From a virus (lineage: Duplodnaviria; Caudoviricetes): a stretch of DNA of 64,000 nucleotides. Where the stretch lies: the IMG/VR virus record IMGVR_UViG_2919425241_000002, positions 32,530-96,529 of that record; one strand, written 5' to 3'. Below the pieces are notes generated by a model. That model made no database searches and had not been told where the DNA came from. It was given only the letters and a program-made list of their open reading frames with translations. Shown piece by piece: positions 1 through 64,000 of the stretch; the stretch's first letter is position 1; each line of letters opens with the position of its first letter. Position numbers and translations under genes: made by a program.

Positions 1-230
1 TTTCGGCCACTTAAACGCACAGGACCAAAAAAGCACTAATACGGGTGTTTTTGAGACACTGTTTTGCAACAGAATCGATGCGGTTTTACTCAGATGTTTA
101 CAAAACATAATTAGAAGCATCATTCTGTTCACAAGAGTAAATTTTCACAACAAGCAATTTTTACAGAATTGAACGAGGCGGGCGCAAGATTATTTTCCAG
201 TCATTGTTAAATTCCTTTGCGAAAATTACC

Positions 231-335
231 TCAATCAAACCAGTTGAAAAAGTCCGACAAATCGATGAATAAGCAGCCCCATGTAATGCCGAAAAGAAGA
301 ACGACAGCAACCAGAATAATGATGAACCAAATCAC
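231..335 (-). CDS. Small hydrophobic peptide, 34 aa (VIWFIIILVAVVLLFGITWGCLFIDLSDFFNWFD)
   Basis: Manually translated; GTG start, one TM-like stretch. Confidence 0.4.
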   Translation of the reverse strand: MIWFIIILVAVVLLFGITWGCLFIDLSDFFNWFD

Positions 336-408
336 GGTTTCATCACGTCCCTGCCTTTAGAGTTTATCAATTCTCCGCTAATCATCATTTGCACCTCTCA
401 TGAAATCC

Positions 409-438
409 AGATCAAATGTTCGTAAGAACAAGCATTCG
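409..438. promoter_or_regulatory. Tandem LexA (SOS) box-like sites AGATCAAATGTTCG / AGAACAAGCATTCG
   Basis: Match to Firmicute consensus CGAAC-N4-GTTCG; homologous pair at 62545-62574. Confidence 0.55.
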
Positions 439-585
439 TAAGATCGAGTATCAGACATATTCCCAAAACGGCTGAATTTGCCCGAAAACGAGTGAATTTA
501 AAGACGACTCTTTTTTCCCTACATATTAGATTAATAAGGCCCTTTGTTATACGTACTAAGTTACGTTAGAGCGTATCTTTTAAAA
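417..585 (+). repeat. Conserved non-coding block, inverted copy of ~62400-62566
   Basis: Shared segments GTTCGTAAGAACAAGCATTCGTRAGATCGAGTATC, TTTTTTCC(C)TACAT, AATAAGG and TTATACGTACTWAGTTAC. Confidence 0.8.
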
Positions 586-860
586 CCCCGTTCCCTTAAG
601 GTTTGCGTCTGGTCCATCACTATGGGTCGTGTACAGCAGCTGGTATGCCTCCGGTAAACGTATGGTTTTGATTATTGAGCGACATCATGATTCATTGCCT
701 CCTTAACGATGCTAATGATTAACCCTGCTACGTTCTTGAATGTGGGGTTATGCAGGGATGGTGGTTAGAAACCTGACGGTTTCTTTATTATTATTAGGGC
801 TTGTATTGCAAAAACAGTTGCTTCATACTATTAATTGTAAATATTTAGGGGGGATTCAAT

Positions 861-1712
861 TTGCCAAATAATCTAGGTCTTTCTGAGCAACTGTTGTATT
901 CGACTGCACGCATTGAGTGTACATTAGCTAATGGAACAAGTACCGGTACTGGGTTCTTCTTCTCTTTCGACGTTGATGATGGTCCACTTAAAATTCCTGT
1001 TGTTGTTACCAACAAGCATGTGATTGAGAATTCTGTAACTGGCCGCATTCTCTTTAATGTTGCTGACTCAGAGGGTAACCCGGTTGATACTGAGCATTAT
1101 CCAATCGCGTTAGATAACTTTGAAAGCCGTTGGTTTCTTCACCCAGAACCAGAAGTTGACCTGTGTGTAATGCCGATTGGTCCTTATGTCAATTATGCTA
1201 GCCATCATGGAGAAAAATTGTTTTATAGGACATTAGGAAAACAATACATTCCTAGTTTTGAACAATTAAACGAGCTAGGGGTAATGGAAGAGATAACAAT
1301 GGTTGGATACCCTAGTGGTTTATGGGATGCAGTCAATAATAAACCCATCGTACGAAGAGGAATAACCGCAACACATCCAAAACTTAATTATAATGGCGTT
1401 GAAGAATTTTTAATTGATGCAGCTTGTTACCCAGGTTCGAGCGGTTCTCCTGTAATGATCGTTAACGAAGGAAGCTTCACGAACAGAGCAGGCTTTCAAA
1501 TGGGAGTAAATAGAATTTTTCTACTAGGCATCTTATATGCAGGTCCACAGTTCACTGCAACCGGTCAAATTCGAATGCAAAACATCCCGAATAGACCCGT
1601 ATCAGTATCACATATCCCTATGAATCTAGGAAATGTGATCAAGGCACATAAATTACTTGACTTCGAAGAAATGTTAATTCAATTGTACAAATCATCCCCG
1701 CAACAGAATTAA
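861..1712 (+). CDS. Trypsin-like (S1) serine protease
   Basis: GTGFF, TNKH (His), VDL (Asp), PGSSGSP (Ser) triad motifs; no signal peptide. Confidence 0.85.
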   Translation: MPNNLGLSEQLLYSTARIECTLANGTSTGTGFFFSFDVDDGPLKIPVVVTNKHVIENSVTGRILFNVADSEGNPVDTEHYPIALDNFESRWFLHPEPEVDLCVMPIGPYVNYASHHGEKLFYRTLGKQYIPSFEQLNELGVMEEITMVGYPSGLWDAVNNKPIVRRGITATHPKLNYNGVEEFLIDAACYPGSSGSPVMIVNEGSFTNRAGFQMGVNRIFLLGILYAGPQFTATGQIRMQNIPNRPVSVSHIPMNLGNVIKAHKLLDFEEMLIQLYKSSPQQN

Positions 1713-1761
1713 CCACAACCAGAACATATTTTCTCATTTCATCTCCGCACATTTTCTTTTT

Positions 1762-2091
1762 GTGGTAAAATATAGGATGGGAATGGAGGTGATATTAACG
1801 TTGAAATTGAAAGAGAACCAAAGACTGTGTGGCAATAGATTCCTGTTGGAATTGCACTCGAACTCGTTAAGTATTAAAGATCTGACCGATGTTTTTTCTG
1901 GTCCACACGATATTGAAATCATTACTAATCAAGAAACAGGCAAGTCGATACTTGATCTTTATGAATCCTACTTGAATGACTCTTTTGAAAATGGTTATGA
2001 ATTAATTTTAGGGGAAAAATTATTAGTTCATAAAGACGATAGAAATGATGTATGCCAGCTTCACCTTGCAATACCAAATGAATTCCACTAG
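1762..2091 (+). CDS. Hypothetical protein (true start probably TTG at 1801)
   Basis: ORF with GGAGGTG RBS before TTG 1801. Confidence 0.55.
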   Translation: MVKYRMGMEVILTLKLKENQRLCGNRFLLELHSNSLSIKDLTDVFSGPHDIEIITNQETGKSILDLYESYLNDSFENGYELILGEKLLVHKDDRNDVCQLHLAIPNEFH

Positions 2092-2110
2092 CCCCCGCTA
2101 GTGGTTTTTT
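2085..2110. terminator. Terminator hairpin CCACTAGC-ccc-GCTAGTGG plus T run
   Basis: Inverted repeat between convergent genes; near-identical copy at 63144. Confidence 0.75.
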
Positions 2111-2567
2111 ATTTCCGCTCGATCGGTACTTCACCAAGCAGCAATATTGCCTGCTCTCTTCTCTCATCACTGACAAATCCCGAATAACTCTTGCAGTGAA
2201 TCAAGTGCGGCAGCAGCTGGCCCATATCGTCATCGTCATCAAGGATTACGAAACGCTCGACCGGCTGCTCGAGCTCATCCATAAACAATTGAATCTCTTT
2301 GCCGCGGATCTCCCAATCCAATACAGGAGTTGCACCGATAACATATTTGTCGAGGTCATACCAGGAGAAAAGTTTCTTAATTTCCTCGATCGATAATCCT
2401 TTTCGCCATACTGAGGAAAGAATAATCTTAGCACCGGTGCGCTTGATCACTTCCCGCAGATTTCGGACGGCTACTGGGCAAAATTCCTGCATCATGTGTA
2501 ATCGACTGCGCACCATGTAATCTCGATGATTCATTACTCCGTCAATATCTAGAAAGATTAGCTTCAT
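2109..2567 (-). CDS. HAD-family phosphatase (Swiss-Army-knife RNA-repair-like HAD domain), copy 1
   Basis: FLDIDGV motif I, SSxWR, RGKEI, ILDD motif. Confidence 0.85.
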   Translation of the reverse strand: MKLIFLDIDGVMNHRDYMVRSRLHMMQEFCPVAVRNLREVIKRTGAKIILSSVWRKGLSIEEIKKLFSWYDLDKYVIGATPVLDWEIRGKEIQLFMDELEQPVERFVILDDDDDMGQLLPHLIHCKSYSGFVSDERREQAILLLGEVPIERK

Positions 2568-2809
2568 GAGTATCCCCCTCTAGTTCATCATGTAACGTCC
2601 ACATTGGCACTTAACAGGCATTTACGAATGCCCTAGGTACATTTATGTGGTTTCGTGTTTAACCGCACTTAAAAAGTAAAACGATAAGGTCGTACCATCG
2701 GCTTATTCAGGCGGCCTCCTACGTTACATCAACCTCAGCGCTAAGGATCATTTCACTTTCTAAATGCAGTTTCGGGTAATAAAAAAAGCACCCAAGAGGT
2801 GCTTAAGAC

Positions 2810-3214
2810 TTACTCGACGATTTTTATGTCTGCTCTTTCTAAATAATCATCAAATCCATGTCCACGATGAATCCTGTTGATGATTTTACCTAATCTGTAT
2901 TGTTCGTTAGTTATTGTCATCTCAGGTCTCTTTGGATACGGAATATCCATTCTATAGCCATCAACTGCTACTGTATAGAATGTTTCGATTGTGTTTCCAT
3001 TGTATTTCAACAAATACTTCTTACGATAAGCCTTGGGATCTGAATATCGTTCTACCCAAGACTCATGAAATTCATTGTCGAAATTATCATCACGAACTGT
3101 TAAAATCGTAATCTGAATATCGCTAGTTAAAACAAATAGCCCCAGCTCATCATCATAAATCCAATCGATTGGATCGGATTCTATGATCCTGGATTTAAAT
3201 ACTTCGTACCTCAT
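2810..3214 (-). CDS. Hypothetical protein
   Basis: 134-aa ORF with GGAGGTG RBS and downstream terminator at 2781-2804. Confidence 0.7.
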   Translation of the reverse strand: MRYEVFKSRIIESDPIDWIYDDELGLFVLTSDIQITILTVRDDNFDNEFHESWVERYSDPKAYRKKYLLKYNGNTIETFYTVAVDGYRMDIPYPKRPEMTITNEQYRLGKIINRIHRGHGFDDYLERADIKIVE

Positions 3215-3262
3215 TCTTTCTCACCTCCCACCTACATTTTCCAACATATGCAGCCGGCTTGT

Positions 3263-3544
3263 CTAATCAAGTTTTGATAAAGACAATTTACTCTGCATCA
3301 TTTCTGGAAGATGAACAATGCCATATTTGGCAAAGAAATAAAGGCCGATAAACGCAACAATACCAACGATCATGCTATGTACCTTGCCGCGGATATTAAA
3401 AGCAAACCTCAAGATAATCGCGGTTACTAACGATGGCCCGACAATATACATAAGTAAAAGTTGTACTACTGAATAAGCCATCGCATTAATATTGTTTGTA
3501 AATACTGTAGTTAAACCTTCCAAAACATCGCCTCCATATTCCAT
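3263..3544 (-). CDS. Small membrane protein (2 TM)
   Basis: Hydrophobic ORF; GGAGG RBS before TTG. Confidence 0.6.
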   Translation of the reverse strand: MEYGGDVLEGLTTVFTNNINAMAYSVVQLLLMYIVGPSLVTAIILRFAFNIRGKVHSMIVGIVAFIGLYFFAKYGIVHLPEMMQSKLSLSKLD

Positions 3545-3787
3545 ATATCGGAAATATGAAAAAAATCTTTAATAGAAAACCAAGAGAAGGCGAGATCCCC
3601 GCGAAAATAAAAAGAGCAGGGCTTATGCACGGCCATCGGTGCTTACTTCTCTCACCAATGCAGCGGCGCTGCCTGCTTACGAATTGTTTTATTCGGGTGC
3701 TGCCTTCTTCTTGATTTCCTATGATATAAATTTAACACGTTTAAAACCAAATGGCGTCGTTTTGAGAGCGGCAAAACTACTTTCTTT

Positions 3788-3958
3788 TTACTGATAATCT
3801 TCGGCGCCAAAATTCTCTCTCAATGCCCTTTTCCTTTTCTGCTCCATGTGCAACTTCAGTAAACCTCGCCGTTCAAGTACCTCATTACGCTTGATCATGA
3901 ATTTCATCCTCTGTCGTTGTGGAGTGATCGGGCCGCCGAAAGGTGTATTCCTGGTCAT
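3788..3958 (-). CDS. Small basic protein, 56 aa (MTRNTPFGG...)
   Basis: Manually translated; TGATG stop/start overlap with the upstream peptide. Confidence 0.5.
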   Translation of the reverse strand: MTRNTPFGGPITPQRQRMKFMIKRNEVLERRGLLKLHMEQKRKRALRENFGAEDYQ

Positions 3959-4041
3959 CACTTATTCCGAATAGACTGGACCAGAGCAATGATGCTTAAG
4001 ACAAGAGCTGCCGCGATTACGATCCATGTAATTGTGTTCAT
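3958..4041 (-). CDS. 27-aa single-TM peptide MNTITWIVIAAALVLSIIALVQSIRNK
   Basis: GGGAGGT RBS; hydrophobic helix with basic tail. Confidence 0.6.
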   Translation of the reverse strand: MNTITWIVIAAALVLSIIALVQSIRNK

Positions 4042-4123
4042 AGTAATTACCTCCCGATCTTGATTTGTAAAGCATTTATGTTAAGATTGGGTGGAGAGGT
4101 CTTTCGACCCCTCCGAGGAACCT

Positions 4124-4258
4124 CTAACGTCTGCGCCCTACGCGTCGTTTTCTGGTTCCTTTTTTCTTTTCTTCTTCCTCCTTACGACTTTTACGGTTCA
4201 ATATGATCGCTGTCCAAAGTTGAACCAAAGCCGTTAGAAGCAGTACCCAATCTTTCAT
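4124..4258 (-). CDS. 44-aa peptide with hydrophobic N-terminus and highly charged tail (MKDWVLLLTALVQLWTAIILNRK...RRVGRRR)
   Basis: AAGGGTG RBS; followed by hairpin at 4093-4114. Confidence 0.6.
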   Translation of the reverse strand: MKDWVLLLTALVQLWTAIILNRKSRKEEEEKKKGTRKRRVGRRR

Positions 4259-4401
4259 CTTCTCACCCTTTCAGGAAGCCCTAATGTTTCACTTCCTGTA
4301 TTAAATATATCACTTTCTGTACAAGAAGTCAAATATTATATTTGATTTTCTGTACTTTTTTTATTACTATGGATAGATATAATACAGAAAGGGGTGTTTT
4401 T

Positions 4402-4611
4402 ATGCCATTTTCGTATAAACCCTTATTTAAACTGCTTGTTGATAAAGAGATGAAAAAAACTGATCTGCGACAATTGGGATTCGGTCCTTCAACAATTGCT
4501 AAATTTGATAAAGGTGAAAATGTGTCTTTGGATGTCATTGATAAACTTTGTACTTTTTTTGGAGTACAACCAAATGAGATCATCGAGCACAAACCTGAAA
4601 ATCAGGGCTAA
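4402..4611 (+). CDS. Cro/C1-type HTH transcriptional regulator
   Basis: SYKPLFKLL...STIAK...VSLDVIDKLC...PNEIIE pattern; AAGGGGTG RBS before ATG 4402. Confidence 0.85.
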   Translation: MPFSYKPLFKLLVDKEMKKTDLRQLGFGPSTIAKFDKGENVSLDVIDKLCTFFGVQPNEIIEHKPENQG

Positions 4612-4661
4612 TAAGAAAGAGGAGCCGCCATAATCCCACATGGTAGTTCCTCTTCTTTTTA

Positions 4662-5789
4662 TTAAAATTTCAATCCAATTGTACTTTCTAATGAATCCGC
4701 GGCTTCTTCTTGCATGTTTGGCAGCAAGTGAGAATACGTGTCTAAGGTCAGAGTAATTGTAGAGTGCCCTAGACGTTCTGAGACGACTTTAGGATGCACA
4801 CCTTGCCTTAACATGATAGAAGCATGTGTATGTCTTAAATCATGGAATGTGATTGTTGGAGCTGATTCTGGTTTATAATTCTGCTGCATCGTTTTCCAAG
4901 CATGAATAACTTTAGTTGCCGTGGCCGGTGTCCCTTTGGAACTACATACAACCAAATCATTATCCTCATACTTGATTTTTGGATTTTGCTTCTCAAGCTC
5001 GTTCTTTTGTCTTTGCTCTTCGAGAATAGAGATGATTTGTTGAGAGATCGCGATTGTGCGCCGGCTCTTCTCAGTCTTCAATCCGGTAAATATGGTCATG
5101 TTCTTCACCAAATTACGCCGCACTTGAATAATTCCTTTTTCCATGTCTATATCTGACCACCGAAGCGCAAGGATCTCCCCCTGCCGCATTCCCGTCATAA
5201 CAGCCAAATAAGCGGCGATCCAGTAACGGCTCTCGTTCTTTGTTGCTTGGAAAAACTCTCTAACCGTATCGATGTCCCAAACTGCTCGTTCTTTCCTTTT
5301 GACAGTTGGCTTCTCTATTTTATTGGCAGCGTTCTTCGAGATAAGGTCTTTCCTCTCCGCGGCATTTAGTGAGGCATTCACGGTAGCGAAGATCCGCTTT
5401 ACCATTTCATCGCCTAATTCTTTTTCGCGAATTGATGCAATGAGTTGCTCCATGTGTGTTGCATTGATCTTCGACAAAGGAATGTCTCCGAGAACAGGAT
5501 TAATGTGCGTTCTAAAGTATGACTCATACATTTTCCTGGTTGAGTGTGCAATATTGGCCCGACCAGATAACCACTGCTCAAAATAAGAACCAAAACTCAT
5601 CTTGTTTGGTTCTATGTACTCCCCTTTACTGAGCTCCGTTATAATTGCGGCCCGCGCTTTTTTCGCTTCTGTAATAGTCTTGAACCCCCTGCGCGTGACA
5701 CGCTTGCCGTTAACCATAACCTGAAACCAATAGGGATTACTTTTCGCATTCTCATTAAACTTAATTGTCTTGTCCGAAGATGCTGCCAT
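4662..5789 (-). CDS. Tyrosine integrase with N-terminal arm-binding domain
   Basis: GMRQGEI, FHDLRHTHAS, LGH...TLDTYSH catalytic motifs; GGAGG RBS supports start 5789 rather than 5867. Confidence 0.95.
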   Translation of the reverse strand: MAASSDKTIKFNENAKSNPYWFQVMVNGKRVTRRGFKTITEAKKARAAIITELSKGEYIEPNKMSFGSYFEQWLSGRANIAHSTRKMYESYFRTHINPVLGDIPLSKINATHMEQLIASIREKELGDEMVKRIFATVNASLNAAERKDLISKNAANKIEKPTVKRKERAVWDIDTVREFFQATKNESRYWIAAYLAVMTGMRQGEILALRWSDIDMEKGIIQVRRNLVKNMTIFTGLKTEKSRRTIAISQQIISILEEQRQKNELEKQNPKIKYEDNDLVVCSSKGTPATATKVIHAWKTMQQNYKPESAPTITFHDLRHTHASIMLRQGVHPKVVSERLGHSTITLTLDTYSHLLPNMQEEAADSLESTIGLKF

Positions 5790-5813
5790 GATTGATCCTC
5801 CATTGATATTTAT

Positions 5814-5911
5814 CTGATGCAACCAATTATAAACCAATTGCATCAAATTTGCATCAACTAATAACAAAGCATTGATATATCTGGGTTTTCTTCAATGGTT
5901 TCCACACATCC
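5814..5911. other. Putative att arm of element A
   Basis: Direct repeats TTGCATCAA (5838-5846, 5849-5857) and an inverted copy TGATGCAA (5815-5822), typical of arm-type integrase sites; abuts the gerE fragment. Confidence 0.65.
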
Positions 5912-6058
5912 ATGGGCAGCGACCACAAAAACAAATTTCTACTTACAAACCGCGAACGCGAAGTATTCGAACTATTAGTGCAGGACAAAACGACGAAGGA
6001 TATCGCACAGCAGCTTTTCATCAGTGAGAAAACTGTGAGAAATCATATTTCCAATGTA
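5912..6058 (+). pseudogene. gerE: GerE fragment (49 codons), interrupted gene; ORF reads on into phage sequence to 6205
   Basis: LLTNREREVFELLVQDKTTKDIAQQLFISEKTVRNHISNV is near-identical to GerE; the expected MQKLxVKGRSQAVVEL C-terminus is replaced by unrelated sequence. Confidence 0.93.
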
Positions 6059-6090
6059 ACGTATTATCAAGTCATAACAAATAAAAAGAG
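6040..6090. other. Putative att junction of the serine-recombinase prophage (crossover near 6055-6060)
   Basis: GerE similarity stops at codon V49, about 40 bp from the recombinase stop codon. Confidence 0.8.
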
Positions 6091-6096
6091 GCTAGC

Positions 6097-7689
6097 TTAT
6101 AGCTGCCCCAATACAGTATATACATCCGCTTCGCCTTCTTCAGATATCTCAATACGATCAATAAGCTTGGATAAGGTGATCCTGGTAAACTCTACATCAT
6201 CATAAGTACCCCGAGCTGTAATCTGACTAAGCGCCGCTTTAATGTCTTTATGAAGTTTATCCTTATCTTTTCGCTGAGCATTCTTGGCCCGGATACTACC
6301 AAGCTTCTGTTCAGCATCAGCAATTTCTAATTCATATTGCTGTTTCTCAAATTCATACTGGTTGTCATTCATCTCTTGGAGCATATGCTGCTTCCTGATT
6401 CCAAAAAGAAGCATCCGATTATCTGCGATCGTCTTTTCCAGTCGTTTGATATCCTTCTCGAAATCATTAACTGAGTTTCCGTATTCGGATGTATCAGTTA
6501 TACCACCTGCGAAAGAACCGAAGTTCACCGCTCTGTTCATCCGCTCGACTACCCCATTAATAAGCTCGTCTCTAAACTCTTCATAAGGAACCCAAGATTT
6601 ATTTACACAACCACTAGCACCTTGCCGGCGTCTTTTGCTGCATACCAGATAAGTATACTTCCTAGCTCCCGGTCTCGGGGATCCGGACATTGCTACGATT
6701 GCCGATCCGCAGCACTTACAGAAGATCATCTTAGCGAATGCATTAACAAATTTGCGCTGCCCTCCCCGAGCTCCGCCTCCACGAACCAAGCGTATACGTT
6801 GTGCTTCTTGGAAAGCCTCTGCTGGGATTATTGCTTCATGTGTTTGAAAGTCTGTCTTCTCCCATTTACTTTTATCGCGTAAGCTAAGGACTTTTCTTCT
6901 GTTCTGCAAATCATTAATGTCATCATAGACTTGTCTGGTTTCTAGCTTCGAGAACGTGACATAACCGGTGTATGTTTCATTCTGTAAAATACGTTGAACT
7001 GAGCTTATTCCCCATGTGCCAGTTTTAGGGCTAGGCATGATCTCATTAATTGGGTCATTCAAAAACCCAACAATCAACTTTTCACCCATACCTTTATTGA
7101 TGTATAGATCGAAAATCAGCCTAACCACTTCAGCATGCTCAGGAACTACTTCCAGTGACTTCCTGCCTTCGGCTGTAACAATTTTCTTATAACCAAACGG
7201 TGCAATAGATCCAGTGAAGTTCCCAGACTTTGCAGACTGTCTCTTGCCACGCTTAGACGACGTGCTGATGTTCTCTGATTGCTTTTGGTTAACTGAAGAG
7301 ATGATGCTGAAGATCATTTCATTGTCTTCTTTACCTGAGTCATACATGTCCTCAATTGAGATAACACGAACACCTAGAGCATTGACCAACATCCGTTTTA
7401 GTGAAAGAGCATCGAGAGTGTCACGGCTAAACCTGGACAGAGATGCAAAGTAAATTGTTTTGTACAATCCCTTCTTTGCATCCTCAATTAATTTGCGGAC
7501 ATCTTCCCTCTCAATAATGTTTGTACCGGTATCACGATCAAGGTAAACATGTTCAATCTCTACATTGTCGGATGCCGCGTTTTCGCGGATCAATCCCTCT
7601 TGATGCTCAGGGCTATCTTTTTGGCTATCTTTAAGCGTAGAGACGCGGACATAAGCCCGCGCCTTCTCTTTGGTCAGTTTTTGTTGCAA
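6097..7689 (-). CDS. Large serine recombinase (phage integrase)
   Basis: YVRVST catalytic Ser, SRFSRD, APFGY, recombinase domain, CKCCG...C zinc ribbon, coiled coil. Confidence 0.95.
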   Translation of the reverse strand: MQQKLTKEKARAYVRVSTLKDSQKDSPEHQEGLIRENAASDNVEIEHVYLDRDTGTNIIEREDVRKLIEDAKKGLYKTIYFASLSRFSRDTLDALSLKRMLVNALGVRVISIEDMYDSGKEDNEMIFSIISSVNQKQSENISTSSKRGKRQSAKSGNFTGSIAPFGYKKIVTAEGRKSLEVVPEHAEVVRLIFDLYINKGMGEKLIVGFLNDPINEIMPSPKTGTWGISSVQRILQNETYTGYVTFSKLETRQVYDDINDLQNRRKVLSLRDKSKWEKTDFQTHEAIIPAEAFQEAQRIRLVRGGGARGGQRKFVNAFAKMIFCKCCGSAIVAMSGSPRPGARKYTYLVCSKRRRQGASGCVNKSWVPYEEFRDELINGVVERMNRAVNFGSFAGGITDTSEYGNSVNDFEKDIKRLEKTIADNRMLLFGIRKQHMLQEMNDNQYEFEKQQYELEIADAEQKLGSIRAKNAQRKDKDKLHKDIKAALSQITARGTYDDVEFTRITLSKLIDRIEISEEGEADVYTVLGQL

Positions 7690-7695
7690 AATATA

Positions 7696-7887
7696 TCACA
7701 CCTTTGCGTGGTTACGAATTATTTCATTGAGTCCTATTGTAAGCTTTGCGCCGTGTTTTGTTAATACAGAACTAACATTCGTATTTACGGCCGAAGCAAT
7801 AGCTTCCAAGACATCGCCTTCTACAGGAATGAAATTGATCTTTATCTTTTTCACCTGCTTGCCTTCACGTTTCCCCATAAGCATCAC
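7696..7887 (-). CDS. Small protein directly upstream of the integrase; candidate recombination directionality factor
   Basis: Size and position only; its 3' end supplies the integrase RBS (AAGGTG). Confidence 0.45.
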   Translation of the reverse strand: MMLMGKREGKQVKKIKINFIPVEGDVLEAIASAVNTNVSSVLTKHGAKLTIGLNEIIRNHAKV

Positions 7888-7893
7888 CCATAT

Positions 7894-7902
7894 TATTCTA
7901 TG
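7894..7902 (-). promoter_or_regulatory. Mother-cell sigma (SigK/SigE)-type -10 element CATAGAATA
   Basis: Matches CATA-N3-TA; lies in the short gap between ArpU and the putative RDF; no convincing -35. Confidence 0.35.
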
Positions 7903-7905
7903 TCG

Positions 7906-8502
7906 TTAAGGCTGTACATCTTTCTCGCTTTCCTTCTTCTCCCGCTGCTTCTTATCAGGCTCTGATTCCTTATAAACCTCGATATCCAGCGCCAGAGCTA
8001 TCTTGTAGAAGGCTTTGTTTCGGATCTTCCTATAAAACGTCGCTCCGATCGGCGGATTAAAAACATGGTTGTATACGTTATAATCTGTGATGTATTCAGC
8101 ATCATCCGAGAGGTAACGACTTTCCATTAACAGCCGTTCCATCCGCGGCAGCCTCTTAACTGCGGCTTCCAACCTCTCGCAATGCTTTTTCCTTCTGGCT
8201 GGCTCATCAACATTGAAAATTGCTATGTTAGCGGTCTGATCACTGGTGACGTTTGTCGGTGAGCTCCTCGGCATATCAGAGTATGCAGCCGTGATTGTTG
8301 CTTCCCTTGACTCAAAATCCATGTGTTTGAACATGCGATATTCAGCTAAATATCTCTCAACAGCCTCTTTTGTTAAATCCCGATCGATCTCCTTTAAGAA
8401 ATCGTCACCTAAGCTTAATTGAGCCAAACAATCCAACTCCTTTTTACTGGAGCTATTCTCCGTTACATTTTTCTTCATTTCCGGCATTTTGCGTTGCATC
8501 AA
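7906..8502 (-). CDS. ArpU/RinA-family late transcription activator
   Basis: ITAAYSDMPRS...SDQT...AVKRLP..ER.L...RYL...DY.VY...FY.IR.KAFYKIALAL. Confidence 0.9.
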   Translation of the reverse strand: MMQRKMPEMKKNVTENSSSKKELDCLAQLSLGDDFLKEIDRDLTKEAVERYLAEYRMFKHMDFESREATITAAYSDMPRSSPTNVTSDQTANIAIFNVDEPARRKKHCERLEAAVKRLPRMERLLMESRYLSDDAEYITDYNVYNHVFNPPIGATFYRKIRNKAFYKIALALDIEVYKESEPDKKQREKKESEKDVQP

Positions 8503-8566
8503 GGACGGACTACTGCTTGGTTTGTTTAATCACCTATCTGTGATAATATTTTTGTGGGTGATTAAA

Positions 8567-8770
8567 ATGGATAAGAACCAAACTACTGATCGTGAATTAA
8601 ATAAATTCGTCCATGAACAATTGCAAATCCTCTGTGACTTAGGAATGAGCAAATACATTGATGCTGAAGATAAAAAATCATATGAAGCTGGTCTTGGTCT
8701 AGGACAAATGATTGGAACATTTTTGATTTTGTATGAACTGAAGAAGAAGTACGGCATTGATTACGAGTGA
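8567..8770 (+). CDS. Hypothetical accessory protein (MDKNQTT...)
   Basis: GGGTG RBS before ATG 8567; opposite strand to the operon. Confidence 0.5.
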   Translation: MDKNQTTDRELNKFVHEQLQILCDLGMSKYIDAEDKKSYEAGLGLGQMIGTFLILYELKKKYGIDYE

Positions 8771-8800
8771 ACATTTTAAAGGATAGGTCTTCTGCCTTTA

Positions 8801-8890
8801 ACACCATACCAATAAACGGAATATAATATTGCTGTAAGACTCCACCCCTTAGTCATTTAGCCGTTCCTGCCGGCTAGATGACTCTTTTTT
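8801..8890 (+). ncRNA. Candidate sRNA 1: promoter, C-rich ACTCCACCCCTT motif, terminator
   Basis: ACA-16-AATATAATA; 13-bp stem at 8851-8883 with T run; no ORF. Confidence 0.5.
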
Positions 8891-9307
8891 ATATCTTTAA
8901 AATGTAACGTATGTCATAATCAAATTGGGCCTGAGGAAATATTGCTTTGGGCTTTTAACTAATTCAATATTCAAGTAGTGCCATCAATCATTAATTGTTT
9001 ATCTTCAAGTCTGCGATACAATATTCATTAATTTCCAGCACTCCGGGCAGAATAGCCTTGGGGGTGAGCATTACCGTGAAATGTGTCTACTGCGAAAATA
9101 TCCAACAAATCAAAGGTACGAAGTATAAGTGTTACACTTGCTCTATAATTAACAATCGTAAGAGATAAGTGCCTTCGGGCACTTTTTTAAGTTCTTCAAT
9201 ATTCAAAACTTGTTCGTCAGACTTGAGCCCTTAAGGTAATTTCCAATATTTAGAATCATACACTGACTATAAAAAGAAACCTCACTTCGAATTAGGTTGG
9301 TGTCACT

Positions 9308-9559
9308 ATGAAGTACCGTTTATGCGAACTACCTGAGTTGTTGGAAATCCCCAGAACTACTATCAGAAATTGGTTAACTGTTTACCATGAATTCATACCC
9401 ACTGTCCAACAAGGGAAATCCACCTTTTATGCTAATGATGCTGTGTCTGTCTTAAGAAGGATTAGTTTTCTTCGAGAGCATTTATACTCACATTCAACTA
9501 TCAAGGAAATCTTACTGGAAGAAGGATATGAAACTGTAGATGAATCTTCCGTTATTTGA
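9308..9559 (+). CDS. MerR-type HTH protein
   Basis: ELPELLEIPRTTIRNW...FY....V..LRRI..LR..LYS..TIKE; SigE-like CATACACT at 9257-9264. Confidence 0.75.
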   Translation: MKYRLCELPELLEIPRTTIRNWLTVYHEFIPTVQQGKSTFYANDAVSVLRRISFLREHLYSHSTIKEILLEEGYETVDESSVI

Positions 9560-9658
9560 ATTTGTGTTTCACACTGCAATTTTTAAGTCCCTCAATATTC
9601 AAATTTTCCCTTATGCTCCGGACGCTACTGTTGGGGTAAGATAGGCATTATACTCATA

Positions 9659-9760
9659 GCACTTTACCACTTTCTGGAATATGTTATTGATGTAGGGCCA
9701 CATTATCTCATCCCCTTTTGGTTATTGAGCCATCCCCTTGCCGGTGGGGGTGGCTCTTTC
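9659..9760 (+). ncRNA. Candidate sRNA 2: promoter, C-rich TCTCATCCCCTTTT motif, terminator
   Basis: GCA-16-AATATGTTA; GC-rich stem at 9727-9756; promoter/start region similar to sRNA 1. Confidence 0.5.
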
Positions 9761-9868
9761 CAATGTTCCTTAATATTCATTGAATTACTTGCCTTACTCT
9801 GAAGACCTTTCTAATTTCTAATCAATTTCTAATGAATAACTTACCGGGGTTTTATCATATAGGGTCTG

Positions 9869-10081
9869 TTGCTTGGATATAAATTGAGTAGAAAGGAGAT
9901 GGTGACAATCCCTAATTCGATTCATCATATGGCATCTAAGCAAGACCTTATTGATATCATGCAGACATGTGCAGACCAACAACAATGGAGAGCTGCATTA
10001 AAGTTATTCGAACTGTTACAAAAGATGGAGAAGGATAATAAAAACGCTGTTCTAATAGAGATCAGATCCGCACCACCGTAG
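9869..10081 (+). CDS. Hypothetical accessory protein (start probably near 9899-9929)
   Basis: AAGGAG RBS; opposite strand to the operon. Confidence 0.5.
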   Translation: MLGYKLSRKEMVTIPNSIHHMASKQDLIDIMQTCADQQQWRAALKLFELLQKMEKDNKNAVLIEIRSAPP

Positions 10082-10108
10082 CCGTAGCACTTATATTTGT
10101 TTATTTAA

Positions 10109-10564
10109 TTATGTGACAACAGCCGCTTCGCCATTAATCTCTTTTTGCTTTAATCCCAGCTTATGCATCACATAGGTTAACTCAAGCTTATTTACGCCAA
10201 GTTTTTTAGCTAATTGCGTTCGACTCATTGTCGTATAGTTCTTTCTCAGAAACTGCAGCTTATCTTCACTTAACGAGAACTTAACCATCCCATTTAGTGT
10301 TTCATCTGGTTCGGTAAGCAAGGATACTACTGGAGGTTTCGGCTCTCTTTTCTCGACAATCTCATAAGATTGATCTGAGCAAAAGTACACAAAATTTCTC
10401 TTAGTTCCCTCACGCGTTATTAAACCAAGCTCGCGCATCTTTTTAATTCGGCTATGAGTTTTAGTTCCTTTGGGATCGTTGAATTCCTTAGTGATTTGCG
10501 CAACTGACTTCCCAGCCTTTAAACCTTCGAACACGACGGCTTCAGCAGCTAGTAGTTGTATCAT
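10109..10564 (-). CDS. Hypothetical protein with two HTH-like segments
   Basis: KSVAQIT...GLITR and MSRTQLAKKLGV. Confidence 0.6.
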   Translation of the reverse strand: MIQLLAAEAVVFEGLKAGKSVAQITKEFNDPKGTKTHSRIKKMRELGLITREGTKRNFVYFCSDQSYEIVEKREPKPPVVSLLTEPDETLNGMVKFSLSEDKLQFLRKNYTTMSRTQLAKKLGVNKLELTYVMHKLGLKQKEINGEAAVVT

Positions 10565-11095
10565 TCAATCGCCTCCTTGGAAGCTCTTAGTCGGGTTTGA
10601 TTGTCGGTATATCTCAACCCTAATCTTTTCTTCTGGAGCATAGGCATCGGTCCAGCCAACAGGCTTTTTGATTTTCCCTTGTTCATCTCGCTCAACCTTT
10701 CCATCCGGACCAACCTTACCCATATTCGCAGCATGCACAATGTCAAAGATAGGCTCAGGCTTAACACCCATTAGCGTGTATGTTCCAATTGCAAAGTAAA
10801 TCAAGTCCGCCAAAGCATCCACTTGATCTTCAATTGTCTTAGCTCGCATAAACTCGGTGAGTTCTTCAAGCATGTATGATGCTCGGTCAAGGACTGGGAA
10901 CGTTGCAGGGAAAGGACTATTCTCTGCATTAGTCCATGTTTTCGAAAACTTCTTCATGGATTTACACAGATCATCCATACGATTACCAAATAAAATGCTT
11001 GTTTCAACTTCTCGCCCCAACATCGTCGGTGTAGCCGGCATTTCAATTCCACATGCTGTGTGGAACTGCTTAACTTGTTCATATTGCTTATCCAT
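10565..11095 (-). CDS. MazG-like/PRA-PH nucleotide pyrophosphohydrolase
   Basis: VKQFH, EELTEF, DALADLIYF, VHAANMGK, GKIKKP. Confidence 0.85.
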   Translation of the reverse strand: MDKQYEQVKQFHTACGIEMPATPTMLGREVETSILFGNRMDDLCKSMKKFSKTWTNAENSPFPATFPVLDRASYMLEELTEFMRAKTIEDQVDALADLIYFAIGTYTLMGVKPEPIFDIVHAANMGKVGPDGKVERDEQGKIKKPVGWTDAYAPEEKIRVEIYRQSNPTKSFQGGD

Positions 11096-11106
11096 CGTTC
11101 ACTCTC

Positions 11107-11316
11107 CTATTCTGTTCTCTGGCTCCATAGCAGCCGAGCTACCATGCCGATCTTGTCAATATCGTGTACTGCTTGCCAGCCGCGTCCATCGATCCAGTAA
11201 TCAACCTCGGCCCATTTCTTGCCTTTGTGGTTCCACCTGAAGTTTGTTGCTCGATATGTCTTCCCGTGAATCACGATTTGAGGGAGTAGATATATTTCGA
11301 CTCGCTCTTTTTTCAT
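11107..11316 (-). CDS. Hypothetical phage protein
   Basis: ORF in operon. Confidence 0.6.
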   Translation of the reverse strand: MKKERVEIYLLPQIVIHGKTYRATNFRWNHKGKKWAEVDYWIDGRGWQAVHDIDKIGMVARLLWSQRTE

Positions 11317-11319
11317 GGG

Positions 11320-11571
11320 CTAGGACTCCACTGATACGAATTCAACAGCACTTAAACGTTCTGCAATTCTAATCATTTGTGAATGATGACCAAGACTTTC
11401 GTAAAATCCTCTGCAGCAAGTTTCCTTACCTGCAATAGTCGCTTTATGACACACAAAGTAAGTTTGTTCTTTACATATTTCTTTGAGTAAGTTGTCCCTG
11501 CGCTTATCTGAAACTATTTTGTTTGGGCTGAACAAGCATTGGTTGCAGCATTTATCCGATACCTGAAACAT
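11320..11571 (-). CDS. Cys-rich hypothetical phage protein
   Basis: CxxCLF...FVCHK...CRGF; GGGAGG RBS. Confidence 0.7.
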   Translation of the reverse strand: MFQVSDKCCNQCLFSPNKIVSDKRRDNLLKEICKEQTYFVCHKATIAGKETCCRGFYESLGHHSQMIRIAERLSAVEFVSVES

Positions 11572-11628
11572 GTTTGCGTCCTCCCTTGCCTTAATCGGTA
11601 GCCCCCGACTAGCAGGGGCATTGAAAGA

Positions 11629-12084
11629 TTACTCTTCGTCCAAGAACGTTAACGGGGCATCTTGATCCTCTTCCTCATCGGGATCCGGAGTAAAAGGAAG
11701 GTCGTCCTCAGACACCTCACTGTCCTCTTCTGGTAGATCTGGTTCCTCGTGGGCCTCATCTGATTCTAATTGCTCATTAACTTCTTCTGTTTGTTCCTCA
11801 ACATCGGATGATCCTTTCGTTTCCACATCGTCAATCGCCAGTTGATTTTCATCTTCCTTAACTGACTCAACAGCGCCGGAATTCGTAACAACCTGCAGTC
11901 CGCGTCGTGGTTCCAAGTAATCCCGGACTTCCATTTGGGAAATTCCAAGGGCCAGGTAAAACTCATCGCGCTGCTTCAGTTCGTTCAAATCATCGAGGCT
12001 CACGCTTGACGGTAGGCTCAAGACGATTTCTACACCTTTACCACTTGTAATTTTCTTAATAGAAGCTGTTGTTTTGATTGTCAT
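11629..12084 (-). CDS. Hypothetical protein with acidic C-terminus
   Basis: ORF in operon followed by a hairpin. Confidence 0.65.
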   Translation of the reverse strand: MTIKTTASIKKITSGKGVEIVLSLPSSVSLDDLNELKQRDEFYLALGISQMEVRDYLEPRRGLQVVTNSGAVESVKEDENQLAIDDVETKGSSDVEEQTEEVNEQLESDEAHEEPDLPEEDSEVSEDDLPFTPDPDEEEDQDAPLTFLDEE

Positions 12085-12106
12085 ATTGAATCACTCATCC
12101 TTTGGT

Positions 12107-12664
12107 TTATTTTTTATTTAAAACTGCTTCAACGACTTCAAGTTGATAAGGCATACGATCTATTTCTGGAAGCAAATTACGTGAACGATGAACATTCACA
12201 GCGATGCGAGCAATGATGTAAGCGTCAATGACGTTATCACTCTTGTGTGTGTATCCGAAGTGTTCCAGTACAGCTTGCTTCACGGCAGCTTTCTTCTCGG
12301 CATCCTTGAGCCTGCGATTCTTTCCGCCCTCTTTAACCCAACCGGTGACACCGACATATTTTTTTGTTTGCATCGGGTTAACGTCGTCAAAATCCAAGCG
12401 AGCCCTATGAATCATCGACCGGAGGCCTCCGTGAATCATCCCTGTTGTAATAGCCATTTGAGTGCTTACCGATGCTGATTCTATGACCACTTCGTCCTCT
12501 TTCTGAAGACGTTTGAAGAGCATATCTTCAAGGGAAACCAGCTGCGGGATACTCATTGCACCTGTTCCCTTACCTCTTAATTCTTCTTCTACGAGGACGT
12601 TCATGCACTCATCTAAAACGACAAATCCAGTTCGCGTAGCAGGATCAATTCCTACAAACCTCAA
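12107..12664 (-). CDS. RuvC-like Holliday junction resolvase
   Basis: VGIDP..RTG, VVIE, KK..G, DNVIDAY. Confidence 0.85.
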   Translation of the reverse strand: MRFVGIDPATRTGFVVLDECMNVLVEEELRGKGTGAMSIPQLVSLEDMLFKRLQKEDEVVIESASVSTQMAITTGMIHGGLRSMIHRARLDFDDVNPMQTKKYVGVTGWVKEGGKNRRLKDAEKKAAVKQAVLEHFGYTHKSDNVIDAYIIARIAVNVHRSRNLLPEIDRMPYQLEVVEAVLNKK

Positions 12665-12678
12665 CTCTTCTCATCCTT

Positions 12679-12915
12679 TCACTGCCGCTTTACTAACTTC
12701 GAATATGCTTCCCTTGCCTCTCGAACCAAAGGTTCTATCTGCAAATAATGCTGCCGGTGTTGATAGCTGAATTTATTAGCGTAGTAGTTCATCGTTTCAT
12801 GCCGGATTGTTAAATGATGCCCCGGGCACAAAGGGACAAAAGCCCACATTGCTCTTGCGACTGCTTTACAGTCCGGATACTTACATAGTGTTGGTGTTCT
12901 GAACATCGCTGTCAT
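12679..12915 (-). CDS. Small zinc-finger-like protein
   Basis: CxxxxC...LCxxH; AAGGAGG RBS. Confidence 0.6.
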   Translation of the reverse strand: MTAMFRTPTLCKYPDCKAVARAMWAFVPLCPGHHLTIRHETMNYYANKFSYQHRQHYLQIEPLVREAREAYSKLVKRQ

Positions 12916-13075
12916 GCTCGCTTCCTCCTTATCTTGGCTTGTTGAACTATGCTGTGAGCACTCTCACGCTTCCGTCGTTTTATCTCTTCAAGGGCAGCCA
13001 GCTTATGTTCCAAGCTGCATCCTTGGTCATTGAATGCAATTTCTGCGAGTTGATAATTCTTTGCTTCCCGCCACT

Positions 13076-13825
13076 TCATTGCGTCGTCACCGCCTTGCGT
13101 TCGGCAATCTCATCATCCGTAAGTCCCGAGTATGCGTAGTGGCAAGCCTCGATCGCTTCATATGGAGGAATCGCCAGCTTATCCATGGCACTCTTCACCG
13201 GACATCCACCGTTCTTCTCTGGTGATCCATCACACTCTTTGCAAGCAAATTGCAGAGTGGCAAGAGCCATGTTGAGAACGATATCCGTTTCTTCTTTGAC
13301 CGTTTCATTTCGCATCTCTGCATCTAGCGCTGCATTCTTCCTGACAATTTCCCGAGCCTCACGTTTATGCATTAAGCCAAACTTATAAACTTGGCTCTCA
13401 CGGTACAACGTTGCAGTTGTTTTCTGGTCCTTTTCTTTAACCCACTCATTAACAGCGTATGAGATCCACTCTTTTGCTTGTTCAATCGCATAGTTGGACA
13501 TCTGGGGCATTGTTGGAATCTTGGACATTGCGGCCGGCAGTTCATTCGCTAAGGCGAGAAGAACGATGAAGGCGTCTCGCTCAGCGCTGTTCATGTAAGG
13601 CTTCACCTTATGCTGAGCCAATTCAAACGTCTCTGTCTCCTCTACTAGCACCGTGTAATGGGCTCCGCAGAGTGAGTTTCCTGTTTTAGGATCAGAGAAG
13701 CTGCAGGCGAACTCCAGAGTTTTACGACGTTGTATAACCGGAATTTTGAGTATATTAGGATAAGAGCATTTCGGGCATTTGGAGCGATAATGGGTATGTT
13801 TTGCTGTAGGAGTTTGTTGTTCCAC
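13076..13825 (-). CDS. Hypothetical phage protein with N- and C-terminal Cys clusters
   Basis: CPKC...C...C and CKEC...CP...C; AAGGAGG RBS. Confidence 0.7.
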   Translation of the reverse strand: MEQQTPTAKHTHYRSKCPKCSYPNILKIPVIQRRKTLEFACSFSDPKTGNSLCGAHYTVLVEETETFELAQHKVKPYMNSAERDAFIVLLALANELPAAMSKIPTMPQMSNYAIEQAKEWISYAVNEWVKEKDQKTTATLYRESQVYKFGLMHKREAREIVRKNAALDAEMRNETVKEETDIVLNMALATLQFACKECDGSPEKNGGCPVKSAMDKLAIPPYEAIEACHYAYSGLTDDEIAERKAVTTQ

Positions 13826-14918
13826 TCGTGTTTGCCTCCTTTATTCCTTTGAAAATGTGGGAGATCACATCCACCGTCCATCCATTTCCGAGCATCTTGT
13901 AACGCTGTGTGTTGCTCACACAATCCGTGTAACCATCGGGAACAGTTTGGAGTCGTTCGCATTCCAAAGGTGTTATGTATCGATAGGCGAAATCCTCAGC
14001 CAACACACGCTCATAGTGTTCAAATGGAACAACAACGTTATCTTTTTGAACTGTTGTTAGACAATTAGACTTGCCGTCATTCCGGAACTCGATATACTGA
14101 ACTGTTTTCCCTTGACCATCTTTCCAATTCCCATCATCAATGTAACGGCCTCGCATAGCTGCAATGGCTTGTCTTTGAACACCATTTTCTATTCCGTTAT
14201 CTAAAATTCCGAAAAATCTCTGAGAGGAGTAGTTTTTATGATGTGACGCCTCAAGCATTTGCATTTTTTCGTGATCCTCATGAACCTTCAATACCTTTTG
14301 TTTTCTATATCCATGACGTTCCATCCATTGCAAAGCCTTTTCGGTGTAATAGTACCGTTCAGCTTCAACCCCTCGCTCTCTTACATCTCCCCATGTGATA
14401 CCTCTGTCCTCTGGTTGAACTAATCCAGGTATGTTCGTCCAATACAAACGAACTCGATTTTGAGCGGAAACAAGAGAGGAGTTAATAACTACCGGTTCTA
14501 CCCCGAGATATTTAGTGATGACTGCTTCGGATTCTTTTTTCATCTTCACGTTTTCGAGTAAGAAGTATTTCGGTTTCACTGTCTCCAATAGCCGAACATA
14601 TTCGAAAAACAATCGGCTACGAGGATCATCAAAGTTTAATAACTTACCTGCGAAGCTGAACCCTTGGCATGGGCTGCCACCTATCATTAAGTCAATCTTA
14701 GGAAGGTCGGAACATCTCACATTTCTTATGTCACCGATTTGGATAGTATCAGGATAGTTTGTTGTTGCCACTTTGATGGCGTGCGGGTCTATCTCACTCG
14801 CGAAATACTTTGATACCTTTATCCCAGCACGTTCTAAAGCTATACGACCACAACTCATTCCATCGAAAAGGCTAAGCACATTCATTCCATTTATCAGAGA
14901 GTTGGTGAGTGTATTCAA
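13755..14918 (-). CDS. DNA (cytosine-5)-methyltransferase
   Basis: LSLFDG, GGSPCQGFS, LLENV, QNRVR, ECERLQ, GNGW motifs. Confidence 0.92.
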   Translation of the reverse strand: MNTLTNSLINGMNVLSLFDGMSCGRIALERAGIKVSKYFASEIDPHAIKVATTNYPDTIQIGDIRNVRCSDLPKIDLMIGGSPCQGFSFAGKLLNFDDPRSRLFFEYVRLLETVKPKYFLLENVKMKKESEAVITKYLGVEPVVINSSLVSAQNRVRLYWTNIPGLVQPEDRGITWGDVRERGVEAERYYYTEKALQWMERHGYRKQKVLKVHEDHEKMQMLEASHHKNYSSQRFFGILDNGIENGVQRQAIAAMRGRYIDDGNWKDGQGKTVQYIEFRNDGKSNCLTTVQKDNVVVPFEHYERVLAEDFAYRYITPLECERLQTVPDGYTDCVSNTQRYKMLGNGWTVDVISHIFKGIKEANTSGTTNSYSKTYPLSLQMPEMLLS

Positions 14919-15214
14919 GAAACCACCCCTCTTTGTCGCAACACAATAAGATGCATCTCATTCTGCTGCCGAATAAACTCCTCAGCATATAAACCTACAT
15001 CTTCACCAACAAGAGTCTCCTTGCCAGCTGCCCGGACCATACTGACCAATCCTTGCCCAGATTCGAAGAATGCTTTCAGCGCTGCCTCTTTATCAACTGG
15101 CGGCTTGCATAGTTCATCGATCAGAGTGTCCAATGCTTCAAGCGTTTTGCGCCGCGCCTTCTCTTCGTCGTGACCTGTTTCTACGTTGCTGAATGTAATG
15201 GTGATGGATTTCAT
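14915..15214 (-). CDS. Hypothetical phage protein (MKSITITFS...)
   Basis: AAGGAGG RBS before the internal ATG. Confidence 0.6.
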   Translation of the reverse strand: MKSITITFSNVETGHDEEKARRKTLEALDTLIDELCKPPVDKEAALKAFFESGQGLVSMVRAAGKETLVGEDVGLYAEEFIRQQNEMHLIVLRQRGVVS

Positions 15215-15224
15215 AAAGCCTCCT

Positions 15225-15596
15225 TTACAGCCAGTCTGGAGTATCATCTTCCACCCTATCTGGCTGTTCATGTAATCCTGAGTTACTTTTAACTTCTGAT
15301 TTGATATTTTCCGTTACGTCATGGACAGACGTATCCCTTTGCTCTGTTTTTACATCTGCCACAACCCACCCAAGTTGCTCATAGATAGTTCGGACTCCCG
15401 GGTATTGCTTGCAGTACTGAGCCCGATCGTAAGCCTTCATGATGCGAACCATCTCATCATAAGCAGCAACTAAACGGGTTCTCTCTGCACTATCTGGCAT
15501 GTCTTCAATAACGATTGAGGCTTTAATGATCCTGCTTTGCATGAGTTGCCGTTCTTCATCATTCGTCACCTGATTAACCCTGCTCAATAACATCAC
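15225..15596 (-). CDS. Hypothetical phage protein
   Basis: ORF coupled to the helicase gene. Confidence 0.6.
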   Translation of the reverse strand: MMLLSRVNQVTNDEERQLMQSRIIKASIVIEDMPDSAERTRLVAAYDEMVRIMKAYDRAQYCKQYPGVRTIYEQLGWVVADVKTEQRDTSVHDVTENIKSEVKSNSGLHEQPDRVEDDTPDWL

Positions 15597-16971
15597 CCGC
15601 CTTTTCCTGGTGCGAGCGGTCTAGGTTGGCGAACTTTCCATATTGCTTTAGGAATGCAAGCTCTACAGTTCCCAACGGGCCATTACGATGCTTTGCAATG
15701 ATCATTTCAACAATGTTTTTCTTCGTGCTTTCCTTGTCGTAGTAATCATCCCGATAAAGAAAAGCTACAATGTCAGCATCTTGTTCAATGGAACCCGATT
15801 CTCTTAAGTCCGACATCATTGGACGCTTATCTTGCCTTTGCTCGACACCTCGGCTGAGCTGGGATAGGGCAATGACTGGGACATTCAAATCCCTTGCAAT
15901 CTGCTTCAGTTCTCTAGATATTTCCGATACTTCCTCTTGCCGGTTCCCTCTGCCTCCACCTTTGCTGCCATTACCTGAGATAAGCTGCAGATAGTCGATG
16001 ACGATCAAACCGAGACTTCCATGTTGCTTCACTAGTTCCCGACATTTCGCCCGGATGTCATGCACCGTAACAGTTGGTGTATCCTCGATAAAAATTCTCG
16101 CTTGTGCAAGTGAACTCATTGCCCCGCTCATCTTCTCCCAATCATCGCCTTCAAAAAATCCGGTTTTCATCTTCTCAGCATCGATATGTCCCTCAGTACT
16201 CATCATGCGCGTTACTAGCTGCTCTGCTCCCATTTCGAGGGAGAAGATTGCTACTACCTCATCGGCTGCTACACCTATCTTCTGAGCGATATTAAGGGCG
16301 AATGCTGTCTTTCCCACTGATGGCCGGGCAGCTAGAATGATAAGGTCAGATCGCTGGAGACCCTTTGTCATCTTATCGAGGTCATTAAAACCAGTGGGGA
16401 TGCCAGTTATCCCTTTTGACTCATGCCGGTTCTTATAACGTTCTTCTGACTGGTCCCATACATTGAGCAGAACCTTTCTAATTGGTTTGAACGTGGTGGC
16501 CGGCTTATCTTGTTCCCTGATCTTTGCAGCATACTTCTCAGCTTGGGAGGCGAACTCAGTTACGTCCTGATCCTGTACAGACTTATCAAGCAGGTCAGCT
16601 GCATATTCAATGGCTTGACGTTTACGGTGCATTTCCTTAATTCGTCTGATGTAGTGATCGACGTTGGATAACTTTCCGACAGCAGAGGCCAGGTTAGATA
16701 AGAATGTTACCCCGCCAACTGTTTGCAGCTTATTGGAGTCTTGTAGGCGTGATGTGAGTGTAATTAGGTCTAGCGGATCCTTAGCATCTACAACCTCTCC
16801 CATGGCTTTATAAACGGTTTTGAGAGCCGGATTAATGAACTCTTCACCATTCAATCTCTCACTGACCGACTCGAAAAGCGATGAGTTTACAAGGATCGCG
16901 CCGACAACCCCGTTTTCACTCGCCTCGTCATATGGCATATCGATACCGAGCGTGTCTATGATGTTTTTCAT
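15574..16971 (-). CDS. dnaB: Replicative DNA helicase (DnaB family)
   Basis: AARPSVGKTAF, FSLEM, IDYLQL, ALSQLSR, DLRESGSIEQDAD. Confidence 0.95.
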   Translation of the reverse strand: MKNIIDTLGIDMPYDEASENGVVGAILVNSSLFESVSERLNGEEFINPALKTVYKAMGEVVDAKDPLDLITLTSRLQDSNKLQTVGGVTFLSNLASAVGKLSNVDHYIRRIKEMHRKRQAIEYAADLLDKSVQDQDVTEFASQAEKYAAKIREQDKPATTFKPIRKVLLNVWDQSEERYKNRHESKGITGIPTGFNDLDKMTKGLQRSDLIILAARPSVGKTAFALNIAQKIGVAADEVVAIFSLEMGAEQLVTRMMSTEGHIDAEKMKTGFFEGDDWEKMSGAMSSLAQARIFIEDTPTVTVHDIRAKCRELVKQHGSLGLIVIDYLQLISGNGSKGGGRGNRQEEVSEISRELKQIARDLNVPVIALSQLSRGVEQRQDKRPMMSDLRESGSIEQDADIVAFLYRDDYYDKESTKKNIVEMIIAKHRNGPLGTVELAFLKQYGKFANLDRSHQEKAGDVIEQG

Positions 16972-17324
16972 GTTCCTTCACCTGCTATTCGCGCTCTGAC
17001 ATCTTTCCAGAAGTTATCCGGGGGCGGTTCATCCTTGGCAGACCATGAATCCAGCTGCAAGAAATGCATTTCCGTCTGAAGCCTCAATTGCTTATTTGTG
17101 TCGATCTTTCTTTTCTTCACGATGTCGGCAATATCAGGGAAGAATTTCTCGTTATCGATGTGGCGATTCAAATTTTCAAGTGCGACGATCGGATCAGTAT
17201 AAGCTAAGCGTTCAATCCAAATTTGCAAAGTTGCCGGACTGGCTTTAAAATCTGGCGCCTTATTCGGGTAGGCCGCGACCGCCTTCGCCAATAAGAGTCT
17301 GACTTCTTGTTCTGTCAATTGTTC
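16968..17324 (-). CDS. Helicase loader/inhibitor (G39P-like)
   Basis: Lies between initiator and helicase; AYP...W...L...KFFPDIADI; probable TTG start. Confidence 0.7.
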   Translation of the reverse strand, partial: EQLTEQEVRLLLAKAVAAYPNKAPDFKASPATLQIWIERLAYTDPIVALENLNRHIDNEKFFPDIADIVKKRKIDTNKQLRLQTEMHFLQLDSWSAKDEPPPDNFWKDVRARIAGEGT

Positions 17325-18180
17325 CACCGCCCATATTACCAAGTAAGAAGTCGACGTTATCTGCAACTTTTGATTTCTTCTCCGCCACTAAGCCCTCGGG
17401 ATCGACCACTGAATAATCTTCATACCTTTTCTGATTGAGGTAAGTCGAAGGGTGAGGTATGAAATTCGTTTTTGTTTCAAGGAGTTTACATGTCTCAGCA
17501 AAGTTGATTGTATTAGAGATAATACGTGCTGCATCGAATCCTTTTTCTTTGCTCAGTTTATCCCATGATTTTCTTGCTGCAGCTTTTGATATTCTTCTTG
17601 GGTAATTACTATAAAAGTAATTGAATATATACTCGTTACTCTTATCTTTAAATAATTTATTTAAAGATCTTTTTCTTTTAATGGGGTCACAATCGTATAC
17701 CTCAAAGTAACCATTTTCCTTACTTTGAGGGTCATGATCGTATACCTCTGGAGGGTTACAATCGTATACCTCAAGATTTGTGTTTGGAGGGTCACAATCA
17801 TGTACCTCCAACTCATCGAACAAATCAACTTGACCTGTCTTTTTCACGGACTCACTTCCTTTCGGAACCATCCAATCTTCGTAATTTTTATTGAACCCTA
17901 ACATGCGACCCTCTGTGTTCGTTTCTTCTTTTGTGACAATGAGAACCTTGGATTTGATAAGTGCAGCGACCTCTTTTTTTACGGTGCTCTTTGCCAGCTT
18001 GGTTGTCATTTGAATGAAGCTGATTGCAAATTCGTGATCCTTCTTGCCATATCCGTATGTCTGCCGCCATATCTTCATAATGATCCGAAGCTGAGCCCCG
18101 TTGAGATTGTACTGGCATATCTGATCTAGAATCTCATTAGCAACCGGTGTGAATCCTTTTTCCTTTTGCGGGCTTGCCAT
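17260..18180 (-). CDS. Phage replication initiator (O-like)
   Basis: MASPQ..GFT..ANEIL...R.TYGY.KK; C-terminal YPR...KAAA...HPSTYLNQKRYED; internal iterons. Confidence 0.88.
   Translation of the reverse strand: MASPQKEKGFTPVANEILDQICQYNLNGAQLRIIMKIWRQTYGYGKKDHEFAISFIQMTTKLAKSTVKKEVAALIKSKVLIVTKEETNTEGRMLGFNKNYEDWMVPKGSESVKKTGQVDLFDELEVHDCDPPNTNLEVYDCNPPEVYDHDPQSKENGYFEVYDCDPIKRKRSLNKLFKDKSNEYIFNYFYSNYPRRISKAAARKSWDKLSKEKGFDAARIISNTINFAETCKLLETKTNFIPHPSTYLNQKRYEDYSVVDPEGLVAEKKSKVADNVDFLLGNMGGGTIDRTRSQTLIGEGGRGLPE
17684..17808. repeat. Four 20-bp iterons (GGGTCACAATCGTATACCTC), putative phage origin
   Basis: Copies at 17684, 17729, 17753 and 17789 next to an AT-rich tract at ~17610-17682. Confidence 0.85.
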
Positions 18181-18193
18181 TCACCTCACCCAC

Positions 18194-18817
18194 TTACTGA
18201 GTCGCATGATCCTCACGAATGATTTCTGAAACACGCTCAGTTATACATTTTGTTAGATGCTCATCGGATTCCTGAACGTCTGGAAAATCAAGTTGCTTCC
18301 ATTCTTTATGAATTGCTCGAATAGCCGCCTCAATTTTACTCTCCAATGTCTCTATCGTGTAATCATTCACTAGAGCTTTCAGGAATAGGTCGCCGCCGCC
18401 GTTATCGTGAATAAATTCTTTAATTGTTAAAGATTGTTGATTGAAACCATCTCGCTCAACTCCAAATAAATACTTCACAAAATCAATATTTCGATAACCG
18501 CAAGAGCGGAAATATTCAATCGCATCCGCTACATCTAACGGAATTACAACCGGCTTCTGTCTCTCAAGTTCGCGCTCGATTTGCTTAAGCAGAAGAACCC
18601 TTTCTTCTTCAAGAACTTCGATGTTTCCGACCATTTCACTCAAAGTTGTTCCCAAGATAACAATGTCACAGTGCTCGGATTTAATCGTTTTTCCAGCATG
18701 AACACCTTTTCCACGAACATAGTAATGGCTTGTTCCTGCAGGTTCTACGAAGAATTGTTCATTCAACATTCCTTTATACCAGTTATCGTTTTCCCATCTC
18801 TGAATTATTGCCTTCAT
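18194..18817 (-). CDS. DUF1642-like phage protein
   Basis: KPVVIP..VADAIE...KALVN.YTIE. Confidence 0.6.
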   Translation of the reverse strand: MKAIIQRWENDNWYKGMLNEQFFVEPAGTSHYYVRGKGVHAGKTIKSEHCDIVILGTTLSEMVGNIEVLEEERVLLLKQIERELERQKPVVIPLDVADAIEYFRSCGYRNIDFVKYLFGVERDGFNQQSLTIKEFIHDNGGGDLFLKALVNDYTIETLESKIEAAIRAIHKEWKQLDFPDVQESDEHLTKCITERVSEIIREDHATQ

Positions 18818-19581
18818 TCACTGCACACCTCCAAATGATAATGATGTCCTTCTTTTAATCCTTTTTCCCTAAGAACTCGCATGACTTCTGCCCGGGCATG
18901 CATCGGTGTATTGTTGCTGTTGGATAAGTGGGTAAGGTATATCTTCTCGCCTTTGCCTTTAACCAGTTTGCTAAGAGCTGCTGCTGTCTGCTGATTACTT
19001 AAGTGGCCGATATCGGAAAGGATTCGGGTTTGGGTGCTGATCGGGTAGTTAGATGCTAGGACTAAATCTGGATGATGATTTGCTTCGATAATATAGATGT
19101 CTGAGTCGGCCATTGCTTCTAGCATGTCATTATCTACTTTACCGGTGTCCAAGCAAACACTAACCTTCTCACCACATGATCCCTTGATTGCGTACCCTAG
19201 AGGGTTATAGGCGTCATGATGAGTATTGAATGCAACCACTTGGAACCATCCATCATCACATGAGCCACCTAATAGAACACTTGAGTAATCGTCGATATCA
19301 TTTTTTAATTCTTCATCAACAGTCGAGATGTCTTTCCATTCCTCTTCACCTGCGAACACCGGAATGCGGTACTTATTAGAAAGCGGCAAGCCTTTAATAT
19401 GGTCACCATGAGCGTGGGTGATGAATATTCCTGTTAGTTCCCCAGGTATAATTCCATTATCAATCAGGCGCTGCTCGATCTTCGTCTTGGCAATGCCGGC
19501 ATCGATTAAGATGCTCGTGCTACCGCTCTGAAGATGAATGCAGTTACCATTGGATCCGGAGGCGATGATGTTAACTTTCAT
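18814..19581 (-). CDS. Metallo-beta-lactamase-fold hydrolase (YycJ-like exonuclease)
   Basis: SGSNGN, THAHGDH, DTG, IEANH, GHLSN, HLS. Confidence 0.9.
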   Translation of the reverse strand: MKVNIIASGSNGNCIHLQSGSTSILIDAGIAKTKIEQRLIDNGIIPGELTGIFITHAHGDHIKGLPLSNKYRIPVFAGEEEWKDISTVDEELKNDIDDYSSVLLGGSCDDGWFQVVAFNTHHDAYNPLGYAIKGSCGEKVSVCLDTGKVDNDMLEAMADSDIYIIEANHHPDLVLASNYPISTQTRILSDIGHLSNQQTAAALSKLVKGKGEKIYLTHLSNSNNTPMHARAEVMRVLREKGLKEGHHYHLEVCSE

Positions 19582-19583
19582 TG

Positions 19584-20468
19584 CTATTCCTCCAAGTTGA
19601 GTGGCTCTTCGTTATCTGCAATCTTCTGATCAAGCATCAAGACTGCGCCTTGCAACTCAGCAAGAGTCGGTACCTTCGGATCCTTGAAAGTGATTTTGTT
19701 ATCTTTCAGGTACTGATTTCTTGCTGCTTTATCTGTAATCCCTAACTGATTGAACCGGTCGTTAATAGCATTCATTGCTTGTTTCACTGGATCGACTTTG
19801 GGTTCTTCAATTACTGTAGCTGGCGGAGTGTTGGTGTGAGTCGCTTCACTTGTGATGTCTTTACGTTGCGGAGTTTCTTGAGATTGGCTCAAGTCTAGGT
19901 TGTTTTGTGTGGCATATTCATCCTCACTGATTTCAACACCATACTGTCGTTTGAAGGCCCGCTTGATTGCATGTTTTACAATCATGTCATCGAAATAACT
20001 GGTCCACATATCCTTATTCCGACCCTTAGTAAGGTGATCCACTTGATCGTTCGTAATGATTACCGCGATATTCGGAGCACCTTCACGATACGCAACACAA
20101 TAAGCTCCAACCGTCTTTCCACGCGTCATGGAAATAATCCGGTGCTTAGGCTCTCCAGTAACCATGTCGATCTCAAAGTCGTCGTTTTCTTTCACTTCCG
20201 AAGCAATGAAGCCTTTGTACTGAGGATGTCGTTTACCGAGTGCTACAATGCCTTCGACGGAAATTTGGATGGACATTTGCGGACCGTACTTTTCGCTTTG
20301 ATAAACAATGCAGTGAATTTGATTAAGGAATGGATTGAGTCCAGCGGCAGCAGCTGTCCGAGCGAAGAGATTAAATTGAGCATCCGTCGTGCCCTTAGCG
20401 ATCGTGTTTTTGATAGTGTCCAGTTCTGCTTGCGTGAAATCTCCAATTACTTGTACCTGAGTTGACAT
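19584..20468 (-). CDS. RecT/Bet-family ssDNA annealing protein
   Basis: GLNPFLNQI, GAY, W..YFDDM..K.AIKRA. Confidence 0.85.
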   Translation of the reverse strand: MSTQVQVIGDFTQAELDTIKNTIAKGTTDAQFNLFARTAAAAGLNPFLNQIHCIVYQSEKYGPQMSIQISVEGIVALGKRHPQYKGFIASEVKENDDFEIDMVTGEPKHRIISMTRGKTVGAYCVAYREGAPNIAVIITNDQVDHLTKGRNKDMWTSYFDDMIVKHAIKRAFKRQYGVEISEDEYATQNNLDLSQSQETPQRKDITSEATHTNTPPATVIEEPKVDPVKQAMNAINDRFNQLGITDKAARNQYLKDNKITFKDPKVPTLAELQGAVLMLDQKIADNEEPLNLEE

Positions 20469-20471
20469 ATG

Positions 20472-20717
20472 TTAAATCCTCCCTAATTTAAGTTCTTGTT
20501 GCTTTGTCTGAGCGTTAAGCAAATTCAACTTTCTTTGTTTTTGAATCAATATTTTTAATGACCTGCTCGTTAATTCGATTTTCTTCAGGTAACCTGAGAC
20601 AGTTCTCTGGCTAACACCTAAAATTTTCGCAATTTCATGTGTGCTGTACTCACGGTGAACATATAAAACAAAAACCTTCAGCGACAGACTTGCCATCTGG
20701 TTCTTCATATGTGTCAC
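20472..20717 (-). CDS. Small HTH protein (sigma region 4-like)
   Basis: YSTHEIAKILGVSQRTVSGYL. Confidence 0.6.
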   Translation of the reverse strand: MTHMKNQMASLSLKVFVLYVHREYSTHEIAKILGVSQRTVSGYLKKIELTSRSLKILIQKQRKLNLLNAQTKQQELKLGRI

Positions 20718-21193
20718 CCAAAGAGACTAATAACGATTAATGCGATAAACGTTATTACTAGGTAGAAGATAAGACTCAGAAATAATGCGTTCTTAATGCC
20801 CCGCGCTACACTCAGTGGGTCCTCTTCAGTCTCTGACTTCACTTCAACCATATCAAGCGGCATGCCCACCGACTTAAGTACCCCCGTCTCTAGAATTGCT
20901 TGTATGGACGATAGAGCGAAGATCAGGCCTACATAGAAGGTTATGGTCGGTGCTATGAGATAGGATCCAATGAGGACCGCTGAAACCCATATCCCTGCGC
21001 ACCAGTAACAGTTCATAACACTGCCGATGAAGCGTCTTATAAAACCACCTTGGAGAGTATAAGTAAACTGATAATCAATGAAGTCCCGTGTTACAAAGTT
21101 ATTTCTTACTGGTTCGAAAATCTTGTCATAGACGATGAGGTGAGTGATTCGGTAAACCGCAAGTGCCAGGATGATGAATGTTAGAATGGTCAT
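20714..21193 (-). CDS. DUF1360-like membrane protein
   Basis: LAVYRITHLIVYDKIFEP.R...CYWCAGIW. Confidence 0.8.
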   Translation of the reverse strand: MTILTFIILALAVYRITHLIVYDKIFEPVRNNFVTRDFIDYQFTYTLQGGFIRRFIGSVMNCYWCAGIWVSAVLIGSYLIAPTITFYVGLIFALSSIQAILETGVLKSVGMPLDMVEVKSETEEDPLSVARGIKNALFLSLIFYLVITFIALIVISLFG

Positions 21194-22752
21194 GCAATAA
21201 CCTCCGTTTCAATTTTCAGTTCCTGATCCGGCACCGCGCGTCCTGTGATGAGTTGCCCATACACCGCGACTTTGCCAGTGAAGGATTCAATCCCATCCAC
21301 AAACGTCGGCACAATTAACTCGCTTTGCTTATAAAGTACATCCGATAGTTCTAAGCCGGCGCCGATCTTCTCACCCGCGGATAAGGTCGGATAGTCCTTA
21401 CCATCCATCTGGATGACGAAAGCAGGCTTATATTCACCTGTGGAAGCGACATAATCGAACAATCGAACAGATAATGTGGTGAAAAGTTCTTGCACCTTGC
21501 TCACCTGGAGCTCAGCTTCCTTGGCCTTAAATGCTTTGATTGCATCAAGTACAAAGATTGAGTCATTCTTGGCTTTGAGATAATCAACCTCATTTTGCTT
21601 CGCTTTCTCCAACTCAGCAGCCGCTTTTGACCGTGTGATGTCTGCCTGCAGGATAGAGTTAATTTCACCGATACGGCTAATCAAGTCTGCAACAGAATAG
21701 TTCGGGCCTTCCATTTCCGGCAAGGCTTCAAGTTGAGCAACGAGATCCTTCTTATGTGCGAGCATGTCGTTCACTCTTTTGGCTATGCCGTTCACCATAG
21801 TCTTCTTATTTCCGAGCGATGTCGCCTTAGCTTCTTCCGTCAACTCTTGGCCGCAGGAATTGCATGTCGTACTAATCTCATTCGCTTTTGTTCTTGCATG
21901 ATCTGCCTTGCCATCAAGGATCCGTTGGGATAGCTGATCGATCTGCATTTGAAGTCGGCTCCGCTGATTCTCCCATTGTGTAACCTTTGATTTATCAGCC
22001 TCATAAGACTGAATCTTTCTATCAAGCTCTTCGCCTTCAGTTTGCAATGCTTCTCTGTCAATCTCAGCAGCAGGACCCAGCGCTTTAAGCTGATCTGAGA
22101 GTGTTTTGACGCTTCCTTGTGACTGAATATGTAGCTTGTCGTTTTTACCCTTTAGGTCTGTGTACTTCTTCTCCAGGTCGGCAATTGAATGTTTTTTGAG
22201 TTCATCCATGAGCCGAAGTGCGTGAGGGTTAAGAACAATTTCTTTGTCTTTCTGATCCGAAGATGTGCGAGACATCGCTTTGAAAACTTCGGTGTTTGTA
22301 GGCGCCGATACATGCTGCATAACCTGTTCCCGTTGCTTCTGCCAATGTTGAGTGAAGAAGAAGCCCGGACTGTAGAGCGCTAGGAACTGCTCTTTGCTGA
22401 ATAAACCTGCCACATGAGCCTCGAATTCTTTAGCTTTCATAGGCACTTGATTCACATAGAACTTATTTGTACCGCCGATAATCTCACGGGCTAGCGTTTG
22501 TTCAACTCCAGCGACAGTGAGCGTCAGAGAACCGTATACGCGGTCAAATGGACGGTCAGTAGGCGAAGGATCGAACTTACCTCCGGTTAAGTCGCACCCC
22601 CAAAAGATCCAAACAGGAGCTCCGCCGATGGAGGATTTGCCTTGACCGTTCTTTCCAGTAAGCTTTGTGACGTCGCCAAAGTTGACTGTGATTTCGTCGT
22701 GTCCGGTGTAACTGATAAGGTGGAGTGAGACGAATTTTATTGTTTTAGGCAT
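21190..22752 (-). CDS. SbcC/Rad50-like ABC ATPase with coiled coil
   Basis: GKNGQGKSS Walker A, CNSCGQ hook, LSAGE signature, FVD..ES. Confidence 0.85.
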   Translation of the reverse strand: MPKTIKFVSLHLISYTGHDEITVNFGDVTKLTGKNGQGKSSIGGAPVWIFWGCDLTGGKFDPSPTDRPFDRVYGSLTLTVAGVEQTLAREIIGGTNKFYVNQVPMKAKEFEAHVAGLFSKEQFLALYSPGFFFTQHWQKQREQVMQHVSAPTNTEVFKAMSRTSSDQKDKEIVLNPHALRLMDELKKHSIADLEKKYTDLKGKNDKLHIQSQGSVKTLSDQLKALGPAAEIDREALQTEGEELDRKIQSYEADKSKVTQWENQRSRLQMQIDQLSQRILDGKADHARTKANEISTTCNSCGQELTEEAKATSLGNKKTMVNGIAKRVNDMLAHKKDLVAQLEALPEMEGPNYSVADLISRIGEINSILQADITRSKAAAELEKAKQNEVDYLKAKNDSIFVLDAIKAFKAKEAELQVSKVQELFTTLSVRLFDYVASTGEYKPAFVIQMDGKDYPTLSAGEKIGAGLELSDVLYKQSELIVPTFVDGIESFTGKVAVYGQLITGRAVPDQELKIETEVIA

Positions 22753-23273
22753 TGATTTACCTCTCTTTCTTTTCCGGACGCCACCTCATGAAAGGAGGCA
22801 GTCAATGGCAATACTACTTTTATTTCTTGAACCATTTCTTTAGCCATTCTCATTACGAGAGATAGTCGTGTATTTGCTAAAACGTAATATTCCATGAACC
22901 CACCAACATTCACGATCCCCATTAGATGATAGTCACCAACCTTAGGGAGGTCTTCTCTGTTCACTCCAGAACCCGGTTGTATCGAGCCTCTTTGATACTT
23001 GATTTTCCCTACAGATGTCACTAGACCGAGGCCAGAATCGATTGCTATGACTGTTTTGTTTGGTTTCAACTCTTCCAGCCGCTCATTTAGGTTCATACCG
23101 TGAGCAGGATTTTCTAGTGTCCCAATAACGTCATATCCTAGGTCACTGAGGAACGTACCTACTAAAGGTCCAAGAGAATCACCGGTTGAGCGGTCTGTTC
23201 CAATACAAACGAATGTGACGTCGGTAGCATTTAATTCTTTGGGAAGTAGCTCATTCAAGTTCACACCGCACAC
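22737..23273 (-). CDS. yyaC: Spore protease YyaC homolog
   Basis: CIGTDRSTGDSLGPLVGT, IAIDS.LG, PG.GV...LP.VGD, NTRLSLVM.MA. Confidence 0.9.
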   Translation of the reverse strand: MCGVNLNELLPKELNATDVTFVCIGTDRSTGDSLGPLVGTFLSDLGYDVIGTLENPAHGMNLNERLEELKPNKTVIAIDSGLGLVTSVGKIKYQRGSIQPGSGVNREDLPKVGDYHLMGIVNVGGFMEYYVLANTRLSLVMRMAKEMVQEIKVVLPLTASFHEVASGKEREVNQCLKQ

Positions 23274-23441
23274 TCTCCCTCATATTGAATTCCAAGATCT
23301 TTTTCTATTTGATAAATCTCGCCGCGCAGCCAATCCTTTGCAGCTTCCAGAACAACGCCGCTGTTTAGGAATTTATGAAGCTGACAAGATGGTTGATGGA
23401 TTCGGATGTGTGGTTATCGATACCCATTTGGAAGACTCCTT

Positions 23442-23693
23442 TCATATCATCTGAGCTTCAAGCTCTTCAATTTGAATGCAGATTTCTTGGACCCATCTCA
23501 TGTCACCGGCAACCTGAGCTTCTAAAGCTAGGCTTTTTAGGCTGTCATGCTTCCAGACAAGTTCCATGTTTTTCTTAAGAAGTTGAATGACTCTCATAGT
23601 TGCGACCGAATCCAATTCAAGGATTCCTTCTTCGTTCGTATTCATAAAAGCAATTTCTGCCATCTTACGGTGAACTTCGTGAATACCAATCAT
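23442..23693 (-). CDS. Conserved hypothetical phage protein
   Basis: VHRKMAE...LKSLA..A...GD..W..EIC; RBS present. Confidence 0.65.
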   Translation of the reverse strand: MIGIHEVHRKMAEIAFMNTNEEGILELDSVATMRVIQLLKKNMELVWKHDSLKSLALEAQVAGDMRWVQEICIQIEELEAQMI

Positions 23694-23859
23694 GAGAACA
23701 CATCCTCTTTTTAAGTTTTAGAAGGAGTTGTACCAGAGCCACGCTGCTACAGCGCCGGCAATGACTACGAGTAAACCTTGAGCATCGGAGTAACTGGAGC
23801 TTTCGATAGTAACGCGGCTGCCGGGTTCAATATCTTGGCCATTTATTTTGATGCGCATA

Positions 23860-24108
23860 TTACTCACCGTCTTCCGTGAAGGATTTAAGCAGCAGCATCA
23901 TGCAGTGAATGAATTCTAGTGTCTTGTCATCGTCGATCTCAGCGGACTTATTAACGATATCACTGAACATTTGAAGCATAGTGACTGGCTTGGGTATCGG
24001 ATCATTCTGAACTGCATGGCGTAACAGCGAAACCAGATATGATTTGTAATCAGGTTGCAAAGCATTCACCGTTCCTCTCAACAATGAATTGCATGATATG
24101 CCAGCCAT
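23860..24108 (-). CDS. Hypothetical protein at the head of the early operon
   Basis: Downstream of the SOS box at 24173. Confidence 0.55.
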   Translation of the reverse strand: MAGISCNSLLRGTVNALQPDYKSYLVSLLRHAVQNDPIPKPVTMLQMFSDIVNKSAEIDDDKTLEFIHCMMLLLKSFTEDGE

Positions 24109-24172
24109 GTAATTTTTATTTACATACAGGGCATGCGGAAATAAACCTCTTTCAAAGAAAGATGTTTAAATA

Positions 24173-24186
24173 CGAACGAATGTTCC
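24173..24186. promoter_or_regulatory. LexA box CGAACGAATGTTCC
   Basis: Near-consensus site upstream of the replication operon; adjacent palindrome at 24190-24212. Confidence 0.7.
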
Positions 24187-24253
24187 GCGTTGCGATATTC
24201 TTAATATCGTAATATACTTTGTATGTAATTATAAATTGCATCGAAGATAAATC

Positions 24254-24565
24254 TTAAACGGTTGAAAAGTTTTCTTGTAACGAATGGTAGTACATTTTCG
24301 CTTCTTCTACAAGGTCGGGAAACAATTCCTCGAAAGTGCCCCCAAGATAAAAAGTGTAGATAAGAGACATAATTAAACTTGGGTCGTTAGTGCCATTCTC
24401 AACCGAACGAATAGTCATATCTGTAACGCGAAGGTCGGATGCCATTCTGGTTTGAGTGATGTCCTTAGAAAGACGTAACTCTCGAAACCGTTGCCGCGGT
24501 TTTTGAGTTCTATCTTGTTTCTTCGGAGCTGATTTAGACCTTCTGGGAGCTCTTAGCATTTCCAT
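24254..24565 (-). CDS. Cro-like XRE HTH regulator
   Basis: RELRLSKDITQ..MA.....TIRSVENG...PSL...FEELF; divergent from the repressor. Confidence 0.85.
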   Translation of the reverse strand: MEMLRAPRRSKSAPKKQDRTQKPRQRFRELRLSKDITQTRMASDLRVTDMTIRSVENGTNDPSLIMSLIYTFYLGGTFEELFPDLVEEAKMYYHSLQENFSTV

Positions 24566-24629
24566 TTTTCACCTCCTGTCCTGTTTGTAAATCGAATATA
24601 CCACGCATTTTAAAATTTCGCAATATAAA

Positions 24630-24654
24630 TTTATGTAATTTTGAATTACATAAA
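24630..24654. promoter_or_regulatory. Operator-like palindrome TTTATGTAATT-ttg-AATTACATAAA
   Basis: Perfect 11-bp inverted repeat between the cro-like and cI-like genes. Confidence 0.7.
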
Positions 24655-24671
24655 CATGAATATAGCAAAGG

Positions 24672-25073
24672 GTGATTGTAGTGTCATTGGGCGATCGGAT
24701 TAAAGAACGCAGAGCAAGACTTGATATGCTGCAAGAACAATGTGCAGATTTAGTAGGTGTAACCAGAGGGGTTTTATCATCATACGAAAGAAATGTAAGC
24801 ATTCCACCAAGTGATGTTCTAGGTAGATTAGCCACTGCACTAAAAACGAGTTCAGACTTTTTACTTGGACTAACCGAAGATCCGACTCCAACTGTTAAAA
24901 GTAATGAATTACCTGATGAGGATGAAATTAAAAGAAGAAAATTTTTGATTGAGATGGAAGATATCTTGAGGAAAAGTTCTGATCTTGACGAAAAGATGAT
25001 GGAGCATACTTTGCGGATTATGGAGGTTACTTTCTTGGAGAGACTTGGTGAATCGAAGAGGAAGAACAAGTAA
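24672..25073 (+). CDS. Prophage repressor (XRE HTH, ImmR-like; no S24 peptidase domain)
   Basis: LGDRIKERR...Q...A..VGV.R..LS.YE....PP...LA.AL..S.DFLLG. Confidence 0.88.
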   Translation: MIVVSLGDRIKERRARLDMLQEQCADLVGVTRGVLSSYERNVSIPPSDVLGRLATALKTSSDFLLGLTEDPTPTVKSNELPDEDEIKRRKFLIEMEDILRKSSDLDEKMMEHTLRIMEVTFLERLGESKRKNK

Positions 25074-25303
25074 TTTACAATTATTTTGAATACATCGTCT
25101 TCATGAAATGCAGCATTAAGTAATTTATTTTTAAAAGGTGTGTCTCCTTTAATGGAATGACTCACCTTTTTTATTAAAGAATTTTCTTGAACTAGTCTGA
25201 CGTTAGCGTTAAGCTAACGGGCAGTTTAACACTATCAGTGTATGGTATAAATACCAAAAATACGATTATTGGTATGTCTTGAAAAATCAAAAAGATTGGT
25301 GGA

Positions 25304-26845
25304 ATGTTAATGGGTTTTTTCGAAAAAATTCGAAATATATTTTCGGATGAAATTGGCTACAGGAATAATTCATATCATACTAAAGGAGTAAGTGATAAGA
25401 AAATAATGGTGCCTAGAGATAATGACCACTTAGAGGTACTCAATATTGGTAGCAAAACAATTATCATGATTTACGGCTCTTATAGTAATGATAACAAAAG
25501 TAAATGTTGGATTGAAGGAAATTTGCAAGACGGGGAATGGGTGGATGCGGTAATTATGGAGCATACTGTATTCCAACCAGATAAAGACCTTTGGACCCGC
25601 CCTCCCATTAAAGGTCAAATAGGAACATATAATGGGGGATGGAAAAATAATAAATTTCATGGGTATGGTGTCCTTGAGACAACCGATATTCGAGCATTGT
25701 ATAGAAAATTTTACGATTTTCTTAAATTAGAACCAGGGGAAAAAACTAATCTTTTGGGGGATCACGGAAGTAATTCGGGTGCTCTTTTCCTACTTACCAA
25801 ATACGAAGGAAACTTTATAGACGGAATATTTAATGGTGAAGGAAAAGCCTATTACGGTAGGAGAACATATGATAAAGTTATTACCCAATTGTTATATGAA
25901 GGCGAATTTCAGTATGGAGTACGCAATGGGATTGGAAAAACATTTTATGACGACGGCTTAGTTCAATATGAAGGGCAATGGCTTCAAGGAAATATAGAAG
26001 GTAAAGGTGTATACAGGCTTAGAGCCGGAGATTTACTTTCGGGTAACTTTAAAAAAAATAGTTTTATTGATAAAAAGAACAACCGTTTATTAAAAGTTAT
26101 TGATTCGCCTTCAGTATCAGGTTCAGGTTGTACTATTATTTATGAGGGCGGCATAAAAGACGGAAAACGGAATGGTCGGGGGAAAGAATACGATAACGGT
26201 CATGTAATATATGATGGATACTGGCTTAACGATAAAAGGCACGGTCATGGTAGTTCTTTCAGAGTTATTGATTATTATGATAAAGCAAGGTCAGTGAAAG
26301 AATATTGTGGGGAATGGGTAGAAGATAAAAAAAGCGGTGTTGGAACATCTTTTTTTGAGGATGGGAATATAGCATATCAAGGGCAATGGCAAAATGATTC
26401 CTTTCATGGGTCTGGTGTCTCATATAATCCTGAGAAAGATTGGGGTTATTACGGACATAAACTTTCCTATAGTGGGGGGTACCATTACGGTCTTTATCAT
26501 GGACTTGGCACCCTCTATACACGTCAAGGTAAATTTGAAGGGGAGTTTGAAAACCATAATATTGTCGAAAATAAGGGGAAATGGATTTATTACCTCAGTC
26601 ATGTAAAAGACTTTAACAAAGACAGAGGATTTGGTTTTATTCTGAAACATACTGAGTTGGTAGCTGGTAAAACTCCTAATCTTAAGGAGGATATATTTTT
26701 TCACATTAGCGATTTTCAGGGAAATGCAGAAGAAAGGTTCTCTTTAATAAATGGGGAATCGACTCGAGTGAGGTTTGAGTTGGCATATGATAGTACAAAG
26801 GGTCCAAGAGCCGTTAGAGTTTCATTACATAAAATTAGCCAGTGA
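25304..26845 (+). CDS. MORN-repeat protein with C-terminal cold-shock domain
   Basis: Many Y.G.W/F..G...G.G repeats; FNKDRGFGFI...DIFFHISDF...KGPRAVRV. Confidence 0.85.
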   Translation: MLMGFFEKIRNIFSDEIGYRNNSYHTKGVSDKKIMVPRDNDHLEVLNIGSKTIIMIYGSYSNDNKSKCWIEGNLQDGEWVDAVIMEHTVFQPDKDLWTRPPIKGQIGTYNGGWKNNKFHGYGVLETTDIRALYRKFYDFLKLEPGEKTNLLGDHGSNSGALFLLTKYEGNFIDGIFNGEGKAYYGRRTYDKVITQLLYEGEFQYGVRNGIGKTFYDDGLVQYEGQWLQGNIEGKGVYRLRAGDLLSGNFKKNSFIDKKNNRLLKVIDSPSVSGSGCTIIYEGGIKDGKRNGRGKEYDNGHVIYDGYWLNDKRHGHGSSFRVIDYYDKARSVKEYCGEWVEDKKSGVGTSFFEDGNIAYQGQWQNDSFHGSGVSYNPEKDWGYYGHKLSYSGGYHYGLYHGLGTLYTRQGKFEGEFENHNIVENKGKWIYYLSHVKDFNKDRGFGFILKHTELVAGKTPNLKEDIFFHISDFQGNAEERFSLINGESTRVRFELAYDSTKGPRAVRVSLHKISQ

Positions 26846-27012
26846 TATAGCAACATAGCGAAAATGTTTTTTTATAGTCCTGATTATAAAACTAACGAGG
26901 AACGTTAGTTCAATGACAAGCAAAACCCACCAACAAATGGTGGGTTTTGTAAATTACGTCATCAAGGAAAACATAAAATAAAATCACTGTTCAATTAAAG
27001 CAAAATAATAGT

Positions 27013-27276
27013 TCAATAACGCATAGGAAGTAAATCGTTTATGGTTAAAACCTTTGTCATACCTTTTTGGCTACTGTTGTGGTGTTTCATAAGTATAACT
27101 AAAGCCCTGTCACACATTTCATGATCTTCCTCAAGATTGTTAAGAAATATCTGGTAACAACCACTGCAAATTTCATTATATATTCCGCAGATATTCCCAA
27201 GTGGCAGTTGAAGAACATTTACGTTTTGAAGTACTGCCATGTTAATTGATGCATTAATCTTCTTCTCTTTGTGCAT
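27013..27276 (-). CDS. Small protein resembling a degenerate ImmA/IrrE domain (no HExxH)
   Basis: LPLGNICGIY...IFLNN...LMKHH; AGGGGATG RBS; SOS box upstream. Confidence 0.5.
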   Translation of the reverse strand: MHKEKKINASINMAVLQNVNVLQLPLGNICGIYNEICSGCYQIFLNNLEEDHEMCDRALVILMKHHNSSQKGMTKVLTINDLLPMRY

Positions 27277-27340
27277 AATTCATCCCCTGGTATGTATTTT
27301 TTTCGGCAATAAACGTATACAAGCTCCCCTTCAATATAAC

Positions 27341-27354
27341 AGAACATTCGTTTG
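27341..27354. promoter_or_regulatory. LexA box AGAACATTCGTTTG
   Basis: Consensus-like site upstream of 27013-27276. Confidence 0.55.
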
Positions 27355-27399
27355 CATAAATGTCATAATCCGGTCAAAATTAGCTTCTTACAGCATTAC

Positions 27400-27647
27400 G
27401 CGGTAAGCTTGGGTTTATCGGAGTTATGGGCATTGGTGATTATCTCGGTGATTTTCTGTGTTGGACACTTTATGCAGGGATTAAGTGGTATAATCAGTTC
27501 AACGATATTCGGGCTATCACGGGGTATTTGTATTTCACAACAGGCAGCTTATTTATTCCGATCATCCTTCACATTCTATACGATGCAAAAGCAATATATA
27601 TAACGATAATTCTTCAAAAAGAAAAGAGGGGAAGTTGGATTGTCTAA
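27400..27647 (+). pseudogene. Frameshifted C-terminal remnant of a CPBP (CAAX/Abi) intramembrane protease
   Basis: SVIFCVGHFMQG in one frame, GYLYFTTGSLFIPIILHILYD in another. Confidence 0.65.
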
Positions 27648-28632
27648 GCTTTGCTCAAAACACCGTGAAGAGCTGTTCGAGAAAATCGAGAACAACAAAA
27701 TCGTGGCGTTCTGCGTGGATTGTGAGATCGACCGCATCTATAAGACAGAAGAACTGAAACACCGCGCTACTTTTCAAAGCATAAAAGGTGAAAACATTGC
27801 CATCATGAGAAAATACAAAGACAGTTTCGCTTCAGAACGCGTCAAATACCTAGCGAAGAAATTTCTACGTGTTTTGTTGTTTACTGGGTTATCATTTATT
27901 TTGATAGGCTGGTTCTTTTCATTTCTTATAAGTCTTTCACTCGCGCTTGCGGAAGGTTTATTGCATCGATTTTTCACCTTTACAGCTTCATTTGACAGTA
28001 GTTTGTTAGGTGCTGATTATTGGATATCAGCAGGCATTTATTTTTTGATTGTGTTTATTTTTTATTGGCGTCAAGATGAAACTAAAATGCTCCAACCGCA
28101 ACTGATTCCCGAACCCATCCCTCCTGTTCGAGAGCAAATAGAGAATCGTGTTTTAGACGAGGCAGAAAGGCAAATTTCAGAGGTTACGAAATACAAAAAG
28201 CGGATTCTCGAAGAATACTTGCTGGTGGCTTCCGACATCCAAGAGGTAGACCAAATGGAAGGCGTGGAATTTGAGCATTTTTTAGCGGATATATTCCGAC
28301 GCAAAGGGTACAATGTGCAATTAACGCCGGCCAGCGGCGACGACGGCGTGGACTTAATCATCGAGAAAGCAAGAAGAAAAATCGCCGTCCAATGCAAACG
28401 ATATAGCGGGACGGTTGGCGTATCAGCCGTCCAGGAAGTGTTTGCGGGTAAATCCTTCTATGATTGCGATGAGGCTATGGTGGTCACGAACTCCACCTTA
28501 ACGGCACCTGCCGTCAAGACAGCGCGGAAACTCGGCGTGACACTCTGGGACCGAAGCCGTTTGATTGATGTGCTGGCGGAAACGCAGACGTCAATCGAAT
28601 GGGACGATTATCTAAAACGTTATTATGCATAA
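27640..28632 (+). CDS. Membrane-anchored Mrr-family restriction endonuclease
   Basis: EFEHFLA...GY...T..SGDDGVDL...VQCKRY...AVQE...VVTNS; two TM segments; N-terminal CxxH...CxxC. Confidence 0.88.
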   Translation: MSKLCSKHREELFEKIENNKIVAFCVDCEIDRIYKTEELKHRATFQSIKGENIAIMRKYKDSFASERVKYLAKKFLRVLLFTGLSFILIGWFFSFLISLSLALAEGLLHRFFTFTASFDSSLLGADYWISAGIYFLIVFIFYWRQDETKMLQPQLIPEPIPPVREQIENRVLDEAERQISEVTKYKKRILEEYLLVASDIQEVDQMEGVEFEHFLADIFRRKGYNVQLTPASGDDGVDLIIEKARRKIAVQCKRYSGTVGVSAVQEVFAGKSFYDCDEAMVVTNSTLTAPAVKTARKLGVTLWDRSRLIDVLAETQTSIEWDDYLKRYYA

Positions 28633-28893
28633 GAAAAAACAATAGACAAGTTTGGAAGAAGATGTTAATATGTTTTCGTACCGGAAGCACCGGACAATGC
28701 GAAAGCCCGAGGGAAAGAATCCCCGGGCTTTTATTTATTCTTCATCAATTAGAAGGTAGGCTTGCAATGTCGTATCAAAAATTACAACCTGTCCTGCATC
28801 GTTGTAGTCCATATCATTCACATCTAAGTGACTAAGTATCTTCTCTTTGCCGGTCTCCATGTGTCTTACACGATACTCCATATAATTCATCCC

Positions 28894-29739
28894 CTATACA
28901 ATAAACTCCTCAAACACCGGCAAACGCATCGCCCCTGATTTATACCAATCGCGATATTTTACTTTGCAGCGTACAACCGGCTTCACATAAACATGATCCT
29001 TGCTCTCACCACTCTTAAACGACTGAAACACAGGCCACATTGATTCACGAGCAGACTGAGTGATTCCGAGCTCCATAGTGCCGATCGGCCGTATACGTTC
29101 TCCTTCCGGATATCCAAGCAACCAAGAGTATTCCTTCTTGCTGTACCCAGTTATGTAGACCTCGGCATTCTGATAATTGATTACCTTTTGCCACGACCAA
29201 GAACGCGTTCCCTTTTCATACCTCGAGTCTTTCTTCTTAATCACAATACCTTCGAGCCCATGCTGACATACGATCTTAAAGAAATCCTTTGCACTACCTT
29301 TTATCGGTCGAACAATTCTATAATGCTCTGTCTCCTCAAGTGTCTCTTCAAGCAATTTCTTACGTTGTACTAACGGCAATCCAGTCACATCTATGCCGCG
29401 GTGGTACAAGATATCAAAAGCCATAAATACAACGGGTTTACGCCTCTTGCTGGATCTGAATCCTGCGTTCGTTGATTCAAAGTCTGCACGCCCGAGTTCA
29501 TCAAGAACTACAATTTCACCATCCAATATCGTTCCCTTCGGAATTGGCGGATTGTGCAGCTCGGGGTATTTCACTGTTGCATTGGTGTTCTTTGTATATA
29601 AGTTGAGTTCATCCATATTAGAAACTATCAATCGAATGCCGTCCCACTTCAGTTCTGCTAATGTGGAAATTCCATCAAACGGTTCATTGTTTTTGGCATA
29701 TTGGAGAAGCATTGGAGGAATAAACATTATCTTCATCAC
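28894..29739 (-). CDS. ATP-dependent DNA ligase (LigD ligase-domain type)
   Basis: PMLL, ELKWDGIR, LDGEIV, AFDIL, EGIVIK, RS..W.K, R.PVF. Confidence 0.9.
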   Translation of the reverse strand: MMKIMFIPPMLLQYAKNNEPFDGISTLAELKWDGIRLIVSNMDELNLYTKNTNATVKYPELHNPPIPKGTILDGEIVVLDELGRADFESTNAGFRSSKRRKPVVFMAFDILYHRGIDVTGLPLVQRKKLLEETLEETEHYRIVRPIKGSAKDFFKIVCQHGLEGIVIKKKDSRYEKGTRSWSWQKVINYQNAEVYITGYSKKEYSWLLGYPEGERIRPIGTMELGITQSARESMWPVFQSFKSGESKDHVYVKPVVRCKVKYRDWYKSGAMRLPVFEEFIV

Positions 29740-29844
29740 CCATAATAATCGTACACCTTAGAGCTATACATGACTATTGGTACTTGAAGGAAAAAGCCCG
29801 AGTCCTCTTTCCTCGGGCTTTCACACGTTGCATTTTGCTTTATT

Positions 29845-30516
29845 TTATTCAACCTTGTTAGTAACAACAGCGAGCTGAGTTGTTTTACCTCCAAGCTTAT
29901 TCTCCACTTCCACATGACCTACAGGATATGCGACTAATGTTAGTTGATTCCCTACCTTCAGTTTTCCACTTGCGACTGTAGAAAATAAATCAATGATAGT
30001 ACCATCCGTAGCAGTGAAAACAACTTGTGAAAGTACTCCAGATTTAACAAAATCGCTACCAGGAGGATAGTCTTGCACGATGCCAATTGTACCTGTAAAT
30101 TTAATCGGTTTGCCATAGTAATTCCATGGGGTCTTTAATACATCCTCAGCTGGAACTTCAGCTCCCTGAGGTATATCGCCAGTTGCTTTCAGCATTTTAA
30201 CCCCAAGTGCTAAGTTACCATTTTTGTCTGCGTGCAGATCCTTAACATTCCAAGTAGGGTTTTTATCTTTTTCTTCTTCTGACTTTACTGTGACTGCATC
30301 CTTGTTTTGCGATAATGCAGGTTCACTGTCTGTCTTAGGTGCGCTAACTCCGACAAGTATGAAACATGCGATCATACCCAGAATGTAGGTGAGCAACACC
30401 TTCCCTCGAGTCTTTTTTTCTGCCTTCCCCCAAAAAATAACGGCTTTCGGTTTAATCAACCCAACAATAATTGCGATAAAACAAACGAATAATAATAGTG
30501 TAAAAAAACCGACCAA
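29845..30516 (-). CDS. Membrane-anchored protein with extracellular OB-fold-like domain
   Basis: Two N-terminal TM helices; YYGKPIKFTG.I..V. Confidence 0.65.
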   Translation of the reverse strand: MVGFFTLLLFVCFIAIIVGLIKPKAVIFWGKAEKKTRGKVLLTYILGMIACFILVGVSAPKTDSEPALSQNKDAVTVKSEEEKDKNPTWNVKDLHADKNGNLALGVKMLKATGDIPQGAEVPAEDVLKTPWNYYGKPIKFTGTIGIVQDYPPGSDFVKSGVLSQVVFTATDGTIIDLFSTVASGKLKVGNQLTLVAYPVGHVEVENKLGGKTTQLAVVTNKVE

Positions 30517-30621
30517 CCCAATCTCCTCCTGATTTCCTAAATCTAACTTTATCTAATACTTCAACGTATTCCGAACAATTCCTTTTAGAATCAACTTAAG
30601 TCGAATAAGCTTTTCATCTCT

Positions 30622-31278
30622 TTATTGCAACTCCATGACACTAGAAATGACCTTCAATTCCCGATTTGCGATATTCAAACCCTCGATATTCTTCTGAGTG
30701 GAGATCACATATAAGTGAGGCATAATTGCGCTGGAGCTTGCTCCTGACCGCCAATTTTGAAACTCTGCTGATTTATAAGCCTCCTCAAAAAACGAATTAT
30801 AAACAGAGAATTTACTTTGCCACTGCTTCACACTTAAAGGTGTTCTCTGGACCTCCACACAACCCAACTTCTTTTTCCCTTCTGGCGTCACAAAAGCAAA
30901 TACGGCATCTGGATTCCACACTAACGACCTGCCTGCAAAACTGAACTCCTGCTTGTATTCGTAGAGCCATTGAAACGGCTGCAAGGTGAAATATATCTCC
31001 CCAACTTCCAAAGCGTGCTCAACGTGCTCACACGGCAGCCTAGACCCATTCATCATCTGCAGGCCCTTTCGTGTTAGACGCCATATTTTTGCGCGTCTGT
31101 GCCATTCCCATTCGATTAGTTTTTCCTGAAGCAGTTCCTGAAGGTTCTGTGAAGCTTTCTTTAGTGGGCTGGAATTTAAGTTGAACAGTTTTGCTATCTG
31201 ATCCGTGCGAGCTATTGGAACTTGTGAAAGAGCCTTCAGTATAATTTCTTTCTTTGTTGGTGCGCTCAGAGTTGCCAT
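30622..31278 (-). CDS. Replication-relaxation (Replic_Relax)-family protein
   Basis: Winged-helix N-terminus, EHAL, PDAVF, CVEVQR; overlaps the FtsK 3' end. Confidence 0.75.
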   Translation of the reverse strand: MATLSAPTKKEIILKALSQVPIARTDQIAKLFNLNSSPLKKASQNLQELLQEKLIEWEWHRRAKIWRLTRKGLQMMNGSRLPCEHVEHALEVGEIYFTLQPFQWLYEYKQEFSFAGRSLVWNPDAVFAFVTPEGKKKLGCVEVQRTPLSVKQWQSKFSVYNSFFEEAYKSAEFQNWRSGASSSAIMPHLYVISTQKNIEGLNIANRELKVISSVMELQ

Positions 31279-32317
31279 TCTCGATGATCATTCCTTTCTT
31301 GAGTGGCGCCAACAATCTCTCCCACTCTCTATCGCCGCCAATGTATGGAGTCTGAACTAAAATATCTTCCCCGTGGGAATAGATGCAACGCCCCTTATCC
31401 TTAGGATTAATCTTCTCAGCTCCAGGACGATCAATGATAATTTGGGACCCGAAGTGATCCTTAGTTCGGAATGCAATGGAAGCTTCAACGTTATCTTTGA
31501 ATTGCTTATTGATCACTCTAGCATCCGGCCGCTGTGTTCCGTAGATGCAAAACACTTTAGGTTCACGTCCTTTTCGACCGATGAATCCAATTGCATAATC
31601 ACAATCGAATGCTAGTTCCTTATCCATAGTTCTCGCGGCGTACTGGGTTGGCGAAAGGTCAGCCGCCTCATCAATGAGTACAACAATCGGCTTGAAAGCA
31701 GCAACAGTCTCTTCACGATTCCCAAACTCCCTCGACTGAATTACGGCCTTTCTCCTCTCGAGCTCCTTCACCAATCCCACAAGTATCTTCCTGCTGGATT
31801 TAAGTTCATCCGCAACCGTTACAAGCCCCTCAAAAGGTGAGAAGGAATATCCTTTCATGTCGCAGATGTATACTTCGTAACCTTGCAAAAGAAGTTGATA
31901 TGCAATCCATCTCTGCCAATCCGTCTTTCCTGCACCGGACGCACCGCCCTCCAGAATATGAACATTAAGGGGATGGTAAACAGGTTGCATTAACCGATCG
32001 TAGCCAATAAGCAATTGATTCTGCTTCAAGTGCTCCTTCTTAAAGCGCAAAGGAAACGGCCAATCTTTTTCGATGATTCTGCAGACGAGCAGCCCCTTGA
32101 AGTTGATTAACTCAACTTCTTTCCCACACGTCGCTATAAGCGCAGGAAGGTATTTCTCAGCCTCTTCATAGGACGAGTTTAGCGGTACATGGAATCCGAT
32201 TTCCCACCCGCATATGACCCTTCTATGCTTGTAATACGTCCAACCCTTTTGCCCTTCCTTGATGTCTTTTAGCAATGGCTTATTGAGTATTCGAAGAATG
32301 CGTTGTGTGTAGTTCAT
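31040..32317 (-). CDS. FtsK/SpoIIIE-domain ATPase
   Basis: GGASGAGKT Walker A, DMKG, LIDEAADL Walker B, GR...TQRPD. Confidence 0.88.
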   Translation of the reverse strand: MNYTQRILRILNKPLLKDIKEGQKGWTYYKHRRVICGWEIGFHVPLNSSYEEAEKYLPALIATCGKEVELINFKGLLVCRIIEKDWPFPLRFKKEHLKQNQLLIGYDRLMQPVYHPLNVHILEGGASGAGKTDWQRWIAYQLLLQGYEVYICDMKGYSFSPFEGLVTVADELKSSRKILVGLVKELERRKAVIQSREFGNREETVAAFKPIVVLIDEAADLSPTQYAARTMDKELAFDCDYAIGFIGRKGREPKVFCIYGTQRPDARVINKQFKDNVEASIAFRTKDHFGSQIIIDRPGAEKINPKDKGRCIYSHGEDILVQTPYIGGDREWERLLAPLKKGMIIENGNSERTNKERNYTEGSFTSSNSSHGSDSKTVQLKFQPTKESFTEPSGTASGKTNRMGMAQTRKNMASNTKGPADDEWV

Positions 32318-32588
32318 ATGCTTACGAGAACGAGGACTAAAGCTGCAGATAAGAGAAGTACAAGCGTAGTTTTTGGGTGATCTTTAAACCAATTTGAATT
32401 TGGTGTTGAACCTTGTTGATCTTGCCAGAATGGATCGGCCATAATGGCGGCACCTCCAGTGAGCGCAATGCGCGAATAAGTGAGTTGAGTGGAACGAAAC
32501 GAAAGGATACGAAAAAATTAATAGGGGTGAATGTCACATAAGTTAAGCCGAACAAGCAATGAATTACCTCCCTGTACCATTCACCCCT

Positions 32589-32635
32589 GACTTTCACCGG
32601 GAACAAGCCGAGAATGTTGCTCGGACTTTCACCGG
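32589..32635. repeat. 12-bp direct repeat GACTTTCACCGG flanking a CCGAG...CTCGG hairpin
   Basis: Copies at 32589 and 32624 in the non-coding gap upstream of FtsK. Confidence 0.6.
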
Positions 32636-32732
32636 TTCTTAAATAATGATTGCCATTTATAAGCGTTGGACAATTTCCCGTGTGTTACTCCTTCGTGATG
32701 CTCGCGAAGAAACAAGACTTTGAACAGAGTGA

Positions 32733-32927
32733 TCATGCCGGTTTCCCCACCAATCGGTTATAAGTTTTGGAGTCTTTGGGCACCACACGGAAACGGGGTT
32801 TATCGTTCATGATCTTGTAGCCGATCCAGGACCCAATAATGTAATAGCGGTATGCCGGGCAAACGATGTAAACCGTGACGGCAGCTAAAGCGAAAGCCGT
32901 TTTACCAATTTTCATATTCCACCTCAT
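32733..32927 (-). CDS. Small membrane protein
   Basis: Hydrophobic N-terminus; in operon. Confidence 0.5.
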   Translation of the reverse strand: MRWNMKIGKTAFALAAVTVYIVCPAYRYYIIGSWIGYKIMNDKPRFRVVPKDSKTYNRLVGKPA

Positions 32928-33322
32928 ACGAAGTAATCTAGATGATCAATCATCGACATTCCTTTTTCTTTGAACACACGAATCATTTCACGCATGGTGT
33001 TTTGGTTGTCGACTTCAATGACTTTATTCATGAGTTTCTGATACAAACTATGGAGCGATGAGTTATCGTAATGATTACCTGGTTTGTTGAGGTACCTATA
33101 GATTTTATCCAGGTCCTCAACCTTGCTGCTTTTATCAATTAACTCTTCGACATATGAAGGAGAAAGGCCGACATCGGTTTTGAGATCAGCAATCTTATCT
33201 GCATGCGTCCATCGGAAAGAACTTTCAGCCGCTTGGATATCTCTGGCGACTATTCTACCTCCTTTATTGCCGATCTCCTTCGCGAAGAACTTAAGCAAGC
33301 CACCTAACGGACCAGACATCAA
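32924..33322 (-). CDS. Hypothetical protein
   Basis: ORF in operon, AAGGAG RBS. Confidence 0.6.
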   Translation of the reverse strand: MMSGPLGGLLKFFAKEIGNKGGRIVARDIQAAESSFRWTHADKIADLKTDVGLSPSYVEELIDKSSKVEDLDKIYRYLNKPGNHYDNSSLHSLYQKLMNKVIEVDNQNTMREMIRVFKEKGMSMIDHLDYFV

Positions 33323-33583
33323 AGCAGCAGCTCCTTAATGATGTGAATGACATCATCTGCAGTCTGTTGATTCATAACTTCCGTCATATCAACGCGCGAA
33401 GCTTTTGCAAGCATTCTTACAAGCCAACTCATAAACATTACCTCCTAGTAAAATGCATGTCGTCGCCAATATGAAAAATGAAGTGTGGAACATCAAACCA
33501 AAAATCTAATGTTGCAATAAATATTTCAGCGGTAATGCCGGTTACTGCAATTGTCCATGCGAGAGTATTCTTCATGCTGACAC

Positions 33584-33838
33584 CTACTTTTTGAACTTAT
33601 CAGACGGCGGCCAATCAATATCGAACTCAGTTCGAAGCATATTCTTAAATTGCTCTTTGCTGCTCTCTTGCTTCTCAGATAAACGATTGAAAGGGATTAT
33701 GGTATCTGGTTCATCCTCTATGGTGATATGGTAATGATTCGATTCCTCTTTCATTTTGTCTAAGCGAAATTTCGTTAGTAAAACCGCTGATGCTGCCATC
33801 ATTCCTGCGCCTAATGGTAATAAAAACATCCTTACCAT
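33584..33838 (-). CDS. Small membrane protein
   Basis: GGGAGG RBS; N-terminal TM. Confidence 0.6.
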   Translation of the reverse strand: MVRMFLLPLGAGMMAASAVLLTKFRLDKMKEESNHYHITIEDEPDTIIPFNRLSEKQESSKEQFKNMLRTEFDIDWPPSDKFKK

Positions 33839-33959
33839 CCTCCCTTTTGATCAGCTTCGCACTTCGAGATGGTACACATTCTTTGGGGCTGCTCGGTATT
33901 GAAGCATAGGCTAGAACGCTGCCGGCAAAGATACAGAAGCCAGTGAACAGGCTAATCAT

Positions 33960-34280
33960 TTATTGCACCCCTAGCACATCTGAGATAAATCTTCCCACGA
34001 CGCCAATCTGCCCATCTCCACCAATATTTTGAATTAGATCTTTTACTAAGGAATGCAAGTAATTGTGGCCATGTCGCATGGTAAAGTGATAAGTGGATTG
34101 ACCAAACCCGTATAATGCCTTTGTAACTACAAATGGTTCCGGATCAGCAAACGCTTTGCCAATTAATTTAGCGGTGCATACGTCAGGATTCGTGTCAACT
34201 CCGCATAATTCAATTGCCTTTGCACAATTCGATTGGTCAACAAGCTGCGAACACACCCTAGGAACTAGAGCGATCTTCAT
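33960..34280 (-). CDS. Hypothetical protein
   Basis: Coupled ORF in operon. Confidence 0.55.
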   Translation of the reverse strand: MKIALVPRVCSQLVDQSNCAKAIELCGVDTNPDVCTAKLIGKAFADPEPFVVTKALYGFGQSTYHFTMRHGHNYLHSLVKDLIQNIGGDGQIGVVGRFISDVLGVQ

Positions 34281-34480
34281 AACATCACTCCGAATGTGTG
34301 GGCGATTTCCCCGACCTTATCCCATACCCATTTCAAACTAACTACGGCAGCCGCCACATCCAAGATAATTGTGAAGAATATCGCGAAGTTTTTGCCACCC
34401 ATGCTAACGATAAGATTATTTCCGATGTGGCCGATGATCGCTATCCCAACGATCGATAAAACTTGTGGTGGAATAATCAC
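34277..34480 (-). CDS. Two-TM protein resembling SpoIIIAC/AD
   Basis: 67 aa; I.GI.II......L...G.......I.L pattern ending in TF. Confidence 0.5.
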   Translation of the reverse strand: MIIPPQVLSIVGIAIIGHIGNNLIVSMGGKNFAIFFTIILDVAAAVVSLKWVWDKVGEIAHTFGVML

Positions 34481-34607
34481 TTTGACTCGCCTCCGTAGTG
34501 CGCTATCAATGCCTCACGAACGATCTTTGAAACATCACGTTTCTTTTCCTTGAGCAACTTCTCCAGCAACCAACCTTTAACGCGAAACGTAAATCGCTTT
34601 TCTTTCA

Positions 34608-34793
34608 TCATTTCAATTCATCCAGGTGCTTCAGAATTTGTGCTTTAATCTCCTCGTTAGTAATCTTCTGACCTTCAGTAAGCTCCATTGATAAAAGCAA
34701 ATTAACATCCGCCAACATTTGCTCTAATCCCATACGCGTTGCCTGCTTGATAAAGTTGTTCTCTTGATGCACCACTCTTGCCATCGTCATCAT
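34608..34793 (-). CDS. Hypothetical protein
   Basis: AGAGG RBS; first gene of the FtsK-module operon. Confidence 0.5.
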   Translation of the reverse strand: MMTMARVVHQENNFIKQATRMGLEQMLADVNLLLSMELTEGQKITNEEIKAQILKHLDELK

Positions 34794-34913
34794 CCTCTCT
34801 TTGTTGTCTGACAATATAGGTATATGGCCTATGCTTGGGCATGTTGTAAGTAATTTTGAAAAGGCTTGTATCTTTTTCATAGATTTTGTCCACTCTGGTG
34901 ATATAAAAGGAGA

Positions 34914-35141
34914 GTGGATAATATGTTTGGATTAGGAAAGCCAAGAACAAAAGCGGGAAGTTTTTTGGATAACAATAAACTTACTCAAGAGAAAGTGAGG
35001 GTAGCCGCGGGTATCGATCGAATGACAATGGCAGCACTTTGTGGGAATGAGGATTACCACCCACATGCAAGAACGAGGATTAAATTTGTAGGGGCACTTC
35101 GTAAGATGGGATACGATGTTTCTGTCGAGGATTTTTGGTAA
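34914..35141 (+). CDS. Small XRE HTH regulator
   Basis: MFGLGKPRT....FLD...LTQ......GI...T...LC...DFW. Confidence 0.8.
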   Translation: MDNMFGLGKPRTKAGSFLDNNKLTQEKVRVAAGIDRMTMAALCGNEDYHPHARTRIKFVGALRKMGYDVSVEDFW

Positions 35142-35183
35142 AAAAAAACGCCACCGGATTTCTCCGATGACGCTAGTTTGCTA

Positions 35184-35414
35184 CTAACCTTTGTTTATTT
35201 TCTTATCGACTATCTCAGTCAAGATTTTCTCATAACTGATATAGTTGCCGTAAAGTTCTTCTAGTGCAATTCCCACATGTTTGTCAGACTTTTGACCTTT
35301 CAAATTTGATTTTGCACCGTCACGTAATGATCTTGCTCTCATGGAAGAAGCTACAACTAGCGAATACTTGCTATCCACGATATCAAGCAGTTTATCGATT
35401 GAAGGATATAACAT
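35184..35414 (-). CDS. rpoZ: RNA polymerase omega subunit
   Basis: MLYPSID.L...VDSKYSLVV..S.RAR.L...K.VG.ALEE. Confidence 0.9.
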   Translation of the reverse strand: MLYPSIDKLLDIVDSKYSLVVASSMRARSLRDGAKSNLKGQKSDKHVGIALEELYGNYISYEKILTEIVDKKINKG

Positions 35415-35518
35415 TCAATTTACCTCTCCAGTCCCGGTGTTGCGATTTTTGGTACGTAAGACAAGTATATTAAATGTGTTTACTTCGGCCGTTGAGCCGA
35501 GGTTAGTTCATTTCACCC

Positions 35519-35547
35519 AGCATATGCGAGTACTTCGTAATTTGCAA
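35519..35547 (-). promoter_or_regulatory. SigA-type promoter for rpoZ (TTGCAA-17-TATGCT)
   Basis: Exact 17-bp spacing; ~100-nt leader with a hairpin at 35483-35502. Confidence 0.6.
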
Positions 35548-35652
35548 GTATAAACAATAAATCACGAAATTATTTTTGGCAGGGTTAGAATTTTATTTAT
35601 TATGCCCTCTTTTACTACCAATTATCCTCTGTATTGTTTTATGCCCTAGAAA

Positions 35653-36033
35653 TTAGGGATCAATCATTTCATCTTCTGTCCATTCTTTGCTTAATTCGGC
35701 TCTAAGAACATCACTGTAGTTGATCCAATCCCAATTTATCTCACCAGTAAACGGGTCTTCTGTATCAAATCGAAATTCATTACGTTGGCTGCGAGTCACA
35801 ATTCCGGTTAACTCCTTCGTCTCATACTCATCGTATAAAGTAAGAACGATCGGCTTCCTGTATATCTGCGATTGGCTCAACGTAGCTGAAATGATCTGTA
35901 TCCCCTGATCGTCACGAATTGGCCGCGGGAGACGTTGACTTTCTTTACGTTTAATTATCGCAGCTTCTTTATGTTGGGGTAGCATCATCCGACTCGATTC
36001 CCATAGACCGTTATGTTCTAATTTCTTACCCAC
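35653..36033 (-). CDS. YolD-like protein
   Basis: NGLWESSRMMLPQHKE...P..D... Confidence 0.85.
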   Translation of the reverse strand: MGKKLEHNGLWESSRMMLPQHKEAAIIKRKESQRLPRPIRDDQGIQIISATLSQSQIYRKPIVLTLYDEYETKELTGIVTRSQRNEFRFDTEDPFTGEINWDWINYSDVLRAELSKEWTEDEMIDP

Positions 36034-36048
36034 CAGAAATGCCTCCTA

Positions 36049-36483
36049 TTAATCAAAATTAACAAACATTTTACGATCGACGTTTAACTCTTTCTTCTCA
36101 GTTGGGTCCGCGACTATTGGCTTGAATTTACTTTTATCCAGTCGAGCTACATACCTTCCTAACCGTACTGACATCTCTGCTTTTGCATATCCTTTCCAAA
36201 TGCCAAAACTCTCCTCAAATCGCCGAACGTAAATTTTATAATCAAGTGTCGATCCTACTTTCCACGCCTTCACAACTTTAATATCAGCATCTTTGAGGCG
36301 TTTCTTAGATTCAACGTGATCAATCATAATCATATCAAGCAATTGCTGGAACTGATCTGGATGCAAGTGTTTGAGCGGTGTACTCTCAGGGAAAGTCATC
36401 CAATTATCGATCATCTCTAAAATCATTGGGAGTAAGATAAATGTGGTAATGTCATCTTGTTCTTCTTTAGTTGTAAACCCCAT
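36049..36483 (-). CDS. Hypothetical protein upstream of the YolD-like gene
   Basis: GAGGTG RBS before ATG 36483; SOS box upstream. Confidence 0.7.
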   Translation of the reverse strand: MGFTTKEEQDDITTFILLPMILEMIDNWMTFPESTPLKHLHPDQFQQLLDMIMIDHVESKKRLKDADIKVVKAWKVGSTLDYKIYVRRFEESFGIWKGYAKAEMSVRLGRYVARLDKSKFKPIVADPTEKKELNVDRKMFVNFD

Positions 36484-36508
36484 AGAACACCTCAATTCAT
36501 TCAAAATG

Positions 36509-36522
36509 GGAACATTCATTCG
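36509..36522. promoter_or_regulatory. LexA box CGAATGAATGTTCC (minus-strand reading)
   Basis: Just downstream of TATAAT; YolD operons are typically SOS-regulated. Confidence 0.7.
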
Positions 36523-36686
36523 TGTTTTAGTATTATACACCGCGGACGTAATAGTTATGCAAGTGAAATTTTATGGGAACGGAAAATGCGAACAGAGGAT
36601 TAAATGTAAATTTAATGAAACTATTTGGTAGGATTTGGCGTAGGTATTACAGAAATGATGGGGATACAAAATGAGGAGGAATTCAC

Positions 36687-37361
36687 TTGAAGAAGAAACT
36701 ATTAGTTGCACTTGGACTATCTGGAATCATCGCGGCTTCTGTCGCAGTCGGGGCATATGCTGCTTCTGATATTAAATTATTTATTAACGGGAAATTGATC
36801 AATTCGGACATTCAGGTAGTAGACGGATCCAGTTATGTTCCTTTGAGGGTTGTTAGCGAAACTCTCGGAGCTGAGGTTAAGTGGGACGGAGAAAAGCGGG
36901 AAATTCAAATCACAGGTCAAGGATACAGTCCGGTTAAAGCTGCGAATCCAGCGAAGTCCTACGATGTTAAAGTGAATGTTACAAATGGACCTATGACTAT
37001 GGATATATCTAAAGTAACTCTTGATCCAGCATATAAAGAGTATTCATTTTCTGAAGCGAAAGCCGCCATTATTCTTGATGTTACTGTCGAAAACACCTCA
37101 AATGATAAAGTGGAATGGTTTGTAGATCAATCCACTGTCGTGCTCAATACTAAAGAGCAAATTGAAGATACATTATCTGGTGATGAACGTATTACTTCTG
37201 AGTTCAATGGTAAGGTCGTTAAACAAGGGAAAATCATCTTCCCTGTAAAAAGCAGTAAGCTTGAGGATATTACAAACATCAAACTTCTTGTTAAATATGT
37301 TCTTGGTGAGAATTTAACTCGACTCGCAGATAATAAAGAAACAGAAATTATTCTTAAATAA
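36687..37361 (+). CDS. Secreted protein with copper-amine-oxidase-like N-terminal (stalk) domain and Ig-like C-terminus
   Basis: Signal peptide AYA/A; SYVPLRVVSETLGAEVKWD. Confidence 0.8.
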   Translation: MKKKLLVALGLSGIIAASVAVGAYAASDIKLFINGKLINSDIQVVDGSSYVPLRVVSETLGAEVKWDGEKREIQITGQGYSPVKAANPAKSYDVKVNVTNGPMTMDISKVTLDPAYKEYSFSEAKAAIILDVTVENTSNDKVEWFVDQSTVVLNTKEQIEDTLSGDERITSEFNGKVVKQGKIIFPVKSSKLEDITNIKLLVKYVLGENLTRLADNKETEIILK

Positions 37362-37469
37362 AACGAAAAAATCCCCCGCCAGCCATTTACGGCCAGTGGG
37401 GGATTTATGAGATTTATATATCGATAAAGAGTGAGTTAATAATATATTTTTCCAGGAGTGTAATTAACT

Positions 37470-38873
37470 TTGAAACATAGCGATATCCATTTGTACTTAA
37501 AAAAAAAAATCCCTCAACAAGGCCACTCCTTGAGCCATTGTGTTCATGAATTCAGTATGCCTGAATATGGAATTTTAGTGCATCCCGTTGTTAATATGCT
37601 AGTTGAAGTACTTGTAGAAATAGAAAAATCATCAATTGGATTTGCTGTTAAAATGATTAATCGTATTTCAGAAACTTCTCAAATTCATCAGATCTATTCC
37701 AACTTTGCCGAAATACTTGTAATACAAGAAGCGCTTACGTTTGCTGACAAGGAAGATGGCATTAAATATCTTTTATCTGAACCACAAGTAAGCCTAAACT
37801 CAAAAAACCCTGAATTCCGTTCTAAAGCGAATAATATTTATTATGCTGTCGAAGTTAAAAGCCCAGATCTTGATCAATATGCTGTGACTAGACAGAGCGG
37901 GATTCAAGTAACATCTCATTTACATAACCGTAACCTAGCAGATGAGGATAAAGTATCAGATCCTAGGATATTGACAGTAAAAGAATTTCTTACAAGTGCT
38001 GAAGATAAATTCAAACAATATGTTACTAAGAAAGAATACAAAGATGATGTTCGTCTTGTTGCAATTGTTTGGGATGATTATGTTAATGAAGTGCTTCCAG
38101 CTTTAATAAGTCCTCAATGTGGAATGTTTACGGAGAACTCATTTTGGAAAAAGAGTAAATTTGAATTAATAGATGGAGTACTAATTTATCGTCACAGACA
38201 TCAATTTGTTAGGTCACTATTCAGTGACAGTTTTATCAACGGGGTAAAGCATGCTTTCAAAGCAAAATCTGACACGCCTGTTTCCTTTGTTCAAAATCCA
38301 AATGGAAGGCAAGTACCAAAACCAATAATCGATGGATTTAACGCAATGCCTACCGATAGTTCGTTATACTTAACCGCGGAATATAGAGCTACTGATTGGG
38401 TTGATTGGCGTACTGGTGTTGCTATTGCTGGTCTCGATGCTGTACCACTAGAATACCATAGTAGAGTTTTTGAAATTTTAAAAAGAACCACACGTAGAAA
38501 AACACCTTTGGTATTGCCTGATATGGCTAATTTCGGCACAATTAATCTCGATCTTTTGATTGAGCAAAATACTATAGATGGGGAAATCTATATTAAAGGG
38601 TTTTTCAAGGATCTTAAGCGTACTGCCAAAGTCTCTACAGAGATTCAACGGGCATCTGCAAGATCATTAAAAAAAATGATAAAAGAAGATGAAGAAATGA
38701 AACGGAGGGCATTAGCAGAAAGGTTTACCAAATATTCATTACAAAACAATGCTAATAAGCACTCAAACTTAACTACATCAAACAATAAAAACAATAAGGA
38801 AACAACTCTCGGCAGAAATGATCCCTGTAGTTGTGGTAGCGGAAAAAAATACAAAAAATGCTGTATGAATTAG
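37470..38873 (+). CDS. PD-(D/E)xK-like protein with C-terminal SEC-C motif
   Basis: FAE...EP...NPEF...VEVKS; GRNDPCSCGSGKKYKKCC. Confidence 0.75.
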   Translation: MKHSDIHLYLKKKIPQQGHSLSHCVHEFSMPEYGILVHPVVNMLVEVLVEIEKSSIGFAVKMINRISETSQIHQIYSNFAEILVIQEALTFADKEDGIKYLLSEPQVSLNSKNPEFRSKANNIYYAVEVKSPDLDQYAVTRQSGIQVTSHLHNRNLADEDKVSDPRILTVKEFLTSAEDKFKQYVTKKEYKDDVRLVAIVWDDYVNEVLPALISPQCGMFTENSFWKKSKFELIDGVLIYRHRHQFVRSLFSDSFINGVKHAFKAKSDTPVSFVQNPNGRQVPKPIIDGFNAMPTDSSLYLTAEYRATDWVDWRTGVAIAGLDAVPLEYHSRVFEILKRTTRRKTPLVLPDMANFGTINLDLLIEQNTIDGEIYIKGFFKDLKRTAKVSTEIQRASARSLKKMIKEDEEMKRRALAERFTKYSLQNNANKHSNLTTSNNKNNKETTLGRNDPCSCGSGKKYKKCCMN

Positions 38874-38942
38874 CACAGCTTAAAATAGTCACCATCCCTC
38901 ATTAACCTTATATGTCAATGAGGGAATTTAAACTTTTGTTAC

Positions 38943-39695
38943 CTATTGAAGCTGACCTGATACTCTTCGCAATTCATTTGCCAATCGATGGACTTCATCT
39001 TTACTAGACTGATCAATACATAAACCATATAAAGCTTTTAAAACATCGATGACCTTATTTGCATCCTCGACTTTAAGCATCGGTTCTTCCTCCTTCACTT
39101 TCAGATTGTTCCATGCTCCTTCATTTCCAAAGCTTTCATTCAAATCAACACCGATACCGTTCAACGTCAGACCCAAACCTTGCGGCCCGCAATCGTATTG
39201 ATAAATATTGGCTTTGTCAGAAACTTTACCATAACTCCATGCTCGTGTTTGCCAGAAGCGCGAGCAGGCACCGGATGCATATACGGCTTCAATAACTGCA
39301 TATGAGCCATAAACGCCAGTTGTATAATCCGGAGTGGCTTCACTTGCTGCCCGTATGTACTCGATCACTGTTGCCATCTGAGAAGCCCTGGCCTCGAAAT
39401 CAACTGCGAAATAGATGCAGCTGCCGATCGGTTGCCCAACTTGCTTAGCCACCTGAACAGCTGTTGCTCCGTCAGCCAATCCGGCAGCACGGCCGCCAAG
39501 TGCTCGATCAGCAGTTGTTTCGAACACTGAAATGATATCGATGCCGGCTTGATTTAGAGCCTCAGCTTCTTCTCTCTTCAGTGCTTTCCAACTGCTAGCC
39601 GGGACCAAATAACGAGCAGCGAATTGAAAACCATCTGCAGCAAACAATGCAGCTGTCTTCGCAGTTAATGGGGTTGCACAGTCGAATCCTTTCAT
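38943..39695 (-). CDS. Endolysin, DUF1906/GH25-like glycoside hydrolase
   Basis: GFDC, ARYL, SVFE, IYFAVDF, GVYGS, WQT.AWS, VDLN; follows the holin. Confidence 0.88.
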   Translation of the reverse strand: MKGFDCATPLTAKTAALFAADGFQFAARYLVPASSWKALKREEAEALNQAGIDIISVFETTADRALGGRAAGLADGATAVQVAKQVGQPIGSCIYFAVDFEARASQMATVIEYIRAASEATPDYTTGVYGSYAVIEAVYASGACSRFWQTRAWSYGKVSDKANIYQYDCGPQGLGLTLNGIGVDLNESFGNEGAWNNLKVKEEEPMLKVEDANKVIDVLKALYGLCIDQSSKDEVHRLANELRRVSGQLQ

Positions 39696-39697
39696 TT

Positions 39698-40159
39698 CTA
39701 CACATCCTTATCTTGTGACGTCCCATCACCTTTTGCCTTAAGTACCTGGATCATTTCTTTTAGCTTTGGAGGCATCGGCAGCCCCAGCCGACCGTAATTC
39801 TCAGTGATCGAAATAAGCTCATTGGCTAGATAAAAATAAATAGCACCCGTCATTAAGACATTGGTGCCAAGTAAGATATCCATCCTATGTGCCAGCACAA
39901 CCACCACGGCCATGAGGAACTTCTTGAAGATTCCAAGGAAGCCAACTTTGCTGCTCAGTCCTTTTTCCTCTTTAATAGAAGCTCCAATGCCCGTTACATA
40001 ATCAATCACCATCGCCAAGAAGAAAAAGCTTAGCAATTCCGACCACCCCCCATAGGCATAAGTGAGAATTGCACCGATTATTCCCGTTGATGTCGTAAGG
40101 GCTGCGGCTTGTTGTGTGGTCGGCAATCCTAATCCATCTGCTAATATTTTCTTATACAT
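39698..40159 (-). CDS. Phage holin (toxin secretion/phage lysis family)
   Basis: IDYVTG, SSKVGF.G..KK, NELISITEN...GLP.P. Confidence 0.92.
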   Translation of the reverse strand: MYKKILADGLGLPTTQQAAALTTSTGIIGAILTYAYGGWSELLSFFFLAMVIDYVTGIGASIKEEKGLSSKVGFLGIFKKFLMAVVVVLAHRMDILLGTNVLMTGAIYFYLANELISITENYGRLGLPMPPKLKEMIQVLKAKGDGTSQDKDV

Positions 40160-40217
40160 GCTCCACTCTCCCAGAATTGAAATAAGCCCCGATCGGATCG
40201 GAGGCCAATTTTACAAG

Positions 40218-41495
40218 TTATGTATTTAGCAAATACTCCACAAACCTTGTAATCGGCTTGGCGATGATTAGATGTCCCGCGTCGTTTAAATGAGTCCCAT
40301 CAGGCATGTAAGTGCTTATGAAATCTGTGCCTTTCTCGATAACAATGCCGCTTTCTGCGTACAGGTTCAGGAATGGGAAGTTGTAATACTCTGCAACCTC
40401 TTTGATGATTGCGATGTATTGTAGCATGTCTGTACGTGAGACGACTGTCCGTTGAATTGGTGACATGACGCCAATTTTTGCATTCGGGAATTTATCCATA
40501 GCGAGTTTAAATGTTTTATGCAGCGCTCCGTAAAACGTTGTGATTTCCCTATCTGTAAATGTGCCGAGGGGGGATTTATTACCGATGTCATTCGTACCAC
40601 CCATGAAAGTGATAACGTCTGCGGCTGTGACTACATTCTGCAAGGTTTCAAACAACGTCCCTGTAATGCCACCGGACGTTACACAATAGCGGTCGCCGCT
40701 CATGTCGAACAGAGTGACGCGTTCAAGACTCAAGTTCTCACAAACCGTCTTTTGGTACGCTCCAGGTGGGCTTGAAATTGAGTCTCCGATTCCTGCGTAC
40801 TTTAGCCCCCTGTATGACGGTTTAAGAGCCTTAACAAGTGATTGCCGTATGTTCTCTGATCTTATCGTCAATTGCCGTGTATCGTACGTCAGGGCCGATG
40901 TGACATATATGTTTTCACTCAAGTATCCAAGGTTGATAAGGTCCCCGTTTGTCGTCGAAGAAAGCCGAACATATTTAGCCCCCACCGGAACAGTGAACGT
41001 ATTGCCAATTCCCGAAGGAACGGGACCAAATGTAACGGCCGAAACGAATTGCTTGCTTGCGTTGTAGTAGCAACTACTCCAAGTCAAGTTAGTACGGTAT
41101 GTTTGCCCCTCTACGACCTCAATGAAGTCCGTTACGAAAGCCCCGGTGTATGTGTTCGCTACGCCCGTAGATGCCCCAAGAAGCCTATCCGTCGTGACTG
41201 TCGCCTTATTGTAACATTGCAATATCTCTTCATTCAGAAAGCGAGTCTGACGGGCTGTGATGGAGTTATCCAAGATAACCCCGCCACTCCCTCCGCCAAA
41301 CGGTGCCCCGTTAAAAGTCGGTATGCCCCCACTCTCGCCTATCTTATTCAACGTCGCAAGATTTGGGTGCGTATGACTATTCCCGCCACCTGATTGTTCA
41401 ACTCCGTCTATCGTAAGCTTGTTGTTATTGTTAATGCCGACCCTATCTAAATCTCCTTTGTTGGCGTGTGAATGACCTGGAGGCTTATTAATCAT
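40218..41495 (-). CDS. SGNH/GDSL hydrolase-domain virion-associated protein
   Basis: GDSIS, GGTND, DGTHLN..GH. Confidence 0.85.
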   Translation of the reverse strand: MINKPPGHSHANKGDLDRVGINNNNKLTIDGVEQSGGGNSHTHPNLATLNKIGESGGIPTFNGAPFGGGSGGVILDNSITARQTRFLNEEILQCYNKATVTTDRLLGASTGVANTYTGAFVTDFIEVVEGQTYRTNLTWSSCYYNASKQFVSAVTFGPVPSGIGNTFTVPVGAKYVRLSSTTNGDLINLGYLSENIYVTSALTYDTRQLTIRSENIRQSLVKALKPSYRGLKYAGIGDSISSPPGAYQKTVCENLSLERVTLFDMSGDRYCVTSGGITGTLFETLQNVVTAADVITFMGGTNDIGNKSPLGTFTDREITTFYGALHKTFKLAMDKFPNAKIGVMSPIQRTVVSRTDMLQYIAIIKEVAEYYNFPFLNLYAESGIVIEKGTDFISTYMPDGTHLNDAGHLIIAKPITRFVEYLLNT

Positions 41496-41512
41496 GCAAG
41501 CTTTCCTCCTTT

Positions 41513-44416
41513 CTAAATGACTTTAACTTCAAAGTTATCCATCCTTGAATCGGTCGCTCCATTAGATACCAACCCTACCTTGGTTGCTCCGAACAAAACG
41601 CTTGTTTGAAGATCGATAACTAATGTCGACCCAAGGTAGCCTCTTATACGTTTACCTTCAAGGACTACTCTCAGCTTGTACGGTGCGGCGATCGCTGCTT
41701 GTACTGATTGCACTATCACCGTTTGAATATTAGCAACGTGCTTAATCAGTTGAATGGTGTGCGTGCCGGCGGTACCCTTACGCACCAGTTCCAAGTAGTT
41801 GGATGGATCTGTGTATCGGAACACTATCCCGTACTGCGTTGCGACGTCAGCCGATACGTCGACTGACAGCTCGAGCCCACTCGCATACGCAGAATCGATC
41901 CAGTTCAGAAGAGTTCCTGCAGCGAACGAAGAGTAAGCAGCATTGCTGATGATCCCAAGTCCGTTGGCGTTTCCAGAAGTCCAAGTGTGGCCGGAAGAAG
42001 ATGTACCTAAGGTCGTAGCGGAATCTGAACGGTCGAAGTTGTCTGCAATGACCACACTTCCACTAGCGATAGGTGTTATTGTATAAACCTTTGTATACAC
42101 CGCGCCTACATTACCAAGACTGTCAATCGCGCGATATTTCAACGTCGTAGTTGTAGGGATTGAGATAGGTGCCGTGTACGGTGTCTTAGTATTATCAGGA
42201 GTAGATCCATCGGTCGTATAGTAGATCGAAGCGGTCTCTGTATTGATGGTCGAGAGAGTGACTGTTTGTGGGGTGGGATAAACTCCATCCATTAAAGTGT
42301 TAGAAACCCTTGGAGCTTCAAGATCCACAACCTCTTGTATGATAAAGTTATCGAACTTCGGAACAGTAGCACCGTACAAAGCTATTCCGTGTTTCGTTGC
42401 AGCAAACATCAGCGTGTCGAGGAAGGAGAATTGCAGAACCCCGTCCATAAAACACTCCACTAATTGCCCGCTCAACTTAACCTTCAGAGTATGAGTCGAA
42501 CCCGCCACGCTTGCGATAGTTTTGTCAGCAGGAATGTCGACGGTTTCTGCACCACCGGTTGGAGCTGGACTCGTAGTGAAGATGCCGAGCTTTGTATCCG
42601 ATTTGAAGCCAAAGGCGTATAGGCTACCTGCACTGATATAACGGAACAAGATCCCTACCATTGTCGCTGAGAACGTGGAAGGAATTGTGACTTCCGCGTT
42701 GATCTCCAGGTTATCAGATTTAGCGGCGTCAACGTACGTCCACCCAGTACTCGTCAAAGATGTTGAACTTCCTGCTTGATTTCCAATAATTTGAATGCCG
42801 CCGGACCATACTTTGCTGCCTGTTGCAGTAGTTCCAAGGGAAGCAGAATCAGCACGGTTAAAGTCATCCGTAATGCTAAGTAAAGAAGGGGTCGTAGTGG
42901 CTGTTGTTGCTGTCACCGTAACAGCCGTTGAGCGATTTCCTGCTCCATCTATAGCAACAAGACGGAATGTAAAAAGTGTGTTTGCGGTAAGCCCTCCGAC
43001 CGTGTAGCTGTTTGAAGATGGGTTAATAGATCCGCTCGACACCGTGAAATTCGTCCCATCTGTGGAGTATGCCGCCTCATATGACGTCACATCACCACTA
43101 ACGGAGAGAGTCCACGAAAGCGGCACACTGTTTGCTGTCGGAGTTCCGGCTGAAAGCCCTGTAACGGGACTAGGCGGCGTTGTATCCGCAGCTGCAGTAG
43201 TCGTGAACGTTGTGCTTGTGCCACTCGCCACATTCCCTACTGCATCTTTTGCTTTAACTGTGTAAGTGTACTGAGTGCCTGCTGTAAGCCCTGTGACGTT
43301 GTATGTGGTCCCTGTCACGGTCGTCACTAGATTGGTGCCACTGTAGATGTCATACCCCGTAACCGCGACGTTATCCGTTGCTGCCGTCCAATTGAGAGTT
43401 ACTCCTGTTTGCGTCAATCCACTTGTCGTGAGATTCGTGACATTGCTTGGGGCTGTTGTATCCGCCGGCGGTGCGCTCGTTGTTACATCCACACTTGTTC
43501 CACTTGCAGCATTCCCACTCACATCTTTAGCCTTTACCCAAAGAGTATAGGCTGTAGAAGCAGCCAAGCCATTCACATTGTAGGTCGTTCCCGTAACATT
43601 GGCTAAGAATGTGGTTCCGTTGTAAATGTCATAAGATGCTACATCACTCGATACTGAAGCGGTCCAGTTCAGTGTTAGACCGGTCTGCGTGATATTAGAC
43701 GTTGTAAGATTTGTAACGTTCGCTGGCGATGTAGTGTCAGCACTTGAGGAAGTTGTAACTGTGGTTTGAGTTCCCGACGAAATGTTATTCGCTGCGTCTT
43801 TTGCCTTGATTGTAAATGTGAATTGGGTGGCTTGAGTCAACCCAGTAACATTGTAGGTTGTATCCGTTACAGTTGCGAGTAGAGTGGATCCGCGGTAAAC
43901 ATCATAACCAGTGCAGTCACTAGAAGCAGAAGCATTCCATGTTAGTGTCAGGCTTGTAGCAGTGAGATTTGATGTAGTGAGATTGGTGACGTTGTCAGGT
44001 GGAGTGGTGTCGATTGGGGGTTGAGTTACGACAGATCCACCAATTGTTTGTATACCCTCAGCACGCCAGGGTACCGTGCTGTTGATAGTGACGACCGTAA
44101 AAGGTTTGTATCGTCCTGACACGACTTCTCCAGCTTTAACCACTCTTGTTTTACCGTTAATGGTGAAAGTTAGATCCGCTGCCCCAACTGTTCCAGGTAC
44201 CGAATCATTACTTATTTCGATCCCAGTCATCTCACTTGTAAATTCTTTTGTTAAGTTGCCGCTGCCGCTGAAAGGTTCATCTGACACTTCTACAGACGAC
44301 TGCATCCGGTAAGAACCACCCGATCCCCTTACGAGCTCCCAATCTCCCTGCTCATTCAAGAATTGAGGAGGAGTGATGTTGCCTATTTTAATCATTGGTT
44401 TAAGTTCATCAGGCAT
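41513..44416 (-). CDS. Fibronectin type III repeat protein (4 FN3, FN3-associated and two lectin-like domains)
   Basis: Four DTT.P..VT.L...W.AS...Y..Y...GL..T.Y...AKD..N repeats; IYYTTDGSTP. Confidence 0.88.
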   Translation of the reverse strand: MPDELKPMIKIGNITPPQFLNEQGDWELVRGSGGSYRMQSSVEVSDEPFSGSGNLTKEFTSEMTGIEISNDSVPGTVGAADLTFTINGKTRVVKAGEVVSGRYKPFTVVTINSTVPWRAEGIQTIGGSVVTQPPIDTTPPDNVTNLTTSNLTATSLTLTWNASASSDCTGYDVYRGSTLLATVTDTTYNVTGLTQATQFTFTIKAKDAANNISSGTQTTVTTSSSADTTSPANVTNLTTSNITQTGLTLNWTASVSSDVASYDIYNGTTFLANVTGTTYNVNGLAASTAYTLWVKAKDVSGNAASGTSVDVTTSAPPADTTAPSNVTNLTTSGLTQTGVTLNWTAATDNVAVTGYDIYSGTNLVTTVTGTTYNVTGLTAGTQYTYTVKAKDAVGNVASGTSTTFTTTAAADTTPPSPVTGLSAGTPTANSVPLSWTLSVSGDVTSYEAAYSTDGTNFTVSSGSINPSSNSYTVGGLTANTLFTFRLVAIDGAGNRSTAVTVTATTATTTPSLLSITDDFNRADSASLGTTATGSKVWSGGIQIIGNQAGSSTSLTSTGWTYVDAAKSDNLEINAEVTIPSTFSATMVGILFRYISAGSLYAFGFKSDTKLGIFTTSPAPTGGAETVDIPADKTIASVAGSTHTLKVKLSGQLVECFMDGVLQFSFLDTLMFAATKHGIALYGATVPKFDNFIIQEVVDLEAPRVSNTLMDGVYPTPQTVTLSTINTETASIYYTTDGSTPDNTKTPYTAPISIPTTTTLKYRAIDSLGNVGAVYTKVYTITPIASGSVVIADNFDRSDSATTLGTSSSGHTWTSGNANGLGIISNAAYSSFAAGTLLNWIDSAYASGLELSVDVSADVATQYGIVFRYTDPSNYLELVRKGTAGTHTIQLIKHVANIQTVIVQSVQAAIAAPYKLRVVLEGKRIRGYLGSTLVIDLQTSVLFGATKVGLVSNGATDSRMDNFEVKVI

Positions 44417-44432
44417 TAATTAAATCCACCTC

Positions 44433-44759
44433 CTACGCTAGATCAGATTCAAAATTGATTAAGATGTACCCTTGATTCGGGAAGGTCTCGACACTTCCGT
44501 CCTCATAAGTAACCTCGAACTCAGCCTTCATTGTCCCGAGTGCTGTTACTTCTTCTGGCTCGAAAACAAAACATACAATACCATCGTCAGCAACTAGGAT
44601 ATCCGCTTCACGATTTACTAGGAGCAAACCCTTTCTGTATGTCGCCATTTTGAATTTTACCGAAGCATTATTCAATTTCACCGGCGTCCCTTTAGGGCTT
44701 ATAAGAGTCGCTTTAATGGCCGTCCTTGTGTCTCCTCGTTTCATGGTTAGTGCCATCAA
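44433..44759 (-). CDS. BppU N-terminal-like baseplate protein
   Basis: KRGDT...AEFEVTY.DG.VETFPN.GYI. Confidence 0.7.
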   Translation of the reverse strand: MMALTMKRGDTRTAIKATLISPKGTPVKLNNASVKFKMATYRKGLLLVNREADILVADDGIVCFVFEPEEVTALGTMKAEFEVTYEDGSVETFPNQGYILINFESDLA

Positions 44760-44944
44760 TCCACCTCTTTCCGCTCAGCAACATTTTGCACAGGAGCAAC
44801 GAAATGTAGGAGGGTTTCGACCTTTACGAGCTGCACGTCAACACTATTTTTGATGGGTTCAATAACGATGCTTTTATCCATGATTACCACCTTCTCTAAA
44901 AAGACAATAAGCCCCGATTCGGACTAAACCGGGGCATAATTCAA

Positions 44945-45079
44945 TTATTCCAATGGCTTGCCGTCAGTTCCCAGGTCCATAGCAGCGAGTTCAGCTTCCA
45001 CAGCTGGCTTCAAGTTAACAGGAACTTGTTCGAATGTTTTGTAGCCCTTGACGATTAGCGTTACGTATACTGTGACCAT
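44945..45079 (-). CDS. CD1375/XkdX-like small tail-associated protein
   Basis: MVTVYVTLIVKGYKTFEQVP.NLK..V; GGAGGAGG RBS. Confidence 0.75.
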   Translation of the reverse strand: MVTVYVTLIVKGYKTFEQVPVNLKPAVEAELAAMDLGTDGKPLE

Positions 45080-45131
45080 TGTGTCTTCACCTCCTCCCAA
45101 CAACAAAAAAAGAAGCCATATAATGGCTCCT

Positions 45132-45242
45132 CTAAACATTGTTTTGATCCAGTAAAACTTGAACTTTTGGTCTTAAATTCAACGGCACTTCGTCGATCGT
45201 TTTCTTTCCAAACAGAATGAGCTTGTAATAGATTTGTACCAT
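45132..45242 (-). CDS. Second CD1375/XkdX-like protein (36 aa)
   Basis: Manual translation MVQIYYKLILFGKKTIDEVPLNLRPKVQVLLDQNNV. Confidence 0.7.
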   Translation of the reverse strand: MVQIYYKLILFGKKTIDEVPLNLRPKVQVLLDQNNV

Positions 45243-45243
45243 A

Positions 45244-45615
45244 TTACTCCGTGCCTCCTTGAAGTGCCAAAATCATTTCGTACAACTCTGTGATGGCCAA
45301 CATATTGTTGATGGTTTCTTGCTCTGCAGCAGCCTTTTCGGCTTCTTTTTCTTCGTATACTTGAGTTAGCGCAAGCATGAGATTGATTGTTTCTTGCTCC
45401 AGCTGAGCTATTTTTATTTGGTCTGGCGTCGGTTGCGGATCCACCGGTTCAGGAGGAGGCGCGGGCGTCCAACTGCCGTTGGAATAAATATCTCCTGGGT
45501 TCACGTTGTCCTCTTCCGTTAGTGGTATCATGTGATCCGCAACGACTTCACCGGAAAGGTGGGACACGCTCACACATACCCCGGTTGCTAAATCGATTTG
45601 TCCATATTTAAACAT
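45244..45615 (-). CDS. Tail-fibre assembly/chaperone-like protein
   Basis: Pro-rich linker followed by two EQETIN.MLA.T..YE repeats. Confidence 0.6.
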   Translation of the reverse strand: MFKYGQIDLATGVCVSVSHLSGEVVADHMIPLTEEDNVNPGDIYSNGSWTPAPPPEPVDPQPTPDQIKIAQLEQETINLMLALTQVYEEKEAEKAAAEQETINNMLAITELYEMILALQGGTE

Positions 45616-45627
45616 TGGGTTTTCCTC

Positions 45628-45864
45628 CTAGAAAAATTCAATGACTTCCCAAGCAAAGTTTGCGTTGCTTGAATAAGTGCCCGCTTGCTCTATTCTTATC
45701 GTCGTCGAGTTAAGGAGATAGCACCTATATACGGAGTTACCAGAAGAAATTGTATACATATTCCCCGTATTATTAAACTTCACAAATGCTTTGTTCACGT
45801 TTACGGCAGAGATTGTAATTGATTCTGTTGCGAAGCTCGAAACGCCACGTTGAACGCTTTTCAT
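45628..45864 (-). CDS. Stand-alone copy of the tail-fibre tip domain
   Basis: KSVQRG...WEVIEF, homologous to the C-terminus of 45878-46618. Confidence 0.75.
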   Translation of the reverse strand: MKSVQRGVSSFATESITISAVNVNKAFVKFNNTGNMYTISSGNSVYRCYLLNSTTIRIEQAGTYSSNANFAWEVIEFF

Positions 45865-45877
45865 TTACCCACCGCCT

Positions 45878-46618
45878 TTAATAGAACTCAACAACCTCCC
45901 AAGCAAAGTTTGCGTTGCCTGTCCAAGTTGATCCGGGAGCAATTACAAGGGTTGTAGAGCTTGTCAACGACGCCCTATACACCGATGATCCATCCGTCGC
46001 CATGTTACCGACGTTATTGAACGTTACAAAGGACTTGGACATGTTAACCGCTGAAATGGTAATTGTCAGGTTTGAGCTTGCTGAAACGCCCCTTTGTACG
46101 CTCTTAATCCCGCCTAAGCCTTGCCATGCTGTACCGTTCCACCATTCGACGTAAGTACCACCAGAGGCGACGCGCATACGAGGCAGATTATCCCCTTGGT
46201 ACTTTATTGTACCGTCAATCAAAAAGGTATTAGATGACCAAATATACTGCCAAAAATGTCGAGATACACCGCCCTTACTCCCATAAACTCCCGTATACTC
46301 CCCGAGTGTATTGGAGTAAAAATATGACGTATCAACCCCATTTTTAAATCCAATTCGCCTTTCAACACTTCCCGATATATCCGCATTTATATCGCCCGTC
46401 ATAATACCGCCTGTACGCTGTAAAGCCCCGTCAGCCGTCACATGAGCGGCGGCAATAGCATTCTCCATTTGATTCAAGTTCGCTGCGTTTACAGGCGTTC
46501 CGGCTTGTGTTACTGTACCCGGATCAGCGGTTAATGTTATTTGGTTGTTGTTTTGATCTCTATAACGATTTGCGAATTGTACAGCCCTATCAAGCCATAC
46601 CCTTGGCGAGTAAGCCAT
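45878..46618 (-). CDS. Tail fibre/receptor-binding protein
   Basis: GTPVNAANLN.ME, GG.MTG, C-terminal KSVQRG...WEVVEFY. Confidence 0.8.
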   Translation of the reverse strand: MAYSPRVWLDRAVQFANRYRDQNNNQITLTADPGTVTQAGTPVNAANLNQMENAIAAAHVTADGALQRTGGIMTGDINADISGSVERRIGFKNGVDTSYFYSNTLGEYTGVYGSKGGVSRHFWQYIWSSNTFLIDGTIKYQGDNLPRMRVASGGTYVEWWNGTAWQGLGGIKSVQRGVSASSNLTITISAVNMSKSFVTFNNVGNMATDGSSVYRASLTSSTTLVIAPGSTWTGNANFAWEVVEFY

Positions 46619-47691
46619 TAAGCCAACCTCCCAGTCTGCCCACAGTTAAACGTGCCGCAGTATTTGAAACTTTCGAAAACTAATACCCCAGTATCAATAA
46701 GCAACTTAACATTCTGCTCAAGCCTATTCGCGTCATTGTAATCGAACGTATTGCCGACCGCCCAAGTTTTCGCGCCGCCGTACCCGGCCGGGGTCATGAA
46801 GTTGCTCTTGATATATTCAATATTTTGCTCGATCCGGTTAATGGACGAGAGAAAATCAATGCTGTAGTTCGTCCGGTTCTTCACGATGCCGACTTTCGGA
46901 GTGTCCGAGGTCCATGATACACCGCCGACTAAAGTACCAAATACGACCCCGGTTGTGGGAACTACGCTTGTACCCGTGCCCTCATTGCATTTCCAGTAAC
47001 CGACAAGCCCGGCCTCTGTGCCTTTCAGGAAGCGGCGCATACTGTCCTGTATCTGTGCTTGGCTGCGTGCATAGTTCCAAATCCGAACGTCATCCACGCA
47101 ACCCTTGAACCATTCATTAGGTGCGGGGGCCGTTCCGTTCGGGTTGCCTCCGATAAGCAAGGGCGCGCCTGTGACGGGTGGAGTAATGACGCCGCCGTAA
47201 TTTATGGTAGCCTCGACTTTTCCGTCTACAAAGAAATTCAATTGAGTGCCCGTCGTGTTGTATGCAAGATGATACCAACGATCAAGCACAATGTCTGTTA
47301 ACCCCGCCGCCGTTTGATATACGCCGCCGACGCTAATCATGGCAAGCATTCTTTTCGGTGCAGCGGGGCTATCGTATTGAAAACCGAATCCCCCGGCGTC
47401 GAAGTTACCCAATATTGTTTGAGTTCCCCCCGTGCTTCCTTTGACCTTAACCCAGCATTCAAAGGTCATGGAGTTTCCTATCTGTGATTGCATCGTATTG
47501 CCGAAATTCACATAACCGCTTACCCCGTCGAATGACAAGGCGTATAGGTTCTCCTCTAGGCCGACGATATTGTATTGGATGCTGTTCAGATAGTCGGCAA
47601 CCTCTTTGATGTTGTTTTCAATCCGGTTCCAGTCGTCAGGGTTCATGTAATCATTTGCCGTCCAATTGAGCTTGGGAGTGATCCACGCCAT
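46618..47691 (-). CDS. Minor tail protein with inserted LamG domain
   Basis: MAWITPK.NW...NRIE; ALSFDG...WYHLA...FKG.VDDVRIWN.AR...LVGYW. Confidence 0.8.
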   Translation of the reverse strand: MAWITPKLNWTANDYMNPDDWNRIENNIKEVADYLNSIQYNIVGLEENLYALSFDGVSGYVNFGNTMQSQIGNSMTFECWVKVKGSTGGTQTILGNFDAGGFGFQYDSPAAPKRMLAMISVGGVYQTAAGLTDIVLDRWYHLAYNTTGTQLNFFVDGKVEATINYGGVITPPVTGAPLLIGGNPNGTAPAPNEWFKGCVDDVRIWNYARSQAQIQDSMRRFLKGTEAGLVGYWKCNEGTGTSVVPTTGVVFGTLVGGVSWTSDTPKVGIVKNRTNYSIDFLSSINRIEQNIEYIKSNFMTPAGYGGAKTWAVGNTFDYNDANRLEQNVKLLIDTGVLVFESFKYCGTFNCGQTGRLA

Positions 47692-50228
47692 TAGTTGACC
47701 CCTCCCTTTGCTTCCGTTTTTACTGATAAGTACCCGGCGTACTCGATCTCATTCTTTGTCACGTAGGCGCTCATTGTGCTACCGTATGTGTTCTCCATTG
47801 AGAGAACGTCATTAAGCTCTAGGGCCGGGTTTCCTCGCCACCTAACGGAATAGGTTGCCCTGTATGCTAACTGCGCCATAAGCCAATTAGCGACCGCCTG
47901 AGCGCGTGCAGAGGTGTTGATCAAGGTGTTCTTTTCCAACTTCAGGGTGTCGCCTACTTTGTTGATAGGGTGATCCACACCGACAACACCGGACGTTGAA
48001 AGGTCGGTCCAGTATGTCACTTCTACCCGCTTGATTGCTTTATCTAAGGCGATTTGAGGCTCATTATACATATTGTCAAAGTCGGCTGAATCGACCGGGG
48101 TCATATCGCCAAGGACAGTCTCCATTGCATAGGTACGCCCGGCTGCTGTCTCTGCATAGGTTCCAGAAATGGAGCTGTCAAAGACGGTTTTCCAAGTCAC
48201 TCCGTCCGTCGATATTTCCGTTTTGGTCCCGTTGTATATCCTGCCATCTGCGTAATAATGCCAAACTTTGACCGTTTCTATATCCATAGCAGAGCCTAGA
48301 TCAACTTGCACCCAGTTATTGATAAGAGAGGTGTCCGCCCCTAGATATGTGCCCGCTGCTGCTGAGGTATCACCATTCGTTACTAGCCCTACAGAACCGT
48401 TAGCAATAACTATATTGGTTGTTACGGCTTTACCAAGAGCCACGTTTGTTCCTGCTGTGTTGGTTGCTTGGACTTCGATCCAGTGGTTAGCCTGATTTGC
48501 GTTACTTCCCCCACTTATCCAATCCCGGATATACCGCACCCTGCGAGTCTTGTTACACTTCAGGGTGATCTTACCGTCACGGGTGACGTAGATATTCGCG
48601 CCCCCAGCTATGGCTATCATTTGGAGTAGGTCGCGAAAGTTCGTTTTCTCTACAAGTGAATTTGTCGTTATTGTCTTTAAAGCGGGGTCTAATGAATAGT
48701 TCGTGATCCCACAATAGACGAACAGAGAAAGCGCCAAATCATACAACGATTGATTGAACGCGGTGAGATTTTGGAAATCAAAACTTGCCATGCTATCAAG
48801 ATTGGTCCGGGCCGTAAACGTAGCTGTTAAGCTGCCCTCGTCGCTCTGCCATTCTTGAAGCAGATAGTTACCAAGGGGGATGTATTCGAAGTTACCGCCC
48901 CCGACGTCAAGCCCAATCTCTCCTATGACTTGCTGACGCTGCTGCAAATATTTATAAAACCCGGTTGGGTTCAAGATGTTAAAAAGTCGGTCTGAGTTAT
49001 CAATCGTGAACTTGAACTCAGCAGAAGGGAGTTTGCCAGTGAGCAAGTCCATTTCCTCGACCAAGCTAAGGTTGATCAAATTGTCATCCGTGTACTGCTT
49101 CACAAATCCAAAATCGACCTCGAACACCCGGGCGCGTCGGAAGGGCTTTGACCATTTCTTGATTGTGACGGATACCTTCCTGTAGTTGTAAAGCTGCCCG
49201 ATTGGGACCGCGATAATATCGGTGTTACCTGTGACTGATTTCGTCGTTATTACCGCACCCCCGGCGTCATATGCGGTCATGTCAAAGTCGGTCGCATATT
49301 CTCCGATTACTTGGTCAAAGGTGACTGTTAGCCCGGCGCTGGAGTGGTTTGAACCGAAGTCAAATGTCATAGAAGGATATGCTTCATGGTAGGGGTATTT
49401 ATCTGAAATGTACGCTTGGGCTGCTGATAAACTCAAGCCGTCAATATACGTTTTTTCTGCTGCTGTAATCTCATAAATGCGGAACCCGTCAGCATTAAAC
49501 GTTTGCCCGTTGGTAGGCGCTGCACCCATTATTATAGCTGGGTAGATAGCGGTGACAGCTCCGAATTGAGCGGGTGAGATTGTTGCGTATACGATTTGAA
49601 AGTTTGCCGTGGGCACGATTGCAGGACCAGAGGACAGAGAAACGCCACCCGAAGCATTTTCGAAGCAAGCCACCGCATGAGGGGTATTGCCGCAAACTTC
49701 AGCGACGAGAAGATAGTACTTTGTGTTATTAATTGCATACCCCGGGCCGCCTTGGTTATTGCGTATTTGTGCATTGGTCCCAATTACCACCGCTTTAGCC
49801 GACGCAGAACCATACACAAATTTCGATGTATCCAGTGTAACGGTCGATCCACTAGCACCAACCCACGAACCCAAGACATCAATATTCCCGTCAGTTTCGA
49901 GTAAATTTTTAAGAAAAGAGCCGTCAGAGGAAGAGATAAACAAACTACTCCATCCGACTTCTTCATTGTTCGTGATCACATCGTCAGCAAATGAAAAAGA
50001 ACCGTCCAAGCGGAAGCGGTCCTTCTCCAATGTTGCGGCCTTATATGTCATGCTGCGCCTCTTGTCGATGAGGTGCGTCTTAATACTTAACGGTGATTCC
50101 GGTGAAGTCGTGATATTGGTGACATCCCCGGAGGCGGTAACATCGCTAATATCGAACGTCACGCGCCCAGCTGTTCGTCTTTCAGGCGCGTATATGTTGT
50201 TCTTGAAATTTTGGGTCGTTCTGTACAT
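47691..50228 (-). CDS. Tail hub/baseplate protein with inserted carbohydrate-binding and F5/8-type domains
   Basis: Follows Dit; WVQVDLG...VWHY...STDGVTW; C-terminal WRGNPALE..D. Confidence 0.75.
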   Translation of the reverse strand: MYRTTQNFKNNIYAPERRTAGRVTFDISDVTASGDVTNITTSPESPLSIKTHLIDKRRSMTYKAATLEKDRFRLDGSFSFADDVITNNEEVGWSSLFISSSDGSFLKNLLETDGNIDVLGSWVGASGSTVTLDTSKFVYGSASAKAVVIGTNAQIRNNQGGPGYAINNTKYYLLVAEVCGNTPHAVACFENASGGVSLSSGPAIVPTANFQIVYATISPAQFGAVTAIYPAIIMGAAPTNGQTFNADGFRIYEITAAEKTYIDGLSLSAAQAYISDKYPYHEAYPSMTFDFGSNHSSAGLTVTFDQVIGEYATDFDMTAYDAGGAVITTKSVTGNTDIIAVPIGQLYNYRKVSVTIKKWSKPFRRARVFEVDFGFVKQYTDDNLINLSLVEEMDLLTGKLPSAEFKFTIDNSDRLFNILNPTGFYKYLQQRQQVIGEIGLDVGGGNFEYIPLGNYLLQEWQSDEGSLTATFTARTNLDSMASFDFQNLTAFNQSLYDLALSLFVYCGITNYSLDPALKTITTNSLVEKTNFRDLLQMIAIAGGANIYVTRDGKITLKCNKTRRVRYIRDWISGGSNANQANHWIEVQATNTAGTNVALGKAVTTNIVIANGSVGLVTNGDTSAAAGTYLGADTSLINNWVQVDLGSAMDIETVKVWHYYADGRIYNGTKTEISTDGVTWKTVFDSSISGTYAETAAGRTYAMETVLGDMTPVDSADFDNMYNEPQIALDKAIKRVEVTYWTDLSTSGVVGVDHPINKVGDTLKLEKNTLINTSARAQAVANWLMAQLAYRATYSVRWRGNPALELNDVLSMENTYGSTMSAYVTKNEIEYAGYLSVKTEAKGGVN

Positions 50229-50237
50229 ATGCCGCGC

Positions 50238-50594
50238 CTACCTTTCGATCAGATTAAACTTCAAATCCTTATATCTAGGCACACCATCTAAAAAATCAAT
50301 CATCCCAGCTGTTCTATCTCCACAATAAAATGTTGCAGTGCGAAAATCCCCCGTCTTCATATCAAAGTAAGTCACATCAAAAAAGTTAGGAGCGACAGCA
50401 TTCAGAATTTTTGTCATTTGCTCTTGCGTTACAAATTTCCAAGTGAGATCAAGTTTCGCTTTGGTCGCGATCAACTCTGAAATTAATGTGCCATTGGTGT
50501 TACGTTCAGCCTTTTTGATATCCATAATTCCAGGTGTGCATTCAGAGGGGGTCGGCATTTCGACCCCACCTATTTTTAAAAGCGGTTCGGCCAC
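50238..50594 (-). CDS. Distal tail (Dit-like) protein
   Basis: Directly after the tape measure gene; ends FNLIER. Confidence 0.7.
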   Translation of the reverse strand: MAEPLLKIGGVEMPTPSECTPGIMDIKKAERNTNGTLISELIATKAKLDLTWKFVTQEQMTKILNAVAPNFFDVTYFDMKTGDFRTATFYCGDRTAGMIDFLDGVPRYKDLKFNLIER

Positions 50595-50605
50595 CTATAC
50601 CCCTC

Positions 50606-53242
50606 CTAACTTGTAGTGATCATACCGCCACCAATTCTGATGTTCTCTTTATTGAGATAAGGAGCAATAACCCTCGCTAGACTTACTCCATCAATTATGA
50701 GGTTTGTAGTGCCGCTATTGTTTTTGTTTCCGTTATTACTCATTTGCATTGCAGTCAAGACCGCGGTACCAAGAGCACTGGCAACCTTATCGACAAATCC
50801 ACTATTCTCAAGCGGCATGATAAGTTCGGATCCTGCTTCGCCGGCAATGTAGTTCCCCATGTTCGTGGCACCATCAACAATACCACCGCGTTTTAGCATA
50901 GGGAGTTTCGGGATCTGAGGCATTCCAATTTCAAAACCTCCGATGACGCCACCAGTGATTGGATTAGTGAACCCGGGAACGCTGATTTTAATTGAGTTGA
51001 ATTTATCGATGAAGGTGTTTATCATCCCGGTAACAGTATTGATTGAATTTTTGATATTTCTAACAATCCCATCCCAAACGTTAGAGATTATACTTGAGAT
51101 GCCTTCCCACATGGACTTCGAATTGTCACGAAGCGTCTCCATCATGCCACTGTACAGGCCATGTATTGCTTCTAAAGCAACTTTGATAGTTCCGAGGATG
51201 GTCGTGAACACCAGCTTAATGATTCCATGAATTGCGTCTGTCGCCCCACTAGTGGCTTGTTTTATTCCGTCCCAGAGAGTTTCCCAATCGAGAGTAAACA
51301 CCCCGATAAACACCTTTACAAGCCCCATGATGACATCCAATGCGCCACTGACAATATTCTTGATGCTGTCCCAGATCCCTGATAATAGATCTGCAAATGC
51401 TTCCCAAGCCAGTTGGAGGCCTTTAATTATTGCACCAACAAATGGCTCTAAAAAGAACCAAATGACTTTCCAAGCATTAATCAGTGCCTCAGCAATACTC
51501 GGCCAGTACTTATTCCAGAATTCGGACAGTTCACCTAATTGATCGGCGATGAACGTAAAGATATCAATCATCAAAGAGGAGATGGTATTCCAAATTGAGG
51601 TAAAGATCCTAGTTACATCATCTCCCCATCGTTTCCAGAATGCCTGCATTCCTCCCCATATCGCTAAGGAAATTGTATTAATGAAGTCAAAGGTGTTCTT
51701 GAAGAAAGTCTTTATTCCATCCCAAGAGGCTACGAAAGCTGACTTAATATCATCGCCATTTGATGCCCAAAAGCTTTTCAAACCGTCCCAGACGACTCCC
51801 GCCGCTTTTGCGATCCATTCCCAAGCTGCTGATAGCTTGACTTTAATATCCTCCCATAGGGCAATGACACCAGTTCTGAACTCCTCGTTGTTCCGCCATA
51901 GATAGATAAACGCCCCTGCTAATGTTGCAAGAGCGATAACAAGGAGACCGATCGGACTCAAGATCGCTGAAATGGCGGCACCGATAAGTTGGAACGTTGT
52001 GCTTACACCTTTGATGACTAAGAGCGTTGCGAAGGCTGTAGCTATACCACCAAGAGCAGCGATAATGATTTCCTTGTGCTGTACGATGAATGTAGTCATC
52101 TCACCAAAAGCCTGCTTTACCTTGTTAGCCATCTCTTGGATTTTAGATGAAATTTTAGTCGTTTCATCTTCGATCCCATCGCCCATCCCTAGCCCGACAC
52201 CACTGTTTGCTGAGTCTCCTGCAGCGTCATCTTCATCATCTTTACTTCCACTACCTAAGGAATTGATCTCGTCGAAGCTTGCGAGTGAGTTTGCTGCTTT
52301 CTTAGCTTTCTTGCCCGTCGCGTCAAGCGAGTCCCCTAAGCCGTCTACAGCGCCAGATTGAGCATCAATTGACGCAGCTTGATCAAATCCTGCCTTGATG
52401 TTTGCTTTAGGGAATAAGGCCCTCATGAACGCAGATACGTTTTGAAAAGCTACCTCAGCCGCCCTTGCCATTTTCGTAAGCAAAGGCAATGCAATATTGA
52501 GAATGGGAAGGAACGCCTGCCCTAAAGCTAACCTCATATCTCCGAGCGCGGCCGTGAATCCACCCTTTAACAAAGCGGTATTTTGTGCAATTTCAGTTCC
52601 GAAGTTAGCTGTCGTTGAATCCAAGATGTGATAGTAAAGGATGGTCTTTTTCATTCCCTCACTGAGTTCTTCCCAAGGAGCATTATTCGCCATCTCTTTG
52701 TAAGCCCGGGATTGCTGGATTGCTGCGACACGAACGTTTACGCCGAGCTCATCCGCACCATCAGCTTCCTGGTTCATTGCAGAACGCATACGGTCAGAGA
52801 TCTCAATCTGAGACATTCCGGTTCTGCTCCGGATAATCGCTGCAGCTTTAATTAAATCCGTCGTCTTTTTCAGCAAGTCTTGTTCATCTTTTGCGATAGA
52901 CTTTAAGCGCAAAGAGAAGTTATTTCCCATTTCCGCTGCAGAGAGCTTAGAGAATCCCATAGCATCACCAACGGTGTTCTGCCATTTTACGAAATCGCCC
53001 ATACTCTTTCCGAGAGTTTTACTCAAGGTTCCCATTAGGGCTTCGAACTTGATCGCATCTTCTACTGCGGAACCCAGACCTGCGCCAAGGGCGATTCCAC
53101 CTAGTGCCGCAGCAATACCGCCGAGGGCTGTTTTCATTTTACTGCCGAAATCCTTTAAGTCTTTCTGCGCCCTCTGCATTTCTTTACGCATCTGGGAAAA
53201 GTCTGCGCCGGCACGAATGACTAGGTTACGAATGACTGAAAT
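50606..53242 (-). CDS. Tail tape measure protein (probable ATT start at 53242)
   Basis: Trp/Phe-periodic repeats, GG...AGEAG.E...PL C-terminus; AGGAGG 8 nt before an in-frame ATT. Confidence 0.9.
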   Translation of the reverse strand: MSVIRNLVIRAGADFSQMRKEMQRAQKDLKDFGSKMKTALGGIAAALGGIALGAGLGSAVEDAIKFEALMGTLSKTLGKSMGDFVKWQNTVGDAMGFSKLSAAEMGNNFSLRLKSIAKDEQDLLKKTTDLIKAAAIIRSRTGMSQIEISDRMRSAMNQEADGADELGVNVRVAAIQQSRAYKEMANNAPWEELSEGMKKTILYYHILDSTTANFGTEIAQNTALLKGGFTAALGDMRLALGQAFLPILNIALPLLTKMARAAEVAFQNVSAFMRALFPKANIKAGFDQAASIDAQSGAVDGLGDSLDATGKKAKKAANSLASFDEINSLGSGSKDDEDDAAGDSANSGVGLGMGDGIEDETTKISSKIQEMANKVKQAFGEMTTFIVQHKEIIIAALGGIATAFATLLVIKGVSTTFQLIGAAISAILSPIGLLVIALATLAGAFIYLWRNNEEFRTGVIALWEDIKVKLSAAWEWIAKAAGVVWDGLKSFWASNGDDIKSAFVASWDGIKTFFKNTFDFINTISLAIWGGMQAFWKRWGDDVTRIFTSIWNTISSLMIDIFTFIADQLGELSEFWNKYWPSIAEALINAWKVIWFFLEPFVGAIIKGLQLAWEAFADLLSGIWDSIKNIVSGALDVIMGLVKVFIGVFTLDWETLWDGIKQATSGATDAIHGIIKLVFTTILGTIKVALEAIHGLYSGMMETLRDNSKSMWEGISSIISNVWDGIVRNIKNSINTVTGMINTFIDKFNSIKISVPGFTNPITGGVIGGFEIGMPQIPKLPMLKRGGIVDGATNMGNYIAGEAGSELIMPLENSGFVDKVASALGTAVLTAMQMSNNGNKNNSGTTNLIIDGVSLARVIAPYLNKENIRIGGGMITTS

Positions 53243-53294
53243 GAGGATTACCTCCTTTCTAATAACAAAAAAAGAGCCCGCTTTAGGCTCCCAG

Positions 53295-53645
53295 TTAATT
53301 TACAGTTCCGCCGAACATCGCGTTTAGTCGTTTCACCTCCGCGAGCATATCGGCGCCTGATTGTTCCTTCTTTTTCTGTTCTTGCGGACCATCGTCAAAC
53401 AATTTCTTTAGATCCGGCATCTTTTTAACTCGTTCGAAGTAAGCGCCCATATAAGCCGCTGTAATCCGTTCCTTTTGCATGAATGACTCTTGCTTGTTGC
53501 GTTCCTGGATATAGACCGCAAGTTCAAATGGAGTCATCTCGTTGTATTCAGAGAGCGAGACTCCTGCGAAAGCGGCAGCCTTTATTGACTCCTCCCAATC
53601 GAAGGGTTTATCTTCGGCTACTTCTTCGCTTTCTGAGCGTTTCCC
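53295..53645 (-). CDS. Tail assembly chaperone T segment (-1 frameshift extension)
   Basis: Open from the slippery site G GGA AAC (53639-53645) through MTPFE...FGG. Confidence 0.8.
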   Translation of the reverse strand, partial: GKRSESEEVAEDKPFDWEESIKAAAFAGVSLSEYNEMTPFELAVYIQERNKQESFMQKERITAAYMGAYFERVKKMPDLKKLFDDGPQEQKKKEQSGADMLAEVKRLNAMFGGTVN

Positions 53646-53950
53646 ACCGGTTGGGTGTCGGCTGATTTGAAAGCTGCAGAAAGAGCCTCTGTCATTTTGC
53701 CAATGTAATATTGAGGATTAGGTGCTTTATCAAGCAAGTCCTCCATATCATCAAGTTGCAAGTCCTTATCATCTGCTAGGAGACCACAATATATAATCTT
53801 TTCAATCTGTTCGAAATCAAGGTCACCGTCGCCGATTTGCTCCATTGTCATTCCTGTCAATGCTGAAAGGTGCTTGAGTGCTTTATGTCCAAAACGCAAT
53901 ACACGCGGTCTATCCAATTCAATGATTACAAGATCGTTGTTATTAGCCAT
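53618..53950 (-). CDS. Tail assembly chaperone G
   Basis: Between major tail and tape measure genes; slippery heptamer near its end. Confidence 0.8.
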   Translation of the reverse strand: MANNNDLVIIELDRPRVLRFGHKALKHLSALTGMTMEQIGDGDLDFEQIEKIIYCGLLADDKDLQLDDMEDLLDKAPNPQYYIGKMTEALSAAFKSADTQPVGNAQKAKK

Positions 53951-54024
53951 TGTTATTTCATCCTCCAAATAATAAAAATAAGGCTAGAACTGGTTATAGT
54001 CCTAGCCTGATTGATTAATTGTCA

Positions 54025-54741
54025 CTAGGTTGTTTTTACAACTACAACTTCGTAAACCTTCTGTGTTTTGCCCGTCTCGTTTGCAAGGATCGTCAGTTTC
54101 TTACCTTGGTTTAATGTCAATGGGATAGCAGCTGAAGGGGATCCGCTGACAAGGTCTTGCGAATAAACGCCGTCAATGTAGAGTTTAATCGTGTGCGAAG
54201 CTGCCGTTGCCGTAATTGTTACAGAGGTAGCAGATACACCACTGAATGTATAACTGTAGTTCCCATTCGCGAATGCCGGAGACAAAGCACCGCCTGTACC
54301 GGAGAGAGCTAGCGCGGAAAGTCCAGCACTTGGTGTAGTGCCAAGCGAAGGAGCTCCGGAAATCTTGATTGTGGCTTCAAAGCCGATCGCTCCGTCTACC
54401 TCAACCCCAGTTGTTTTAAAACCCGTGACGCCGCCTGTAAACGTCCAAGACGCTCCCAAGGCAGAAGGGAAAAGGATGGTATAGGTATCGATCGTACCGC
54501 TCTGGAATGCATTATATAGAGCCATTTGGCCCTGTAAATCAGACGGATCAAAGAAACCGACAACGCTAACCTCACCGGCTTCTTTAAAACCCGGGATAGA
54601 TTCACGGTAGCCGCCGCTACTTGCAAGATGAGTAGCATCAATGGTCTCTGCTGTCATCACAGGCGGTGTGATGGATGTTACCTGAGCGATGGAGTTTGCA
54701 CCGATTTTCATGAGCGTTCCTAATGCTCTATAAACTGTCAA
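54025..54741 (-). CDS. Major tail (tube) protein with C-terminal cadherin/Ig-like extension
   Basis: ETIDATHL...GYRE.I.G.K.AG...ATIKISGAP, then LS.L...LSPAF...Y. Confidence 0.88.
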   Translation of the reverse strand: MTVYRALGTLMKIGANSIAQVTSITPPVMTAETIDATHLASSGGYRESIPGFKEAGEVSVVGFFDPSDLQGQMALYNAFQSGTIDTYTILFPSALGASWTFTGGVTGFKTTGVEVDGAIGFEATIKISGAPSLGTTPSAGLSALALSGTGGALSPAFANGNYSYTFSGVSATSVTITATAASHTIKLYIDGVYSQDLVSGSPSAAIPLTLNQGKKLTILANETGKTQKVYEVVVVKTT

Positions 54742-54753
54742 ATTAACGACCTC

Positions 54754-55134
54754 CTATATATAAACTTGAAATGGAATGGTGGACCGGTATAATTCTGGTT
54801 CAACATCATAACCCTCTTGCGGTTCAGAACAGATAATATCCTGCACATAAAGCGATCCATTACCTATAGCCCGGGATTGAAAGCCGATAATGGCCTCAGT
54901 GACGAGTGAAGTAAGCTGTTTCATATCCGGATAGGTTTTAGCTACAATGCTGACTTCTGCAGATATGCTTTTGCTGTTAATATAGCCGGCCAAGGTTTTT
55001 AGCTTTAGTCCTTCATTTGAGACGTAAGCCACATATGGAGCCGTCTTGTCCGCACTTACAACCAAAGGAAATACTTTGTTCGTTAATGCAGGTATTAACT
55101 CAATTTCAAAAGCTAAAGCTTCCTCGAATCTCAA
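54754..55134 (-). CDS. Tail terminator/completion protein
   Basis: Position; VFP......PYVAY. Confidence 0.75.
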   Translation of the reverse strand: MRFEEALAFEIELIPALTNKVFPLVVSADKTAPYVAYVSNEGLKLKTLAGYINSKSISAEVSIVAKTYPDMKQLTSLVTEAIIGFQSRAIGNGSLYVQDIICSEPQEGYDVEPELYRSTIPFQVYI

Positions 55135-55139
55135 CTATC

Positions 55140-55589
55140 TTACCCCCTCTCACTAAGGATCTTATCGATTTCTTTTCCTGCTGCTTTTATGACTTCGGAT
55201 TCGATCTTGTCCGCATTATTCTCAATGGCATGTCTCAGATAGCGGTAGCCAGGCGTATAGTGTCCGTTCGTCGTCCATCCATACTCCTGCGAAGCTGGGT
55301 AGTATGATCGTTTATTCGTCTTTGATAGCTTAACGAATACGTCGTTCATCTTTGGATCGATCATAATTCCGTATACTTTTTTACCCGGCTTCACCTTGCG
55401 CTCTGCCTTCATGATGACACCCTTTTTGAGTTGACCGGTATCTACAGGAGCATTTGACTTCGCCGCTTTCCTCGCTATCGCAGCCCCAGATCTAGCGGCT
55501 TTGTTAGCCACCTTCTGAGGCACTTGACCGAGTCGCCGCATATCACGCTCAAGCTGCCTTAAACCCTCGATATCCCCTCGTCTAGCCAC
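55140..55589 (-). CDS. HK97 gp10-family protein
   Basis: IEGL..L, APVDTGQL, EYG, YLR.A. Confidence 0.85.
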   Translation of the reverse strand: MARRGDIEGLRQLERDMRRLGQVPQKVANKAARSGAAIARKAAKSNAPVDTGQLKKGVIMKAERKVKPGKKVYGIMIDPKMNDVFVKLSKTNKRSYYPASQEYGWTTNGHYTPGYRYLRHAIENNADKIESEVIKAAGKEIDKILSERG

Positions 55590-55909
55590 TAAATCACCAA
55601 CTTACAGTAAAATAGCAACTCGCGATTTAATGATTGAACATTAATAACGGAAAGTATTTCGTAGACCTCAGTGCCATGTTGAATTCTCATGGTATTGTTC
55701 ATTCCAGGTTGGTACCTTGTTCTGAACTTTACTTCAACCAGACTCTGTACCGCTGCAGCGCTGAAATACTCTTTACCTAACAAGGGCTCTTTGGAGGCTC
55801 GTATAGTCAGGATGTCAATCCATTCATTATTGCTCTCACCATATGAATTCCGACCTGGTTTTAAAGTTTTTATCGTAATGGTCTGCTTCAACTTACCGGC
55901 GTTTATCAT
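55589..55909 (-). CDS. Head closure/head-tail adaptor
   Basis: GKL...ITI...YGE...W...GKEYF.A...RY...MRI...YEI. Confidence 0.88.
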   Translation of the reverse strand: MINAGKLKQTITIKTLKPGRNSYGESNNEWIDILTIRASKEPLLGKEYFSAAAVQSLVEVKFRTRYQPGMNNTMRIQHGTEVYEILSVINVQSLNRELLFYCKLVI

Positions 55910-56160
55910 TTCGACGCATCATCCTCATTATCGTTCCGAGGAGATTCATTTTTATCGACTCCACCTCGACCTGGACCTTTACCGGTATTGGAAGTTTCTT
56001 GCCTCTGCTGACTTTTTTGCTCCTTCACTTCTTCGCCAAGGTAACCAAGTTCACGAAGATCATTACACCTTTGGGCGTTTCCTTCGTAAATAGAGTCAAC
56101 AGGGTAGTAAATACCATTACTTTTCTCGATAAACTCGACCGAAACAATGTATTTTTTCAT
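55906..56160 (-). CDS. Small head-region protein
   Basis: ORF in operon with RBS. Confidence 0.6.
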   Translation of the reverse strand: MKKYIVSVEFIEKSNGIYYPVDSIYEGNAQRCNDLRELGYLGEEVKEQKSQQRQETSNTGKGPGRGGVDKNESPRNDNEDDASK

Positions 56161-56177
56161 CTAATCACCTACTTTCA

Positions 56178-56432
56178 TCAATCTTTAAGCTGCAAGATGA
56201 TGCTTTCCAAACTGAAATTTAGCTTGTCGATCTTCATTGAGGGATCCCGATTTTCGTAATGGAGGGATACGTAAAGCATGATGGCCAGTGTGTAACTGGC
56301 CCCTTCCTGCTCAACAACTCCCGCTTTATTCAAATACTCCTTAGCTGCTTCAATTAGGAGAGCGAGGGTTAAATCATCCTCGCTCCCATCAATTCGCAGA
56401 TATCCTTTCAATTCTCCCAACGAGAGCTCCAT
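56178..56432 (-). CDS. Head-tail connector (gp6-like)
   Basis: LKGYLRIDG.EDD..L...AA.EY...YENR...QL. Confidence 0.9.
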   Translation of the reverse strand: MELSLGELKGYLRIDGSEDDLTLALLIEAAKEYLNKAGVVEQEGASYTLAIMLYVSLHYENRDPSMKIDKLNFSLESIILQLKD

Positions 56433-56446
56433 AAAATCACCCTTAA

Positions 56447-57586
56447 TTAAGGCGTAGCAACCACTTTCGCGATGCGGAATGCGGATTTCAGCTTGATTTT
56501 ATGGTCAACCCAAGCTGTAAGAACGAACAATTCAATGCCGGTTTTAACGTCTTTGTCACGATCGTATAACACTTGTGGATCGTAGTTGATGTGAGAATAA
56601 CGGAAATCACCAACAATTGGCTTAGTTGCAGAATCGCAGAACACAACAGGCTTTCCGAGAACTTGCTCAGGTTGCGCATTGTACAGTGTTGCATTGCCAT
56701 TTGCCAGCGTCTCGATGATATCCATATAATCCGCATAACGCATCATGATGCTTGCGTTTTCGCGGTAATCTTCATGCAGAGCTGCAATCGAGGCCTTGAT
56801 AGCTTTATAAAGGTCAGACCCCACAACTTCGGTGATGCCATTTTGAGTGGAATAGAAGCTCATCAGCTCTTCACCCGTGGCCGGTGTTGTAGCAAAAGCA
56901 ACTTTCTTCTCTTTTGCAGCAAGACCGCTTTGTAAAGCTTGGTCAACAGTTTGCACAAGGTTCGTGTCCGTAGCCGCCAGGATCGTCTCGGAAATCGGAA
57001 CGAACACCTTGAATTTGTGTCGGCCAAAAGTTACAACGTCACCATCGGCTTTTAGTTCTTTAGCCGTTGCTGTGTCAGCGATGAAATCATCATTAGTGTC
57101 GAGTGTGAAGTTTACTTTCGGGATTTCGAGATTCGCGACACTTGTCACCGTCGCAACATTGCGCAACGGATTTTTCACGAACGGCTCGTGAAGCAACTCA
57201 GTCGACATTGTGGATGGAAGGATCTTCTCTCCACCTGTGCTGTTTCCATCGCCGAGAGCGGCTTTGATTTCCGGAGATACGGTTTTACCACCGATGACCG
57301 CACGAATTAGGGCTGCTTTAGCCGCAGCAACCTTTGCTTTAGGGTCAGCAACGTTCTCAATTGGGTTGCGTTGAAGGTTCTTCAGTTGCTCTGCTTCCAT
57401 TTCGTCATGCTCTTTTTGCAGGATGTCGAAGCGAGCTTTCAAGTTAGATTCCTTTGTTTCCAGCGCCTTAATGTTATCAATGTTTGCATCTGGCTTAGAT
57501 GCTTCTGTCAATTTTTCTTGCTTTGCAGCTGCGTATGCATTGCCGATTGTAACAAGATCATTCTTAAGGTCGAATAAAGTTTTCAT
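56447..57586 (-). CDS. Major capsid protein (HK97 fold)
   Basis: Coiled-coil N-terminus, NPLR, ISET.L, LGKPV.F, GDF...SAFRIA. Confidence 0.92.
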   Translation of the reverse strand: MKTLFDLKNDLVTIGNAYAAAKQEKLTEASKPDANIDNIKALETKESNLKARFDILQKEHDEMEAEQLKNLQRNPIENVADPKAKVAAAKAALIRAVIGGKTVSPEIKAALGDGNSTGGEKILPSTMSTELLHEPFVKNPLRNVATVTSVANLEIPKVNFTLDTNDDFIADTATAKELKADGDVVTFGRHKFKVFVPISETILAATDTNLVQTVDQALQSGLAAKEKKVAFATTPATGEELMSFYSTQNGITEVVGSDLYKAIKASIAALHEDYRENASIMMRYADYMDIIETLANGNATLYNAQPEQVLGKPVVFCDSATKPIVGDFRYSHINYDPQVLYDRDKDVKTGIELFVLTAWVDHKIKLKSAFRIAKVVATP

Positions 57587-58327
57587 TTAAATACCTCCCA
57601 GGTATGATTTCAAATTTTGTAATTCAAGTCTTGCGATATTGGCAATATCCTGCCGCTGTTGCTCTGTCAAACCCTTATTTTCAGGGGTTGCGGGCTCCTC
57701 TTTTGGGATAATTGCGGCCGGAACGTTACGGTATTTAGCTAAGAGTTTGTTATTGGCATGAGCCGCAACTTGCTTGGATTCCCCTACTACATCACAGAGT
57801 CCATAGTCAAATGCCTCTTGCGCAGTCAGCCAAGTTTCTGCTTCCATAAGTGAGATAAGATCGTCCTCAGATAGATTATCTCCCGCCTTGGTAAGGTAAG
57901 ACTGTCTGATCGACGTATCAACCTTCTCCAACATGTCCGCGGCTTCACGAAGGTCTTTAGCGTTTCCTGCGGTGTACATCCATGCATTGTGAATCATCAT
58001 CATAGCGTTGCTTGGCATGATGATCGTATCGCCTGCCATCGTAATGACCGATGCAATTGACGCCGCAAGCCCATCAACATGGATATTTACATGCGCCTTG
58101 TGGCGCTTAAGCATGTTGTAGATAGCCACTCCCTCGAAGACGTCGCCGCCGGGCGAATTGATGTACACGTTCAGTGTTTTAAGCTCACCTAGCGCATCCA
58201 GTTCGCCTTTGAAGCTTTTTGCAGAATGGGCATAATAACCACCGCCCCATGACGCAATCTCAAGGTAAAGGTAAAGATCAGCTTCGTCAGTCGTTTGGTT
58301 TTTAAATTCCCAAAACTTTTTGCTCAT
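57587..58327 (-). CDS. ClpP-type prohead protease
   Basis: INSPGGDVF, AASIAS, MMIHNAW, ETWLTA.EA..YG. Confidence 0.92.
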   Translation of the reverse strand: MSKKFWEFKNQTTDEADLYLYLEIASWGGGYYAHSAKSFKGELDALGELKTLNVYINSPGGDVFEGVAIYNMLKRHKAHVNIHVDGLAASIASVITMAGDTIIMPSNAMMMIHNAWMYTAGNAKDLREAADMLEKVDTSIRQSYLTKAGDNLSEDDLISLMEAETWLTAQEAFDYGLCDVVGESKQVAAHANNKLLAKYRNVPAAIIPKEEPATPENKGLTEQQRQDIANIARLELQNLKSYLGGI

Positions 58328-58356
58328 TTTTTATTATCACCTCCTCCACAAAGTAA

Positions 58357-59577
58357 TCAGTCAGCTTTTGTTTTCGTGATATTTCGTTGGTCTACAGGTG
58401 TATCGATCGGGTACAAATCACCGCTAATAAAGAGCTTTTCTCCGCCTGGCTCAGGAGGTTGTTCCAACATTGCGCGTACTTCGTTTGGCTTGTAGATACC
58501 GGAACGAATGGCTTTGAAGAACGCCTCCATTTGAGTAGCCATATCCGCACGCAGAAGAGCACCGACATTGAACTTGTAATAAAGTCCAGATCGGCGCTCC
58601 TGTGGGGTAAGCAGCTTTCTATTAAATTCCTGTTCATAATGTCGGACAATGGCTAATAATGTGTATGTGACATACTCAAGGCTCATTTGCTCCATGCTTG
58701 AGTAACTAGCACCTTCAGTCTCGCCTAACATACTAACTGGCATATTAAACACTGTAGCGACGCGTGATCGAGTGATTTTTTCGACTTCGAACACCTTTGT
58801 ATCGATAAATTTCTTTTCGATAGGCTCAATTTCAATCCCTGATTCCTGGATCAACACGCCGCCATTATCCTTGTAAAAATCCTTGAAGTTAGCGATTACT
58901 TCAGCTTTCTTTTCCTTACCGACATGAGCTGCATATTTCAGGATGAATGATGCGTGGATAGCACCTTCCATCTGGCTTAAGCTAAACTCACGAACCTCTC
59001 GGTCAAAGTCAATTGTATTCTTCAACACGTCGATTGGACTGATGCCTTTATAACCGTTTTGAATCGTATGAATGTGCTTGACGTGAATCATATCAAGATT
59101 ATGGACGTAATAACGGCCCTTCTCGCCGTCTATTTCATACCATAAATCGCCAGAATCCACTTCAATAATCGGACTAACACAGGTAGGATCCAGTATGATA
59201 AGCTGCTCCAATTGTTGCATCCTGCCATACATCTTCAATGCATATCCATTTCCGTGTACATTTCTGTGCGTCTCGAGTATTCGAATGAAATCAAAGCTAG
59301 TCATGTTATTGTTTGGCGCGTTTGATATTTTGTCCGACACATCTGTTTGAACCGGTTTGAAGTCGCGGTAAAGTTTCAACGGCAGCGTTGACATTGAATT
59401 GGAGAGTCGCGATACAGCCGCAAATATCGTCTCATTGTTGGCTAATTTACCACTAGTTCCCCACTGGAAGATTGATTTCCCGCCACGAAACCACCTTGAA
59501 AAGTTACCGTCAGTTACTTCGTTATAACTATTCCTAATTACACGCCAAGCAACTTTAGCTCTCTGCCATATATTCAA
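58357..59577 (-). CDS. Portal protein (HK97 family)
   Basis: GNGYA, GISPI, VA.VF.MP..LG, PNEVR. Confidence 0.92.
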   Translation of the reverse strand: MNIWQRAKVAWRVIRNSYNEVTDGNFSRWFRGGKSIFQWGTSGKLANNETIFAAVSRLSNSMSTLPLKLYRDFKPVQTDVSDKISNAPNNNMTSFDFIRILETHRNVHGNGYALKMYGRMQQLEQLIILDPTCVSPIIEVDSGDLWYEIDGEKGRYYVHNLDMIHVKHIHTIQNGYKGISPIDVLKNTIDFDREVREFSLSQMEGAIHASFILKYAAHVGKEKKAEVIANFKDFYKDNGGVLIQESGIEIEPIEKKFIDTKVFEVEKITRSRVATVFNMPVSMLGETEGASYSSMEQMSLEYVTYTLLAIVRHYEQEFNRKLLTPQERRSGLYYKFNVGALLRADMATQMEAFFKAIRSGIYKPNEVRAMLEQPPEPGGEKLFISGDLYPIDTPVDQRNITKTKAD

Positions 59578-59584
59578 ATTTTCA

Positions 59585-61300
59585 TCACCCCCTTAGCAGA
59601 TCCTTGATAGATACAAAGTCAACATTCCCACTTAGTTCAGGTGCTGCCATACGCTTGATCGTTTCGGTGTGTGCGTTGAGCCAAGCGGCAAAACCATCTA
59701 TCTTACGATATCTACCTTGCTTTGTAGGTAACCAATTTCCGTTTCGATCCTCAACCAATTTCACATTGTTCAAGTACCAACGCAGCAGCTTGTTGTTGTT
59801 ATAAATGATTTTGCCATCAAGCAGCAGTTCTTTAATATCTTTGAGTGGGATATTGAGAGTAAGTGCACCTTGTCGGACTATTTCGCAGACAAAGCCGAAT
59901 GCCTTCAGATCCTCTACTAACCGATAAGCATTGGCAGGGTCAAAGGTGATTAAATCGATTTGGTAAAGTTTCGATTGTTCGACAAACCAGTCAAAGACGT
60001 ATTTGTAATCGACATAAGCACCCGGGCAGATCGTGAGCAGTCCTTCTTCCTCCCACTCCTTAAACGGTAGCTTCTCATTATCCAAATCCACCTTTTTCTG
60101 TGGCACCCAGGAATGAGACAAAACAAAAACGCGTCCATCGTCGAGTGCGAACTCGAGACACGCGCTTGTGAAGTCTTCTGTTTGTGACAGGTCGAAACCG
60201 CCAACGCAACTACGGCCTCTCAACGTTTGTATATCGATGACCTTGTTGTTCTTCTTGATGACTTCGAAATCAATGAATGATTGCTCATCTGCTTGCACGA
60301 ATAGGTTTAAGCGTTTTGTTATAAAGTCGTTTCGCTCTGCCGGGATGTGCTGTCGGCTTTCCCATTCCTCAATCAGCGTATCAATTTTCAATGTTGTTCC
60401 TAAGCTAGGGTTCGCCTTAATCCAGTTGTCCGGATTGTTAAGATCATCATCCTCATCGAGTTCAGCCATGAAGTAAAAGGTACGCTCATCTTGAATAACA
60501 CCGCTCAATACATCTGCACCCTTCTCGTAATAATCCATGAGTGGACCGTCGAGTTGGTACCCTGCAGTTGTGATATAAATCAACATCGGCTGTGATCTAG
60601 CCCCGGTGCTGTTCTTAATAACATTAATTAGCTTGTAACCTTTATATTCATGGATCTCGTCGAAGACGGCGAATGATGCATTCTTACCATCAAGCTTTTT
60701 ACTGTCGGTCGCAAGCGGTACGATCTTAGAAACCGTCTTACCATATCTTATTTCATGCAGCGTTGATTCAAAGTGACGATCAAGAAGCGCGGATGCCTTG
60801 ACCATCGCCTTGCATTCATCGAACAGCTCTCGAGCTTGTTCTTTTGAATTGGCTAGTTGGAACACTCTGGCGCCGTTCTCGCCATCCTTTGAGGCAGCAT
60901 AAAGAGACAAGCCACTGATCAGAGTGGTCTTCCCATTTTTCCGGGCGACATAAACCAAACCTTCCTTGAATCGCCGAACCCCCGTATTCATATGAACCCA
61001 GCCGTACAAGGATCCGATTACGAAATGCTGCCACGGTTGCAGTTCAAGCCGGTCAAAGTCGCCCTGAGATGGTTTGCAGAACTGCTCAATGTACGTTACT
61101 GGCCTGTAGCCTTTCTCTTCATCGAAGATATAAGGAAAGTTCTCATACCCTTGCCGCTCCAAGTCGTTTAAATGGCGTTGGCATGCCTGGTAAACTTTTT
61201 TCGATGTGATGATTAAGTGAGCAACAACCGCTCTCGCATATGCCGTTGTTTTAAGCTTAGAATTTTTCGAATTCGTCTCGCTTGTCGCTGTCACCATCAT
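59585..61300 (-). CDS. terL: Terminase large subunit
   Basis: VARKNGKT, FDEIHE, ITTAG, GFDLS, KIDG; start moved to the ATG at 61300. Confidence 0.93.
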   Translation of the reverse strand: MMVTATSETNSKNSKLKTTAYARAVVAHLIITSKKVYQACQRHLNDLERQGYENFPYIFDEEKGYRPVTYIEQFCKPSQGDFDRLELQPWQHFVIGSLYGWVHMNTGVRRFKEGLVYVARKNGKTTLISGLSLYAASKDGENGARVFQLANSKEQARELFDECKAMVKASALLDRHFESTLHEIRYGKTVSKIVPLATDSKKLDGKNASFAVFDEIHEYKGYKLINVIKNSTGARSQPMLIYITTAGYQLDGPLMDYYEKGADVLSGVIQDERTFYFMAELDEDDDLNNPDNWIKANPSLGTTLKIDTLIEEWESRQHIPAERNDFITKRLNLFVQADEQSFIDFEVIKKNNKVIDIQTLRGRSCVGGFDLSQTEDFTSACLEFALDDGRVFVLSHSWVPQKKVDLDNEKLPFKEWEEEGLLTICPGAYVDYKYVFDWFVEQSKLYQIDLITFDPANAYRLVEDLKAFGFVCEIVRQGALTLNIPLKDIKELLLDGKIIYNNNKLLRWYLNNVKLVEDRNGNWLPTKQGRYRKIDGFAAWLNAHTETIKRMAAPELSGNVDFVSIKDLLRG

Positions 61301-61646
61301 TGTCGCCACCTTCCGACTTAACAAGGCCCGCGACCTTCCGATCTGATGCCGGTGTAAGCTTGAGCTCAGCTTGCAGCTTTCGCTGCTGCTCAACAATCTT
61401 CAAAACTGCATCGACCGATTTGTTTGAACGGTACATTTCCTGCGTGCCGTTTTTGAACAATTCAACCGAGCCGCGTTTTTTGATATCCTCAATGTGTGCT
61501 CGCTTCAATTGCTCAAGCAACACCATATTATCGACCAGCATAATTGTTCGCTCGCTTAGGTTGTTATCGATCTCGAGTTCTCTGACAAGAATTTTGAATA
61601 ACTCCCTGGCAGCGACGGACGTAATTATGGCTTTGGGTTTAAACAT
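61257..61646 (-). CDS. terS: Terminase small subunit (P27 family)
   Basis: ELKLTPAS; directly upstream of terL. Confidence 0.85.
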   Translation of the reverse strand: MFKPKAIITSVAARELFKILVRELEIDNNLSERTIMLVDNMVLLEQLKRAHIEDIKKRGSVELFKNGTQEMYRSNKSVDAVLKIVEQQRKLQAELKLTPASDRKVAGLVKSEGGDNDGDSDKRDEFEKF

Positions 61647-61695
61647 TGAACCCCCCCTCCCATACGAAAATATTATCCGCGCCGAAAACGAATGT

Positions 61696-61704
61696 GGACA
61701 CGCG
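61696..61704 (-). other. Putative cos site (CGCGTGTCC on the minus strand)
   Basis: GC-rich 9-mer after GAC, between C/G runs in the HNH-terS gap, the usual position in HNH/cos phages. Confidence 0.45.
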
Positions 61705-61830
61705 GTCTTAGCGTTTAAATCATTTTAAAATCGAAAGGAGGGGGGATTGGACAACTTTTCGACATCTAGAACGTTGGACAGGTTCCATGCCTGTACGGCG
61801 CTCCTAGCGCGTCTGACGACATGCATATAA

Positions 61831-62196
61831 TCACCTCAATTCTCTATTCGCATTCGACTGGATGATGCGAGCAACTCTTGTCTTTACTTTTGTTTTCTCT
61901 TTCACACCATGCACTGTGTTATGACATGAATTGCAAAGACTCTCCAGGTTATCAAGGTCCAATCCTTTCTCACGATCATCACGTAAAGGTATGATGTGAT
62001 GGACCATATCTGCCGGCACCAGTTTCTTTTTACTGAAGCATCTTCGACATAAGTAGTTATCCCTAGTAAGAGCTTGCTTCCGGACCTTCTGCCAGTCTGT
62101 TGAATTGTAGAAAGCTTTGGAATCCTTATCACGTTTGAACTTATCGTAATACCGATCTTCCTCAGTCCTTCCTCTGTTGCTACTCATCAAGATCAT
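61831..62196 (-). CDS. Terminase-associated HNH endonuclease
   Basis: FYNS..W..VR...L.RD.YLC..C...VHHI...NLESLC..CHN..H. Confidence 0.92.
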   Translation of the reverse strand: MILMSSNRGRTEEDRYYDKFKRDKDSKAFYNSTDWQKVRKQALTRDNYLCRRCFSKKKLVPADMVHHIIPLRDDREKGLDLDNLESLCNSCHNTVHGVKEKTKVKTRVARIIQSNANRELR

Positions 62197-62544
62197 TAAT
62201 CACCTCATTTCAGCAAAGCAAAAAGCCCATCCTCGAAAGAATGAGCCTCGTCATATTTACTTCCCTTTATAGCACCCATGTGACTAAGGCGTTTGTTTAA
62301 GACCTTAAGACCGTGGAACTCACCGTCGTTCCACACCTCACTCGACCTTTTCTTACGAAAAGGCCATATATTTTAACTTCGTCGAATTAACATAAGGATC
62401 TTTAAAACACCGTCTCAGTAACTAAGTACGTATAAAGAAAAGACCTTATTATTTTATAATGTAGGAAAAAATCAGCGGTTTTCAAATTCGTCCATATTCG
62501 GTCAAAATCATCCGTTTTTCGAATGTTGGAGATACTCGATCTCA

Positions 62545-62574
62545 CGAATGCTTGTTCTTACGAACTTACGTTCC
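62545..62574. promoter_or_regulatory. Tandem LexA boxes CGAATGCTTGTTCT and CGAACTTACGTTCC
   Basis: Two consensus-like boxes 2 bp apart. Confidence 0.65.
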
Positions 62575-62672
62575 ACTTTCTTTATCTAAAGTTAATCTAT
62601 TGTTCGCTTTCAAAAAGGTAGATTCTGAGGGTAAAATTGTTATGTAACTACTGAAAAGGAGCTGATTTTGCT

Positions 62673-62915
62673 ATGCCAAACAACCCACCTAAAAACCCAG
62701 GAGTTCACACAGTCCCTAACCCTAATGGTGGATGGGACAACAAGCAAGGCGGCAAAGTCAAAAGCCACGCTGATACAAAAGCTGAAGCTCAGAAACTCGG
62801 CAGAGAGCAAGCAATTAAAGATCAAACTGAGCATCGCATTCATAACAAAGATGGGAAGATCGGACAATCTAACAGTTATGGGAACGATCCAAACCCACCT
62901 AAAGATAAGAAATAA
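62673..62915 (+). CDS. DUF2188-family protein
   Basis: HTVP...GGW...TKAEA...GR..A.....EH.IH.KDG.I...NSYGNDP.PPKD. Confidence 0.88.
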   Translation: MPNNPPKNPGVHTVPNPNGGWDNKQGGKVKSHADTKAEAQKLGREQAIKDQTEHRIHNKDGKIGQSNSYGNDPNPPKDKK

Positions 62916-62952
62916 ATTACTCCCAAAATAGGACAAGGAGGTGGAATGCGAT

Positions 62953-63132
62953 ATGGCACTAATTGCTAGAGAAACACAAGCACAAATCGCTAAAGAGTTG
63001 ACATTATCATTAATTTCTAGAATTAATCCAACAGATAAATCAACATCTTCTGCTATGAATGAATCATTGGCTCAAGAAGTAGCGATAGCTTATGAAGTGA
63101 TATTCAAAAAAATTAGAGAAGTAACCGAGTGA
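62953..63132 (+). CDS. Hypothetical protein
   Basis: AAGGAGGTG RBS. Confidence 0.55.
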   Translation: MALIARETQAQIAKELTLSLISRINPTDKSTSSAMNESLAQEVAIAYEVIFKKIREVTE

Positions 63133-63167
63133 CAACCACCTAACCACTAGCCCCCGCTGGTGGTTTT

Positions 63168-63629
63168 TCATTTCCGCTCGATCGGTACTTCACCAAGCAG
63201 TAATATCGCCTGTTCTCTTCTCTCATCACTGACAAACCCTGAATAACTCTTACAGTGAATCAAATGCGGCAGCAGCTTGCCCATGTCGTCATCGTCATCA
63301 AGAATAATGAAACTCTCGATCGGTTGCAGCTTGAATTCATCCATAAACAACTGAATCTCTTTGCCGCGGATCTCCCAATCCAATACTGGAGTTTTCCCAA
63401 TCACATACTTGTCGAGATCATACCAAGAAAACAGCTTCTTAATTTCTTTGATCGATAATCCTTTTCGCCAAGTCGAGGAAAGAACAATATTAGCGCCAGT
63501 GCGTTTAACCACTTCACGCAAATTACGAACAGCAACCGGACAAAACTCTTGCATCATGTGTAATCTGCTTCGTACCATGTAATTTCTATGATTCATGACA
63601 CCATCAATGTCTAGGAAGATTAGCTTCAA
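63168..63629 (-). CDS. HAD-family phosphatase, copy 2
   Basis: 14 differences over 153 aligned positions from 2109-2567. Confidence 0.85.
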   Translation of the reverse strand: MKLIFLDIDGVMNHRNYMVRSRLHMMQEFCPVAVRNLREVVKRTGANIVLSSTWRKGLSIKEIKKLFSWYDLDKYVIGKTPVLDWEIRGKEIQLFMDEFKLQPIESFIILDDDDDMGKLLPHLIHCKSYSGFVSDERREQAILLLGEVPIERK

Positions 63630-64000
63630 GACTTATCGCCATCCTTTTGTTTTGTACGAGAACGAATTTTAAAGACGTTGAGAATTACGCTCAAGATCAC
63701 ATACGTCCAAAACCCGCTAACCTCGAATCCCGGCAAATACGCAGACAAGAGCCATAGTTTGACCGGAGTCAAAACCAGTCCGATTATGAATAGAATCACA
63801 CTCGTTACGCATCCGACTCCAACAGAAATGGCTAGAAGGCTGATCACGAATAACCAAGTGAATAAATAGCTTATTACCACCATGAAACAGGTTGCCAGGA
63901 TCATGGTTTTAGTGCTGTCAATGTGAACATGCTCGCTGAAATAGTTAGAACTAACCCAAAATACGGCGAATGTAATTAACGCATTTAATATGCTTCTCAC
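63626..64000 (-). CDS. 4-TM membrane protein (YvlD/phage holin 4-TMS-like)
   Basis: Four TM segments; LPGFEVSGFW. Confidence 0.7.
   Translation of the reverse strand: MRSILNALITFAVFWVSSNYFSEHVHIDSTKTMILATCFMVVISYLFTWLFVISLLAISVGVGCVTSVILFIIGLVLTPVKLWLLSAYLPGFEVSGFWTYVILSVILNVFKIRSRTKQKDGDKS

Follow-up and report, generated by a model that had tools for sequence, protein, structure and literature searches.

The window analysed here, i.e., the whole stretch of 64,000 nucleotides taken from a 96.5-kb record, carries a fragment of the small sporulation gene gerE, which encodes a regulator of the spore coat, lodged between the tyrosine-integrase gene of one prophage (prophage A, on the left) and the large serine-recombinase gene of another (prophage B, on the right), as listed in Table 1. 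The product of this fragment corresponds to residues 1–49 of the 73-residue GerE protein (Pfam GerE match, E 1.9e-16) and is 100% identical to that of P. plantarum, P. alba and two further Paenibacillus. At the DNA level, positions 5903–6057, which comprise nine leader bases and codons 1–49, share 91–93% identity with the intact gerE of related Paenibacillus (222 bp) and are the sole gerE DNA of the record; past codon 49, the reading frame departs from GerE. Motif and BLAST searches of the 96.5 kb did not recover the promoter part or the C-terminal part of the gene.

Table 1. Features of the split gerE locus and of the two flanking prophages (window coordinates).
Feature	Position	Strand	Basis or remark
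Prophage A, right arm	1–5902		continues left through the 32.5 kb before the window, beyond the record
Trypsin-like peptidase and HAD gene (prophage A)	861–2567		
Cro/C1-type HTH gene (HTH_26), beside the 3' end of the integrase gene	4402–4611	+	PF13443, E 6.8e-14
Tyrosine integrase of prophage A, 375 aa	4662–5789	-	Pfam domains
Three TTGCATCA repeats in the int-to-core spacer	5815–5822, 5838–5845, 5849–5856	-, +, +	motif count, conservation
Prophage A attR core CACACATCCATGGGCA, 16 bp	5903–5918	+	same 16 bp at both ends of the G008 prophage
gerE middle piece, codons 1–49, without SD sequence or promoter	5912–6058	+	translation, Pfam, DNA alignment
Prophage B crossover region AATGT	6053–6057	+	attL/attR joining, symmetry
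Prophage B	6058–64000		continues beyond the record end
Prophage B element-side half-site TATTATCAA	6062–6070	+	inverted repeat of TTGATAATA in the far-end flank from run X1
Large serine recombinase of prophage B, 530 aa	6097–7689	-	Pfam Resolvase, Recombinase, Zn_ribbon_recom
63-aa ORF directly upstream of the serine recombinase	7696–7887	-	synteny; outside the displayed piece
ArpU-like regulator gene, last early gene before the integration module	7906–8502	-	similarity

The left break falls between the Shine-Dalgarno (SD) sequence and the ATG, as determined by alignment with intact gerE loci. Intact relatives have a sigma-K-type promoter of the form AC-N17-CATAAACTA and read AAGGAGGGGTGA, CACACATCC and ATG in that order, whereas the window has CAATGGTTTC in place of AAGGAGGGGTGA, followed by the same CACACATCC and ATG; therefore, both the SD sequence and the sigma-K-type promoter are missing from it. 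Positions 5870–5902 are not common to the uninterrupted relatives, which share only the last nine bases before the ATG. The core CACACATCCATGGGCA extends over the SD-to-ATG spacer, the ATG itself and four further bases. In the contigs of run X1 (the probable source genome, and probably the same data as the record, hence not independent support), the promoter piece stops exactly at this core and is followed by phage-type sequence; prophage A's own left copy of the core is visible nowhere but in an X1 contig.

The integrase of prophage A starts 113 bp from the left core and combines the domains Phage_integrase (1.2e-29), SAM-like and Arm-DNA-bind_4 (PF14657). Its catalytic R-K-H-R-H-Y set is intact (R202, K238, H316, R319, H342 and Y352, all invariant in four gerE-site integrases), and it is 82% identical to the integrase found at the same junction in genome G008. 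Three of the seven copies of TTGCATCA in the window are packed into 42 bp (5815–5856), and the repeat is kept beside the integrases of G008 and Brevibacillus panacihumi; judged from sequence alone, these copies are candidate arm-type Int sites or a candidate operator. Isolated phages include no close relative of the integrase (best identity 36%), the viral contigs searched yielded only two distant matches (57% and 32%), neither with gerE context, and other homologues in the genus (35–46% identity) do not adjoin gerE within the flanks examined. The 32.5 kb to the left of the window encode Portal/Mu-F, a prohead protease, a lysin and ThsB-TIR cargo. Both attL and xis of prophage A lie outside the record; in relatives of this 5' element, HTH_17 Xis genes stand across attP from int, and prophage A probably has such an excisionase gene at its unseen left end.

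The right break lies at the Asn48 codon, about 40 bp from the serine recombinase. The AA of this codon is the symmetry centre of the inferred attP of prophage B: when the attL of the window is joined to the attR flank from run X1, the arms TTGATAATA and TATTATCAA are symmetric about it. The elements of G003 and P. phyllosphaerae, both unrelated to prophage B and to each other, and the attP of phage Lily have the same centre. The recombinase is 51–52% identical, over 99% of its length, to those of the P. larvae phages Lily and Xenia; two further gerE elements encode recombinases that match it at 49% and 45% identity. Its catalytic Ser17 motif (YVRVST) is invariant. A small ORF that abuts or overlaps the recombinase start occupies the corresponding place in Lily (gp70), G003 and P. 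phyllosphaerae too; the similarity is weak. In prophage B, this 63-aa ORF has no Pfam match; from its syntenic position, it may serve as the directionality factor, a function that is possible and remains unproven. The next gene, which has no Pfam match either, encodes a product 51% identical to Lily gp69 (annotated as ArpU-like) and 55% identical to the product of the syntenic gene in the G008 prophage. Beyond this integration module, prophage B displays early genes, cargo, then lysis, tail, head and terminase genes, including those for a DnaB helicase, TerL, a lysin and Mrr-type nuclease cargo; its far-end flank is not in the record.

A preliminary description of the locus, made from the sequence alone, had claimed that the gerE fragment loses its C-terminus about 40 bp from a serine recombinase, that neither an SD sequence nor a SigK-type promoter stands on its 5' side, and that 122 bp with arm-type repeats lead from there to a tyrosine integrase. 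All three claims held: the recombinase stop codon is 39 bp from the junction, both signals are missing in comparison with relatives, and the spacer corresponds to positions 5790–5911. The same description had assigned the start codon to the lost left piece, which proved wrong, because each end of the left element has a copy of the 16-bp core with its ATG and the start codon is thus retained in the middle piece.

The pieces absent from the record are present in the X1 contigs, where all three parts of gerE occur at similar depth (97, 81 and 74), one 5.1-kb contig spanning both junctions. There, the piece made of promoter, SD sequence and core is followed by a flank resembling the attL flank of a related prophage, while the C-terminal piece is preceded by the mirror-image half of the attachment site of the right element; both missing pieces thus stand beside phage-type flanks, and no intact gerE copy was found among the X1 contigs. 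Rejoining the duplicated 16-bp core in silico restores SD, spacer and ATG, and rejoining the attL of the window with the attR from X1 restores Ser-Asn-Val-Met-Gln. Hence, gerE would be reconstituted exactly if both pairs of sites recombined precisely, an inference that rests on in silico joining only.

Run X14 yielded a single 642-bp contig that extends from the promoter to gerE nucleotide 197 and is unbroken at both sites, which identifies it as a relative rather than this strain. Run X5 provided only short contigs, nearly all less than 90% identical and belonging to other organisms. Runs X2–X13 and X15 contained less than 7% of the sampled sequence words and are uninformative on gerE. No experiment or read data show either excision; X1, the only run with this DNA, consists of contigs, a format that drops rare rejoined forms.

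Altogether, two temperate phages occupy two different attachment sites within the 222-bp gerE of one Paenibacillus chromosome, and the gene is in three pieces: a sigma-K-type promoter with the SD sequence and a core; a core with codons 1–49, devoid of translation signals; and codons 48/49–73. The structural reading of the preliminary description (three pieces, two breaks, two elements) is thereby upheld, as is its claim of two recombinase chemistries, confirmed by domains and catalytic residues. The sequence comparisons that it had named as able to refute it, i.e., uninterrupted relatives with the same upstream sequence, or an intact gerE elsewhere without missing pieces at the element ends, did not do so. 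Its further suggestion of an AND gate on late spore-coat expression, resolved by excision in the mother cell, remains an inference. The serine-recombinase half of the arrangement had already been documented, with gin and with the reported integration of phage Xenia into the gerE of P. larvae.

Each gerE site is found singly occupied in related species. The double interruption has arisen independently in P. phyllosphaerae and a further species; double carriers amount to three genomes from two genera. Elements at the tyrosine-integrase site, between SD and ATG, are known from no fewer than eight genomes in three genera, that of the window included. The identical cores at their two ends are 16 bp long in G008, whereas those of P. 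phyllosphaerae and B. panacihumi measure 13 and 11 bp; two further Brevibacillus species and G052 also have this site occupied. Elements without any phage genes are 3.9 and 5.1 kb long at the 5' site, those at the 3' site 2.85, 3.1 and 9.3 kb, and in these stripped forms the recombinase and xis genes are still open and the flanking gerE pieces undamaged. P. phyllosphaerae CECT 5862, a culture-collection strain, has both mini-elements (3.9 and 3.1 kb, with int, xis and the serine recombinase retained) within 10 kb. Moreover, related phage backbones carry either a tyrosine or a serine module at the same place of their genome, both targeting gerE.

These distributions bear on the possibility of an assembly or record artefact, e.g., two prophage ends wrongly fused via a short sequence resembling gerE. 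In its favour, the limits of the record, itself only part of a provirus, coincide with gene borders, and the only run containing its DNA is probably its own source. Against it, both junctions are covered by the 5.1-kb X1 contig, each junction type is found singly in other genomes with matching far ends, and the same three-piece layout stands on one P. phyllosphaerae contig. We thus regard an artefact as very improbable.

It could also be argued that the tyrosine-integrase prophage does not silence gerE at all, its own promoter and translation signals being located upstream of the core. Many tyrosine-integrase phages do rebuild their target gene, such as those targeting tRNA genes, and extra partial gerE copies accompany an intact gene in G021, G032, Brevibacillus fortis and B. 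formosus. Nevertheless, the element-side CAATGGTTTCCACACATCC before the ATG has no SD match, either here or in G008, the window offers no in-frame upstream start, and no -10 element is positioned for a leaderless transcript. In our view, this explanation can hardly be correct.

Taking the split gene as established, the explanation that we favour, and consider more likely than not, is that each element would be cut out in the terminally differentiated mother cell, as are skin, SPbeta and gin, whereas the forespore would retain both, GerE being made only after two independent recombinations. Excision is here inferred by analogy. The main rival is plain double lysogeny that knocks out gerE: the gene would be a harmless landing pad, left only upon SOS-type induction and without any developmental programme, and the strain would either form GerE-less spores or depend on rare spontaneous excision. 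B. subtilis gerE mutants are known to still form heat-resistant spores, which favours this rival, as do the large size and complete appearance of both window elements, the ready emergence in culture of new Xenia lysogens in gerE (PMC12453123) and the lack of a convincing sporulation promoter in the window. On the other hand, the decayed mini-elements described above are hard to explain without selection for excision, because their recombination genes remain open and the adjoining gerE pieces undamaged, and gin leaves this same gerE site specifically during sporulation (PMC5595907). We regard double lysogeny as clearly less likely than the excision model, without being able to dismiss it. Since the two elements of the window have the appearance of complete and perhaps recent prophages, it may be that the strain simply lacks GerE.

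Promoter evidence for a sporulation control of excision is weak. A search for sigma-K/E motifs upstream of int, xis and serine-recombinase genes returned one full match, at the xis of B. panacihumi, and otherwise -10-like sequences only; the 63-aa ORF of the window is preceded by nothing more than a -10 match (CATAGAATA), and a scan for sigma-70 promoters and terminators performed no better than on shuffled sequence. The elements of Brevibacillus, P. phyllosphaerae and G052 are oriented such that, in four of five cases, int lies 120–390 bp downstream of the sigma-K gerE promoter, the distance being 2.5 kb in B. panacihumi. Prophage A is inserted such that the gerE promoter would read its presumed xis in antisense, a point against the excision model.

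A bolder reading of the excision model, which we would neither endorse nor discard at this stage, holds that the SD-to-start-codon spacer and the start codon of gerE are the attB of a tyrosine-integrase/Xis family of Paenibacillus and Brevibacillus, ranging from active prophages to domesticated remnants of 4–5 kb that would be excised in the mother cell. Where the orientation puts int downstream of the sigma-K gerE promoter, this host promoter may itself time excision. If true, this would be the first rearrangement of a sporulation gene by a tyrosine recombinase, and GerE synthesis in double carriers would be a genuine two-input gate relying on two chemistries. Independently of this reading, our results add to the known serine site another point of integration, at which a tyrosine integrase, assisted by an excisionase, parts the SD sequence of gerE from its start codon; natural genomes in which both sites are occupied, so that rebuilding the gene needs two independent recombinations; and swapped integration modules, tyrosine or serine, both aimed at gerE. 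Abe et al. 2017 (PMC5595907) asked why this gene in particular should draw recombinases of unrelated kinds. The present data make this question directly testable, and P. phyllosphaerae CECT 5862 carries both mini-elements.

In the literature searched, no description of a tyrosine-integrase site in gerE or of double occupancy was found, and the sporulation-gene rearrangements reported there (sigK, spsM, spoVFB, spoVR, gerE and yabG) involve one element per gene, the named recombinases being serine-type. A close precedent is gin, in the gerE of Bacillus cereus ATCC 10987, with its serine recombinase GirC and its recombination directionality factor GirX (Abe et al. 2017, PMC5595907). Its 9-bp core CATCTCAAA corresponds to His-Ile-Ser-Asn codons, the AA in the last of these being the predicted cleavage point, and gerE expression is mother-cell specific (PMC5595907). 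The gene and the predicted crossover are thus the same as here, where AA is the symmetry centre of the attP inferred for prophage B and three relatives, and a large serine recombinase stands beside the junction in both cases. However, gin, an island of non-phage nature, has three recombinases and is the single interruption of its gerE, whereas the present locus features a full prophage and a second, unrelated element.

The integration of Xenia into the gerE of P. larvae was shown in new lysogens, as a route to phage resistance, in a study that did not address excision during sporulation (PMC12453123). Prophage B has the same module order as Xenia and Lily (ArpU-like regulator, small ORF, serine recombinase, attP), and the attP of Lily directly follows the integrase gene, with the gerE His-Ile-Ser-Asn-Val sequence between inverted repeats, but the half-sites differ (TTGATAATA in prophage B vs. 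GTTTCAAAC in Lily). As for SPbeta in spsM and skin in sigK of B. subtilis (SprA/SprB and SpoIVCA/Skr), of which remnants retain only the recombination unit (PMC4191935, PMC6957869), they too are a prophage or a remnant inside a mother-cell gene that precise excision rebuilds, excision being only inferred in our case. Yet their recombinases are of the serine type, and each gene is interrupted a single time, within its coding frame, while the 5' element described here uses a tyrosine integrase with Xis and parts the ribosome-binding site from the start codon. Finally, the heterocyst nif elements (XisA, XisC and XisF), which divide nifBHDK of Calothrix NIES-4101 into 13 parts (PMC4874684, PMC11249958), belong to cyanobacteria rather than to endospore formers and are mostly not prophages, but they resemble the present locus in that genes of a terminally differentiated cell are interrupted by several elements and require several recombinations, by tyrosine as well as serine recombinases.

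The genes of the window were taken from an ORF listing and Pfam scans (see the table), and 80 gerE loci were obtained by scanning species-representative genomes. The 49 residues of the middle piece are identical in the four best loci (P. plantarum, P. alba and the strains 2RAB27 and Soil787), three of which continue to a 73-aa GerE, while in Soil787 the gene is interrupted at the 3' site that is also occupied in the window. DNA homology between these loci and the whole virus record is limited to window positions 5903-6057 (89-93% identity). In the alignment, the relatives read promoter, AAGGAGGGGTGA, CACACATCC and ATG, against CAATGGTTTC, CACACATCC and ATG in the window, which places the left break between the Shine-Dalgarno sequence and the start codon (5' site). 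The right break follows AAT GT of codons 48-49 (3' site), and the stop codon of the serine recombinase lies 39 bp past the point where the GerE frame is lost. Upstream of gerE, the relatives have a sigma-K-type promoter (AC-N17-CATAAACTA), with equivalents in two other lineages. A search of the whole 96,529-bp record, of which the window is the right two-thirds, recovered neither the relatives' gerE promoter nor the GerE C-terminus. This record begins exactly at an ATG (contig position 1, in coordinates of the whole record) and ends precisely with a reverse-complemented GTG start codon (window position 64000). Since both ends fall on gene starts, it is a provirus excerpt trimmed at gene borders, not a whole contig, and neither end can therefore be read as a real prophage boundary.

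Coordinates of the features discussed (window positions unless another sequence is named)
Feature	Position	Strand	Details
Two TIR-domain genes and a 227-aa gene	contig 1-2115		30.4-32.5 kb left of the window; first TIR gene ThsB-type; 227-aa gene without Pfam match
Small resolvase/invertase gene	contig 31757-32476		239 aa; Resolvase + HTH_7; 53-772 bases left of the window
HAD_SAK_2 gene, first copy	2109-2567
Tyrosine integrase	4662-5789	minus	375 aa; Pfam Phage_integrase, SAM-like, Arm-DNA-bind_4
Spacer, tyrosine integrase to gerE ATG			122 bp
gerE middle piece	ATG at 5912		first 49 residues GerE (PF00196, E 1.9e-16)
Large serine recombinase	6097-7689	minus	530 aa; Pfam Resolvase, Recombinase, Zn_ribbon_recom
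Region collinear with G008 prophage	11100-62915		G008:C13:180233-202819, C38:17000-36838
Cargo of prophage B	25304-28632		513-aa MORN-repeat protein with C-terminal cold-shock domain; 330-aa Mrr-type restriction endonuclease protein
HAD_SAK_2 gene, second copy	63168-63629
Lily attP	L142:2767-2820		NC_028841.1, about 42856-42909
Smallest gerE-intervening element	L141 (G054:C1:543300-546800)		2.85 kb; 3' site
Extra partial gerE copies	G021:C1:1481491-1494653; G032:C6:261005-266787; L069:7956-8158; L072:8126-8286, 9903-9998, 11749-11830

The missing pieces are found in X1, a public run (8.2 Mb of contigs) that is the probable source of the record and hence not independent support. All sampled words of the double junction are present in it, and its comparison with the intact P. 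plantarum locus yields exactly three pieces: promoter, Shine-Dalgarno sequence and core on a 65.9-kb contig, stopping at core base 16 and continuing as TAATTCGTAAATCC...; the middle piece with both window flanks on a 5.1-kb contig; and the C-terminal piece on a 2.0-kb contig, directly preceded by ...GGTATTTGATAATATATCAT (depths of 97, 81 and 74, respectively). No intact gerE was seen on any X1 contig in this comparison, and neither far-end flank was found in the virus record. The split gerE noticed in the preliminary description is confirmed, and its structural interpretation, i.e., three pieces and two recombinase types, is supported.

At the 5' site, occupied here by the tyrosine-integrase element (prophage A), a genome of P. 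plantarum's genus (G008) has, at this junction and next to a gerE that is otherwise intact, an integrase with 82% identity to that of the window; its promoter/Shine-Dalgarno piece is on a separate contig, and its two gerE pieces overlap by 16 bp (CACACATCCATGGGCA). Equivalent start-codon-containing cores flank elements in P. phyllosphaerae (13-bp core, 3.9-kb element), Brevibacillus panacihumi (11 bp, 5.1 kb), two further Brevibacillus species (14-18 bp overlap, pieces on separate contigs) and G052, a second species of the P. phyllosphaerae genus (9 bp, pieces on separate contigs). The integrases of this site share 45-82% identity with that of the window and keep the R-K-H-R-H-Y set, and in every element sampled in full, an excisionase-type gene (HTH_17) lies across attP from int (order xis, attP, int). 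The repeats called "arm-type" in the preliminary description are indeed clustered (3 of 7 copies of TTGCATCA in 42 bp) and conserved copies lie next to int in G008 and B. panacihumi. On the element side, the sequence preceding the gerE ATG contains no Shine-Dalgarno match, so translation of the middle piece is not expected. The elements occur in two orientations. In the first, that of the window and G008, int adjoins gerE and xis (presumed for prophage A) adjoins the promoter piece, opposing the promoter. In the second, that of Brevibacillus, P. phyllosphaerae and G052, int is on the strand of the gerE promoter and downstream of it, at a distance of 120-390 bp in four cases out of five. This position suggests, without showing it, that the host gerE promoter might drive int in the second orientation.

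For the serine-recombinase element at the 3' site (prophage B), joining the X1 far-end flank to the window near-end flank gives an inferred attP with arms TTGATAATA / TATTATCAA and its symmetry centre at the AA of the Asn48 codon. The gerE-splitting elements of Soil787 (45.7 kb) and P. phyllosphaerae (3.1 kb) differ in their arms, whereas the attP centre is identical. The 9-bp core of gin, the gerE-interrupting element of B. cereus ATCC 10987, is CATCTCAAA, with cleavage predicted at the terminal AA (Abe et al. 2017, PMC5595907); across the 80 loci, CATCTCAAA is confined to the His-Ile-Ser-Asn codons. The break positions, the duplicated core, the symmetric attP and the intact recombinases are all shown. 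The 3' site is occupied in 8 of the 80 species loci and, in two further samples, in 3 of 37 species of the P. plantarum genus and 4 of 30 of the P. phyllosphaerae genus; the elements at this site measure 2.85 kb to >58 kb. The smallest gerE-intervening element among those examined (L141) holds little besides a serine recombinase and has an unusually long shared core of about 15 bp (ACACATATCTAACGT).

The Paenibacillus larvae phages Lily and Xenia and their relatives encode recombinases 51-52% identical to that of prophage B, and Lily shares its module (ArpU-like regulator, small ORF, recombinase). In prophage B, the product of this ORF is a possible directionality factor, supported by no more than synteny and weak similarity. 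Immediately after the recombinase gene, the Lily attP has inverted repeats around CACATCTCCAATGTAACAT, which is gerE sequence; its His-Ile-Ser-Asn-Val codons stand between GTTTCAAAC-type inverted repeats. The prediction is thus that phages of the Lily type, like Xenia, integrate into gerE; for Xenia, integration into the P. larvae gene with duplication of 9 bp was reported in 2025 (PMC12453123). The 3' site is known, and prophage B adds a further member to an established kind.

The double state recurs. In P. phyllosphaerae CECT 5862, both interruptions lie on one contig within about 10 kb, in the order promoter, Shine-Dalgarno sequence and core; 3.9-kb element (int, xis); codons 1-49; 3.1-kb serine-recombinase element; C-terminal piece. 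Every recombination gene is open, and the rejoined GerE would be normal. In G052, the three pieces are on three contigs, whose ends carry tyrosine integrase, xis and serine recombinase as expected. It is also shown that one genome contains all three pieces and that each site is occupied repeatedly, as is the pair. Separately, extra partial gerE copies lie 2-13 kb from an intact gerE in some genomes of Paenibacillus and Brevibacillus; they could be remnants of elements bringing part-gene replacement or scars of earlier integrations. In B. fortis, the 1.9 kb between gerE copies showed no integrase.

As far as the record reaches, both prophages look complete: A has portal/Mu-F, prohead protease, tail genes, lysin and TIR cargo, and B has DnaB, TerL, lysin, nuclease and other cargo, including MORN-repeat and Mrr-type proteins. 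Just past the lysin of A, the TIR-domain genes and their neighbour look like defence cargo. A small resolvase/invertase gene adjoins the putative terminase genes of A. A block of lysis and tail-fibre genes is common to the two prophages (72-82% identity). Both also carry a HAD_SAK_2 gene (85% identity between the copies), at corresponding positions close to the end where the tyrosine-type integration module lies or would lie. The name HAD_SAK_2 denotes the HAD domain found in 'Swiss Army Knife' RNA-repair proteins. In early and late genes, the prophage of G008 is collinear with prophage B (66-78% identity), with xis and a tyrosine integrase at the place of the small ORF and serine recombinase of B, which indicates that related backbones exchanged integration modules, both aimed at gerE.

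From an evolutionary argument, we infer that both prophages would leave the mother-cell chromosome during sporulation, because remnants without any phage gene keep open int/xis or recombinase genes and the gerE pieces beside them are undamaged. Promoter motifs give little support for sporulation-linked excision. The developmental AND gate on late spore-coat expression proposed in the preliminary description, with two excisions needed, remains a reasonable inference only, without experimental test. Our full-text literature search retrieved gin, the integration of Xenia and a note on a prophage that occupies gerE in B. glycinifermentans; it returned no tyrosine-integrase element in any sporulation gene, no doubly interrupted sporulation gene and no paper on the 5' site. 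Relative to that literature, novelty lies in the tyrosine half and in the occupation of both sites, while the serine half was already known in kind, and multiply interrupted developmental genes are known from heterocyst-forming cyanobacteria.

Follow-up and report, generated by a model that had tools for sequence, protein, structure and literature searches.

A prophage within gerE carries a candidate recombination directionality factor and a serine integrase behind a predicted mother-cell promoter

The gerE gene encodes the last mother-cell transcription factor of sporulation, and in the DNA studied here its coding sequence is the insertion site of a prophage. The locus raises the question of whether such a prophage leaves when its host sporulates and, if so, which genes and signals would bring this about. 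To our knowledge, elements that interrupt sporulation genes have been shown to excise during development in only a few instances, in Bacillus and Clostridioides. We analyzed a stretch of 64,000 nucleotides (the window; positions 32,530 to 96,529 of the 96.5-kb IMG/VR record IMGVR_UViG_2919425241_000002). We predict that this prophage, like SPbeta and skin in Bacillus subtilis, most likely excises itself when its host sporulates. The explanation as a whole, promoter-driven production of a recombination directionality factor (RDF) and an integrase for excision in the mother cell, with lytic read-through from the ArpU gene, is in our judgment reasonably probable.

The att junction is at approximately position 6053, within the His-Ile-Ser-Asn codons of gerE, and two features define it:

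5912 to 6054, plus strand: 5' part of gerE, about 47 codons, ending ...EKTVRNHIS-N (PF00196 GerE, 1.9e-16, profile positions 3-41 of 57)
6030 to 6080, no strand assigned: hybrid attachment site, consisting of the gerE B arm, then the central dinucleotide, then the integrase-proximal phage arm (reverse complement of CTTGA-N12-TT)

The gerE piece is 85-94% identical to those gerE 5' halves of Paenibacillaceae whose 3' halves adjoin a homologous integrase. The attachment site was read from an alignment of the junctions of 20+ relatives with reconstructed attP and attB sequences (L001/L004, L002/L005, L003/L006 and L018/L048), which places the central dinucleotide, probably AA, at 6053-6054 and the presumed crossover 42 nt from the end of the integrase gene. 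The codons involved are those of the 9-bp core of the gin element (PMC5595907) and of the integration point of phage Xenia (PMC12453123). The prophage thus lies within the coding region of a sporulation gene specific to the mother cell and has its own site-specific recombinase adjoining the attachment site; it is inserted in inverted orientation, apparently through a flipped central dinucleotide. Only the integrated form is visible in what is probably the source DNA assembly (a set of contigs), with no loose ends or joints. The interruption of gerE did not figure in the original prediction for this DNA.

Lacking from the gerE piece are its native promoter, Shine-Dalgarno sequence and start codon; an in-frame ATG is supplied by a neighboring tyrosine-integrase element, and the sequence upstream is dissimilar to the native gerE upstream region. 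Neither that native region nor the gerE 3' piece was found when the whole 96.5-kb record was searched, so attR and attP of this prophage could not be reconstructed. Since the native promoter and Shine-Dalgarno sequence were lost here to a second element, removal of the prophage by itself may leave gerE without expression. With the gerE 3' piece lying outside the record as well, it is thus conjectural that this particular host would benefit from excision. We think it quite doubtful, though conceivable, that the host gene was cut twice, by the tyrosine-integrase element at codon 2 and by the serine-integrase prophage at codon 48, and that the gerE-targeting lineage also switches its insertion orientation by an AA to TT flip in attP. 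If so, a working gene would need two different recombinases acting in the mother cell, and the orientation switch would alter the set of phage genes facing the sigmaK-driven gerE promoter.

The remainder of the element is that of a complete-looking temperate siphovirus-type prophage, with matches in PHROG, Pfam and NCBIfam:

6055 to 64000, minus strand: prophage body, at least 58 kb, running off the right end of the record
16971 to 15574, minus strand: DnaB helicase
24565 to 24254, minus strand: HTH_3 protein, the only one near 24.7 kb
39695 to 38943, minus strand: endolysin
61396 to 59585, minus strand: large terminase
61646 to 61257, minus strand: small terminase
62196 to 61831, minus strand: HNH protein

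The HNH and terminase genes lie on the same strand at the opposite end of the prophage and so follow the ArpU and integrase genes only in the circular form, as had been proposed. The absence of an integrase next to the putative repressor is likewise confirmed, as the 96.5-kb record has just two other recombinase-family matches, neither of them in the prophage: the tyrosine integrase (window positions 4662-5867) and, to the left of the window, a small resolvase. The ORF at the position given for that repressor (24569-25165) matched no family.

The genes and signals that we consider central to excision are clustered next to the att junction, in the following order of transcription:

8502 to 7906, minus strand: transcriptional regulator of late (packaging/lysis) genes, ArpU family, closing the early/replication operon (TIGR01637, phrog_248)
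7920 to 7922, minus strand: -35-like AAG, inside the ArpU coding sequence
7902 to 7894, minus strand: CATAGAATA, candidate sigmaK/sigmaE-type -10 element, after the ArpU stop codon and before the small ORF
7889 to 7883, minus strand: GGGTGAT, Shine-Dalgarno sequence of the small ORF
7696 to 7878, minus strand: small ORF, candidate RDF, 60 aa, with its stop 6 nt before the integrase start
7736 to 7764, minus strand: TTAACA-17-TACAAT, resembling a sigma-70 promoter and lying within the small ORF (10 of 12 positions in a consensus scan)
6097 to 7689, minus strand: large serine integrase, 530 aa, TTG start (phrog_95 integrase, 2e-96)

ORF positions together with domain and family matches bear out the minus-strand order predicted earlier (ArpU, small ORF, serine integrase, att). 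The ArpU protein matches TIGR01637 over its full length (all 136 profile positions; 77.3 bits, cut-off 43.1) and belongs to that family. The integrase scores above the cut-offs for Resolvase (PF00239), Recombinase (PF07508) and Zn_ribbon_recom (PF13408), as a large serine recombinase does, and its catalytic-serine motif YVRVST and four cysteines are invariant in 30 homologues. The suggestion that this module had been relocated did not hold up: the succession ArpU, small ORF, integrase, attP, HNH/terminase is the standard layout of the lineage, including isolated Paenibacillus larvae phages such as Xenia.

The small ORF was listed as 63 aa (7887-7696), and alignment with relatives shifts its start to the ATG at 7878, which is probably the true start and gives 60 aa. 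In relatives the Shine-Dalgarno sequence is conserved as GGTGATG, 3-5 nt before the aligned ATG or GTG. Homologues of the small protein (20-57% identity) are encoded directly upstream of, or overlapping, the integrase gene in 22 related loci, and the ORF is present beside nearly every gerE-targeting integrase examined. No family for it was found in Pfam, PHROG or NCBIfam, a single-sequence database search matched only the protein itself, and the 65 homologues recovered by a profile search are all annotated as hypothetical, none with a Pfam domain. Its AF2 model has just two helices and an extended N-terminus, with no match in the PDB at E <= 0.001, and an Atlas search gave no usable match. An RHH-like fold was also considered for the small protein and found no support. 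From its size, position and conservation, we infer that the 60-aa protein is the RDF for the serine integrase.

Integrase relatives occur in 38 of the 301 Paenibacillaceae genomes sampled, and a gerE half adjoins the integrase gene at 26 of 30 homologous Paenibacillaceae loci. The gerE halves are 41-61 kb apart in three lysogen genomes (G001-G003), each with no strong gerE match besides the split copy, and 58 kb apart in another (G042). At the other extreme is a mini-element of about 2.9 kb (L017), in which nothing but the small ORF, the integrase gene and a reverse gene of 251 aa lies between the gerE halves, without ArpU or other phage genes. This mini-element, the locus L039 and the tandem units of L023 all keep the motif, small ORF and integrase without a complete ArpU gene, and L039 and the L023 units have little else in common. 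A megablast search of window positions 6000-12000 against phages gave no match, and no relative was found in a scan of viral contigs for the integrase.

In Bacillus subtilis, sigmaK promoters follow the consensus AC - 16/17 nt - CATA-N3-TA. This consensus is the one in use in PMC4191935. The element CATAGAATA, which the original prediction had noted in the gap after the ArpU gene and which we locate at 7902-7894, agrees with the -10 part and is conserved as a motif in 24 related elements; 17 nt upstream the window has AAG rather than AC. Across the 25 elements scored, which include the isolated phage Xenia and the ~2.9-kb mini-element without phage genes, the -35 columns read AA in 22, followed by C in 9 and G in 10. 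CATA-N3-T[A/G] lies 6-7 nt before the Shine-Dalgarno sequence of the small ORF in 20 of these elements and 2-9 nt before it in all 25, with N3 varying freely, against a background chance of about 0.9% per locus; kinship among the elements inflates this apparent conservation. Taken by itself, the 9-mer CATANNNTA is no commoner in the window than chance predicts (22 occurrences, 30 expected); the weight of the motif rests on its conservation in relatives. The composite CATA-N3-TA-N5-GGTGAT has a single occurrence in the window. Native gerE promoters in seven of the related genomes read AC-N17-CATAnnATA, and the invariant CA ahead of TA-N3-T, which is the sigmaE/K signature, is common to the elements and these promoters. 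The best reading of CATAGAATA is as the -10 of a mother-cell-type promoter for the putative RDF and integrase genes, with a signature that fits sigmaK best and a predicted transcription start at about 7888. Counted against this is that the -10 ends 6 nt before the Shine-Dalgarno sequence, leaving a predicted leader of only ~10 nt. The earlier proposal of a mother-cell promoter with SPbeta-like excision thus gains strong comparative support (motif, small ORF and integrase conserved together, and the native gerE signature), with the imperfect -35 standing against it.

The gap between the ArpU gene and the small ORF is short (18-27 nt, depending on the start taken for the latter), and no terminator-like site was found in it, from which lytic read-through from ArpU into the small ORF and integrase genes is predicted. 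Many relatives have a structurally conserved hairpin between ArpU and the motif, which was not counted as a terminator because it has no U-tract; it is absent in the window, where the ArpU ORF runs through the region. A point against the proposal is that co-transcription of RDF and integrase would not account for the supply of integrase alone needed for integration. The sigma-70-like site inside the small ORF might conceivably be an integrase-only promoter. A match at 9-10 of the 12 positions recurs at homologous codons in most relatives, and this recurrence may reflect protein conservation alone.

We propose that the two genes at the end of the early operon, beside the att junction, form a site-specific recombination unit. 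A sigmaK- (or sigmaE-) type promoter with its -10 at 7902-7894 would transcribe both in the mother cell, and the RDF and integrase would then drive attL x attR recombination, so that the prophage would leave as a circle and gerE would be rejoined, while the forespore genome would retain the prophage. On lytic induction, the same genes would be reached by read-through from ArpU. The dependence on a particular sigma factor and the restriction to the mother cell are predictions from sequence.

One alternative concerns the role of the small protein, which could be some other conserved partner of the integrase (a small DNA-binding regulator, or a leader coupling integrase translation), with the true RDF elsewhere in the prophage. 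Its lack of a family, fold or atlas match and its simple model of two helices and an extended N-terminus would suit that view, as would the fact that serine-integrase RDFs are often unlinked to the integrase gene, GirX being encoded ~25 genes from girC in gin (PMC5595907). We nevertheless consider it unlikely, as hardly any other gene is left in the ~2.9-kb mini-element, the L039 and L023 tandem units share little besides the small ORF and integrase, nearly all gerE-targeting integrases examined have the ORF beside them, and Skr, the RDF of skin, resembles it in size and position (PMC6957869).

The conserved block of hairpin, CATA-N3-T and Shine-Dalgarno sequence could instead be a signal of the phage cycle (a site for ArpU or another phage factor, or an element acting in the RNA), with excision only on lytic induction and lysogens that are gerE mutants. 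The imperfect -35, the very short predicted leader and the hairpin found in many relatives are compatible with this, Xenia lysogens are described only as phage-resistant (PMC12453123), and gerE in the window is already without its promoter. However, the motif is kept in the mini-element that has neither ArpU nor other phage genes, the window has a single copy of the composite motif and no similar site before the late genes, the invariant CA is shared with native gerE promoters, and none of the three lysogen genomes examined has a gerE other than the split one; we judge this reading rather improbable. An ArpU-dependent late promoter in particular was rejected, as AAS-N17-CATA-N3-TR has three matches in the window, none of them before late genes, and the composite motif occurs once. 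It is very improbable that the motif is an ordinary sigmaA -10 (TA-N3-T within CATA-N3-T) from which the small ORF and integrase would be expressed constitutively at a low level. TAGAAT in the window does match TATAAT at 5 of 6 positions, and sprA of SPbeta is expressed vegetatively (PMC4191935), but the corresponding hexamers of relatives are poor (TACCCT, TAGCCT) while CATA is invariant, the -35 region GGcAA[C/G] is unlike TTGACA, and constitutive RDF and integrase would destabilize lysogeny.

The results suggest a large Paenibacillaceae family of gerE-splitting elements (integrase homologues in 38 of the 301 genomes sampled, together with isolated P. larvae phages), spanning full temperate phages to ~2.9-kb remnants that target the same gerE codons with one compact cassette of candidate promoter, candidate RDF and integrase. 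If confirmed, this would give serine integrases a new family of RDFs, show in a natural series how active phages decay into domesticated developmental switches, and supply a case from nature in which the central dinucleotide controls orientation. It would also bear on the effect of Fernvirus lysogeny on host spore formation. We found no report in the literature of sporulation-timed excision of Paenibacillus gerE prophages.

Among known systems, the Fernvirus phages of P. larvae (Xenia, Shelly, Lily and others; PMC12453123) have an integrase 51% identical to the one described here, the same order of activator, small ORF, integrase, attP, morons, HNH and cos, CATAAGATA ahead of the small ORF, and an attP that carries 15 nt of gerE sequence. 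Integration of Xenia into P. larvae gerE, just downstream of the integrase gene, has been shown experimentally (PMC12453123). These phages differ in size (~40 kb), in host and in their direct insertion, with the central AA in the integrase direction. The gin element of B. cereus also targets gerE, at identical His-Ile-Ser-Asn codons with a central AA, and its serine integrase gene adjoins the gerE 3' part (PMC5595907). It needs GirC and the RDF GirX in sporulation, with both genes expressed at T3-T5 (PMC5595907). In contrast to the full prophage of the window, gin has no phage genes and three recombinases (PMC5595907), its insertion orientation is opposite, and girX (42 aa) is far from girC, whereas the RDF candidate here adjoins the integrase gene, a difference that counts against the RDF assignment.

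SPbeta, the model originally proposed, is an active prophage in a mother-cell gene, as that of the window would be, and its sprB has two inputs, read-through on induction and a sigmaE/K promoter directly upstream with an imperfect -35 (PMC4191935). A minimal SPbeta element of integrase and RDF still excises in sporulation (PMC4191935). However, the target is spsM, sprA is transcribed vegetatively from a promoter of its own and does not share the sporulation transcript of sprB (PMC4191935), and the sprB transcription start is 20 nt from the start codon, versus ~10 nt predicted here. The skr-spoIVCA pair of skin is a closer analogue than sprB alone, because the small ORF and integrase gene are 6 nt apart and the promoter would drive both. 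In skin, the 64-aa RDF gene overlaps the integrase gene and is under sigmaE (PMC6957869). Both systems have an RDF of ~60 aa (a candidate here) whose gene directly precedes or overlaps that of a large serine recombinase (PMC6957869), with both genes under a mother-cell sigma promoter (predicted here) and a mother-cell sporulation gene split. Skin differs in that its target is sigK rather than gerE, in being a defective prophage where that of the window looks complete, and in the dependence of skr on sigmaE with SpoIIID, where the signature here fits sigmaK best. Both skin and the family described here include natural shrunken forms that retain only the recombination unit.

The integrase of this prophage is encoded on the minus strand, behind an ArpU-family regulator and a single small ORF.

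Genes and sites of the recombination module in the window
8502-7906, minus: ArpU-family regulator (TIGR01637, 77.3 bits against a cut-off of 43.1; phrog_248)
7902-7894, minus: CATAGAATA, within the 18-nt gap behind the ArpU stop codon
7889-7883, minus: Shine-Dalgarno sequence (SD) GGGTGAT of the small ORF, placed by alignment with relatives
7887-7696, minus: small ORF as listed; alignment with relatives puts its start at ATG 7878 (60 aa)
7689-6097, minus: large serine integrase, 530 aa (Resolvase, Recombinase and Zn_ribbon_recom domains; phrog_95 match, 2e-96)

The small-ORF stop lies 6 nt ahead of the integrase start codon (TTG), and thus the two genes probably form one transcription unit. 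No terminator-like site was found between ArpU and the small ORF in the window. A sigma-70-like sequence (TTAACA-17-TACAAT, 7764-7736, minus) occurs within the small ORF, ~47 nt ahead of the integrase start, and at the homologous codons (VL.KHGA...) most relatives also match the consensus at 9-10 of 12 positions. It may be a promoter for the integrase only or a by-product of protein conservation.

The prophage splits gerE, a mother-cell sporulation gene. The plus-strand ORF from 5912 encodes a GerE/LuxR HTH (PF00196, 1.9e-16) that ends at profile position 41 of 57, reading ...EKTVRNHISN at the junction and phage DNA thereafter. Integrases 57-63% identical to this one were identified in three Paenibacillaceae genomes, each with the gerE 3' half directly behind it and the 5' half 41-61 kb away. 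In genomes G001-G003, no strong gerE match other than the split copy was found. Integrase homologues (42% identity or more) are present in 38 of the 301 Paenibacillaceae genomes searched, and a gerE piece adjoins the integrase in 26 of the 30 loci read. The insertion codons, His-Ile-Ser-Asn, are those used by the gin element of B. cereus, whose GirC and GirX proteins rejoin gerE in sporulation (PMC5595907). Isolated Paenibacillus larvae phages (Xenia, Shelly, Lily and others) encode a 51%-identical integrase, and Xenia is reported to integrate into gerE with a 9-bp duplication (PMC12453123).

The original prediction described the integration module as relocated to the end of the replication/ArpU operon. 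This is not borne out: because relatives and Xenia (DnaB ... RuvC, activator, small ORF, integrase, attP, morons, HNH, genome end) share the order ArpU, small ORF, integrase, the supposed relocation is the normal layout of this phage lineage. The attP of Xenia is directly behind the integrase gene, with 15 nt of gerE sequence in it. The remark that the prophage is permuted was correct, since only in the circular form are ArpU and the integrase followed by attP and by the HNH and terminase genes (62196-59585).

Proteins of the small-ORF family have 47-72 aa (alignment A1, 23 members), and their genes either end 6-19 nt upstream of the integrase gene or overlap it by 11-89 nt. In a profile search, 65 homologues were retrieved from the database, the named ones from Paenibacillus, Cohnella or Brevibacillus; none of the 65 has a Pfam domain and all are annotated as hypothetical. 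The predicted structure had no fold match among known structures. Natural mini-elements in gerE retain just this unit. One, L017 (250-3110), spans ~2.9 kb between the two gerE halves; besides the small ORF and the integrase it has a single gene, of 251 aa and on the reverse strand. Similar shrunken elements are L039 and the tandem units of L023 (genome G282, contig C156). The L023 integrase copies at 94896-96449 and 97762-99315 belong to repeats arranged in tandem with a period of 2866 bp. Each repeat holds an integrase and a piece of ArpU, and a small ORF was identified in the first. Large serine integrases are established to need a recombination directionality factor (RDF) to carry out attL x attR recombination (PMC5595907, PMC6957869). 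Given this need, and because shrunken elements retain just the small ORF and the integrase, the small ORF is the best RDF candidate. In size and position it resembles Skr of skin, a 64-aa RDF whose gene overlaps spoIVCA (PMC6957869).

We identified a possible mother-cell promoter ahead of this gene pair. The 9-mer CATANNNTA occurs 22 times in the window against 30 expected, and in the window alone it has little meaning. Across elements with integrase identities of 44-63% and small-ORF identities of 19-57%, CATA-N3-T[A/G], a sigmaK/sigmaE-type -10, lies 6-7 nt ahead of GGTGATG in 20 of 25 cases and 2-9 nt ahead in all 25, including Xenia (CATAAGATA) and L017 (CATAACCTA). Its three middle bases vary freely. 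Chance would place the motif there at ~0.9% per locus; as the loci are related, this figure does not give a probability for all of them together. Two more distant gerE-associated loci (L042 and L044) have CATACATTA farther upstream. An AA lies 17 nt upstream of the motif in 22 of the 25 elements, with C as the next base in 9 and G in 10; the window has a -35-like AAG at that position. The native gerE promoter in seven of these genomes reads cgcAC-N17-CATAnnATA/G, so a sigmaK consensus of the B. subtilis type is in use in the hosts, and the predicted cassette -10 is the same as that of the native gerE promoters.

A scan of the window identified the composite motif once and no similar sequence ahead of the late genes. 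The motif is also kept in L017, which lacks ArpU and other phage genes. Both observations argue against ArpU dependence. If TA-N3-T were taken for a sigmaA -10, the invariant CA would be left unexplained, and so would poor hexamers such as TACCCT. The weak points of the candidate sigmaK-type promoter are its imperfect -35 and the very short predicted leader (only ~10 nt from a predicted transcription start at ~7888, beginning at the SD). The -35 of the sprB promoter is likewise imperfect (PMC4191935).

Many relatives (L016, L018, L020, L023-L026, L033, L034 and L037) have a GC-rich hairpin behind the ArpU stop and ahead of the CATA motif (e.g., GGGGCAAC...GCCCC; stems differ in L018 and L037), lacking a U-tract. 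It ends 4-6 nt ahead of the -10 motif, with the -35-like AAC/AAG on its 5' side. The hairpin is absent from Xenia and from the window, in the latter because the ArpU ORF extends across that region.

The integrase is co-directional with gerE and adjoins its 3' part in 24 loci; in the window and in L018 and L025, it runs convergently toward the 5' part. Across the junctions of the window, L018/L048 and L016-L044, the integrase-proximal arm, in the integrase direction, is CTTGA-N12-AA in at least 15 loci of the co-directional class and CTTGA-N12-TT in L018 and the window (junction 6053-6075). Both junctions were recovered for L018 (with L048), and the full attP reconstructed from them forms an imperfect inverted repeat centred on this dinucleotide. 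It is the central dinucleotide that determines the polarity of serine integrases, so its flip would explain the inverted insertion. We infer the same for the window, as its second junction lies outside the record.

In the window, gerE is interrupted twice, because the junction with a tyrosine-integrase gene (5867-4662, minus, 401-aa ORF) replaces the native gerE start region. The gerE 5' part lacks the promoter, 5' UTR, SD and start codon known from relatives; an in-frame ATG at 5912, not preceded by an SD, takes the place of the native start at codon 1-2. A scan of the 96.5-kb record found the native upstream region nowhere. Having lost these signals, gerE may not regain expression by prophage excision alone. 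The gerE 5' part of L039 (1-530; genome G011) also lacks its native upstream region and has an ArpU C-terminal fragment ~190 nt upstream. This suggests that in another genome, too, a second insertion of phage origin lies right at the beginning of gerE.

Unusual cargo lies within 25304-32317. Two plus-strand genes (25304-26845 and 27640-28632) oppose the early operon, one encoding MORN repeats and a cold-shock domain, the other resembling a restriction endonuclease and a cold-shock protein. Genes nearby encode a DNA ligase (28894-29739) and a protein resembling FtsK/SpoIIIE (31040-32317). The analysis picked out no clear CI-type repressor. Immediately to the left of the window, the left-hand element encodes a small resolvase/invertase-type serine recombinase (record positions 32024-32422; open frame of 244 aa).

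We propose that the small ORF and integrase would be transcribed in the mother cell by RNA polymerase carrying sigmaK (or sigmaE), and that the RDF-integrase complex would recombine the two hybrid sites. The prophage would exit as a circle and gerE would be rejoined, while the forespore would retain the prophage. In lytic induction, both genes would be reached from the early operon via ArpU. Our literature search found no report of how widely the gerE-integrase family extends in Paenibacillaceae, of its small ORFs as candidate RDFs, of the sigmaK-type signature conserved in these elements or of the orientation flip of gerE insertion. Abe et al. noted that B. glycinifermentans has a prophage in its gerE (PMC5595907), and the kind of system is already known from skin (skr-spoIVCA), SPbeta (sprB/sprA) and gin (GirX/GirC). 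By comparison with these, the gerE prophage and its putative developmental excision module would belong with skin, SPbeta and gin.
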